A DNA stretch of 64,000 bases, taken from NCBI GenBank assembly GCA_964016885.1, contig OZ024743.1, positions 34,410,001 to 34,474,000 of the forward strand, given 5' to 3'. Source of the DNA: Eledone cirrhosa (Eukaryota). The position numbers were made by a program, and so were the translations under genes. The notes under the pieces are model-generated. The model was not told where the DNA came from, searched no databases, and saw only the letters and a list, made by a program, of their open reading frames with translations. Below, in pieces: positions 1-64,000 of this stretch; within the stretch, counting starts at the first letter, position 1; each line of letters begins with the position of its first letter.

Positions 1-134
1 TCTCGCTGTCTTTTATATATATATATCTGCGATCTAACTTACTCGGTCCTCAATGTTGCCATTGACTGACCGGCGGTCAAAAATAATACAGATACAATAT
101 AGACAAACACATATATATATAGTTTACATAATTT

Positions 135-175
135 ACATAAATCTTTCGTTGCACATCTGCAACATCGTCAGTGGT
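135..175 (-). ncRNA. Minimal type I hammerhead motif in PLE-A pLTR
   Basis: CA-CUGACGA-U-GUUGCA(GAUG)UGCAAC-GAAA-GAUU-UA-UG; perfect stem II, weak stems I and III. Confidence 0.65.
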
Positions 176-442
176 GTTATATTCATTGTTCCTCCTGTTG
201 TGTTGTATGTCTACGCCATTTTTTTGTTCAGTCTGTCTATATATTTATTTATTTATTTGCTTGTTTGTTTATCTTATTTTATTTTGTCTTCTTTGCGCAT
301 GCGTTTGCGTGTGTGTATAGTGTTATGTGTGATGTGTGACTAGTGTGTATAGTGTTGTGTCTGCTGGGTGACTAGTGTGTGTTTATGTGCTTGTGTATGT
401 ATTTATTTATCTTATTTTATTTTATTTAATTTACTTATTTAT

Positions 443-3400
443 TTATACTTCTCTTAGGTCAGTGTTGTTTGTTTGGGTGTTGTTGTTGTTCCACTCATTC
501 TTTCTGTTTAGCTTTGGTCTTCTAATTTCTATTTCACTGGCCTCTCTGATTTGCCTATCTGCTGGGTCATTCCTATGTTTAGATATTATTCTAATTTCTA
601 TGTTGTCTATGTTACCGTCATGTTGTTGTCTAGCATGTTCGTATAGTACTGACCCGTTTTTTCGTCCTTTTAGTTCCCCCCAGTGTTGGTCTATCCTTTC
701 ACCTATGCTACGAGCTGTCTCACCTATGTATGTTGTTGTCGTGTTTCTGCAAGTACCCTCTGTACATCTTATGCTATAGACTACGTTTCTAGTTTTACAG
801 TTTATCCGGGGGTTCACCTTACATATGATACATTTCCTATTGGTACAGTGGGTTTTCTTAAAAGGGTAGGTTTTGCTGATCAGGGATTTTATGGTGGTTC
901 CTGGCTTTTCTACCACCTTTATTTTTAAGTGGGTCTTTCTCAGGGCCTTTCTACACTGGTTAGCTAATTTCCCTCCAGGGGTGGCGTCCACAAACATGAC
1001 ACTCTGATATCTCTGGTTGTCGTACCATGATGTGGCCTTCCCTATCTTATGTCTAGCCCTATCTAAGCTATTCCATGATTTGCTCCTGTATAGTGGGCAA
1101 ATTCCTTTCATGTCCAGTTCTATGAGGGTCTTATACTTTTCCATGGCTCCTTCGTATACTCTGACTCTGTCTCTTTGGTTGTAGCCAGAGAACTGCATGC
1201 GGTTGATGAAGTGTTGGATGTGTCCTTCCATTTCTGTTGGGTCGCACATGCTGGACACATTCTTCATCACTCGTACCAAATCTGCAATCAGAATATTAAA
1301 CTTAGCACTACTGGACATTGCTGAGTTTTTGAGTATCAGGTATTTGGAGGCCATGGGTTTAGCATAGTGTGAGTGGAGAATTTGGGCTCTCTCGTCTATA
1401 GTGTTAATCCAGAGTTCTGTGTCTAATACAGGTAGTCTATTGTTAGGGTGTTTGGAAGGGAAGTCTATAGTTACAGTTATACTCTGGTGTATGGAATTAG
1501 CTATCTGCTGGATGCTTTCCATCGTGCTACGTTCTAAATCAAACTTGTTAGTGCTCTCTAGTGGGGGTGTTCTTATAACTATATTGATATCGTCTACATA
1601 ACGAGAGTACATGATGAGGTCTATGGAGCTTTCATTAAGGAGATCTTTAAGTCTCCTTTCCCACCATACCATGAAAAGGTTGGCAACATCACCAGCTATG
1701 CTGACGCCGATGGCTGCTCCCTCATTTTGGGTGTAGATTTTCTCATTGAACTTAAATATGTGGCCCTTTAGGGTAGTTTTGATACTAGCCCCTATTGCAT
1801 GTGCGACCATTTTTCTTACCTGATCAGTGTTTTGGGGGGTCCGTATAGCTTTGGTCCACCCAATCCACCTTCCTATGGGAGTCTTTTTAGCCATTGAGGT
1901 TATGGTGGGGGGTCTACCTCTTATAGGTCTACTAGAGCAGAAACATCTAAGGTCATGGCTGTCTAGGTAGTCAGTGTCGTAGGTAAGTCTAAGTAGGAGG
2001 CCCAGTTTGTCTGTGTCGACGTCGCAGAACTCCACCTCACTCTCAATGATCATCTCCACACATCTTTTCACAGCAAAATCAATGTTAATGGATGGGTACA
2101 GTGACACCACATCCATGCTGCCTTTTATGCAGTTGGATAGGCTCCTGTTTTTGTTGCACTCACTGATTCTGCTGAGGAGGTCCTCTGTACTTTCACATAC
2201 ATCTGGGGACATCTTGATTATGGGGCGTATAACCATTGAGAGGAAGTAGGAGATCCTGTAGTTGCTAGCTATATTAGCTCCGCATACGGGTCTTGTTGGT
2301 GGTCCTGTTGTCGGGTCGTCGACTGTCTTGTGGTCTTTGCGGAGCCCATACAAGGGTGGTATGCCATTGTTAGACGCCTGGAAGTTGTTGGCAGTGCGTC
2401 TGCTTGGCTTTAGGATGTCAGTCCACATCATCATGTGAGCGTTGAGGATTTTTTCTCTCCCATCGTGTGTTAGTTGTGCAACTTCGCTCGTGTTGGTGAT
2501 GTGGGGTTGCATTGCCTCGATGTAGTTCGGCATGCTATCTATTGACATCCTACCAGACTTATCTGTGGGTAGACACACTACCTCACCATCCCTTGTGCGC
2601 TGCTTGAGGCTAACCAAGCCTTCTACAGGTTTTATCCCAAGTTGTTGGGCCTCTGGTCTGCTCTGTCTCATAGTGTACCTGTCTACTACTTGTCTAATCT
2701 TATTTCTAGCTATGGTGAACTGTGCCTCCGTCTCGTCATCTATTTGCTGTGGTATGCAAACTCTTTTATTAAAGGGTAACCTCGTAGGATAGATATTACC
2801 CATCTTATATGTTTTGTCAGCTGGGTTGAAAAATAGTTTCTCTAAGGGGTTGTCGTTATTTCTATCGTCATAGTTGTGTGTGTTGCTATTATTGTTATCA
2901 TGGTGGTTGTTGTTGTTTCTATCATTAGCATTAATATTATTATTGTTATGATTGCTAGATGTATTGTTGTTTACTTCACCGTTATTGTTGTTGTTGTTAC
3001 TGCTATTTCTACCATTGTGGTTGTTACTATTATTATGTTTCTTGTTTTTGTTGATGTTGCTACATGTACTATTTCCATTATTACCACTGTGGCTATTGTT
3101 GTTGTTGTTGTTGTTCGTATTGTTACCGTTATTACTACTGTGGTCACTGTTGCTGTGTCTGTGGTTAACGTTTCTATTATTATTATTATTGTGGTTGTTG
3201 TTGTTCTGTCTATCGCTAGTATTATTGCCATTATCACTATTTCTCACTTTCCTGCCATTGTTATGGTTATGGCTGTTATTTCTATACCCAGAGTTATTGT
3301 TTATATTACTACTACCGTTATTATTGTTGTTGTTGTTTACCTTTGCATTCCAACGTATTTTTGTGAAACACTTTTCCAGCTCCGTTTTGCATTCCATAGG

Positions 3401-3964
3401 GTTAATCTTTTTGTAGATGGCAAATTTTGGTGGTAACTTTAGGATTTGTTGTTCTTGTTCACTGATTAAAGTGTTCCCATAGATATTTACTGTGTGGTCA
3501 TTGGTAAATTCTTCCGGTAGTTTTACATCACTCATACGGATGTTGTCGATGTTATCTGGGTATTTTTGAGAATATTCGATTTTCCTTTCTTGTAGTTTTT
3601 TCTTATTCATCCATTCTAATTTCTTCTTGAAATGCCTACAGCATTCGTTTTGAGCATATTTCGTTTCGCGTCGGATGACGCTCATGAAGTCATCTCTCTC
3701 GTTTGCTGTGATGAGATTTCGGATTTCCTTACCGTTGATGCGTTTTTGTCTGTAGAGTGCGTTGACTTTTGTGTATGTTGTTCTTTTCATATTAACTGTT
3801 ATTGTGTGTTTTAGCCGTTCAGCTTGTGTTTTGTTCAATAATAAATTATTTACTTGTTTTGATATGTTTGTTGTGTATGTTTTGGAGGAAACACAGTGTT
3901 TTAAGAAGCGGATTTGTTCTGTTGTTATTGTAGTTTTTATATAACAGAGAACAGTGTCTTTCAA
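443..3964 (-). CDS. PLE polyprotein: reverse transcriptase + Cys-rich linker + GIY-YIG endonuclease (Neptune/Nematis-like layout)
   Basis: RT motifs MDVVSLYPSI, QNEGAAIGVSIAGDVANLFM, YSRYVDDINI, LPVLDTEL; CTNRKCIIC; [33 protein letters not shown]. The frame is open to 4018 and the track's start codon is TTG, so the true start is unclear. Confidence 0.93.
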   Translation of the reverse strand: MKDTVLCYIKTTITTEQIRFLKHCVSSKTYTTNISKQVNNLLLNKTQAERLKHTITVNMKRTTYTKVNALYRQKRINGKEIRNLITANERDDFMSVIRRETKYAQNECCRHFKKKLEWMNKKKLQERKIEYSQKYPDNIDNIRMSDVKLPEEFTNDHTVNIYGNTLISEQEQQILKLPPKFAIYKKINPMECKTELEKCFTKIRWNAKVNNNNNNNGSSNINNNSGYRNNSHNHNNGRKVRNSDNGNNTSDRQNNNNHNNNNNRNVNHRHSNSDHSSNNGNNTNNNNNNNSHSGNNGNSTCSNINKNKKHNNSNNHNGRNSSNNNNNNGEVNNNTSSNHNNNNINANDRNNNNHHDNNNSNTHNYDDRNNDNPLEKLFFNPADKTYKMGNIYPTRLPFNKRVCIPQQIDDETEAQFTIARNKIRQVVDRYTMRQSRPEAQQLGIKPVEGLVSLKQRTRDGEVVCLPTDKSGRMSIDSMPNYIEAMQPHITNTSEVAQLTHDGREKILNAHMMMWTDILKPSRRTANNFQASNNGIPPLYGLRKDHKTVDDPTTGPPTRPVCGANIASNYRISYFLSMVIRPIIKMSPDVCESTEDLLSRISECNKNRSLSNCIKGSMDVVSLYPSINIDFAVKRCVEMIIESEVEFCDVDTDKLGLLLRLTYDTDYLDSHDLRCFCSSRPIRGRPPTITSMAKKTPIGRWIGWTKAIRTPQNTDQVRKMVAHAIGASIKTTLKGHIFKFNEKIYTQNEGAAIGVSIAGDVANLFMVWWERRLKDLLNESSIDLIMYSRYVDDINIVIRTPPLESTNKFDLERSTMESIQQIANSIHQSITVTIDFPSKHPNNRLPVLDTELWINTIDERAQILHSHYAKPMASKYLILKNSAMSSSAKFNILIADLVRVMKNVSSMCDPTEMEGHIQHFINRMQFSGYNQRDRVRVYEGAMEKYKTLIELDMKGICPLYRSKSWNSLDRARHKIGKATSWYDNQRYQSVMFVDATPGGKLANQCRKALRKTHLKIKVVEKPGTTIKSLISKTYPFKKTHCTNRKCIICKVNPRINCKTRNVVYSIRCTEGTCRNTTTTYIGETARSIGERIDQHWGELKGRKNGSVLYEHARQQHDGNIDNIEIRIISKHRNDPADRQIREASEIEIRRPKLNRKNEWNNNNTQTNNTDLREV

Positions 3965-4185
3965 TAACCTTTCAGCTGAGCAGCAAGCACTAATGACACT
4001 AGCTGGAGGGTCATGCGACTATGCCAGAATAACACTATACACACTACGGTCAAGAACGCATGCGCAAAGAAGACAAAATAAAATAAGATAAACAAACAAG
4101 CAAATAAATAAATAAATATATAGACAGACTGAACAAAAAAAATGGCGTAGACATACAACACAACAGGAGGAACAATGAATATAAC

Positions 4186-4226
4186 ACCACTGACGATGTT
4201 GCAGATGTGCAACGAAAGATTTATGT
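4186..4226 (+). ncRNA. Hammerhead motif in the inverted PLE-A pLTR
   Basis: Same motif as 135-175, opposite strand. Confidence 0.65.
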
Positions 4227-4257
4227 AAATTATGTAAACTATATATATATGTGTTTA

Positions 4258-5167
4258 TATAGTTTACATAATTTACATAAATCTTTCGTTGCACATCTGC
4301 AACATCGTCAGTGGTGTTATATTCATTGTTCCTCCTGTTGTGTTGTATGTCTACGCCATTTTTTTTGTTCAGTCTGTCTATATATTTATTTATTTATTTG
4401 CTTGTTTGTTTATCTTATTTTATTTTGTCTTCTTTGCGCATGCGTTTGCGTGTGTGTATAGTGTTATGTGTGATGTGTGACTAGTGTGTATAGTGTTGTG
4501 TCTGCTGGGTGACTAGTGTGTGTTTATGTGCTTGTGTATGTATTTATTTATCTTATTTTATTTAATTTAATTTACTTATTTATTTATACTTCTCTTAGGT
4601 CAGTGTTGTTTGTTTGGGTGTTGTTGTTGTTCCACTCATTCTTTCTGTTTAGCTTTGGTCTTCTAATTTCTATTTCACTGGCCTCTCTGATTTGCCTATC
4701 TGCTGGGTCATTCCTATGTTTAGATATTATTCTAATTTCTATGTTGTCTATGTTACCGTCATGTTGTTGTCTAGCATGTTCGTATAGTACTGACCCGTTT
4801 TTTCGTCCTTTTAGTTCCCCCCAGTGTTGGTCTATCCTTTCACCTATGCTACGAGCTGTCTCACCTATGTATGTTGTTGTCGTGTTTCTGCAAGTACCCT
4901 CTGTACATCTTATGCTATAGACTACGTTTCTAGTTTTACAGTTTATCCGGGGGTTCACCTTACATATGATACATTTCCTATTGGTACAGTGGGTTTTCTT
5001 AAAAGGGTAGGTTTTGCTGATCAGGGATTTTATGGTGGTTCCTGGCTTTTCTACCACCTTTATTTTTAAGTGGGTCTTTCTCAGGGCCTTTCTACACTGG
5101 TTAGCTAATTTCCCTCCAGGGGTGGCGTCCACAAACATGACACTCTGATATCTCTGGTTGTCGTACC

Positions 5168-5169
<2 letters not shown>
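4258..5169 (-). mobile_element. Second, 5'-truncated PLE-A copy (GIY-YIG domain + pLTR, hammerhead at 4275-4315)
   Basis: Near-identical to ~117-1028; truncated at WYDNQRY and joined to a (TA)n tract. Confidence 0.93.
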
Positions 5170-5239
<70 letters not shown>

Positions 5240-5300
5240 GTATATATATATGTATGTATATATATATGTATATATGTATATATGTATGAATATATATATG

Positions 5301-5333
<33 letters not shown>

Positions 5334-5474
5334 GTATGTATGTATATATGTATGTATATATATATATATGTATATATGTATATATATATATGTATATATA
5401 TATGTATATATATATGTATATATATGTATATATGTATATATGTATATATGTATATATATATATATGTATATATG

Positions 5475-5509
<35 letters not shown>

Positions 5510-5518
5510 GTATATATG

Positions 5519-5549
<31 letters not shown>

Positions 5550-5676
5550 GTATATATGTATATATATATATATGTATATATGTATATATATATATGTATA
5601 TACATATATGTATATATATATATGTATATATATATGTATATATATATATATGTATATATATATATCTGTATATATG

Positions 5677-5735
<59 letters not shown>

Positions 5736-5956
5736 ATGTATATATATATATGTACATATATATGTATATGTATATATGTATATATATGTATATATGTATA
5801 TATATGTATATGTATATATGTATATGTATATATATGTATATATGTATATATTTGTATATGTATATATGTATATGTATATATATATGTATATATATATATG
5901 TATATATATGTATATGTATATATGTATATGTATATATATATATATGTATATATATG

Positions 5957-6019
<63 letters not shown>

Positions 6020-6204
6020 GTATATATATATGTATATGTATATATATATGTGTATATATATATGTATATATATATGTATATATATATGTATATGTATATA
6101 TATATGTGTATATATATATGTATATATATATGTGTATATATATATGTATATATATATGTGTATATATATATATATGTATATATATATATGTATATATATA
6201 TATG

Positions 6205-6249
<45 letters not shown>

Positions 6250-6286
6250 GTATATATGTATATATATATATATATGTATATATGTA

Positions 6287-6317
<31 letters not shown>

Positions 6318-6338
6318 ATATATATATGTATATATATA
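5170..6338. repeat. (TA)n microsatellite with TG interruptions
   Basis: Read directly from the sequence. Confidence 0.97.
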
Positions 6339-6570
6339 TAAATGTAAGTATGCATGTATACGTACATACATATATGTATACAGACGTACAGTAGCATGCA
6401 CATATATATATATATATACATATGCATACAGGTACACATACATATATGCACGTATCAGTTTAGCGGCGCTAACGTCGCTTTGTTCGTTTGTAAACAAACT
6501 GAACAGCCTGAATTTATGCCATACGGTGTTAAGGCAACCACGTCACCTTTTTGTTCAACACTGACACAGG

Positions 6571-6615
6571 AACGATGTACTAGTTTCAAGCTTGTTAGCT
6601 ATCATCAGCACCGTT
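6571..6615 (-). ncRNA. Minimal type I hammerhead ribozyme (first of 19 copies at 6571+454n, last 14743-14787)
   Basis: AACGGUG-CUGAUGA-U-AGCU(AACA)AGCU-U-GAAA-CUAG-UA/CAUCGUU: 7-bp stem I, complete core, 4-bp stem II, palindromic ACUAGU stem III, GUA cleavage triplet. Confidence 0.88.
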
Positions 6616-6643
6616 TACCCATCTGCCAGATAGTTGAACGTTC

Positions 6644-6696
6644 GAAAGTATATACTTTCCTTATGAAAATTAACGGCTGAGCAGCCTAATTTGCAT
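6644..6696 (-). promoter_or_regulatory. Candidate internal promoter in each monomer: octamer ATGCAAAT (6696-6689) and TATATA (6654-6649)
   Basis: Perfect octamer in ATATGCAAATTA context, ~35 nt before a TATATA inside the palindrome GAAAGTATATACTTTC, ~35 nt before the ribozyme; function is inferred. Confidence 0.4.
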
Positions 6697-9600
6697 ATTG
6701 AGTGAGTTAAATCGATCAGGCATACCGAAAACGATAAATTGAAACAAAATGAAAACGAAATTTCATTTCTCACTCTTAGTATGGCACTTACTTAAATGTA
6801 AGTATGCATGTATACGTACATACATATATGTATACAGACGTACAGTAGCATGCACATATATATATATATATACATATGCATACAGGTACACATACATATA
6901 TGCACGTATCAGTTTAGCGGCGCTAACGTCGCTTTGTTCGTTTGTAAACAAACTGAACAGCCTGAATTTATGCCATACGGTGTTAAGGCAACCACGTCAC
7001 CTTTTTGTTCAACACTGACACAGGAACGATGTACTAGTTTCAAGCTTGTTAGCTATCATCAGCACCGTTTACCCATCTGCCAGATAGTTGAACGTTCGAA
7101 AGTATATACTTTCCTTATGAAAATTAACGGCTGAGCAGCCTAATTTGCATATTGAGTGAGTTAAATCGGTCAGGCATACCGAAAACGATAAATTGAAACA
7201 AAATGAAAACCAAATTTCATTTCTCACTCTTAGTATGGCACTTACTTAAATGTAAGTATGCATGTATACGTACATACATATATGTATACAGACGTACAGT
7301 AGCATGCACATATATATATATATATACATATGCATACAGGTACACATACATATATGCACGTATCAGTTTAGCGGCGCTAACGTCGCTTTGTTCGTTTGTA
7401 AACAAACTGAACAGCCTGAATTTATGCCATACGGTGTTAAGGCAACCACGTCACCTTTTTGTTCAACACTGACACAGGAACGATGTACTAGTTTCAAGCT
7501 TGTTAGCTATCATCAGCACCGTTTACCCATCTGCCAGATAGTTGAACGTTCGAAAGTATATACTTTCCTTATGAAAATTAACGGCTGAGCAGCCTAATTT
7601 GCATATTGAGTGAGTTAAATCGGTCAGGCATACCGAAAACGATAAATTGAAACAAAATGAAAACGAAATTTCATTTCTCACTCTTAGTATGGCACTTACT
7701 TAAATGTAAGTATGCATGTATACGTACATACATATATGTATACAGACGTACAGTAGCATGCACATATATATATATATATACATATGCATACAGGTACACA
7801 TACATATATGCACGTATCAGTTTAGCGGCGCTAACGTCGCTTTGTTCGTTTGTAAACAAACTGAACAGCCTGAATTTATGCCATACGGTGTTAAGGCAAC
7901 CACGTCACCTTTTTGTTCAACACTGACACAGGAACGATGTACTAGTTTCAAGCTTGTTAGCTATCATCAGCACCGTTTACCCATCTGCCAGATAGTTGAA
8001 CGTTCGAAAGTATATACTTTCCTTATGAAAATTAACGGCTGAGCAGCCTAATTTGCATATTGAGTGAGTTAAATCGATCAGGCATACCGAAAACGATAAA
8101 TTGAAACAAAATGAAAACGAAATTTCATTTCTCACTCTTAGTATGGCACTTACTTAAATGTAAGTATGCATGTATACGTACATACATATATGTATACAGA
8201 CGTACAGTAGCATGCACATATATATATATATATACATATGCATACAGGTACACATACATATATGCACGTATCAGTTTAGCGGCGCTAACGTCGCTTTGTT
8301 CGTTTGTAAACAAACTGAACAGCCTGAATTTATGCCATACGGTGTTAAGGCAACCACGTCACCTTTTTGTTCAACACTGACACAGGAACGATGTACTAGT
8401 TTCAAGCTTGTTAGCTATCATCAGCACCGTTTACCCATCTGCCAGATAGTTGAACGTTCGAAAGTATATACTTTCCTTATGAAAATTAACGGCTGAGCAG
8501 CCTAATTTGCATATTGAGTGAGTTAAATCGGTCAGGCATACCGAAAACGATAAATTGAAACAAAATGAAAACGAAATTTCATTTCTCACTCTTAGTATGG
8601 CACTTACTTAAATGTAAGTATGCATGTATACGTACATACATATATGTATACAGACGTACAGTAGCATGCACATATATATATATATATACATATGCATACA
8701 GGTACACATACATATATGCACGTATCAGTTTAGCGGCGCTAACGTCGCTTTGTTCGTTTGTAAACAAACTGAACAGCCTGAATTTATGCCATACGGTGTT
8801 AAGGCAACCACGTCACCTTTTTGTTCAACACTGACACAGGAACGATGTACTAGTTTCAAGCTTGTTAGCTATCATCAGCACCGTTTACCCATCTGCCAGA
8901 TAGTTGAACGTTCGAAAGTATATACTTTCCTTATGAAAATTAACGGCTGAGCAGCCTAATTTGCATATTGAGTGAGTTAAATCGGTCAGGCATACCGAAA
9001 ACGATAAATTGAAACAAAATGAAAACGAAATTTCATTTCTCACTCTTAGTATGGCACTTACTTAAATGTAAGTATGCATGTATACGTACATACATATATG
9101 TATACAGACGTACAGTAGCATGCACATATATATATATATATACATATGCATACAGGTACACATACATATATGCACGTATCAGTTTAGCGGCGCTAACGTC
9201 GCTTTGTTCGTTTGTAAACAAACTGAACAGCCTGAATTTATGCCATACGGTGTTAAGGCAACCACGTCACCTTTTTGTTCAACACTGACACAGGAACGAT
9301 GTACTAGTTTCAAGCTTGTTAGCTATCATCAGCACCGTTTACCCATCTGCCAGATAGTTGAACGTTCGAAAGTATATACTTTCCTTATGAAAATTAACGG
9401 CTGAGCAGCCTAATTTGCATATTGAGTGAGTTAAATCGGTCAGGCATACCGAAAACGATAAATTGAAACAAAATGAAAACGAAATTTCATTTCTCACTCT
9501 TAGTATGGCACTTACTTAAATGTAAGTATGCATGTATACGTACATACATATATGTATACAGACGTACAGTAGCATGCACATATATATATATATATACATA

Positions 9601-12600
9601 TGCATACAGGTACACATACATATATGCACGTATCAGTTTAGCGGCGCTAACGTCGCTTTGTTCGTTTGTAAACAAACTGAACAGCCTGAATTTATGCCAT
9701 ACGGTGTTAAGGCAACCACGTCACCTTTTTGTTCAACACTGACACAGGAACGATGTACTAGTTTCAAGCTTGTTAGCTATCATCAGCACCGTTTACCCAT
9801 CTGCCAGATAGTTGAACGTTCGAAAGTATATACTTTCCTTATGAAAATTAACGGCTGAGCAGCCTAATTTGCATATTGAGTGAGTTAAATCGGTCAGGCA
9901 TACCGAAAACGATAAATTGAAACAAAATGAAAACGAAATTTCATTTCTCACTCTTAGTATGGCACTTACTTAAATGTAAGTATGCATGTATACGTACATA
10001 CATATATGTATACAGACGTACAGTAGCATGCACATATATATATATATATACATATGCATACAGGTACACATACATATATGCACGTATCAGTTTAGCGGCG
10101 CTAACGTCGCTTTGTTCGTTTGTAAACAAACTGAACAGCCTGAATTTATGCCATACGGTGTTAAGGCAACCACGTCACCTTTTTGTTCAACACTGACACA
10201 GGAACGATGTACTAGTTTCAAGCTTGTTAGCTATCATCAGCACCGTTTACCCATCTGCCAGATAGTTGAACGTTCGAAAGTATATACTTTCCTTATGAAA
10301 ATTAACGGCTGAGCAGCCTAATTTGCATATTGAGTGAGTTAAATCGATCAGGCATACCGAAAACGATAAATTGAAACAAAATGAAAACGAAATTTCATTT
10401 CTCACTCTTAGTATGGCACTTACTTAAATGTAAGTATGCATGTATACGTACATACATATATGTATACAGACGTACAGTAGCATGCACATATATATATATA
10501 TATACATATGCATACAGGTACACATACATATATGCACGTATCAGTTTAGCGGCGCTAACGTCGCTTTGTTCGTTTGTAAACAAACTGAACAGCCTGAATT
10601 TATGCCATACGGTGTTAAGGCAACCACGTCACCTTTTTGTTCAACACTGACACAGGAACGATGTACTAGTTTCAAGCTTGTTAGCTATCATCAGCACCGT
10701 TTACCCATCTGCCAGATAGTTGAACGTTCGAAAGTATATACTTTCCTTATGAAAATTAACGGCTGAGCAGCCTAATTTGCATATTGAGTGAGTTAAATCG
10801 GTCAGGCATACCGAAAACGATAAATTGAAACAAAATGAAAACGAAATTTCATTTCTCACTCTTAGTATGGCACTTACTTAAATGTAAGTATGCATGTATA
10901 CGTACATACATATATGTATACAGACGTACAGTAGCATGCACATATATATATATATATACATATGCATACAGGTACACATACATATATGCACGTATCAGTT
11001 TAGCGGCGCTAACGTCGCTTTGTTCGTTTGTAAACAAACTGAACAGCCTGAATTTATGCCATACGGTGTTAAGGCAACCACGTCACCTTTTTGTTCAACA
11101 CTGACACAGGAACGATGTACTAGTTTCAAGCTTGTTAGCTATCATCAGCACCGTTTACCCATCTGCCAGATAGTTGAACGTTCGAAAGTATATACTTTCC
11201 TTATGAAAATTAACGGCTGAGCAGCCTAATTTGCATATTGAGTGAGTTAAATCGGTCAGGCATACCGAAAACGATAAATTGAAACAAAATGAAAACGAAA
11301 TTTCATTTCTCACTCTTAGTATGGCACTTACTTAAATGTAAGTATGCATGTATACGTACATACATATATGTATACAGACGTACAGTAGCATGCACATATA
11401 TATATATATATACATATGCATACAGGTACACATACATATATGCACGTATCAGTTTAGCGGCGCTAACGTCGCTTTGTTCGTTTGTAAACAAACTGAACAG
11501 CCTGAATTTATGCCATACGGTGTTAAGGCAACCACGTCACCTTTTTGTTCAACACTGACACAGGAACGATGTACTAGTTTCAAGCTTGTTAGCTATCATC
11601 AGCACCGTTTACCCATCTGCCAGATAGTTGAACGTTCGAAAGTATATACTTTCCTTATGAAAATTAACGGCTGAGCAGCCTAATTTGCATATTGAGTGAG
11701 TTAAATCGGTCAGGCATACCGAAAACGATAAATTGAAACAAAATGAAAACGAAATTTCATTTCTCACTCTTAGTATGGCACTTACTTAAATGTAAGTATG
11801 CATGTATACGTACATACATATATGTATACAGACGTACAGTAGCATGCACATATATATATATATATACATATGCATACAGGTACACATACATATATGCACG
11901 TATCAGTTTAGCGGCGCTAACGTCGCTTTGTTCGTTTGTAAACAAACTGAACAGCCTGAATTTATGCCATACGGTGTTAAGGCAACCACGTCACCTTTTT
12001 GTTCAACACTGACACAGGAACGATGTACTAGTTTCAAGCTTGTTAGCTATCATCAGCACCGTTTACCCATCTGCCAGATAGTTGAACGTTCGAAAGTATA
12101 TACTTTCCTTATGAAAATTAACGGCTGAGCAGCCTAATTTGCATATTGAGTGAGTTAAATCGGTCAGGCATACCGAAAACGATAAATTGAAACAAAATGA
12201 AAACGAAATTTCATTTCTCACTCTTAGTATGGCACTTACTTAAATGTAAGTATGCATGTATACGTACATACATATATGTATACAGACGTACAGTAGCATG
12301 CACATATATATATATATATACATATGCATACAGGTACACATACATATATGCACGTATCAGTTTAGCGGCGCTAACGTCGCTTTGTTCGTTTGTAAACAAA
12401 CTGAACAGCCTGAATTTATGCCATACGGTGTTAAGGCAACCACGTCACCTTTTTGTTCAACACTGACACAGGAACGATGTACTAGTTTCAAGCTTGTTAG
12501 CTATCATCAGCACCGTTTACCCATCTGCCAGATAGTTGAACGTTCGAAAGTATATACTTTCCTTATGAAAATTAACGGCTGAGCAGCCTAATTTGCATAT

Positions 12601-15207
12601 TGAGTGAGTTAAATCGGTCAGGCATACCGAAAACGATAAATTGAAACAAAATGAAAACGAAATTTCATTTCTCACTCTTAGTATGGCACTTACTTAAATG
12701 TAAGTATGCATGTATACGTACATACATATATGTATACAGACGTACAGTAGCATGCACATATATATATATATATACATATGCATACAGGTACACATACATA
12801 TATGCACGTATCAGTTTAGCGGCGCTAACGTCGCTTTGTTCGTTTGTAAACAAACTGAACAGCCTGAATTTATGCCATACGGTGTTAAGGCAACCACGTC
12901 ACCTTTTTGTTCAACACTGACACAGGAACGATGTACTAGTTTCAAGCTTGTTAGCTATCATCAGCACCGTTTACCCATCTGCCAGATAGTTGAACGTTCG
13001 AAAGTATATACTTTCCTTATGAAAATTAACGGCTGAGCAGCCTAATTTGCATATTGAGTGAGTTAAATCGATCAGGCATACCGAAAACGATAAATTGAAA
13101 CAAAATGAAAACGAAATTTCATTTCTCACTCTTAGTATGGCACTTACTTAAATGTAAGTATGCATGTATACGTACATACATATATGTATACAGACGTACA
13201 GTAGCATGCACATATATATATATATATACATATGCATACAGGTACACATACATATATGCACGTATCAGTTTAGCGGCGCTAACGTCGCTTTGTTCGTTTG
13301 TAAACAAACTGAACAGCCTGAATTTATGCCATACGGTGTTAAGGCAACCACGTCACCTTTTTGTTCAACACTGACACAGGAACGATGTACTAGTTTCAAG
13401 CTTGTTAGCTATCATCAGCACCGTTTACCCATCTGCCAGATAGTTGAACGTTCGAAAGTATATACTTTCCTTATGAAAATTAACGGCTGAGCAGCCTAAT
13501 TTGCATATTGAGTGAGTTAAATCGGTCAGGCATACCGAAAACGATAAATTGAAACAAAATGAAAACGAAATTTCATTTCTCACTCTTAGTATGGCACTTA
13601 CTTAAATGTAAGTATGCATGTATACGTACATACATATATGTATACAGACGTACAGTAGCATGCACATATATATATATATATACATATGCATACAGGTACA
13701 CATACATATATGCACGTATCAGTTTAGCGGCGCTAACGTCGCTTTGTTCGTTTGTAAACAAACTGAACAGCCTGAATTTATGCCATACGGTGTTAAGGCA
13801 ACCACGTCACCTTTTTGTTCAACACTGACACAGGAACGATGTACTAGTTTCAAGCTTGTTAGCTATCATCAGCACCGTTTACCCATCTGCCAGATAGTTG
13901 AACGTTCGAAAGTATATACTTTCCTTATGAAAATTAACGGCTGAGCAGCCTAATTTGCATATTGAGTGAGTTAAATCGGTCAGGCATACCGAAAACGATA
14001 AATTGAAACAAAATGAAAACGAAATTTCATTTCTCACTCTTAGTATGGCACTTACTTAAATGTAAGTATGCATGTATACGTACATACATATATGTATACA
14101 GACGTACAGTAGCATGCACATATATATATATATATACATATGCATACAGGTACACATACATATATGCACGTATCAGTTTAGCGGCGCTAACGTCGCTTTG
14201 TTCGTTTGTAAACAAACTGAACAGCCTGAATTTATGCCATACGGTGTTAAGGCAACCACGTCACCTTTTTGTTCAACACTGACACAGGAACGATGTACTA
14301 GTTTCAAGCTTGTTAGCTATCATCAGCACCGTTTACCCATCTGCCAGATAGTTGAACGTTCGAAAGTATATACTTTCCTTATGAAAATTAACGGCTGAGC
14401 AGCCTAATTTGCATATTGAGTGAGTTAAATCGGTCAGGCATACCGAAAACGATAAATTGAAACAAAATGAAAACGAAATTTCATTTCTCACTCTTAGTAT
14501 GGCACTTACTTAAATGTAAGTATGCATGTATACGTACATACATATATGTATACAGACGTACAGTAGCATGCACATATATATATATATATACATATGCATA
14601 CAGGTACACATACATATATGCACGTATCAGTTTAGCGGCGCTAACGTCGCTTTGTTCGTTTGTAAACAAACTGAACAGCCTGAATTTATGCCATACGGTG
14701 TTAAGGCAACCACGTCACCTTTTTGTTCAACACTGACACAGGAACGATGTACTAGTTTCAAGCTTGTTAGCTATCATCAGCACCGTTTACCCATCTGCCA
14801 GATAGTTGAACGTTCGAAAGTATATACTTTCCTTATGAAAATTAACGGCTGAGCAGCCTAATTTGCATATTGAGTGAGTTAAATCGGTCAGGCATACCGA
14901 AAACGATAAATTGAAACAAAATGAAAACGAAATTTCATTTCTCACTCTTAGTATGGCACTTACTTAAATGTAAGTATGCATGTATACGTACATACATATA
15001 TGTATACAGACGTACAGTAGCATGCACATATATATATATATATACATATGCATACAGGTACACATACATATATGCACGTATCAGTTTAGCGGCGCTAACG
15101 TCGCTTTGTTCGTTTGTAAACAAACTGAACAGCCTGAATTTATGCCATACGGTGTTAAGGCAACCACGTCACCTTTTTGTTCAACACTTTTGTTCAACAC
15201 TTTTGTT

Positions 15208-15407
15208 CAAAGCGACGTTAGCGCCGCTAAACTGATACGTGCATATATGTATGTGTACCTGTATGCATATGTATATATATATATATATGTGCATGCTACT
15301 GTACGTCTGTATACATATATGTATGTACGTATACATGCATACTTACATTTAAGTAAGTGCCATACTAAGAGTGAGAAATGAAATTTCGTTTTCATTTTGT
15401 TTCAATT

Positions 15408-15410
<3 letters not shown>
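15208..15410 (+). repeat. Inverted 203-bp arm of the 454-bp monomer closing the array
   Basis: Reverse complement of 6734-6936; preceded by a stuttered 13-mer TTTTGTTCAACAC (15175-15210); runs into (TA)n. Confidence 0.95.
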
Positions 15411-15833
<423 letters not shown>

Positions 15834-16699
15834 GCACACTCGCGCGTGTGCACAAACACAGGCACACAGACACACATATGTATATACATACATGTATGTT
15901 TGTGTGTGTAAAATGAATCAAGATAAGTGAAGTAAGTAAATGATAAGAAATATATGAATGAACAGATATACTGAGATGGATTTCCTCTCTTTTACTAATC
16001 GACGCGAGTACAGGAGATAAGAGACTTATTAAAGTGCACTCTCATTTATAACGAACCACTTGTTAAATAGCCGCACATCCGCTACACCTTATTGAAAAAT
16101 CTAGCAACCTTCGAGCCAACGTATGCGCATCTATGTGGTCGTTTGAATGGTTAGAAATAGCAGCCAAATCTCCTTTAAATTACATGTCCTGTCTTTTTCT
16201 TCATTTCCTTCTTCCAGTCACTTTTGTGCGTCAGCGCACCTCTCCTTGTCCTCATCCCCTGTCAATCTTTTCTATATTTCATCTGCCTGTCACCCATATT
16301 GTGGATATGATATACATCACTAAATCACTTCTATCCAGCAATATCACAGTAAAGATACAATCGGTTCAATAAGAGAGTAAAGTGTCAAATTTCAAACTTG
16401 TGGAATGTCTTTCTGTTGACCACTGGCCGCTGGTATCTGTCCTCTGAGGCATTCCCCCCCCCCCCTCCCCATCGCTATCTTTTGACAGCATTTAGCTGTT
16501 TTAACGGTGATGAGTTTTATCCTTTTCATATGTACTCAAATACACTTACGTCTCGTCTCGATCAGAGACGACATTGTTTTACATTAAATAATGCATTATG
16601 AATGTATTTTGGACCTCCGTCGTCTCCATCGACGAGTGTTCCAGTTGTTTCAACAACTGAACAACTTGCTTGAGTGATTGAACCTTCCATAGACAACTG

Positions 16700-17180
16700 T
16701 ATACTTAACGTAATTCTCAGAAAGAGTCAGTATGACACAGTTTGTCACAATGATGGCTTTTTGACTTACATATTTTGCCATGCTGAATGTTTGATGAATA
16801 CATTGTCAAATGAATATTTTTGTAGACTTATCAGGACTAATGTCCTCATTCTGGTTGTATATTCAGCTATTGTATATTCCGGCCATATTCGAAGGTCCGT
16901 TGAATTCAAAAACATGCTGAATATTTGGGCCCGAATTTTTTCATTTAAATCACGGGTATAGATTGTTCTCATTCTGTTGTCTATGCCAGAGATATCCTCA
17001 TATTAGTTATGGTGATGATGTTTGCGCGATATGCTTTAGAGACTGAACTCAGCAAATTAGTAAACTATTGCACATTAAACTGAACTCTTATATTGGCTAT
17101 GCTAATGTCCCGTACGACGGTTAGATGACGGAAATTATGAACTCTGGACTTAACATGTTGGTGATCTAAGGGTTAATTTT
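16700..17180 (+). pseudogene. Highly decayed LINE RT fragment (CR1/L2-like)
   Basis: Motif remnants in the expected order across frames: YDTVCH, LGPNFFI, ISYGDDVC, GDLRV. Confidence 0.4.
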
Positions 17181-17559
17181 CTTTCTTTCTTATTTAAAAA
17201 TGGTAAAGATAATCTTGGTGACACTAGAGATGTTAACAGAAAAAGAACGACACAAAATGTCATTGTATATTTCAAAAGTAGAAAAAAAGATCACTGACTT
17301 ACGAAAAACTTATCACATGTAAACAAAAAAGCAAAGAAAACAAACTACACTCCTCATCAAAAATAAAATAGAAATGACGTCTGAAGAAAATACAAACAGA
17401 ACTCTTCAATAGAACTCGATCACTCTCAAACAAGAATTAAGAGCCTGTCTGAACCTATTCCTCCAGGATCACTATGACAATAACAATATCATCAGATAAG
17501 CAAACAGAAATGATAGTCCTGAGATTAAGAATATAAAATGTTGCAGTGATGTTGAAGGT

Positions 17560-17930
17560 ATATGTATACTTAGTACAAAAGGGGACTTGTGAAATGTCCC
17601 AGTTAAAACCCCAATAGAATATAAACATAACAGATAAGATATTGTGATATGGGATAAAGAAAAGAAGGCATGCAGAGTATTGAAACCAGTGGCCCAGCAA
17701 ATATTACTATAATGCGAAAGATTAGCGAAAACGAGAATATCTAATAAGAAGTCTGATTATACCTTTAGATTTGTACCTGTGGTCATTGGACTCTTGGGTA
17801 TGTTATTAGCCGCCTCAGTTCAAATTTTCAGTAGCTGGTCTTCACAGAATCAGAAAGAGCACGACTAGTAAGGAAGTTGCAAATACAGTCTATTAATGGA
17901 ACTATGAAAATATGTAAAACATTTCAAAAA
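17560..17930 (+). pseudogene. Decayed 3' end of a restriction-like-endonuclease (RLE) non-LTR element
   Basis: Remnants IETSGPANITIMRKISENENI and VPVVIGLLG resemble the PD..D..K RLE domain C-terminus. Confidence 0.4.
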
Positions 17931-18059
17931 TTCAGCAAGTAATGACTGCATATACACATGTGTGGATACAGAGACATATGCACGTGTACACATATACCTC
18001 AACTCATACAGATACACACACGCAATAACAGCATACCTGCAGACATGTACAGACAAACA

Positions 18060-18273
18060 CATACATACATACATACATACATAATACATACATACATACA
18101 TACATACATACATGCATACACACATACATACATACATACATACATACATACATACATACATACATACATACATACATACATACATACATACACACATGCA
18201 TACACACATACATACATACATACATACATACATACATACATACATACATACATACATACATACATACATACAT
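18060..18273. repeat. (CATA)n microsatellite
   Basis: Read directly from the sequence. Confidence 0.95.
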
Positions 18274-19673
18274 GATGGTGCCCTCTCGTTATCGAGTATG
18301 GCAATTGCACAATATAATATTATTAATAATTATCAATTAAGTTATCGTGCAATGCCTGTGCGTAAAGATTTGTTTTTTAAGTGAGGAAAGACTGTGCACT
18401 GAACCAATCCCACTCTCTGAGCGACAGTAGCTATAACCCGAAAAGAAGAAAAGATCAGCATCATCGGTAACTACTGAGCCGCAGGTTTTATATCGGAATT
18501 ATCCCAGTTTCCTGAGTTGCCTTCTCCTAGAAGAATGCCCTGACAAAGGCTAGGGTCCTTCACTCCCAGTGTTTTAACCGCCCGATTATTTCTGTCACCG
18601 CGCATTTATACACATATGTATACTTGCATATATATATATATACATATATACATATATACATATACACATATACACATATATACATATGTATATACATATT
18701 TACACATTTTTGGATGGCCATGGTCTCTTATGAATTCGTCCTGCATACATACACCCACACATACATACATGTATGGTGGCTGCCAACTCGTTTTCGAGTA
18801 CGGCCACTACTTTATATCCATGTAGGAGAACCCCTACCGATGCGCTGAACGAGTGTGACTTTTTAGTCCAGCCAGCGACTTGAAAACTCTGGTACAAACA
18901 CTACACTTGTGACAATTATTGACACATAGTGCTGGGCCCATGGTACCATGTGACGACAAGTGCAGAGAGATCTTCAGATATAAAGCAATGCCTGTGCCGT
19001 GAAGCTTTTATAGTGAGTAAAGGCACTGCACAAAGCCAGTCCCACTCTCTTAACCAAGATGATATTTACCAAAAAGAAGAACAAGTCAACATCATTCGAT
19101 ACCATCATGGTTGCAGGTGTTATATCAGAGTTTTCGTTCTAGAATTCGTCCTTGACAAAGGCTAAGGGGTCATCTCTCCCGGTGATTTTGGATGGCCATT
19201 GACTCTTAAGAGCTCCTTTGCCCTTTGACAGGTTTTGTTTTTAGTCCTGCAGGATGTCCAAAGTGACCCTCCTCACCAAGAAACCTTGGTGGGATTGCCA
19301 GTTTAGTCGCCACCGACCCGACCATGAGACAGGTTGTACTGGGATACATGTTACCAATAGCACCAACTGGTGACCTGACATACATGTATACATACATACA
19401 TACATATATATACATACATACATACAAGTGTGTGAGTGTGAGTGTGATAGGATGTGTGTGCGTGCATATGTGCTTGCGTGCGTTTATGTTTGAATGCAGA
19501 ATCCGTTTGATTAAATATGCGCACTCAGGGAATGTATGTTGTAGTACATATAGGTATATATATATATATATGCAGTTCTACACACACATGCACATATATA
19601 TAGGTATATATATCCAAACATATATCTATCTATCTATCTATCTACCTCTCTCTCTCTCTATATATATATATAC

Positions 19674-19784
<111 letters not shown>

Positions 19785-19807
19785 ATATAAATATATAATA
19801 TATATAT

Positions 19808-19874
<67 letters not shown>

Positions 19875-19929
19875 TTACTTATATATCTATCTATCTATCT
19901 ATCTATCTCTATATATATATCTGTATATG

Positions 19930-20054
<125 letters not shown>

Positions 20055-20267
20055 TTCGTTTCTGAATTTGTTTAGCAAGATTCTTTATCTGAGATCGTGT
20101 GTTGAAACCGATATTGTTATACTTTGGGAGGGTCATGTTGCCAATAAGAAACACACGCACCAGTTGCTTCACTTCAATTTATTATATATTTATAAATTTA
20201 CAAATTTATAAATTTATAAATCTCTGGTTGGTTGGTTGGTTCCACAACCAGATAGTTGTTTATATAT

Positions 20268-20312
20268 AGTCATAGTCCTTTCGTCACACACTCTGCAACC
20301 TCTTCAGTGACT
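20268..20312 (-). ncRNA. Minimal hammerhead, PLE-B left arm
   Basis: AGUCA-CUGAAGA-G-GUUGCA(GAGUG)UGUGAC-GAAA-GGAC-UA/UGACU; 5-bp stem I. Confidence 0.8.
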
Positions 20313-21203
20313 GGGGATTCCTTTCTTTGTTTCTGTGCCTCTCCTTTGTTCTGTCCTACGCCATTTTGTTTCTGTGTGTGTGTTGTGTGCTCAGTTTGCG
20401 CATGCGCCACATCCGGGTGTCTGTGTGTGTTTATGTTCATTTATCTATTTGTTTATTTATTTATTTATTTACATGTTATTGGTTGGTTGTTTGTTCTATG
20501 TGCGTGTGTGTTTTCATTTTGTCCTTAATTGTAAGTTGTGATGTTGCTGTTCCACTCATATTTTCTATTTAATTTTGGTTGTAATTCTTTTATGTTTATT
20601 GCCTCTGTAATTTGTCTAAACATTGCATCTTTTCTGTGTGTAGATTCTATTTTTATTTCTATGTTCTCTAATTTACCCTTGTGTTCTATCTTAGCTTGTT
20701 GGTAGAGTACAGATGATTCTTTATTATCTTGAAGGTCTCGCCAGTGTTCATTTATCCGTTCCCCTATACTACGAGCTGTCTCACCTATGTACACTATATT
20801 TTTGTTTCTACATTGTCCTTCAGTACATCTTATGCTATACACTACATTTCTAGTTTTACAGTTAATATGGGGGTTTAGTTTACAGATTATACATTTCTTA
20901 TCTATACAGGGAGTCTTTGAAAAGGGTATGTCTTGCTAATAAGTGTTTTTATGGATGTACCTGGTCTTTCTACTATCTTAATATTGAGTTTATGTTTATT
21001 TAGGGCCCTTCTAAATTTGTAGGCTAGTTCGCCTCTAGGGGTTGTATCGATGAACATTACACTCTGGTATTTATTGCTATCATACCATGAGTTTATTCTA
21101 TTAGCCTTGTTCCTAGTTCTTTCTATTCTATTCCAAAATTTGCTCCTGTACAAGGGGCAGGTCCCATTTATGTCATTTATGTCATTTATGTCATTATTTA
21201 CCA

Positions 21204-21865
21204 TGGTAAATAATGACATAAATGGGACCTGCCCCTTGTATAGGAGCACATTTTGGAATAGAATAGAAAGAACTAGGAACAAGGCTAATAGAATAAACTC
21301 ATGGTATGATAGCAATAAATACCAGAGTGTAATGTTCATCGATACAACCCCTAGAGGCGAACTAGCCTACAAATTTAGAAGGGCCCTAAATAAACATAAA
21401 CTCAATATTAAGATAGTAGAAAGACCAGGTACCTCCGTAAAAACACTTATTAGCAAGACATACCCTTTTCAAAGACCCTCATGTATAGATAAGAAATGTA
21501 TAACCTGTAAAATAAGCCCCCATATTAACTGTAAAACTAGAAATGTAGTGTATAGCATAAGATGTACTGAAGGACAATGTAGAAACAAAAATATAGTGTA
21601 CATAGGTGAGACAGCTCGTAGTATAGGGGAACGGATAAATGAACACTGGCGAGACCTTCAAGATAATAAAGAATCATCTGTACTCTACCAACATGCTAAG
21701 ATAGAACACAAGGGTAAATTAGAGAACATAGAAATAAAAATAGAATCTACACACAGAAAAGATGCAATGTTTAGACAAATTACAGAGGCAATAAACATAA
21801 AAGAATTACAACCAAAATTAAATAGAAAATATGAGTGGAACAGCAACATCACAACTTACAATTAA
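21204..21865 (+). pseudogene. 5'-truncated PLE-B ORF, GIY-YIG endonuclease domain (right arm; left arm frameshifted)
   Basis: [40 protein letters not shown]. Confidence 0.9.
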
Positions 21866-22077
21866 GGACAAAATGAAAACACACACGCACATAGAACAAA
21901 CAACCAACCAATAACATGTAAATAAATAAATAAATAAACAAATAGATAAATGAACATAAACACACACAGACACCCGGATGTGGCGCTTGCGCAAACTGAG
22001 CACACAACACACACACAGAAACAAAATGGCGTAGGACAGAACAAAGAAGAGGCACAGAAACAAAGAAAGGAATCCCC

Positions 22078-22122
22078 AGTCACTGAAGAGGTCACAGAGT
22101 GTGTGACGAAAGGACTATCACT
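22078..22122 (+). ncRNA. Minimal hammerhead, PLE-B right arm
   Basis: AGUCA-CUGAAGA-G-GUCACA(GAGUG)UGUGAC-GAAA-GGAC-UA/UCACU; one stem I mismatch. Confidence 0.75.
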
Positions 22123-22270
22123 ATATATAAACAACTATCTGGTTGTGAAACCAACCAACCAACCAGAAATTTATAAATTTGTAAATTTATAAATATATAA
22201 TAAATTGAAGTGAAAGCAACTGGTGCGTGTGTTTCTTATTGGCAACATGACCCTCCCAAAGTATAACAAT

Positions 22271-23011
<741 letters not shown>

Positions 23012-23108
23012 TTTCGTTTCTGAATTTGTTTAGCAAGATTTTTTATCTGAAGTCATGTGTTGAAACCGATATTGTTATACTTTGGGCAACATGACCCTCC
23101 CAAAGTAT

Positions 23109-23115
<7 letters not shown>
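23012..23115. mobile_element. Miniature PLE-B fold-back retaining only the two termini
   Basis: 23012-23086 matches 20055-20128; 23085-23115 matches 22241-22270. Confidence 0.85.
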
Positions 23116-23175
<60 letters not shown>

Positions 23176-23242
23176 GTTCTACACACACATACACATATAT
23201 ATAGGTATATATATCCAAACATATATCTATCTATCTATCTAC

Positions 23243-23320
<78 letters not shown>

Positions 23321-23343
23321 CTATGTATATATATATATATATC

Positions 23344-23393
<50 letters not shown>

Positions 23394-23409
23394 TGTGTAT
23401 ATATATATG

Positions 23410-23555
<146 letters not shown>

Positions 23556-23587
23556 AGATCAAAAGATGGTTAAAGGAGTTCCATGTA

Positions 23588-23654
23588 TTTTATTATGCGC
23601 ATTTCAAAAACAAACATCATCATGCAATAATATTTGTGTTTTCATCAGATAAAA
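23588..23654 (-). ncRNA. Type I hammerhead with long stem II, PLE-C left arm
   Basis: Reverse complement of 27200-27266. Confidence 0.85.
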
Positions 23655-24428
23655 CAGGAGAACATGATATGAAGGCTAAAAAACACTTGTGGATAGTGCA
23701 GTTTTAAATCAACATATGAAAAGAGGTTTTAGATTGATGTGTGATATTGGGAAAAAATGTTTTATTTAGAGAGTGGGGGTTGGAAAGGATGAAAAGGGAA
23801 GGAGATGAGAGGGAGAGATGGGTGATAGAGAGAAAGAGATAGTTTTTATAACTGAGAGGAGATATATTTTTTACATAGAGAGGTTGAAAACCGTTGGAAG
23901 ATACTGTATAAATTAAAAATTTTGAAAATTAACGAAGGGAGGATATGTGCGAGGAAAAAATATTTTATTTAGGGAGGGGAGGGGATGAAAAAAAGGGGGA
24001 GGAGATGAGAGTGAAGGTGGAGAGGGAGAGATGGGTGATAGAGAGAAAGAGATAGTTTTTATAACTGAGAAAAAGATATATTGTTTTAACATAGAGAGGT
24101 TGGGAACCGTTGGAAGATAATGTATAAATTAAAGGAATTTGAAAATTAACGAAGGGAAATTATGTATGAGATAGAGAGAAAAAAATAATAAATTAAGGAT
24201 GAAATTGAGATTAAAAAGATTTATGATAGAGAGAAAAAATAATAATGATTGCGGATGAATATTGTATATGTTATGATTTTACAAGGTGAAGATAGAATGA
24301 GGGTAATGAGTAAACAAGTATTATAGAGTGTATAATGCCCTTTAAAGTAAGGTAGATGGGTATATTTTAAAGAGGTGTATGTATATGTGCCTTTGAGAAA
24401 AGATTCTAAATTGATAAAGAATTGAATA

Positions 24429-25832
24429 TTAACTGTATACTTTGTGAAAAGTTCTATGGAATTTATGCAGGCAGATAGAAAACAAATCTGTGCGTCTATT
24501 TATTATAGAATCTAGGTTAGAGATAATGGTAAATTTTTCATTTAGGCAGAGATTACAGATTTTAGATAGAGAGCTGTTCAAGTATGAGGATGCAGAAGAA
24601 ATCTTCTTCCAAAAGATGGTATATTTAATGTTTTTGTCTTTTAAGGACCATATGAGTTCTGAGAGAGCAGTGTTAGTTCTTTTAAGTTTGTATTTGAAAG
24701 ATGAATGATGATTATAGAGACGAGCTTTAAAAGAGGTGGAAGTGGAGCCAAAATAGGTGAAGGAATTGGTGCTAGTTATAATTTTACATTCATAAATTAA
24801 GTTTTTATCGAGACAATGGTTGTTGAGAGGACATTTATTTTTAATGCGGCAGTTGCAATTAGAGAGATTATTAATGAGTGACCTAGTGTTATCTATAGAA
24901 GGAATTGGATTGGAGAAGTTGTTTGCGATAGGAATAATAGGAATAATAGTTTCTTGATTTAGAGTTGGATTATGAACATTTAGCGAAGTTGTGTTTGACG
25001 TTGTATTTGGGTTTACAGAAGTTAGCCTAGGGTTTACAATGACGTCGGGAGTACTATTACTGTTATTATGAAATTCAATATTGGAAGGAAGAGATTTAGT
25101 ATTTAATATTTTATTGTTGTGTTTAGAGATGATGTTGGAAATATTGGAGGATGTAGAATACGAAAATTTGATGGTGTGTTTGTTAAATATTTTACTATAG
25201 ATATGTGAGGGAGGGAAGCATTTATTTAAGGCACTAAAGAATAATTTAGGAATATTGTTATTAATAGAGATGGAGAAAGGAGCATTATACCAGATTATGT
25301 TTTTGTATCTAGGTCTTTTATTAAAATTATTGGAATGGTCATGATTAATTATTCTACTGTAAGTTTTTCTAGAATTTGTTTCTTTACTATATTTGATTTT
25401 ATCTGGATAGCCGGCTTTAGAAAGTGCGTTATTATAGTAATTGGCGTTAGCATCAAAGATGTTTTTATTAGAAGATATGTTAGATATTCTATTTCCAATA
25501 TTATTAACTATAGCATTCTTGATATTGGTAGGATGGTTAGATTTAAAGTTAACATAATTAAGGTTCTCATTGTTTTTATGGTAAGGGTAATATAGGCCAG
25601 TGTCAAGATTAAGAGATACATCCAAGAAATTAGCTAGTTTGATACTATTATCAAATTCAATTTTTAGGTTATGTTGGTTAAAGAGATTACGTATATTGTT
25701 CTTAATAATATTAAGGTTGACTATATTGCAATTTAGGATAGTAAAGAGTCCATCGTCACGATAAATTCCACCGCGAAGTTGAGGAATTTTCCGACTCAAA
25801 GAGTTCAAAATTTTCCGACTCAAAGAGTTCAA
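24429..25832 (-). pseudogene. 5'-truncated PLE-C ORF: RT C-terminal part + Cys-rich linker + GIY-YIG
   Basis: GIYRDDGL, NFLDVSL, IIWYNAPFS, CNCRIKNKCPLNNHC, LIYECKI..YFGSTSTSFKARLYNH, CNLCLNEK; clearly a different PLE lineage from A and B. Confidence 0.9.
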
Positions 25833-27199
25833 AAACTTAATTTATGAATGTAAAATTATAACTAGCACCAATTCCTTCACCTATTTTGGCTCCACTTCCA
25901 CCTCTTTTAAAGCTCGTCTCTATAATCATCATTCATCTTTCAAATACAAACTTAAAAGAACTAACACTGCTCTCTCAGAACTCATATGGTCCTTAAAAGA
26001 CAAAAACATTAAATATACCATCTTTTGGAAGAAGATTTCTTCTGCATCCTCATACTTGAACAGCTCTCTATCTAAAATCTGTAATCTCTGCCTAAATGAA
26101 AAATTTACCATTATCTCTAACCTAGATTCTATAATAAATAGACGCACAGATTTGTTTTCTATCTGCCTGCATAAATTCCATAGAACTTTTCACAAAGTAT
26201 ACAGTTAATATTCAATTCTTTATCAATTTAGAATCTTTTCTCAAAGGCACATATACATACACCTCTTTAAAATATACCCATCTACCTTACTTTAAAGGGC
26301 ATTGTACACTCTATAATACTTGTTTACTCATTACCCTCATTCTATCTTCACCTTGTAAAATCATAACATATACAATATTCATCCGCAATCATTATTATTT
26401 TTTCTCTCTATCATAAATCTTTTTAATCTCAATTTTATCCTTAATTTATTATTTTTTTCTCCCCATCAACGAACTCATTATTAATACATATTAACTCTTT
26501 ATTCGCATATATTATCAATTCAACCAATATACAAACTTTAACTTCACATTATTTTTCTCAAATCCTTCTACACACAAACCTTAATAATTTTTCTCTTCGT
26601 TAATTTTGAAATTGCCACAATATATACATTTCTTTTTTTGACGTTAGAATATTCATCCACAATTATTATTTTTTTCTCTCTATCTTCATACATAATTTCC
26701 CTTCGTTAATTTTCAAATTCTTTTAATTTATACATTATCTTCCAACGGTTCCCAACCTCTCTATGTTAAAACAATATATCTTTTTCTCAGTTATAAAAAC
26801 TATCTCTTTCTCTCTATCACCCATCTCTCCCTCTCCACCTTCACTCTCATCTCCTCCCCCTTCTTTTCATCCCCCCCTCCCTAAATAAAATATTTTTTCC
26901 TCGCACATATCCTCCCTTCGTTAATTTTCAAAATTTTTAATTTATACAGTATCTTCCAACGGTTTTCAACCTCTCTATGTAAAAAATATATCTCCTCTCA
27001 GTTATAAAAACTATCTCTTTCTCTCTATCACCCATCTCTCCCTCTCATCTCCTTCCCTTTTCATCCTTTCCAACCCCCCCCCTCTAAATAAAACATTTTT
27101 TTCCCAATATCACACATCAATCTAAAACCACTTTTCATATGTTGATTTAAAACTGCACTATCCACAAGTGTTTTTTAGCCTTCATATCATGTTCTCCTG

Positions 27200-27266
27200 T
27201 TTTATCTGATGAAAACACAAATATTATTGCATGATGATGTTTGTTTTTGAAATGCGCATAATAAAA
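27200..27266 (+). ncRNA. Type I hammerhead with long stem II, PLE-C right arm
   Basis: UUUUAU-CUGAUGA-[AAACACAAAUAUUAUU GCAU GAUGAUGUUUGUUUUU]-GAAA-UGCGCA-UA/AUAAAA; palindromic AUGCGCAU stem III. Confidence 0.85.
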
Positions 27267-27390
27267 TACATGGAACTCCTTTAACCATCTTTTGATCTTA
27301 TATTATGCATACTCCAGTCCTACAAACTGTAGAGTGCTTCTTATCCGATATCTGCATTGCTTTATTGTACTACAATAAAACTCACCTCCT

Positions 27391-28197
<807 letters not shown>

Positions 28198-29545
28198 TAA
28201 CGAAGGAAATGTGGTAAGGAACCAGGTGGACCATAACGCACCAAAGTACTCAATACTTGAGGTAGTGGAGTGGGTAATAGGAACCAGTAAGACCCCGACA
28301 GCTGAGCTCAAGCCGTTTCGACGGCTAATTCTGGACTAAATGAAAATTTATCCTGGTATTTAAATAGCCGATCTTCTCAAGGGGTAATTCCATATATGGT
28401 CAAAGTGATTGTCAAAAATCAGTAGTAATTCTGTGGTTGCAAATTAGTAGGGGAGATGGTGGCTAAACCTGCCAGTAGGAGAAAGAGGGGAGGGGGTGGA
28501 GTAGACCCAATCAAGCGTTGGTAGTGCCAGCTACAGCTGGGCATGAGGTCAAAGAAGATACAGGGGAGGGGGAGGGGGAGGAAGTCGGAACGGTAGGTAG
28601 AACAATGGGGGGTAGAAATATATAGGAAAGAAAAAATACTGAGAGTGAAGAAAAGCAAATAAGTGTAAAGAAAAAAGTAAAGTAAATTAAATTCTACGAC
28701 CTAGGTCTCAGGCTATTGTTAGGCTAGAATAAAATAAAGAAAGAAAGAAAGAAGTAAAGAAATAAATAAATAAAGAAATAACGAAATAAGTAAAAGAACT
28801 AGGTGGGACGGATTAGGCAAGGACCCTTTTAAGAGGTATAAGTACGTAAATGATACGGTGACGGGTCAACAAAAGGGGCCAAAATACTAAAGAGACTACC
28901 ACGAAAGAGACTACCACGAAAGAGACTACCACGAAAGAGACTACCACGAAATAAACAATAAAGGTTTCCATCTCGGGCCAGCAACGACCCAGTGCAGCAA
29001 AGTGAACTTGTACGAGATAATAATTCTGAGTCCCGAGAAAAATATATACTAATGCTAACTCTAAAAGATCTAAAACAAGCTACATGAAAGTTCGTACGAA
29101 ATAAAGGTAGAATACGGAGAAATAAATTCAGAATCCACCCCGCCCAGAAGAAAAGCGAAGCAAGAAATACTGAAACGAAAAAATAAGGCATAAGTGCCAC
29201 TAAGAAATATAGAGGGCACAGAGAATAGTGGGAGCGGTCGGAAAAAGGGGGCAAGTATCCGGGGTCTAAGCCAACTGCTATAAAGGGCGGAGTCCGCCAA
29301 ATCTATCATAGACTAGGGGAGGGGGTGGTGGGGGTACTAAGGCTACATGGGGCCAAAGGGCAGCCTCGGGTGGGCGAGAAAAGACGCCGACAAAGGAGAA
29401 GAGCTGGGGTAGAAGGACTAAGGAGAGAGGGGGGAAGGAAATAAAGGAAGCGATAAAAGAATACAAAGAAGATCTTACGTCTTCCTTGGCAAGCAGGGGT
29501 TACCCATTGCAAAATCGGCAAGTGGGGTGTTATAGCCCTAGTCTA
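28198..29545. mobile_element. Unclassified ~1.35-kb non-coding interspersed element between (TA)n tracts
   Basis: Its left ~80 bp recur inverted and diverged at 63111-63190, also TA-flanked; internal 15-bp x4 repeat at 28891-28950. Confidence 0.5.
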
Positions 29546-29547
29546 TA

Positions 29548-29629
<82 letters not shown>

Positions 29630-29630
29630 C

Positions 29631-29707
<77 letters not shown>

Positions 29708-29722
29708 CATATATATATATAC

Positions 29723-29767
<45 letters not shown>

Positions 29768-29774
29768 TATATAC

Positions 29775-29883
<109 letters not shown>

Positions 29884-30016
29884 ATTATATATATGTATAT
29901 ATACATACATATATCTATCTATCGTCAACATGAATGAACCTGTTATTTTTATCTACAGACATTTTTTTCCAATTCCATCCCGCCTGTCCCCTTGATCTAT
30001 TTTATTTCTCATTCTT

Positions 30017-30052
30017 TCTTCTGATGAAGGAGTAGGTTCCGAAACGTTAAGA
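30017..30052 (+). ncRNA. Minimal hammerhead in an orphan pLTR-like remnant (~29925-30135)
   Basis: UCUU-CUGAUGA-A-GGAG(UAGG)UUCC-GAAA-CG-UU/AAGA; palindromic ACGU stem III. Confidence 0.75.
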
Positions 30053-30139
30053 CCCTCTTCCTGCTATATCAAGCGTTAACCTAATATATACCTTCCTCAT
30101 ACTGTACCGATTGTGTTGTTATTTCTGTTTTCCTTTTAC

Positions 30140-32662
<2,523 letters not shown>

Positions 32663-32929
32663 CACATAACATTGTCCTAATTATACATCTGATTGGCTGC
32701 TTATAACTGAAAGCAAAAATCGATAGCTTCGCTCCTTGTGCTTTTCTATAAATAATAATATTGTGATGATGATGTTGTGGTGATGATAATGATGATGATG
32801 ATGATGATAATGGTAGTGAGGAGGAGGAGGAGGATGAAGAGTAGAGAAGGGGGAGGAGGCTAGGGGCTAAAAGATGTAAAGTTTCATAATAATGACGATG
32901 ACAATAATAATTTGAAGAAAGAGAAAAGT

Positions 32930-33230
32930 CGATTTATGGACCCCAGTATTTGACTGGTATTTTATTTTATCAGTTCCGGAATAATGATAGGCAAAGTTGA
33001 CCTTAACGGGGTTTGAAATCAGAACATAAAATGTTATGTTCTGATTTCAAACCCTCTAAATATTCTGCCAATAACATTAGCCATAGTTTCTAATTCAGGC
33101 ACAAGGCCGGCAGTTTCTAACAAGAGTGGAAAGTTGATTATATAGACTCTAGTACCGGACCAGTACTTTATTTATCGACCCCGAAATGATGAAAGGTAAC
33201 GTTGAGCTTGGTGAAACTTTAACCCTGAAC
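32930..33230 (-). mobile_element. Two decayed tRNA-derived SINE copies
   Basis: Share the core TACTTTATTT(T)ATCGACCCCG..ATGAAAGG with better-preserved copies. Confidence 0.7.
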
Positions 33231-33639
33231 CCTCAATCTCATCTAAGCAAGAGAAACGGTCCAAGTATCGGGACATTGAAATAAGTAGATTGTGATGCAT
33301 AGAAATAAATAAAAAATACCAATAATAATTAGCCTACTATGAATAGACTATTCCAAGGCACACAACGTTACACACTGTACAGCCGATAGCCATGACAGGC
33401 ACAGCTCACAACCTGCGTAAAACAATTTCATAATAACCAATAAAATAACACGACTGATACTCTTACGTAATCGATACTTAGATACTGCTCAGTTACCTTC
33501 AGCTAATATAAAACAACGCAGGCAAAACATTCTCTAAACAGTCACAGTCCAATGCGCTACAAAACATAAAACCAATTACACAGCATATACGACAAATACC
33601 GCCCAAGAAAATAACACACCTGGCATTACATATAATATA

Positions 33640-35606
33640 ACAGATATTACATGTAATATAAAAAATATTACATGTAATATGGACAACATATATTATATAT
33701 GATATGGACAACAGTTATTACATATAATATGTACAACAGATATTACATGTAATATGGACAACAGATATTACATGTAATATGGACAACAGATATTATATAT
33801 AATATGGACAACAGATATTATATATAATATGGACAACAGATATTACATGTAATATGGACAACAGATATTATATATAATATGGACAACAGATATTACATAT
33901 AATATGGACAACAGATATTATATGTAATATGGACAACAGATATTACATGTAATATGGACAACAGATATTACATGTAATATGGACAACAGATATTATATAT
34001 AATATGGACAACAGATATTATATATAATATGGACAACAGATATTACATGTAATATGGACAACAGATATTATATATAATATGGACAACAGATATTACATAT
34101 AATATGGACAACAGATATTATATGTAATATGGACAACAGATATTACATGTAATATGGACAACAGATATTACATGTAATATGTACAACAGATATTATATAT
34201 AATATGGACAACAGATATTATATATAATATGGATAACAGATAGTACATGTAATATGGACAACAGATATTATATATAATATGGACAACAGATATTACATGT
34301 AATATGGACGACAGATATTACATGTAATATGGACAACAGATATTATATGTAATATGGACAACAGATATTATATGTAATATGGACAACAGATATTATATAT
34401 AATATGGACAACAGATATTACATGTAATATGGACAACAGATATTATATGTAATATGGACAACAGATATTATATGTAATATGGACAACAGATATTATATGT
34501 AATATGGACAACAGATATTATATGTAATATGGACAACAGATATTATATATAATATGGACAACAGATATTACATGTAATATGGACAACAGATATTATATGT
34601 AATATGGACAACAGATATTATATATAATATGGACAACAGATATTACATGTAATATGGACAACAGATATTATATGTAATATGGACAACAGATATTATATGT
34701 AATATGGACAACAGATATTACATGTAATATGGACAACAGATATTACATGTAATATGGACAACAGATATTATATATAATATGTACAACAGATATTACATGT
34801 AATATGTACAACAGATATTACATGTAATATGGACAACAGATATTACATGTAATATGGACACCAGATATTACATGTAATATGGACAACAGATATTATATAT
34901 AATATGGACAACAGATATTACATGTAATATGGACAACAGATATTACATGTAATATAACAGATATTACATGTAATATAACAGATATTACATGTAATATAAC
35001 AGATATTACATGTAATATAACAGATTTTACATGTAATATAACAGATATTACATGTAATATAACAGATATTACATGTAATATAACATATTTTACATGTAAT
35101 ATAACAGATATTACATGTAATATAACAGATATTACATGTAATATAACAGATATTACATGTAATATAACAGATATTACATGTAATATAACAGATATTACAT
35201 GTAATATAACATATTTTACATGTAATATAACAGATATTACATGTAATATAACAGATATTACATGTAATATAACAGATATTACATGTAATATAACAGATAT
35301 TACATGTAATATAACATATTTTACATGTAATATAACAGATATTACATGTAATATAACAGATATTGCATGTAATATAACAGATTTTACATGTAATATAACA
35401 GATTTTACATGTAATATAACAGATATTACATGTAATATAACAGATATTACATGTAATATAACAGATATTACATGTAATATAACAGATATTACATGTAATA
35501 TAACATATTTTACATGTAATATAACAGATATTACATCTAATATAACAGATATTGCATGTAATATAACAGATTTTACATGTAATATAACAGATTTTACATG
35601 TAATAT
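33640..35606. repeat. Minisatellite: 25-bp unit GGACAACAGATATTACATGTAATAT switching at ~34955 to 21-bp AACAGATATTACATGTAATAT
   Basis: Read directly from the sequence. Confidence 0.95.
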
Positions 35607-35767
35607 GCTAAACAGACGAAACATTCAAACACCAGAAACAACGAAACAAGTCTTCCACCCAAATATAATGAAAAACTAATGTAGTATACTTCTGAGCATG
35701 CGCACACTACAACTCTGTAAGTGCACCAGTTGGTGCAATAGAAACTTGAATAAAAGTCGAAAGCGTC

Positions 35768-35798
<31 letters not shown>

Positions 35799-35902
35799 GG
35801 AGGAGGAGGAGGAGGATGATGAGGATCCTTAATTTAGTGGTTACAAAACAACTATATATGCTCTTCAACCGTATACTTTACATTCACCATTGTGAGATAT
35901 GT

Positions 35903-36285
35903 AATAATTGTTTCTACTTTTTGGCACAAGGCCAGCAAATTACCACAGTGCATTACTGGTACTTTATTTTATCGACCCCGTAAGGATGAAAGACAAAGTT
36001 AACCTCGGCGGGATTTGAACTCAGAACGTAAAGGGCAATAACTCTATGCTGTAAAGCATGGTGTCTGACGTTCTACCGATACTGCCAATCCACGTAATAA
36101 TTGTTTCTACTTTTGGCACAAGGCCAGCAATTACCACATTGCATTACTGATACTTTATTTTATCGACCCCGTACGCAAGAAAGGCAAAGCTAACCCCGGT
36201 AGGATTTGAACGCAGTCCGTAAAGGCCATAACTCTATGCAAAGCATGGCGTCCAACCCTCTAATGATACTGCCAATCCACCGCCC
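35903..36285 (-). mobile_element. Two tandem tRNA-derived SINEs
   Basis: B box GAGTTCAAATCCC (minus strand), core GCCTTTCATCCTTACGGGGTCGATAAAATAAAGTACCAG, tail GCCTTGTGCCAAAAGTAGAAAC. Confidence 0.85.
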
Positions 36286-36710
36286 TCTACTTCCAATAAT
36301 AAGGTATTTGGAAAGCCTGTATAATGCAGATAGCAATATAAAGATGGTCCTGGGATGAAAGGTTAACAACACAATAGAAAATGTTTTTACCTAATATATT
36401 CCTTCATGATATTTCAAGGTAAATGCCTTCTTTTCAAATAAATGTAGAAAAACGAGGCATTCTCTTTTCGTAAATCTTTCCTATGTTGTGTATGTGTAGT
36501 CTAAAGTCTGCACAGGCAGCGACCACTAATTAATAACAGAACAGGGATTCATGGAGCAGAGTAGCCATTATTACTGTTGAAGTCGAAAGAGCTTTTCCTC
36601 AGTCATTTCAGTCGCATCGATCACACAAACCCAGAGAAAATATTGCAACAAAACTATAAAATACTACACCAAGTAAAGACGAAACATTTAGAGGTGTACA
36701 TAAATTAAAG

Positions 36711-38810
36711 AGGCGTCAAATTGTCAGAGTGGTTAGAACGTCGAATAGAATGGCAGGGTGGTTAGAACGTCGAATAGAATGGCAGGGTGGTTAGAACGTC
36801 GAATAGAATGGCAGGGTGGTTAGAACGTCGAATAGAATGGCAGGGTGGTTAGAACGTCGGATAGAATGGCAGAGTGGTTAGAACGTCGGATAGAATGGCA
36901 GGGTGGTTAGAACGTCGGATAGAATGGCAGAGTGGTTAGAACGTCGGATAGAATGGCAGAGTCGTTAGAACGTCGGATAGAATGGCAGAGTGGTTAGAAC
37001 GTCGGATAGAATGGCAGAGTGGTTAGAACGTCGGATAGAATGGCAGAGTGGTTAGAACATCAGATAGAATGGCAGAGTGGTTAGAACGTCGGATAGAATG
37101 GCAGAGTGGTTAGAACGTGTGGTTAGAACGTCAGATAGAATGGCAGAGTGGTTAGAACGTCGGATAGAATGGCAGAGTCGTTAGAACATCAGATAGAATG
37201 GCAGAGTGGTTAGAACGTCGGATAGAATGGCAGAGTGGTTAGAACGTGTGGTTAGAACGTCAGATAGAATGGCAGAGTGGTTAGAACGTCAGATAGAATG
37301 GCAGAGTGGTTAGAACGTCGGATAGAATGGCAGAGTCGTTAGAACGTCAGATAGAATGGCAGAGTGGTTAGAACGTCGGATAGAATGGCAGAGTCGTTAG
37401 AACGTCGGATAGAATGGCAGAGTGGTTAGAACGTCGGATAGAATGGCAGAGTGGTTAGAACATCAGATAGAATGGCAGAGTGGTTAGAACGTCAGATAGA
37501 ATGGCAGAGTGGTTAGAACGTCGGATAGAATGGCAGAGTGGTTAGAACGTCAGATAGAATGGCAGAGTCGTTAGAACGTCAGATAGAATGGCAGAGTGGT
37601 TAGAACGTCGGATGGAATGGCAGAGTGGTTAGAACGTCGGATAGAATGGCAGAGTGGTTAGAACGTCGGATAGAATGGCAGAGTGGTTAGAACGTCGGAT
37701 AGAATGGCAGAGTGGTTAGAACGTCGGATGGAATGGCAGAGTGGTTAGAACGTCGGATAGAATGGCAGAGTGGTTAGAACGTCGGATAGAATGGCAGAGT
37801 GGTTAGAACGTCAGATAGAATGGCAGAGTGGTTAGAACGTCGGATAGAATGGCAGAGTGGTTAGAACGTCAGATAGAATGGCAGAGTGGTTAGAACGTCG
37901 GATAGAATGGCAGAGTGGTTAGAACGTCAGATAGAATGGCAGAGTCGTTAGAACGTCAGATAGAATGGCAGAGTGGTTAGAACGTCGGATAGAATGGCAG
38001 AGTCGTTAGAACGTCGGATAGAATGGCAGAGTCGTTAGAACGTCAGATAGAATGGCAGAGTGGTTAGAACGTCGGATGGAATGGCAGAGTGGTTAGAACG
38101 TCGGATAGAATGGCAGAGTGGTTAGAACGTCGGATAGAATGGCAGAGTGGTTAGAACGTCAGATAGAATGGCAGAGTGGTTAGAACGTCGGATAGAATGG
38201 CAGAGTGGTTAGAACGTCAGATAGAATGGCAGAGTCGTTAGAACGTCAGATAGAATGGCAGAGTGGTTAGAACGTCAGATAGAATGGCAGAGTGGTTAGA
38301 ACGTCGGATAGAATGGCAGAGTGGTTAGAACGTCAGATAGAATGGCAGAGTCGTTAGAACGTCAGATAGAATGGCAGAGTGGTTAGAACGTCAGATAGAA
38401 TGGCAGAGTCGTTAGAACGTCAGATAGAATGGCAGAGTGGTTAGAACGTCGGATGGAATGGCAGAGTGGTTAGAACGTCGGATAGAATGGCAGAGTGGTT
38501 AGAACATCAGATAGAATGGCAGAGTGGTTAGAACGTCGGATAGAATGGCAGAGTCGTTAGAACATCAGATAGAATGCTTTATGGTATTAGTTCCAGCTCT
38601 CTGCTCTATGAGTTCAAATCCCGCCGTGGTCAACTTTGCCTTTCATCCTTTCGAGGTCGATAAAAAAAAATTACCAGTCAACTACTGGGGTGAATTCTTC
38701 CTCTCACTGGAAGAAATCTGCTGTTCTCAGGCCTGGAAAGGGATAGGCTCTACCATGCTTAAAATACCCAAGAAACGGCGCCCGTACTACTCTATCAGGT
38801 GATACGGGAC
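36711..38810 (+). mobile_element. tRNA-derived SINE whose 5' head is expanded into a minisatellite
   Basis: After the array come a B box (GAGTTCAAATCCC ~38610), core and tail matching the unexpanded copy at 60348-60700. Confidence 0.85.
36722..38576 (+). repeat. 29-bp minisatellite GGCAGAGTGGTTAGAACGTCGGATAGAAT, ~64 units
   Basis: Read directly from the sequence; variants at a few recurring positions. Confidence 0.95.
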
Positions 38811-39339
38811 CAAACATACATAAATTAACGGTATACATAAATAAGAAACATTATGATAATAGGATCTATCTTCTTTACAAAGGCCATGCCACGTGACGTA
38901 ATTTCGTAAACGAACGTAAACCAAAATACATCGGTATGTTAAAAGGTATTTTTTTTCGGCGAAATGTTCCGATGCAACATCCTACACTGATGTCTCTGTG
39001 TGTGTGTGTGTGTATGTGTATGCGTATGTGTGTGTGTGTGTATGTGTGTGTGTACAGGGTTTAGTCGTAGGAAACACTTATGTTCTCTAACTTAGTATCG
39101 ATCTAACACTTTTCTTATTTCTTTCTTCTTTTACTCTAATTTGATGAAAGGTTTAACTCGAAACGCCACATCCTTTTCTTTTCTCTTTATTCGGTATAAA
39201 TATTTTCATTGTAAACATATTTATTACATTTTTCGTTCGTATAATTTGTCCTTTATATTTGCTTTTCTTTCATCATTTGGCTACCTGCGAATGTTAAACA
39301 GTTTTTAGGCTCTACTTACTCTCATGGCAGTGAAGGCTC

Positions 39340-39570
39340 AGGAGTTCAATTCTCGGTAGCCCGTTGTATCCTTAAGCAAGTCTTATTATTTCATGTTGCT
39401 CCAGTCCGCTCAGCTGGCAAACATGAGCTGTACCTGTAATTCAAGGACAAACTTGCCACAAACTGTGACACACTGAATCTCCCTGAGAACTGCCTTAATG
39501 GTGAACATGCCTGTGAAATACTGAGTCCCCTGCACGTTAATTCCTAGAGCAAGCTGTTTCATTGTTCAAA
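39340..39570 (+). mobile_element. Decayed SINE-like repeat, second family
   Basis: GAGTTCAATTC box; 3' part TGTACCTGTAATTCAA..CTGAATCT..TGCAC.TTAATT is shared with 60940-61080. Confidence 0.6.
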
Positions 39571-40649
39571 CAACTGAAACAGTCGTCGTCGAAAGTGACA
39601 GAGGTCCAACACAACAACAACACTCTCATGGATCAGTATATATTTATATATTTCCATGGGCGAGATGGTCAGTTTTTTAGCGTGACCTGCTGCATTATTC
39701 CAGAAACTAAATACCACGCAACAAATTATCCTCTCATTCTACTGTAATACTTATAATAAACATCATTTTCCCAGTAGGAATCTTGACTTCTTCTTGTTTT
39801 CTCGATTGTATTTCAGTTAATTTATCGGTTTTACATACCACCGTCTAAATATTGACTTAAATTACCCTCTATAACTATATTAACACCTTCAAATATAACC
39901 ATATAGTAAAAACTTCAAAATTGCATGATATCGCTTTTTGCTGGATCTACTTCAACATATACATATAATTTGATGTGTGTGTATGTTTTTTTTTTTTTTT
40001 TTTTTTTTTGCTTTTGTAATTCAACATTAAATCAAGTGTAATGTATATTACAGTGGTTGGCATTCACTGTGTAACCAAACAAAATATGCACGGATAAACG
40101 GATAAAACTGCCTGAATTTTTTATCTAAATTACCTGGAAAACAAAACGTAATTGTAAGCTTTCCAGGACCTTGTCTCTCCCACTTGCTGCGTGCTATAAA
40201 CAAGTACAGTATTTATACCACTTGTGTGTAAATGAATTGATGTTCATTTTAATGACCATCATTGAATGGTTATGAAAGTAACTGTGAAAAATATAAATAT
40301 TTTCTAAATTCTAATGACATTAAATAATTTTAGAAAGTTAAATTAAAATAAAATGTTGCTAGTATCAAAATATAGCAACATTTTCTATACAGTAAAAACT
40401 AAATGAATTCCAACGAGGCACATGGAACTAATTCTTCGATCTAACTGTATGGATCCTGACAACAATAAAAATTCCGGTAAGACAAATACGTTAAAAACTT
40501 TCCTTGGCAGAAATGAAAAACAATCTGCCGCAAATGAATTCTTTAAACCTAATCAAGGCATTATATTAGAAATAATCCTAGTACATTATCATAATCAGGA
40601 CGGCATTTATAAATATTTAAAATATATATAAAGTAACCATTATTATAAA

Positions 40650-40845
40650 CAGGACGGTGGATTTGCAGAATCGGTAGAGGGTCGGACACCATGCTTTGCA
40701 ACATAGAGTTACGGCTCTTTACGGTTTGAGTTCAAATCCCGCCGAGGTTAACTTTGCCTTTCACCTTTACGGAGTCGATGAAATAAAGCATCAGTAATGT
40801 ACTGGGATAATTGCTTGCCTTGTGCCAAAAGTAGAAACAATTATT
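40650..40845 (+). mobile_element. tRNA-derived SINE
   Basis: Head, B box, core and tail present. Confidence 0.85.
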
Positions 40846-41591
40846 ATAAACAGCTACGTCAAGCCTCCACCACAACTGAACACAATCACATTAACCAATT
40901 TAAGGAAGCAAGCAATTTTATTAATAACAATGAAAGATTTCCCCTATCCAAAAGGTTATTATAGGTACTATCAATATGCTAGATACATCCTCATAGATAT
41001 CCTCGTGTATGACCTGAGGTCATTGGGTGTTTCGAGTCCTTCAACGTCATACATTCTTGTGCAGGTGACCCATTCAGGCCCTGACTTGCGTCTCAGCAGC
41101 GGCCAGCCACAAATCAGTCTTTATTTATATATTCAAAGCCACTATTTCTCTCCGGCTTCGAGCCCTGACCGAATAGCTCCTGTTTATTACTCCGGTAAAC
41201 TCCAATCAGCTAAAGACAGTTAATATTAAACTGGAAGAAATAGAATCTCTATCAGTTTATATAAAACTGGAAAGTTATGTTTCAACATGAAACAGAACAT
41301 GAATGAAACCTTTAGAGAAAGAAATACAAAAAACAAAAGTATTTTCCGTGAAGTAAAATGAAAGACAAATAAATTATAAAAGTCATGTAATTCAGACAGC
41401 TGCTCAAATATCAAGTCAATAAAAACTGTCACCAGGATAATATCTATATATATAAAATAAAATGGAATAGTGTTGAAAGTTAGCAAAAGAAAATGTATTA
41501 AGAGGAGTCATAGAGAAATGTTACGTGGTACAAGTAGACTACAATACAGTATTGAAAAATAACCTAGAAATAGAACATTCGAAGTATATAT

Positions 41592-42298
41592 CAGGGGCGG
41601 TGGAACTAGGGGGGGGGGGGACATTGACCCCTTAATAATTATATTGTTCTCCCCCAACTACTAAAACACACATTTATTTCTATATGCGCTAAAATTCATG
41701 TACATGTTATGTAGAAATAGATGGGTGAGATAGATATAGATATAGAGAGGAGTAGAGTTTGGTGGTAATGAATAGAGTGAGAGGATTGATAGAGCTATGT
41801 ATTGATCGATAAAAAGAGTGGGTGAGTTTGGTAGTGATGGATAGAGTGAGAGGGAATGAGAAAGAGTGTTTTATGGTAGATATAGAGAGGGGGATAGTTT
41901 GGTGGTTGTAGATATAGAGAAAAGATAATGGGAGAGTGTCGTGTAGTAGACATAGAGTGAGTCCAAAATAATAAGAGAGGTGGGAATACGGGGGGTGGGG
42001 GCTTGGAAAATCGGTATAGTTTACGTTCGTAAATATGGGATTTTTTGTAATGTTATTTTTTTTAAGGTAAAATAAAATAATTAGACCTGAGAGTATGTAA
42101 ATTATTGACGGACGTAAGAATGAAAATTCAATACTGCAGTAGAGTTTAAAGATTCATTTATTATGGCTAATTGATGTGTGTTGTTATTCTGGAGTTTCAC
42201 CTGTGTACTTACAAGATCATCAGTCATAACTGGTGATCCTGTGAGTACGCAGGTGAAACTCTAGAGCAACACAGCTCACCAATAGCCATAATAAATCA

Positions 42299-42356
<58 letters not shown>

Positions 42357-42716
42357 TGAATAAATAGGGTATAATACCAATTTATTACCAAATACGAAGA
42401 AGCTCGATATATCAAGCCCTTAGGAAAGGGTACAGAGTATTTTTTTTTTACATTATATATATATATATATATATATATGCGTGTGTGTGTATGTGTGTGT
42501 GTGTGTGTGTGTATGAGGGCCGGGGCAACTATTTGGAAATACGCTACAATTTATGCATATTTTATGTTTATCATATATCGAAGTTTTCTGACCATTTTAG
42601 AGTGTAAAGAGCTAAACTAATCACTACAACTAAATTCACCAAATTTTCCACACCACCACTACACCACCCACCCCACCCACTTCATCCCCAATTCAGAAAT
42701 GCTTCCACCACCCCTG
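41592..42716. mobile_element. Probable non-autonomous TIR DNA transposon
   Basis: Ends CAGGGGCGGTGGAA ... TTCCACCACCCCTG (13/14 inverted match) in TATAT context; no clean TSD. Confidence 0.5.
42152..42300. repeat. ~150-bp inverted repeat made of two head-to-head degenerate hammerhead/pLTR ends
   Basis: Minus: CTGATGA-T-CTTGTAAGTACACAGG-T-GAAA-CTCCAGAA-TA; plus: CTGGTGA-T-CCTGTGAGTACGCAGG-T-GAAA-CTCTAGAG; followed by (TA)n. Confidence 0.7.
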
Positions 42717-43489
42717 TATATAAACTGAAATAAATTCATATAGCAACAATACATTATATCCGAATTTGAAAAGAATGATGAAATGAAACGTACTTCAAGA
42801 TTTTGATTTTATATTAAAGATAAACTGAACTAACAAGGTAAAAATATTATCAAGGAATATTGTGAGTTGAGACAATTATCACACAGGTCAAGGAGAATAA
42901 CATAAATATAAATATCCACCATCGGGAACCATTGTAAGACATGCCGTCCTCTGTACTTTGCTCAGCATTAGAGAAGTATTAAATTTGATTAATTACGAAG
43001 TAACTGATGTTGACATATGTACGGTTCTTTGATGGCATAATCTTCTGAAGGAATAGAGAACATGTGATTGGCCTGTGGTTTGGAGACTTTATTGTATCGT
43101 TTCATTTGTTTGTAATGCAGCCAGCTAATGTACTTGGACTAAAAGAGAAAACAATGGTACTTCAATACATAATATCATATTATCAATAGATAATATCATA
43201 TCCGCTGATCATTATCATCATAGGCCTTCCACCAATAGTCTGCGGTGACTGCTCATATCAGAAGTATCAACACTGATTCGATCTTCTCCAATTGTTTCTA
43301 TCCTCATTTACTGCAATCCCGCTGTTCGATTTCAATGTCTATTTATCTTGTCTTACGTTTAAACAAACTTTTGTAACACAGTCGGGTCTACTCTGATTTC
43401 TCGTAACAATTAACTATTGTGAGTAGAGTATGTCTTGGCAATCGAGTTTTCTCCCTTGTTTGAACAATTCCAGCCCAACAATGATTAGT

Positions 43490-43675
43490 AACGGACAATA
43501 TGCTTTATAGCATAGGGTTACGCCTCTTTACAATCTGAGTTCAAATCCTGCCTAGGTTAGCTTTGCCTTTCATCCTTATGGTGTCGATAAAATAAAGTAC
43601 CAGTAATGCACTGGATCGATTTAATCGTTTTCCCTCACCCAAAATTGTTGGCCTTGTGCCTGATTCAGAAACCAA
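43490..43675 (+). mobile_element. tRNA-derived SINE
   Basis: B box, core, tail. Confidence 0.8.
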
Positions 43676-44464
43676 TATCTCTTCTATGTTAAGGAGCTTG
43701 ACTCTCCTCTAGGATAGTAGTGTTTTAACTATTTTCTCCGTGTGATGTTGAGGATCTGTCTCAAATATGTCATTAGATATGGATATAGATTGATTTTACT
43801 TGTTTTTTACTCAGTAAACTTGATACATGTTTATTCCAAGTGGACATAATAAATATGATACACCACTTACCCTTATTGATATGTTAGTCTATGTAACATG
43901 AGTCCAGTAAAATAACAAGATTAAATTTTATAGTAAATATCAATAGAATATGATATATCATCTAATAGAAATAGTTTATCAAACAAACTAGCGATCAAGA
44001 AGCATTAGAAAAGAAATATTTATCAGTTAAAATGTATATAACTTCAATATTGCCATCTAGTTTGCTATAAATAAATTTAGAGAAAGTAACCAAATGAATA
44101 CCCATTACTTACAGAATGAATCAGAGTTTGGCAGAACTTTCAATAGGATGGTTATCCAGTAAATCATATCACTGATCACAAAATGTTAAGCAATTGGCTT
44201 TATGTGTCATATCTGTGCTGGAGAAATAACTGTTTCTGATATTTTTATGCCAGACCTAAAGACATGGGTAACATACATGAAGTAAGGGTTTAGGGAAAGT
44301 GATTAAACGCCGCATACCAAAAGCAGACATGCCAACCTCTAAAACCCCAAACGGGGAGTACCATAAAAAAGTGCCCCAAAACAGGGTGAAATGAGGCAAA
44401 ATAGGGAGATTTTACATAATGAAAGCTATATCCATTTTCACAAGAGAAGACATCGCCCACTCAC

Positions 44465-44510
44465 TCCAAAGTAGGTGGAAGATCTCGTCGGACGGGGAGA
44501 GTTGACAGAT
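44465..44510 (-). CDS. Possible host exon (ICQLSPSDEIFHLLW)
   Basis: Acceptor TTTTGTTTCTTTTACAG, donor GTGAGT; in frame with 44735-44796. Confidence 0.35.
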
Positions 44511-44734
44511 CTGTAAAAGAAACAAAATCATTCGAAAATATTATAACAAATACTGAAATTCATTCTAAATAGTGAAAGGAAAGCGGAAAGTTGGATGAGG
44601 AGCTTATGACCTTATTGGTTGTTCTTGCAATGTTGAACAACTTCTAAATATTAAATAGAGCAATTGAAAAAAAAACTGTATACATGCTAAATTATAGCGT
44701 AGCCACTAATCTGAAACACGGCGTATTTACTCAC

Positions 44735-44796
44735 CCAAACGAAGGGGAAAGAGTCGGAAGCGAATTTCAGTGATGTCTGTGTTGATGAGGAATAAT
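44735..44796 (-). CDS. Possible host exon (xYSSSTQTSLKFASDSFPFVW)
   Basis: Acceptor TATTCTTCCACCTTAG, donor GG|GTGAGT, 62 nt. Confidence 0.35.
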
Positions 44797-45469
44797 CTAA
44801 GGTGGAAGAATAGACAAACATCAAATATGTCTTCCTTTATTATGTAAATTAATGTTACTTCAATTAATCGAAATACGATTGCTTAGAATCGTAATCAAAC
44901 TCTATGATTGATACTTCAGAAAGTTTAATACTTGTGGTTGAGTGTGTAGTCATTTTTTTTTTATTTCCACGAGATTGTTTCTCTAAAACAAATTACCAGT
45001 TAGTAAGTGTGTAACTAGCTAGCATGAGTGGCCCTGTAGTTAACAGGGGAGTCTCGGGTTAACAGGAGACTATAAAATCGTAGGTAGGGAACTTAAGTAT
45101 CCACTGCGTTTAAAATACTCGGATGTTTCATGATAGCTACTTTAGCTTACAGTTCAAATTGCGATGTTTTTTGTTTTTTTATATATGATTTAGCTACAAG
45201 TCTTGATCTATAAATTTACTCCGAAGATACTCAAGAGATAGAAAACAATCCATTGAATTATTCCTATGACTTTGCTTGCACATTGTTTACGATCCTAGAG
45301 GGATGCAAAGCACATTAAAATAGGCTGAATTTGAATTCAGATATTAAATCTTTGAAACCAAACTGTGAAAATACTGATAATCTGAGGCTTTACTATTTTA
45401 CGACTTCACGGTTCTGGCATTAGCTATGGTCGGTGTTGGTAGAAGTGAATCCAATAAAGTTTATAAAAT

Positions 45470-45685
45470 TGTTTCTAATTCAGGCATAACAACAGCGATT
45501 TGGGGGAGAAAGAAAAGTCAGTTATATCGACTCGGGTACTTGACTTGTACTTTATTTTATCGGCTCTGGAAGAATGAAAGGCCAGATTGACTTCAGTATA
45601 ATTTGAACTCAGAACGTAAAGAGTACAAAATAAATTTGCGTCATATTTTATCCAACGTTTTAACGATTCTGCTAATCCACTAACC
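45470..45685 (-). mobile_element. Decayed tRNA-derived SINE
   Basis: Core and B box remnants. Confidence 0.7.
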
Positions 45686-46565
45686 TTAAATAAGCTTTAC
45701 AAAATGACATAAGTTTGTATGTTGTACAGAGCTTGTGCTGTATTCTCTTAAGGATGATAGTAATTTAGTATTTTACAGATCGATGGAAATGGTATTGTAA
45801 TGTCTGTGTTATGAAAGTGCTGTTTTTTGTATTGGTGGAGATGGTGGTGTTTTGAGAATTTTGAGATGATGGTATCGTTATGTTGGTGTGGTGGAAGTAT
45901 GGCAGTTCAAAGGAGGTTTTGTGTTGGTTTTATGAACTGATACTTTGGTGACATTGTAGCGGCGATGTTATGACGCTGACATTGTCGTAGTGATGTGATA
46001 GAGAATGTAGAGTGGTGACTTAGATATGTTCTAGTAGTGTTAGAACAGATAGAGACGTTGTTGTGGTGGTTTTTAGATGTATTGGGAGAAGAGAGGTATT
46101 GGGGGTGTTGTATTAATGATGTGGTAGAGGATGGATAGAAGAATGGATTGATGGAAAGATGGATGGACTGACAGAAGGATAGAAGGAGGGAGAGACAGAG
46201 AGATAGAGAAAGAGACGAGAGAAATGGGGAAAGAGGAAGATAGATATGTTGGTCGATAGATAGATAGGTAGATAGATAGAGAGATAGATAGATAAGTAGA
46301 TAGGTAGATAGATAGATTGATATAGATAGATATATTTCTTTATTAGCCACTAGGGCACAAGAGAAAGGGACAAATACAAATAGGGAGTTTACATACAGGT
46401 ATATGAGAATAAAACTATTAATAAAATAACAAATAACAATTGAAATCCCCAATAGGAGGGAGGTGTTACACAGGGGTTGTACACGCCCCGAAAAAATGTA
46501 CAACCCTCATCTCCAGGAACACCAAGAGTGAGTACTCCCTTCCTCTCTTCCTCTTTTTCCTCAAC

Positions 46566-49500
46566 CTACAGGCTTATATAGAGAGAAGGCCCAAACACTC
46601 GGGCCATCTTTTCCACATTCACCCACCTTTTATAAAATTATCTGGGGTACAGCACCTCTCTCTCCATCCTCATTCTTCGCCGGAGAGAAAGGTGTCTGAC
46701 CTCAGCCCTTTTAACCTCGTCCACCATATAACCTCTTTCACCATAGCCATAACACATAGGAAAACCGCCTCTCCCTCGTTTGGAGGGTGGCGGTTTGATC
46801 ATGACAATGGACTCGGTGGTCAACTTGATTGGTCCCACCCGCGACAATAGTCGTTCTACATAACCCCACAGGTCTGTAACGCCCGGGCAGTGTACAAATG
46901 GTGTACAAACGGTTTCCTCGTCGCGCACGATTCTCGGACAGATCTTTTTCGAAGGGTCCCTACCCGGGCGCCCATGTCTGTAGAGCTTGTCTCGAACTAG
47001 TAGAGCTCCTCGGTAGCACTGCCAGGCCAGGGACCTTTGGAAGTTGTCCATTGGTCCCGGGCGGAAGGGCCTACCGAACAGACTGGCCAGTTCGTCCTCC
47101 TCTAGGCCCAGAGTTTCTCCGAGCGTGTCATCGCACTTGCTGCGGACCAGCCCTCTATAGAATATCAAAGTGGAGTCTCCACTGATCGCCGGGTCCGTTT
47201 GCCAGAGGACTGTGTGCGCCTGAGCACATTCTATGTGCCAGTCGCCCATTTTCCTCAGTCTTTGGTTGACCCAGGACTGCAGCTCGGTCAGCGAGACGAG
47301 TCGTGGGAAGGCTCGTCTCACGAACGGGGCCCACACCGGTTGTCTGGTGAGGAATACGTGGAGGTGCCGCAGCCTGAGCGCGTGTTTGCGCATCGTCAGC
47401 CACGGCAACCCCAGCCCCCCGTTTGAAGGGTGATGGCAGCAGATGGATCTTCTCACCAAAGGAGCCCGTTTCTTCCAAAAGAATTGGAAGAGCGCGCGCT
47501 CCATTTTGGCGAGCGTTTTGGCTGGACAAGGCACGACGGTCAAGCGGTAGTAGATGACGGACGCTATAAAAGTGTTCGCCACCTCCACTCGACCTTTCAA
47601 GGATAGTTTGCACTCGGCCTACTTCTGGGTGAGCGCAAACACGTTGGCCGTCACCTCGTTCCAGTTCTTCTCCACCTGGAGGTCCGGACCAAACCAGACC
47701 TCGGGCAGCCTTACCGGTCCTTCCGTCCACCGTCCGACGACGCCACCGAAAGGCATCGGTTTGCCTCTGCACGTTCCGAGTTGCAAACCGACGGATTTGT
47801 TCCGGTTCAGCTTCGTTCCTGTGAAGCTTTCGTATTCCTCCAGTAAGGTACAGATCTCCCCGATTTGCTAGGTGCTCGGGACCATTACTGTCACGACGTC
47901 GGCGTAGGCCGACGCCGCTTTTCGCAGTCCCGGTTCCAAAGGGATGCCCTGCAATAGCTCCAACTTCCGTAGTAGTGGCTCGAGAGTCAGTGCGTACAGA
48001 AGGGAGGAGAGAGTGAATCCCTGTCGGATGGATCGCGTCATATGGAACGGCTCCGAGAGGTAGCCGTTCACCTTGACCCTTGAGCATATGTTGCTGCTGT
48101 GCATTGCAGCAATCCAGCCCCTGAACACGGGTCCGAAGCCTGCCGCCTCTCGCACCGCATCCAGGTAATGATGGTGAACCCTATCGAAATCCTTAGACTG
48201 ATCCAAGTTGATCAGGGCCCAACCGAATCCGGGTTTACACCCTACCCTCTCTATGGTGTATCGCATGAGGTGAAGGTTGTCGTGTATGGACCTGGTCGGG
48301 ATTGCGCATGTCTGCGCTTCTCCCACCAGGTTTTCAACGACAAGCGCCAGCCTCTTTGCCAACACCTTGGCCAAAATCTGTAACTCTGTGTTGAGCAGAG
48401 TTATGGGCCGGAAGTTGCCTATGTCATCCCCCTTGTTCTCGTCCTTCCTGACTAACGTGATTACGCTCTTGGTCACAGAATTGGAAATTCTCCCGTTCTG
48501 CTGCCAGTTGCAGTAGACCGCTTCCAGGAGACCGGAGAACAAGTCAGGCATTGCTACGTAAAATTCGTAGGGTAGACCGTCGAGACCTGGAGATTTGCGT
48601 TTGCCGCATTGGCTCAGCGCGTCCCCTATCTCAGCGGCCGAAATCGGCTTTCGCAGAACTTCGCCTCGCTGTCCGAGAGTCGCGGTAGGCCGTCGATGTA
48701 TTCATAGCCCCTCCCCGCGCGCCGCCCTGTCTGAACAGTTGAGCAAAGTGCCGTTGAAAGGCCACGCACATTTGCTTCGGCTCACGTATCACGCGTCCGT
48801 CTTGGTCCTTCAAAGACCGAATCATGGACTTGTTGCCACTTTTCGCCTCCGTCACTCGGGCCTGGCTAACAGCTTTGGCTCCCTCGTTTCCCAGAGCAAG
48901 TATTTTGCTTCTGACAACGCAGCCTTCATGCTTTGCGTCGAAGAACTGGTCCAAGTCCGTTCTCGTCGCTAGCACGCTGGCTACGTTGCCACTCCTAAGT
49001 GCCTCTTCCACTTTATCTGCCAGTTCCTTTTCGGTCTTATTTCTATGTAACACTAATTCTTTACTAAAACTAATTGAGTCTAATCTAACTGCCCTCTTGA
49101 GAGAGTACCACCATCTGTTGTTGACAATGGTCCCCGTCAAGTGCTGCTTAACTAAAGTGCTAATCCGTCTACTGTAGGCTTTGCATGTCGGTAACGACAG
49201 GTTCAGCTTCCAGTAGCTGGCTCCCTGTCTATGGGTTTTGTCAAGGTTGAATAAGCAGGTTACTAATTTGTGATCTGAATAGGCAACCATGAACATTTGT
49301 GGACCGCTTAACATGTCCCTATCCTTCTTTCTAACTATAACCCTATCTAGGTACGATCTAGATGTTCCGCTAAAATTAGTCCACGTCCACAGTGGCACAG
49401 TCGGAAAATCTAGTCGATATCTATCGGCCAGGTCAAATCGGCCGATTAACTGTTTGAGGCTGTTACACCCCCCTCTATCAGGACATGCTGCCACATAGTC

Positions 49501-49950
49501 CCAACGCGCATCTAGGATTCCATCCCTGTCCCCCACTAACAGCAGGGAGCGGGACGTTCCCAGAAAAGTCTCTAGACGTTTGAAGAAGTCTGGCCGCGGT
49601 GTCCCGTATGCGGCATATGCGGCCACCAGCCTGAAGGCTCCACCTTCACTACCGTCAACGTCTAGGACCACCAGTCGACCCTGCGGGTCTAGATGTATCG
49701 TCTGTGTTACGAGGTCCAAGTGTTTCCGCAGCAAAACGGCAACCCCACCCCCACCTCCCGGCTGACAGAGAGATGCGTAGATCTCAAAGTCGTCGAAGAT
49801 GGAGGCCAGTTGTCGCTCGCTGTGGATCCTGGACTCGCAAATGGATACTTCATCCATACTGTGCAACCTGAGGTCATTTAAGAGTTTGCCCTGTTTCCAG
49901 GGCATCCCCAGGCCACGTACATTCACACATCCAACTCTTATATTGGCCAT
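46566..49950 (-). pseudogene. LINE ORF2 (APE endonuclease + RT), several frameshifts
   Basis: Fragments 48631-49950, 47868-48551 and 46638-47600 are collinear with the intact paralog 52351-55797. Confidence 0.92.
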
Positions 49951-50110
49951 ATTGGTGCTGAAAAGTTAAAATAAGAGGAAAATAAATCACTCACCTCTTC
50001 GTCTCCTGGGGACCAGGCTGCACAATTTCCATTGGGGTGTTGGAGGGGTTGTTAGGTGGGTGGTGGTCTCTGGCGGGGTGGGGACGGAGACGTTTGGTGG
50101 GGAGGGGGTG

Positions 50111-51888
50111 TCAGGTGGGTGTGGGTGTCTGAATGGGAGTGTCTGGGGTGGGGGTGGGGAAACATTTCAAAAGTACGCGGTTATAGCGTTTGACGCAGGG
50201 GTTACCTAACTGTTTATGTGTGTCCATGGAGATTCTAATCATCTTAAGATTAGGATTCTCCGCAGAGTGCGTAAAAGTTTTCCCTTCGGTATCCACCGAA
50301 GGGTTTTTATACATGGTGTCTGTTAAAGTTTTATTGTTAGTATTTATGTAGTTGTAATATTTTTGTTGTGTTGCTTTTTCTCTGTGGTTCTTGTGTGTGT
50401 TTACGTTTTGTAGTAGGTGTTTTGTTTTCAGGAGGGGGTGTTTTTGTTTGGGCTGTTTGCGTCGCTTGTATTGGTATCTGTGTGTTTGTTGTATTTTTGT
50501 TTGTGTTATGTCTTTTTTTTTTACTGGTCGGAAAGGCTCTCCCTCATCGTCACTGGGTGACGATGATGAGGCCTCATCCGTGTTGTTGGGGAGGGGTACA
50601 TTTTGTGGAGCTGTTATGTGTGTGGGTGTTTCTGGAGTTGTTTTAGGTGGGGAGGGGTTGGGTGTGACTGTGTTTGCAGTTTGGTTTGTTTTTGTGTGTT
50701 GTGTTGTTGTGATGGTGGTGGTGGTTGTGTTGTTGTGTTGGGTGTCGGCAGTAGTGCTTTTTTTAATGCAGTTAATTGAGGACAGGAAGCCCTCAGGTGA
50801 CCACTGCTTAAACAGTGGTAACATGAAGACCGTCTACCCTCAACAGAAATGTTTATGTAGGAATTTCCATCCAGAGGCATACGTTGTGGTATACTAGCTA
50901 TCCGTTCTGGTCTCATTTGGACCAGAACTTCTAAGCTTGTACCGTTGAATATGCCCCTGGAGGACTTTCCTACCGAAATTACTGTATCTTCATCAAAATT
51001 GATCAAACCAGCTAATATCCACCAGATGTTTACATTTGGTGTGATATTTGTTACTTTTATTTTTGGGGTCCTTTTTCCAATGTATGTGGGGAAAAAGGTG
51101 GAGAGGGGGGACACAATTGGCGACACAGAATATTTCTGTGCCGTTAATTGGTCTTTCATTATTATTGACAAACTCCCGAAGAGTTTTCCCTTCTGTATGA
51201 AGGCAATGTCCTTCGTGGAGTTTCTTAGAACCAGCTCAATTTCGTTTTGAGTTAATTGAGCTGGTTTTCTGGTGGTATTTGAGATTGTCTTAAAAACTAT
51301 GGTTTTCAGGACAATATCTCTACGCAATTCTTGGGGAGAAGTGATGCTAAAAGCGCCATTATCACCAAAAGCTATATATTGCTTGGCATCTCTTAGCAAT
51401 TCTCCGGCATTAGAGATGTCAATCTGTGTATATAGTTCTGTATTTTGGACAGTTTGTGCGAACCAAACCTTTTTTTCCTTGTTTGTGGAGTTGTTCTTGT
51501 TGGTGTTGTCATTATTGTTGCTGTTGTTGGTGTTGTTGTCATCATTGTTGCTGTTGTTGTTGTTGGCATTGTTGTCGTTGTTGTTGTTGTTGCTGTTGTT
51601 GTTGTTGTTTTTGTAGTTCTCAATTGCTTGATCTGTGATTGCGGAATTCATTTGTGAAATTGTGTTTTCGTTCATAGCATTGTTGTTATTGTTGTTGCTG
51701 GTGCCGCTGGTTGTGTTGTTTTGGTTTATTGCCATGGCAACGTCAAGTTGTCGGTCAGCAGGTGGAGAAAATTCTTTATCTGGCTGACCTTTGTCTTTGA
51801 CATCTGCTACTATGACAGTGGCAGGGGGAAGTTGTAAGCATATCTTCCCTTTTCCTCCTTCGAATGTTGGTGAAGAAGCTTCAGCCAT
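50111..51888 (-). pseudogene. LINE ORF1 (Asn-rich N-terminus, CCHC zinc knuckle), frameshifted
   Basis: CYHCLSSGHLRASC; continues in the 50111-50824 frame; homologous to 55790-57720. Confidence 0.85.
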
Positions 51889-52350
51889 TTTTTTTAAATG
51901 TTAGCTTTTCCAAAAAAATACTTTTATGTACTATTTCGCCTAAAGGCGTAGAATATTTTGAGAGACTGACCAGATCAAAATTTGACCTGGCAGTCCCTCT
52001 ACAAGTTGATATAAAAATGAAGGTTCACAGTTAGGAATTTCTATAGAAATTTAGGCAGAAATTACCCAGCAAGTTTCACGCGTCTGTCCATCCCAGAGAT
52101 AGATAGATAGATAGATTTCTTTATTAGCCACAAGGGCGCAACAAGAAAAGGGGACAATACAAAGACATGCCGGGGATTTTACATACAGTCGTGTAAAAAA
52201 TATAAAAACAAACAATTTCAACAATCGAAATCCCCAATAGGGGGGAGGCGCCACAAATGGGTTGTTTAATACCCCGTCGATAGAACAACCCTCAACTCCA
52301 GGAGCGTGTTGTGCAAGTGCTCCTTTCTTCCTTTTGCTCTCTTCCTCAAC

Positions 52351-55300
52351 CTACAGGCTTATAAACAGAGAAGGCCCAATCACTCGGGCCATTTTCGCTT
52401 CATTCACCCACCTTTCAGTAAATTTACTGGGGTGCAGTGCCTCTCTCTCCACCCTGATTCTCCTTCTAAAGTGATACTTAAAGAAGGGAATCAATTGTTG
52501 TCCGGAGAGAAAGGCATCTGTCCTCAGTCCTCTCAACCTCGTCCACCATATAACTTCTTTCACCATAGCCACCGTACAGAGGAAAACCGCCTCTCTTTCG
52601 TTTTTGAAAGAGTCTGGCGGTTTGATCCTTACTATGGACTCGGCAGTCAACTGGATTTGTCCCATACGCGACAGCAGTTGTTCTGCATAGTTCCACAGGT
52701 CGCTTACGCCCGGGCAGTGTACAATTGCGTGCAGAACTGTTTCAATGTTCTGCGCACATCTTGGACACATCCCCTTGGAAGGATCCCTGCCGGGGCGTCC
52801 GTACCTGTAGATCTTGTCACGAACCGGTAGAGCTCCTCGGTAGCACTGCCAGGCCAGGGACCTCTGGAAGTTGTCCATAGGTCCCGGGCGTAAAGTCCTA
52901 CCAAACAGACTGGTGAGCTCATCGTCTTCGACGCCCAGAGTCTCTCCGAGCACGTCGTCGCCCTTGTAACGTACAATCCCTCTATAGAATGTCGAAGTGG
53001 AGTCTCCACTGATTGCTGCGCCCGCTTGCCAGAGGACTGTGAGCGCCTGAGCGCATTCAATGTGCCAGGCGCCCATCGTTTTCGGTCTTTTCTTCACCCA
53101 GGACTGCAGCTCCGTTAGCGAGACGAGCTGTGGGAAAGCCTGTCTCACAAACGGTGCCCACACCGGTTGGGGGTCGGTGAGGAATACCTGGAGATGCCGC
53201 AGCCTCAGCGCATGTTTGTGCATCATCAGCCACGGTATTCCCAGCCCTCCGTTGGAAGGGTGCTGACAGCAGACGGATCTCCTCACCAACGGAGCCTGCT
53301 TCTTCCACAGAAACTGCAAGAGCATGCGTTCCATCTTGGCGAGGTGTTCACGGGGACAAGGCACGACAGTCAAGCGGTAGTAGATGACGGACGCTATGAA
53401 AGTGTTCGCCACCTCCGCTCGACCTTTCAAGGACAGTTTGCACTCTGCCCACTTCTGAGTGAGTGCAAACACCTTGGCCGTGACCTCGTTCCAGTTTTTC
53501 TCCACCTGGAGGTCTGGACCGAACCAGACCCCGAGCAATTTCACCGGTCCGTCCGTCCAGCGTCCAACGACGCTGTCGGATGTCATCGGTTTGCCTCTCC
53601 ACGTACCGAGTTGCAAACCGACAGACTTGTCTGGGTTTAGTTTTGCTCCCGTCAGCGTTTCGTATTCTTTCAGTAAGTTGCCGATCACCCCGATTTCCGA
53701 GGTGCTCGACACCATTACCGTCACGTCGTCGGCATAAGCCGACGCCGCTTTGCGCAGTCCCGGTTCTAGGGGGATGCCCTGCAACAGCTCCAATTTCCGC
53801 AGTAGTGGCTCTAGAGTCAATACATACAGAATGGAGGAGAGAGGGCATCCCTGTCGAATGGAACGCGTGATTGCGAACGGCTCCGATAGGTAGCCGTTCA
53901 CCTTGACCCTCGAGCAGATGCTGGTGTGCATCGCCTCGATCCATCCTCTGAACACGGGACCGAAACCGGCCGCCTTGAGAACCCCTTCCAAGTATCGATG
54001 GTCGACCCTATCGAATGCCTTAGACTGATCCAAGTTGATCAGAGCCCCACCGAAGCCGGGTTTACTACCCACCCTCTCTATGATGTATCGCATCAGGTGG
54101 AGGTTGTCGTGTATGGACCTGGTTGGGATTGCACACGTTTGCGCTTTCCCTACCAGGTTCTCGACGACAAACGCCAACCTCGTCACTAGCACCTTGGCCA
54201 ATATCTTTAACTCTGTGTTGAGCAGAGTTATGGGCCTGAAGTTGTTAATTTCGTCCCCCTTGTTCTCGTCTTTCCTGATCAGCGTTACTACGCCCTTGCC
54301 TGCAGAACTGGGAATTCTCCCGTTCTGCTGCCAATTGCAGTAGACGGCTTCGAGGACGCCAGAGATCAAGTCCGGCATGCCTATGTAAAATTCGTAGGGT
54401 AGACTATCTAGACCGGGTGACTTGCGTTTCCCGCAGCGGCCCAGAGCGTCCCGTATCTCAGTGTCCGTGATCGGTCTTTCGCAGAACTCGGCGTCCGTGT
54501 TCGAGAGACGCGGCAGGCCGTCGAGGTATGAAGTAAAGTCCATTGCCCCGTTCGGCTCACCGTCGTTCTGCTCAAACAGTCGCGCAAAGTGCCGCTGAAA
54601 GGCCGCGCACATTTGCTTGGGGTCAAGTAGCACGCGTCCGTTTTGGTCTTTCAAAGACCGAATCGTGGACTTGTTGCTACTTTTTTCCTCCGCCACTCGG
54701 GCCCAGCTGACAGCTTTCGCTCCTTCGTTTCCTAGAGCACGTGTTTTGCTTCTGACCACGCAGCCTTCGTGTTTCGCATCGAAGAACTGGTCCAGTGCCG
54801 TTCTCGACGCTAACACTCTAGCCGCGTTGCCACTTCTAAGTGCCTCCTCTACCTTGGCTGCTAGTTCTCTTTCTATTCTGTTTTTCTCTAAGGCTAACTC
54901 TCTGCTATACCCTATCGATTCTATTCTAATTGCTTTCTTGAGAGAGTACCACCATCTATTGTTGACGATGGCTCCCGTTAACTGTTGCTTGACTAGTCTA
55001 CTTATCCGTTCACTGTAAGCTTTACGTGCCGGCAACGACACGTTCAGCTTCCAGTATCCGGGACCCTGTCTATGTATTCTATCACGGTTGACTAAGCAGA
55101 CGACTAACTTGTGATCTGAATAGGCAACCATGTGCATCCGTGGACAGCCTAACATCTCCTTGTCCCTTTCTCTAATGAAGAACCTATCTAAATACGATCT
55201 AGATGTCCCACTGCGGTTTACCCACGTCCACTGTGGTGCAGTCGGGAAATCCAGTCGATACCTATCGGCCAGTTGGAATTGGCCGATTAAAGTTTTGAGG

Positions 55301-55797
55301 CTGTTGCACCCCGCTCTACTGGGACATGCTCCCACATAGTCCCATCGTGCATCTAGGATACCATTCCAGTCCCCCACTAAAATTAAGGAGCGAGACGTTC
55401 CCAGAAAAGACTCTAGACGCTTAAAGAAGTCTGGCCGTGATTGCGATTGCCCGGTCGGGGCATAAACGGCTACTAGTCTGAAGGCTCCACCTCCAATACT
55501 GTTTATGTCTAGGACTACCAGTCTACCCTCCGGGTCCAAGTGTACTTGCTGTACTTCGACGTCCAGGTTCTTCCGAAACATGATAACCACTCCACCTCCA
55601 CCTCCTGGCTGACAGAGAGATGCGTAGATCTCAAAGTCGTCGAAGATGGGGGTTAGTTGCTGCCAGTTGTGGATCCTGGACTCGGTGATGGCTATCACAT
55701 CCATACTGTGTGACCTAAGGTCGTTTAAAAGTTGGCCCTGTTTCCAGGGCAACCCTAGGCCACGCACATTTACGCTTCCAACTCGTAAACTAGCCAT
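52351..55797 (-). CDS. Intact LINE ORF2: APE endonuclease, reverse transcriptase, C-terminal zinc knuckle (1148 aa)
   Basis: SVNVRGL, ITE, GDWN, SYLDR, SDH; KSPGLD, FRPITLLN, DQSKAFDRVDH, RQGCPLS, AYADD; CPRC..ETVLHAIVHC. Confidence 0.96.
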   Translation of the reverse strand: MASLRVGSVNVRGLGLPWKQGQLLNDLRSHSMDVIAITESRIHNWQQLTPIFDDFEIYASLCQPGGGGGVVIMFRKNLDVEVQQVHLDPEGRLVVLDINSIGGGAFRLVAVYAPTGQSQSRPDFFKRLESFLGTSRSLILVGDWNGILDARWDYVGACPSRAGCNSLKTLIGQFQLADRYRLDFPTAPQWTWVNRSGTSRSYLDRFFIRERDKEMLGCPRMHMVAYSDHKLVVCLVNRDRIHRQGPGYWKLNVSLPARKAYSERISRLVKQQLTGAIVNNRWWYSLKKAIRIESIGYSRELALEKNRIERELAAKVEEALRSGNAARVLASRTALDQFFDAKHEGCVVRSKTRALGNEGAKAVSWARVAEEKSSNKSTIRSLKDQNGRVLLDPKQMCAAFQRHFARLFEQNDGEPNGAMDFTSYLDGLPRLSNTDAEFCERPITDTEIRDALGRCGKRKSPGLDSLPYEFYIGMPDLISGVLEAVYCNWQQNGRIPSSAGKGVVTLIRKDENKGDEINNFRPITLLNTELKILAKVLVTRLAFVVENLVGKAQTCAIPTRSIHDNLHLMRYIIERVGSKPGFGGALINLDQSKAFDRVDHRYLEGVLKAAGFGPVFRGWIEAMHTSICSRVKVNGYLSEPFAITRSIRQGCPLSSILYVLTLEPLLRKLELLQGIPLEPGLRKAASAYADDVTVMVSSTSEIGVIGNLLKEYETLTGAKLNPDKSVGLQLGTWRGKPMTSDSVVGRWTDGPVKLLGVWFGPDLQVEKNWNEVTAKVFALTQKWAECKLSLKGRAEVANTFIASVIYYRLTVVPCPREHLAKMERMLLQFLWKKQAPLVRRSVCCQHPSNGGLGIPWLMMHKHALRLRHLQVFLTDPQPVWAPFVRQAFPQLVSLTELQSWVKKRPKTMGAWHIECAQALTVLWQAGAAISGDSTSTFYRGIVRYKGDDVLGETLGVEDDELTSLFGRTLRPGPMDNFQRSLAWQCYRGALPVRDKIYRYGRPGRDPSKGMCPRCAQNIETVLHAIVHCPGVSDLWNYAEQLLSRMGQIQLTAESIVRIKPPDSFKNEREAVFLCTVAMVKEVIWWTRLRGLRTDAFLSGQQLIPFFKYHFRRRIRVEREALHPSKFTERWVNEAKMARVIGPSLFISL

Positions 55798-57720
55798 GTT
55801 GGTGAAGAAGAGTTGGAGAAAAAGGGCGAAAGGTGCACTTTCCTTTTTGTTTCCTGGAGATCGGGTTGTTCAATCTCCATGTGGGTGCTGGATGGGGTAT
55901 TGGGTGGGGTGGGAAACATTTTAACATGACGCGGTTGATGGGTTTCTGGTATGGGTTGCCCACGTCCTGTGAAAATTTATTTTTTAGGTCATTATAGGTT
56001 TCCATAGAAATCCTTATAAGTTTAAGGTGTGGAGACGATTCTGCCTTGACGAAAGTTTTGCCCTCCGTCTCCACCTTGGGGTTTTGGGAGATGACCTCCA
56101 TCAAACTCTTGTTGTTTGTGTTTTTGTTGTGTTGTTTTAGTTTGTTGTTCGTCCGGGAGTTTTCTTTTTATGGTGGATGTTTGTGTTTGGGTGGTGTTGG
56201 TGTTGGTTTTGCTGATAGGGGGATGTTTGACTGTGGTGTTGTTTGTGTTGTTGTTTGTGTCTGTGGTTGTGTGTTGGTGATTGGAGTTTTGTGGGTTTTG
56301 TGGTGTCTCTTTTTTTTGTTTTTTAGATTTCCGCGGTTCTCCCTCTTCTTCACTTAAAGAAGGAGAAGCAGCTTCATCCGTCGATGAATAATCATCGTCA
56401 GGTGTGTGGGGTAGGGGTATGTTGTGTGGTGGTGTTGCTTCGGTGTGTGTGTTTGTGGAAGTGTTTGATGGAGTGGGATGAGGTGGGGCTGTGTTCTTCA
56501 GGGGTGGTGTCTCTGTTTTTTCTGTTGTTGTTAGTTGAGTATCTGTTTGTTTTGTTGTGGTTGCTCGTTTCGTCTGTCATTGTACTTGTGGTGGTTGTGG
56601 TTGTTTTGGTGTTGGTGTTGGTAATAGTGTTTTTTTAATGCTGTTGTTGTGGTGTGTTTGTGAAGGACAAGAGGCTTTGAGGTGTGTTGTGCTACCACAG
56701 CGAAAGCAATGAAATGTTCGTCCTTCTACCGAAATGTTTATTTTGTTGTTATCATCGATGACGACTCTTTCTGGTATTTTGGAGATTCTCTCCGGCCTCA
56801 TTTGCAACAGAATCTCCAAATCAGTACCCACCCACCTTTGTCGAATAGATTTTCGTATCGAAAGAATCATATCAGTTTCTGGCTCTACGAAGCCAGGCAA
56901 GATCCACCAGATGTTAATGTTTTGGAGTATATATATATTTTTTTTTTGTGTGTCCTTTTTCCCCATGTATGTAGGGGAAAAGGTGAATGCTTTTGATACC
57001 ATTGGTGTCACAGAATATTTTTTGGCGAGTGCCTCGCTTTTAAACAGTACGGAAACACTTCCGTACTGTTTTCCTTGTTGGAGAAAATCGATATTTGCTA
57101 GAATTTCCTTGAAAGTAACCTCTATATCTGCTTGACTAACAAATATCGGCTTTCTCGTGGAATTGGACACAGTCCTAAAGGTGACTGATCTTCGAACTGT
57201 GTCTTCCTTTATTTCAAGGGGTGAGTTAATTCTAAACCCACCTTTCTCTTCGAAAGTTACAAATTTTCTCCCTTGCTGGAGCATATCTCTTGCATTGGAG
57301 ATGTCAAGATTTATAAAGTCTTGTTTTTTGTTCACTGTTTCAGCGAAAGACATTTTCTTTTTTTGTGTGGTGTTGCTGTTGTTGTTGTTGTTATCGTTGT
57401 TAGCCTCGGTGTTGGAAATCTCAATTCCTTGACGAGGTGAAACTTTGTGTAGATGTATCTGTGGAGTTGTTGATGTCTTTTTCATGTGTATGTATCTTAA
57501 TAGGTTTAATTTCTGTGTTTTCATGTGAGTTAGTGTTATTTTTCTCCGCTTCGTCGGTAGAAATTGTACAATTTTCGAGTGGTAACATTTTTTCCGCTTT
57601 GTTGACAGTCGTATCTATGGTGACGTCCATAGTAGCAGAAGCAGATATAACGTTAAAATCTGCCTCTTTCTCTCTCTTTTCTCTATTGACGTTCTCCAGC
57701 GTTCCCTTCGTGTTATTCAT
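55790..57720 (-). pseudogene. LINE ORF1 with CCHC knuckle, broken by frameshifts
   Basis: Pieces 57421-57720, 56577-57524 (CFRCGSTTHLKASC) and 55790-56104 overlapping the ORF2 ATG. Confidence 0.85.
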
Positions 57721-57948
57721 GTTTTATAGTTTGCAAAATTTGATATTTTAAAACAATTTTTAAAACAATTTTTAAATTAAATTTTCACCCCTAAAAGGGT
57801 GAAAAATAGGATTACCACCCAGCTGACAATTCAGCTTGGGGGTTAAACTACAAAATAATATGTTTTTTTCAAATAATTTGTTCTGCTTTTCGTATATAAA
57901 TTTACAAAAAATCTTACCGGCGATGTTCCACGTGTCAGGCAGAAAGAC

Positions 57949-58042
<94 letters not shown>
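57949..58042. repeat. (GATA)n microsatellite
   Basis: Read directly from the sequence. Confidence 0.97.
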
Positions 58043-58043
<1 letters not shown>

Positions 58044-58734
58044 ATGATGGATGTGGTAAATGTGGTGTCATGTTAAATATTGATGTAGTGGTGCTGTGAC
58101 AGTTTTTTTTTAGTTTTATTTTAGTTTTTGTTTTCGTATAAGAGAAATTGATGGTGGTGAAACTGTGATAGTAGTGTAGTTTTGGTATTGTGTAGTGGCA
58201 TTAAAAGAGTGACGTGGGGGTGGTGGTCGAGAGGTAGGGGAGGAACTAGAATTGAAGTACTTTAATGTATTGATTAATTTCCGGAATCCTCTTTAATGTC
58301 AATACAGCTTTGGCTGCTTAATTATAGTTTGCACACCTCCTACAACCTCCACTATCTAGCACCATCTAAAATAGAAATGGCTATCTGTCTACTGTGACAA
58401 CTGGCTACATATTCTAATGAGCTCACTCCCTAATTAGCAATGTTAATTAATGTGTCTTTACTATGAAGTCACTTTAACTTAACTGAATGGTGAAGAAGTA
58501 ACAAAAAAAGTAGAAGTTTGGAAGTACTGTGAAAATATCGAATAATCTATTATAGGTTCAATATCTGGTGTTTCTAGCTTCATATTTGAACTACATTTTT
58601 TTCCTTGCTTTTATCACAGTTTTCCTAAATTATATGAATTGTTACAAGATTTTTATATTTCTGTGTAGATATTCAGGCTGGAACTATAGAACTATATTAC
58701 ATCGTTAATGTCCGTGGGAAAGACATAGACTATT

Positions 58735-59355
58735 TATTGTTTCTACTATTGGCAACAATTACCCAGTACATTACTGGTACTTAATTTTATCGACCCCGTA
58801 AGGATGAAAGGCAAAGTTAACCTCGGCAGGATTTGAACTCAGTCCGTAAAGGGACGTAACTGTGCTGCAAAGCATGACGTCCGACCCTCTACCGATACTG
58901 CCAATCCACCTCCCTTAAAGACATAGGCTAATGATTGTTCCTACCATACTTTAAAACAACGCTAGCAACTTGAAAGTCGATTAAATCGACCCCAGTACAT
59001 TACTGGTACTTTATTTTATCGACACTGTAAGTATGAAAGGCAAAGCTAACCTCGGCTGGATTTTAACTCAGAACGTAAAGGGCCATAATTCTATGCTGCA
59101 AAGTATGGCGTCTGACATACTACCAATACTGCCAGCCTACCGTGTATTATTAGTCTATGCCCAAAGCATAGAGTAATAATTGTTTCTACTTTTGGCACAA
59201 GGCCAGCAATTACCCAGTACATTATTGGTACTTTATTTTATCGACCTCGTAAGGATGAAAGGTGAAGTCAACCTCGACGGGATTTAAACTCAGACCGTAA
59301 AGGGATTTAACTATGCTAGAAAGCATGGTGTCCAACCCTCTACCGATACTGCCAA
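58735..59355 (-). mobile_element. Three tRNA-derived SINE copies
   Basis: Core and B box at ~58735-58915, 58975-59140 and 59175-59355. Confidence 0.85.
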
Positions 59356-59647
59356 ATAATACGCACTCAAAAGTCTTAAAATCATGTCGATCTGGAGACT
59401 ACAGGAAGTCACGCTAGTATCATTTCTCTCAGTCTGACAAATTTATTAGAGATATAAATCTTGAAGATAAAATTGAAATCAACATAATCCCCTAACTTAA
59501 GCCGATCGTGGGATCTCCATTGAATGCGTCAATCCAGTTCAATGGCTCTTGGTGTCCTGAGAGATAATCACTTCTCTCAGTCAACTACACAGAAGAAATA
59601 CATTTTCTTAAGTCATAATTTGAGTTCATCGCAATAGTGATATTATT

Positions 59648-60060
59648 AAGTATCGGTAGAGGGTCGGATGCCATGCTTTTCAGCATAGAGTTACGGCCCT
59701 TGCCATTCTCAGTTCAAATCCCGCCGAGCTTAACTTTGCCTTTCATCCTAACGCGGTCGATAAAATAAAGTACCAGTAATGCACTGGAGTAATTGCTGGC
59801 ATTGTGCCAAAAGTAGAAATAATTATTATGAAGACATCTAGTGAGGGCGGTGTATTGGCAGTATCGGTAGAGCATCGAACATGCTTTGCGGTATGGAGTT
59901 ACGGCCCTTTACGTTCTGAGTTCAAATACTGCCGAGGTTAACTATGCCTTTCATCCTTACGGGGTCGATAAAATAAAGTACCAGTCACGCACTGGGGTCA
60001 ATCTCATCGACTTTCCCCTCCCTCCAAAATTGCTGTTCCTAAGTGAGAAACCATTATGAA
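59648..60060 (+). mobile_element. Two tRNA-derived SINE copies
   Basis: Head GGCAGTATCGGTAGAG, B box, core, tail. Confidence 0.85.
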
Positions 60061-60347
60061 GACATCTAGTAGGGGCTGTTAGAATGCTGACTAAAATAGT
60101 GGTTTTGATTTTAGATATGACCATTTATGTTCTGTGTTCAGAACCATCTGTGACGTTGGCAGGTTTAGAGGACATACTGACTGATTATTTGAAAAGAGTT
60201 GTCGATTGTCTATGTGCGTAACTACTTAGATAGTTTTGCATAATGTTGTATGGCGGCGGTGTTTTATTTGTAGATGAATGTCTACTTACGTAGAGGTGTA
60301 TATGGAAGGTGTTTAGTAAAATATTTAATAAGAGTATATGAGATATA

Positions 60348-60490
60348 AGGTGACGAATTGGCAAAGTCGTTAGAAGGTCGGATAGAATGCTTTATGGTAT
60401 TCGCCCGGCTCTCCGCCGAGCTCAACTTTGCCTTTCATCCTTTCGAGGTCGATAAAAAAAGTACCAGTCTAATACTGGGGTAGATTCTTC

Positions 60491-60576
<86 letters not shown>

Positions 60577-60705
60577 ATATTTCTCTGGAAGAAATCTGCT
60601 GTACTCAGGTCTGGAGAGGGATGGGCTCTGCCAGGCTTAAAATGCCTAAGAAATACCGTATGTCAATACGGCGTCCCTACGACTCTATCAGGAGTTACGG
60701 GACCA
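60348..60705 (+). mobile_element. SINE of the same subfamily as 36711-38810, with an internal (CT)n
   Basis: GGCAAAGTCGTTAGAAGGTCGGATAGAATGCTTTATGGTATT head; CTGGAAGAAATCTGCTGT.CTCAGG tail. Confidence 0.8.
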
Positions 60706-60769
60706 TACCATACTATATGTGATGTGTTAGATTATATGGCTGTAGGTACATGAATATATATTTCTGTGG

Positions 60770-61080
60770 ACGTGGCTTAGCTGAATAGTTAAAGAGTTCG
60801 CTCGGGAATCTTTAAGTCCCGGGTTCAATTCCACTGTGTGGAATGATGGGCAAGTTTCATTTACCATAGCCTCGGATCGACCCATGTCTTGAGATTGAAA
60901 TTGGGTAGATGGAAACTGTTTGGAATTCCTTCGGGTGTACTGTACCTGTAATTCAAAGTGCCAGCTTTGTCACACAGTGTCACGCTGAATCTTCGTGAGA
61001 ATTATGTCAAGGGTACTCGTGTCTGTGGAATTGCTCAGCCACTTGCACATTAATTTCCTGAGTAGGCTATTCCGTTGATC
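60770..61080 (+). mobile_element. tRNA-headed SINE-like repeat(s)
   Basis: GTGGCTTAGCTG..GTTAAAGAG..CCCGGGTTCAATTCC; 3' part shared with 39430-39570. Confidence 0.6.
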
Positions 61081-61374
61081 AAAAACCTAGAATACTTATC
61101 GTTGAAACTGTCGAAGATCGATTCCATATGTTTGTTTTTTATTTTTGTTGTATACTCAGACAGATATGCGTATATACGTCTACATACACGGACATACATA
61201 CACTCATACTCACACACACATATATGCATATATGCATACACACAGATATATGTGTGTACACCACACACATGTGTGTGTACCACACACACATAGCTTTTCT
61301 TTAACTTAATTAAAACATCATAATCCATCCCTTATTATTTCCGCTTGACCCATTTTTTTTTTAAAATCCATTAT

Positions 61375-61555
61375 AATATTGTTTCTACTTTTGGCACGAG
61401 GCCAACAATTAACCAGTACATTACTGGTACTTTATTTTATCGACTCCGTAAGGATGAAAGACAAGGTTAACCTCAGCGAGATTTGAACTCAGATCATAAA
61501 GAGCTGTAACTCTATGCTGCAAAGCATGGCGCCCGACCCTCTACCGATACTGCCC
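61375..61555 (-). mobile_element. tRNA-derived SINE (another partial copy at 62778-62870)
   Basis: Core, B box, tail. Confidence 0.85.
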
Positions 61556-61911
61556 CTTTTATAATATTGACCAACAAAATGTAAATCCAGTCAACAGAAT
61601 TCTTAGTTCACTCCCAAAAGACTAAGTACCTAACCATATGTATAGAGTACCCCACCGCCTCCCGCAGCTATGTACCGTCACCTACATATCTCCCTTCTTT
61701 GGTTACTCAGTGTTCAAACAATTGACAATGGAAATATTACATATCTCAGCTTCATTCAAGTCACTCTTCACTGCACACAGTAAGTACAGATCAAGAATTG
61801 AAATCCATGAATATGCCTCTTCCTCTCTACCAAAAACATAAAACACTTACTTACACATGTACACACAGACCCACCCACCCCACACACATATATATATATA
61901 TATATGTTATA

Positions 61912-62093
<182 letters not shown>

Positions 62094-62884
62094 TATCGGC
62101 TAACCACTAATCAGTAACAACACCACACTCAATCACTAGCACTAAACATATATACCGACCAAAGAAAGATTTTGACATTGTTTGAAGGAGTGTCATCACC
62201 GAAACTTCTAAGGTACTGCCACCATTTTCTTTGGTAAACACATCTTTTACTCTGCTCAGATGTATTAAGCGCTAATCCAGTAAATATATGACTGTTCTGT
62301 GTAAGCGTGTATATAAACACTCCCATCAAAATCTGCAATATTATCTGTGACACACACGGCTCTCTACCTCGTCTTTTGTTGAGTTGATCGCTATTTTTAG
62401 CACCACCATTCTCCTCTCATTTCAGGTAACTCTATTATAGCGTTTTTTGATCTCAGCGTTTTTTATACGGTATCACTAGATGTGGTTATTGTCTCCATAT
62501 GTCTAACTGAGCATCTTCATCACACATTGTTCGACTTAATTGTCATACATTTAACTATAAATGTATTTTAACTTCGTCATATAATTTCACGTAAATTTTG
62601 TTTTGGTTTCATCTTGTACAATATTCTAGTACAGTGTTTGTCTGTCTGGTTGGACACTGTGACACTGAATAAACCAGCAGTACTGTCGGTTGGATTCGTG
62701 ACTGTGTACGTCCAATATGATGGCCGATAACGGTGGAGCTTTTGTACATGTTGCCAATTGTTATGTATATATATATATAATTGTTTTTACTTTTGGCACA
62801 AGGCCAGCAATAACCCAGTACATTACTGGTACTTTATTTTATCGACCCCGTAAGGATGAAAGGCAAAGCTAATATAATCAAGAT

Positions 62885-63110
62885 GATATAGAACAAAAAA
62901 GGAGAGGCACAAAACAACAGCAAAAGTAGTCACTGATGAGGTCACAGAATGTGTGACAAAAGAGCTTTGACACTCGGGAACTAAACAACCATCCGGTTAT
63001 TAAACTAACTGACTGAAAGTCAGTTAGGGGTGTGTGTTTTCATTAGCAGCATGAGCCTCCCAAAGTATAACAATATCTGTTTCAAACAAATACAAAAACG
63101 TATATATATA
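62885..63110 (+). mobile_element. PLE-B-related pLTR remnant with mutated hammerhead (62929-62971)
   Basis: GTCA-CTGATGA-G-GTCACA(GAATG)TGTGAC-AAAA-GAGC-TT/TGAC (GAAA changed to AAAA); tail CTCCCAAAGTATAACAATAT as at 22253-22272; ends in TA. Confidence 0.8.
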
Positions 63111-63184
63111 TATTACCCACTCTACTACCCCAAGTATCGAGTACTCTGGTGGGTTATGGTCCACCTGGTATCTTACCACACTCT

Positions 63185-63262
<78 letters not shown>

Positions 63263-63267
63263 AAACT

Positions 63268-63990
63268 CCTCGGAGGGTTTCACCAGCGCTGCTTGCGTGA
63301 CATTCTTGGGATTCACTAGAATACACACACACCAAATACTGAAACATTACAAAATGCAAGTGCTTTCAGCATTGAAGCTCACAGTCACAAGCACCGACTC
63401 CGATGTATAGGCCAGGTTTTAGATCTGACAACAGCAGGATCCCAAAACATCCTTTATGGTGAGTTAATACCGGGTGCTAAACCACAAAACAAACCAAACC
63501 TGCCTTTCAAAGATTGTGTGAAAGATTGACTCATCTCGCTGGAAGGTGATGGCATTAGATAGAAACAAGTGGCTCACTGCTATTTAATGGTGTAAGACAT
63601 TTTCAAGTATCTGCTTCGGAATGGGCTGGCATTAAGAGTGCAGCTAAGGAAGGCCAGCTTGTGGAGCCCTCGGTACTTCAGTTGTATGCGATATATGTGG
63701 CCGAATATGCCTGTCAAAAGCTGGCTTTACAAGTCACCTACGTAAGCATGCAGATATATCACAGGTCGAATAGGACCAATTCCTTGCAGCCAATTTGATA
63801 TGTGGTACACGTGGCAGAGAATGTTCGAATATGTCAGGACATAGAGGGGATTTATGAATACATAAATCATGGTCCGGATAAACCGATTGAGAGATGGAGT
63901 GAGTTCCAATGCAACAAAATATGTAAGTCCCTAGCAGGCTTTAAAAGCCACCAATGGAGATACATTATTTGGCAGTGATGATGGCCTTAC
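63268..63990 (+). pseudogene. Decayed 3' end of an RTE-clade LINE with C2H2 zinc fingers
   Basis: FHQRCLRDILGI..SIEA..HRLR..RIPK..LYGEL..KP.L.FKDCVK..ALDRNKW; CDICGRICLSKAGFTSHLRKH; CNKICKSLAGFKSH. Confidence 0.75.
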
Positions 63991-64000
63991 CTGTCTACCA

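Follow-up and report, generated by a model that had tools for sequence, protein, structure and literature searches.

How does a 9-kb block of almost identical 454-bp units, each with a hammerhead ribozyme motif, come to lie inside a (TA)n tract: by the slow growth of a satellite or by reverse transcription of RNA? The question is raised by a 64,000-nt window (the whole stretch of DNA that was analysed; all coordinates are window positions), for which an initial annotation had proposed a retrozyme-like multimer, inserted by Penelope-like element (PLE) machinery as one reverse-transcription product. We consider it likely that the array is a retrozyme insertion, made by a PLE-like reverse transcriptase (RT) copying a probably circular RNA into (TA)n from both ends of the break, and that a few DNA-level copying events probably followed.

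The array and its flanks

The tandem array was delimited by TRF at 6339-15188 (period 454, 19.5 copies, 99% matches), in agreement with the initial annotation, and 14 of its 19 full units are identical to each other. Four others (units 1, 4, 9 and 15) carry a rare G>A variant at unit position 376, called 376A (plus-strand positions 6715, 8077, 10347 and 13071), and one has a G>C singleton at unit position 418 (7211, plus strand). The main arm (6340..15188, ribozyme strand minus) has its inner end at unit position 223 and its outer end at about position 1, i.e. at priming site B. Where the two arms join, a 13-nt stutter of 2.8 copies is found (15175..15210), followed by an inverted arm (15208..15410, ribozyme strand plus), whose 203 nt reproduce unit positions 395-454 and then 1-143 exactly, with its outer end at site A. 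Both arms have the short microsatellite allele. The stuttered junction and the inverted arm had already been noted, as had the location of the block within (TA)n, and these observations stand: the target tracts occupy 5171..6340 on the left (TRF and sequence) and 15408..15831 on the right (TRF), so that a check for a target-site duplication, which in non-LTR retrozymes exceeds 4 bp when present, met (TA)n on either side. The 60-nt 'tail' between site A (~395) and site B (~454/1) contains a short hairpin (6734..6793, minus strand), and a long (AU)n-centred hairpin, predicted by folding, recurs each 454 bp (first at 6340..6450, minus strand). As previously claimed, the units hold no credible open reading frame, the longest Met-started frames being 44 codons on the ribozyme strand and 108 on the opposite strand; G or C occupies 105 of 262 scored positions, i.e. 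GC content is below 50%.

The hammerhead motif

When both strands of the entire window were scanned for the hammerhead structure, 21 matches were returned, two in PLE-B and 19 in the array. The latter lie on the minus strand at 6615-6571 + 454n (first 6571..6615, last 14743-14787), with a predicted cut at 6578/6577, which confirms the type I hammerhead reported for every 454 bp. The motif combines a 7-bp stem I, CUGAUGA, a stem II of U.U plus 4 bp, GAAA and a GUA site, and its stem III is the palindrome ACUAGU. The word 'minimal', which had been applied to it, needs qualifying. The type I motif and the palindromic helix III are present, and the latter, along with predicted activity as a dimer, is common to the minimal hammerheads of PLEs (PMC4209133). 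However, PLE minimal hammerheads have a long helix II and a short helix I, and the array motif, with 7 bp in helix I and 4 bp plus U.U in helix II, falls outside the min-HHR definition (helix II of 7-8 bp, helix I of 4-5 bp, an extra base after position 9); its helix lengths are as in the canonical animal hammerheads described in the same source, to which it is closer.

An Rfam scan gave no match at the gathering threshold. A weak match to Hammerhead_HH9 reached 18.5 bits (E 0.13; gathering 52), and matches to miRNA families, all below gathering, were rejected as corresponding to the AT hairpin. The active fold differs from the predicted minimum both in the monomer (-2.7 versus -13.4 kcal/mol) and in the dimer (-22.2 versus -29.5 kcal/mol). 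With its core intact, the hammerhead is therefore predicted to be weak, the folding energies favouring an inactive fold. The hammerhead variants, whose counts include overlapping loci, offered no useful compensatory change. Eight of nine predicted frog retrozyme dimers are reported to have failed to cleave (bioRxiv 10.64898/2026.07.22.740005).

Family identity and neighbouring PLEs

Other genomic copies keep the hammerhead core: its 31 nt have 10,718 exact matches in the genome, against none for the reversed control, and the arms of the family range from less than 1 to 45 units. The element is a non-LTR retrozyme, a class already known, as first suggested. The definition applies to 19 of 19 full units, each with its hammerhead in tandem, and the family is non-coding, of GC content below 50%, dispersed in many copies, and present as monomers to multimers. 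The unit lacks the RT plus GIY-YIG frame that would make it an autonomous PLE.

The array had been described as lying beside an intact PLE. There is indeed an intact PLE-A frame of 1191 codons (443-4018), but the nearest neighbour is a truncated PLE-A copy (4584-5170), separated from the array by 1.17 kb of (TA)n. Judging from sequence comparison, the neighbouring PLE appears to share only its target with the array. Among the three PLEs of the window, no kinship of the unit with a pLTR or tail was found, and the idea that it is the pLTR of PLE-A, -B or -C was rejected (best match E 0.79). A search for a partner PLE with shared sequence among the window PLEs and the chimeric joints found none. 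At the joints, locus L064 is fused directly to Hydra-type sequence, two loci (L058 and L081) are fused to the end of another element, and a single flank is similar to the ends of PLE-A; these cases are scattered and not decisive. In Pfam, neither PLE-A nor PLE-B matched a family, and PLE-C had a GIY-YIG match below cut-off; the clade labels of the window PLEs (Neptune-like for PLE-A, Hydra-like for PLE-B) rest on linker motifs.

Insertion ends, arms and joints

Ends were tallied for the 53 loci to which the first 100 listed matches belong (88 outer ends) and for all loci (212 outer ends). In the first set, site A accounts for 43 and site B for 32 of the 88 outer ends (75 together), while 12 more fall in the internal AT tract and one elsewhere, and TA-like repeats adjoin 83; over all loci, 182 of 212 are at A or B and 199 adjoin TA-like repeats. 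The two sites, ~60 nt apart, are divided between the arms: of 77 joined pairs, 58 are A+B, two are A+A, none is B+B and 17 are other, with A+A or B+B expected in 37% if the ends were independent. Adjacent opposite arms are joined inner end to inner end (head to head) in 79 of 82 cases, and both arms have the same haplotype at 21 of 24 loci (chance 0.125). Only 1 of 225 inner ends falls in the cut region (positions 230-246; 8.4 expected), and none of 35 does in loci chosen by a marker outside the ribozyme; single indels at 232-246 number three in 582 units. Microhomology of at least 2 nt is found at 30 of 48 insert-free joints (random 17.8%).

Inner ends that scatter and avoid the cut site, together with outer ends fixed next to (TA)n, constitute the Penelope tail-plus-inversion signature. 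Tails, 5′ inversions and a (TA)n bias are described for PLEs (PMC8557442), and in vitro the Poseidon PAc PLE uses two internal RT start sites, extends both target strands and takes AT-rich targets (PMC11167929). Marks of a PLE-mobilised sequence that are seen here are two RT start sites (with a tail at one end), a 5′ inverted copy and a microsatellite or AT-rich target. Penelope-type insertion into (TA)n is thus supported by the A+B pairing, and other loci proved to be TA-embedded with inverted arms, as anticipated; the 'variable phase' also expected of them holds for the inner ends, but the outer ends are fixed.

One could suspect that the assembly has distorted the length of the window array or its variant pattern, either by an expansion or as a mosaic of two alleles, as near-identical units are flanked here by two long (TA)n tracts. 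But comparable two-arm siblings of 18-20 units exist, with locus-specific unit lengths, and the ends of the window array obey the family rule exactly; we regard such an artefact as very unlikely.

A>G changes in sibling arrays

On the ribozyme strand, three sibling arrays (L126, L149 and L164) together show 40 A>G changes, which are densest in the (AU)n-centred hairpin. In L126, unit types A and B alternate over 11 units and all 13 shared changes are T>C; L149 alternates over 8 units, again with 13 of 13 shared changes T>C; and in L164, 14 of 16 changes are T>C repeated in all 5 parsed units. On the RNA, the 5′ neighbour of the 40 changes is never G, and is U or A in 37. The pair of changes of the L126 B unit has six matches genome-wide, all within L126 and spaced by 966-970 bp. 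Such ADAR-type neighbours, with repeats at every or every second unit, are likely the trace of monomer and dimer circles that were edited and then copied by rolling-circle reverse transcription. The hyper-edited arrays represent 3 of ~128 loci examined, and two of them came from aimed searches. There was no A>G excess among singletons (23 A>G versus 31 U>C, n=325) or rare hairpin changes (22 versus 22), and the window array itself shows no editing. The genome-wide comparison of 48C with 49G (175 versus 59) was not used as an editing test, because one long array dominates it. A look-up of sequencing runs that contain the unit listed no RNA run; the four runs inspected consisted of contigs, which do not inform on strand, ends or circles.

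Another possibility is that the templates were uncleaved linear multimeric transcripts, copied by a PLE from two internal sites without any circle, and that the window array derives from a mixed parent array. The predicted weakness of the ribozyme would be compatible with this, and unprocessed (uncleaved) RNA is reported as the main substrate of the anole PLE (PMC11167929). It would also account for the irregular distribution of 376A in the window array, considered below, and for the fact that at L133 and C1:69.58 Mb the two arms mirror each other's unit order. However, editing would then act on each unit of a transcript separately, whereas identical edit sets recur across 11, 8 and 5 units; moreover, there is no parent for the L126 B combination at any other place in the genome, and 376A is found in no other array with the short microsatellite allele. 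Linear templates seem unlikely to us.

History of the window array

Variant 376A has 19 exact matches genome-wide, four of them in the window array, where its spacing is aperiodic (3, 5 and 6; chance 4e-8): no period fits units 1, 4, 9 and 15. Its apparent recurrence in 15 loci, which had suggested a mutation or RT hotspot, came from loci fetched by a query carrying 376A; the hotspot was rejected since the variant is present in 1 of 89 units of an unbiased sample and has so few exact matches in the genome. Another candidate, 378T as a locus-private marker, was discarded with 472 matches across many arrays. The distribution of 376A thus calls for DNA-level copying or a mixed multimer template, and contradicts the view that the array is a single monomer circle copied once and left unaltered.

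At the sibling locus C3:290.03 Mb, two arms of 10+10 units all carry a variant found 59 times genome-wide, with one other substitution in 19 parsed units, so that 20 units can arise from one template. Block duplications in the long siblings C11 (45+2 units), C4:212.9 Mb (41 seen) and C7 (34) indicate that DNA-level growth does occur. The 19 units of the window array exceed the longest (15) of 59 young arms tallied from listings, with a geometric tail of ~0.2% per arm. The proposal of an RNA-templated multimer therefore holds at the family level, given the edited siblings and the 10+10 locus, but not as an untouched single copy for the window array.

Could a PLE-type insertion of one to few units have grown in place by unequal crossover or slippage, making length uninformative about rolling-circle copying? 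This corresponds to the local-amplification model favoured for frog retrozymes (bioRxiv 10.64898/2026.07.22.740005), and would agree with the four units sharing 376A, with the block duplications, and with an old array of 60-plus units with fixed changes on C3. But multi-unit arms in both orientations of one young insertion have the same private allele (10+10, 6+8, 4+4), arms are longer in younger lineages than in older ones, and in two loci A and B units alternate strictly while hardly anything else differs. We find such an origin quite improbable; local growth probably accounts for part of the window array, not for the family.

Proposed mechanism and significance

Our preferred reading, PLE-like copying of a probably circular RNA, would run as follows. 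Arrays would be transcribed on the ribozyme strand, as the strand-specific A>G changes of the siblings suggest. The weak, dimer-type hammerhead may cut incompletely, leaving monomers, dimers and longer pieces, which a host ligase could close into circles, as is known for other retrozymes. A PLE endonuclease would presumably open (TA)n, and two DNA ends would prime on the same RNA at fixed internal sites 60 nt apart, matching the observed end positions. Each cDNA would run on past the cut site and complete more or fewer rounds, as the arms record, possibly by strand displacement. The cDNA 3′ ends would then be joined head to head by a putative repair pathway, through the 1-5 nt microhomologies or short templated inserts seen at the joints, the stutter of the window array being an example of the latter. 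Later duplication, loss or conversion of units may have spread 376A within the window array. On balance we lean towards a more specific version, in which the family is a genome-wide fossil record of a PLE dimer acting on one closed monomer, dimer or trimer RNA, with both ends of a (TA)n break priming at two sites 60 nt apart, and making up to ~20 units per event with the private ADAR edits of the molecule repeated in every round, and in which most of the 9-kb array came from a multimeric circle.

Copying of animal retrozymes from RNA circles by PLE enzymes has been proposed, without demonstration in the literature consulted; a 2026 preprint (bioRxiv 10.64898/2026.07.22.740005) argues for local DNA amplification instead, and PLE inversion and tail formation are listed in the same body of literature as unexplained. 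In the literature searched we found no such genomic evidence for this copying of retrozymes. With its roughly ten thousand units, its paired fixed priming sites and its A>G changes in phase, this young family opens both questions to experiment: the substrate is defined (454 nt), the genome itself offers two candidate active enzymes (the Neptune-like PLE-A type and the Hydra-like PLE-B type), and the product can be predicted. If the reading is correct, arrays of satellite length can originate complete from RNA, and RNA edits can turn into heritable DNA in bulk.

Comparison with known elements

The family resembles EN+ PLEs (Poseidon PAc, PMC11167929; Neptune and Hydra clades, PMC8557442) in having a hammerhead, two internal RT starts that leave a tail at one end, and 5′ inversion, in the extension of both strands of the target, and in its insertion into AT-rich or (TA)n sequence. 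Unlike these, its unit has no RT or endonuclease frame, its tail is of ~60 nt instead of the 30-40 nt reported there, and one short unit is copied over many rounds. For metazoan non-LTR retrozymes (coral, mussel and axolotl; PMC7229834, PMC7761336), the stated unit is 150-450 bp, which places 454 at or above the range, and circles were seen by Northern, whereas here they are proposed; the sections of these two papers used here do not mention targeting of (TA)n, a pair of fixed priming sites, arms joined head to head or A>G changes that recur from unit to unit. Frog retrozymes, presented as non-autonomous PLE derivatives (bioRxiv 10.64898/2026.07.22.740005), likewise co-occur with PLEs and range from monomers to long multimers, and 24 of their 57 families are tied by homology to known repeats, nearly all of them PLE pLTRs. 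In contrast, the present family has no pLTR homology to the three PLEs of the window, and its end structure points to multimers made by RT.

Structure of the 454-bp array

The tandem block at 6339-15188 consists of 19.5 units of 454 bp, in agreement with the initial annotation, which had counted about 19.5 near-identical units; 14 of the 19 full units are identical, 4/19 carry a G>A change at unit position 376 (376A) and 1/19 a G>C change at position 418 (418C). The type I hammerhead that had been placed on the minus strand every 454 bp was found in every full unit, with a cut predicted at 6578/6577 + 454n. A hammerhead scan of the whole window gave 21 matches, 19 inside the array and 2 inside PLE-B, a Penelope-like element (PLE) of the window; the array hammerhead was not called by Rfam at gathering level. 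The unit folds much better than its shuffles (z = -6.75, 0/100 shuffles as good), and an AU-repeat hairpin accounts for part of this advantage. Another hammerhead-like motif, with a stem I of 4 bp, lies at 30021-30060 on the plus strand.

The surroundings of the array are also as had been described, i.e. (TA)n borders and, at the end of the block, a 13-nt stutter followed by an inverted arm (203 nt, 15208-15410) which matches the unit exactly. The claimed likeness of this layout to the ends of PLE-B and PLE-C held as well, both elements sharing it. The array belongs to a known class, the non-LTR retrozymes.

Sibling insertions and their ends

A search of the source assembly (3.0 Gb) with the 31-nt ribozyme core yielded 10,718 exact matches, against 0 for the control. 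The young lineage that includes the window array has a marker with 4,498 matches, and the short microsatellite allele of the array has 96, of which 21 are in the array itself. The first 100 core matches listed correspond to 53 loci, every one of which was retrieved; further loci were chosen by lineage or variant markers, for a total of about 128 distinct loci, among which only the 53 are free of marker selection, although still selected via the ribozyme core. Runs X1 and X6, which bear the codes of two different organisms, have contigs spanning most of the unit, and the family is therefore not confined to this assembly. Older diverged relatives of the unit occur at L073, L088, L148, L079 and L045, some joined to young units within one array.

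The outer ends of arms (runs of units in one orientation) are 3' ends of the ribozyme strand. Mapped to the last exact 12-mer, they concentrate at two places in the unit, site A (position about 395) and site B (position about 1), which together account for 75/88 arms from the 53 loci and 182/212 arms overall. The expectation of TA-embedded siblings with inverted arms and variable phase was borne out in that TA-like repeats adjoin 199/212 outer ends, opposite arms meet inner end to inner end in 79/82 cases and inner ends are scattered around the unit, but not for the outer ends, most of which fall at the two sites. Outer ends of joined pairs (n = 77) are A+B in 58 cases, A+A in 2 and B+B in none, and the window array, with B on the left and A on the right, obeys the family rule. 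Only 1/225 inner ends lies near the cut site, versus 8.4 expected, a count that core-based choice of loci depresses; for arms picked by a marker outside the ribozyme it is 0/35. The cut site is crossed cleanly: 582 units contain 3 single indels between 232 and 246, a tally in which the anchor used precluded indels at 241-269. Microhomology of at least 2 nt is present at 30/48 insert-free joints, and 31/79 joints contain inserted or unassigned bases.

Shared templates within insertions

The median number of differences between units is 2 inside one arm, rising to 4 between the arms of a locus and to 12 between loci, and a haplotype is common to both arms in 21/24 loci. At C3:290.03 Mb, two arms of 10+10 units all carry one rare variant; units are nearly uniform at C1:337.17 Mb (16+2) and C1:123.11 Mb (6+8). 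One template can thus yield about 20 units. At L133 (G000:C2:328963800-328969600), unit order is mirrored between the two arms, and in unit 2 of each the final A of GAAA is changed to G.

The initial annotation saw in the window array a single reverse-transcription product. This stands as far as the ends are concerned and is plausible for the greater part of the length, but does not extend to every unit: a single homogeneous circle would give 376A in all units or none, and a small multimer circle a periodic pattern, whereas the variant (19 exact genome matches, 4 of them here) occurs in units 1, 4, 9 and 15, at spacings of 3, 5 and 6. Among short-microsatellite arrays 376A is confined to this one, so that the assembly offers no mixed parent array. 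Read most simply, a long reverse-transcription product, perhaps off a template of about five units, later underwent at least two gains or losses of units, or conversion. Longer siblings clearly show block duplication. L154-L155 (G000:C3:12268001-12288000, continuing to 12.31 Mb) is an old array with some 60 units or more, and T>C is present at 175, 239 and 261 in 15/15 units shown; through the change at 239 the cleavage triplet reads GUG instead of GUA, hence this ribozyme array is probably dead and grown at the DNA level.

Periodic A>G changes

Three of the about 128 loci examined repeat sets of A>G changes. Two unit types alternate over 11 units in L126 (C1:160.40 Mb; G000:C1:160404300-160412900) and over 8 units in L149 (C2:69.56 Mb; C2:69557000-69565000), and a single type is repeated in L164 (C1:365.50 Mb; C1:365501500-365508500). 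Scored against an unedited relative, the AT tract left out, the shared differences read as A>G when taken on the ribozyme strand in 13/13, 13/13 and 14/16 cases, respectively. The small number of such loci, and a general substitution spectrum that has no A>G excess, advise against over-interpretation. ADAR disfavours a 5' G neighbour and favours U or A; at the 40 A>G sites, the former is found in 0/40 and the latter in 37/40, which is consistent with ADAR editing. Since edits fall on single molecules, the best reading of identical sets recurring along an array is that a monomer or dimer circle was copied several times over. Alternatively, at any one locus an edited dimer could have been copied once and then duplicated in register as DNA, but this would have to happen twice without any phase break. 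Edited RNA circles copied into DNA, with period 2 in L126 and L149 and period 1 in L164, are the likely origin. In L126, whose type B combination occurs nowhere else in the genome, the short arm begins in type A immediately after the type B tail that begins the long arm, an arrangement that priming of both arms on a single molecule, at points 60 nt apart, would produce. A period of 3 is seen in L146.

Candidate partner enzymes

No sequence kinship links the unit to any of the three PLEs in the window. PLE-A (28-5170; Neptune-like, CX4CxxC linker) has a frame of 1191 codons with an Asn-rich insert and an inverted pLTR (4030-4256), and also includes a second copy that is truncated. PLE-B (23555-27395) is truncated and Hydra-like, with a CxCX5C linker (see the available text of PMC8557442), and its inverted pLTRs each bear a hammerhead with palindromic stem III (23656-23586, minus; 27198-27268, plus). 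PLE-C (20055-22268) comprises two head-to-head Neptune-like 3' fragments in (TA)n, with a minus-strand hammerhead near 20307. By eye, tails measure roughly 90 nt at the right end of PLE-B and roughly 60 nt at the left end of PLE-C. Copies 98-100% identical to PLE-A and to PLE-B sit beside retrozyme loci, which suggests recent activity of the two elements, and (TA)n is the target of each. The copying enzyme could be of either the PLE-A or the PLE-B type; adjacency of PLEs to the array reflects a common target.

The end (28277-28340) of a window element at 28200-29540 forms the opposite arm of the retrozyme insertions L058 and L081, which are possibly chimeric, with two templates. At L064:2270-3150, a retrozyme arm runs directly, with no (TA)n between, into the endonuclease region of Hydra-type sequence, through either a template switch or a later deletion. 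The window also contains two minus-strand LINE-type elements (46638-57614; endonuclease, RT, zf-RVT), with a frame open over 1172 codons at 52351-55869, and minisatellites of 25 bp (33639-35501, 79 copies) and 29 bp (36725-38576, 64 copies).

Comparison with known systems

Rolling-circle reverse transcription by PLEs is a proposal in the available parts of PMC7229834 and PMC7761336, which deal with the non-LTR retrozyme class, and what is available of bioRxiv 2026.07.22.740005 backs a PLE origin of retrozymes by homology and favours local amplification. Our literature search, subscription papers aside, returned no report of the 454-bp family, of retrozyme insertions with two arms or of edits that recur from unit to unit in such arrays. 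On a mechanism still under debate, the sibling insertions provide genomic evidence that is unusually direct. Structure, copy number, paired ends, common templates and periodic A>G sets are directly observed in this family; cleavage, RNA circles, ADAR action, the PLE enzyme and the later DNA-level events are inferred. The ends of the sibling insertions agree with the behaviour of a PLE in vitro in the accessible portion of PMC11167929, where two internal start sites are used, both target strands are extended and targets are AT-rich, and also with the PLE tails and inversions described in that of PMC8557442.
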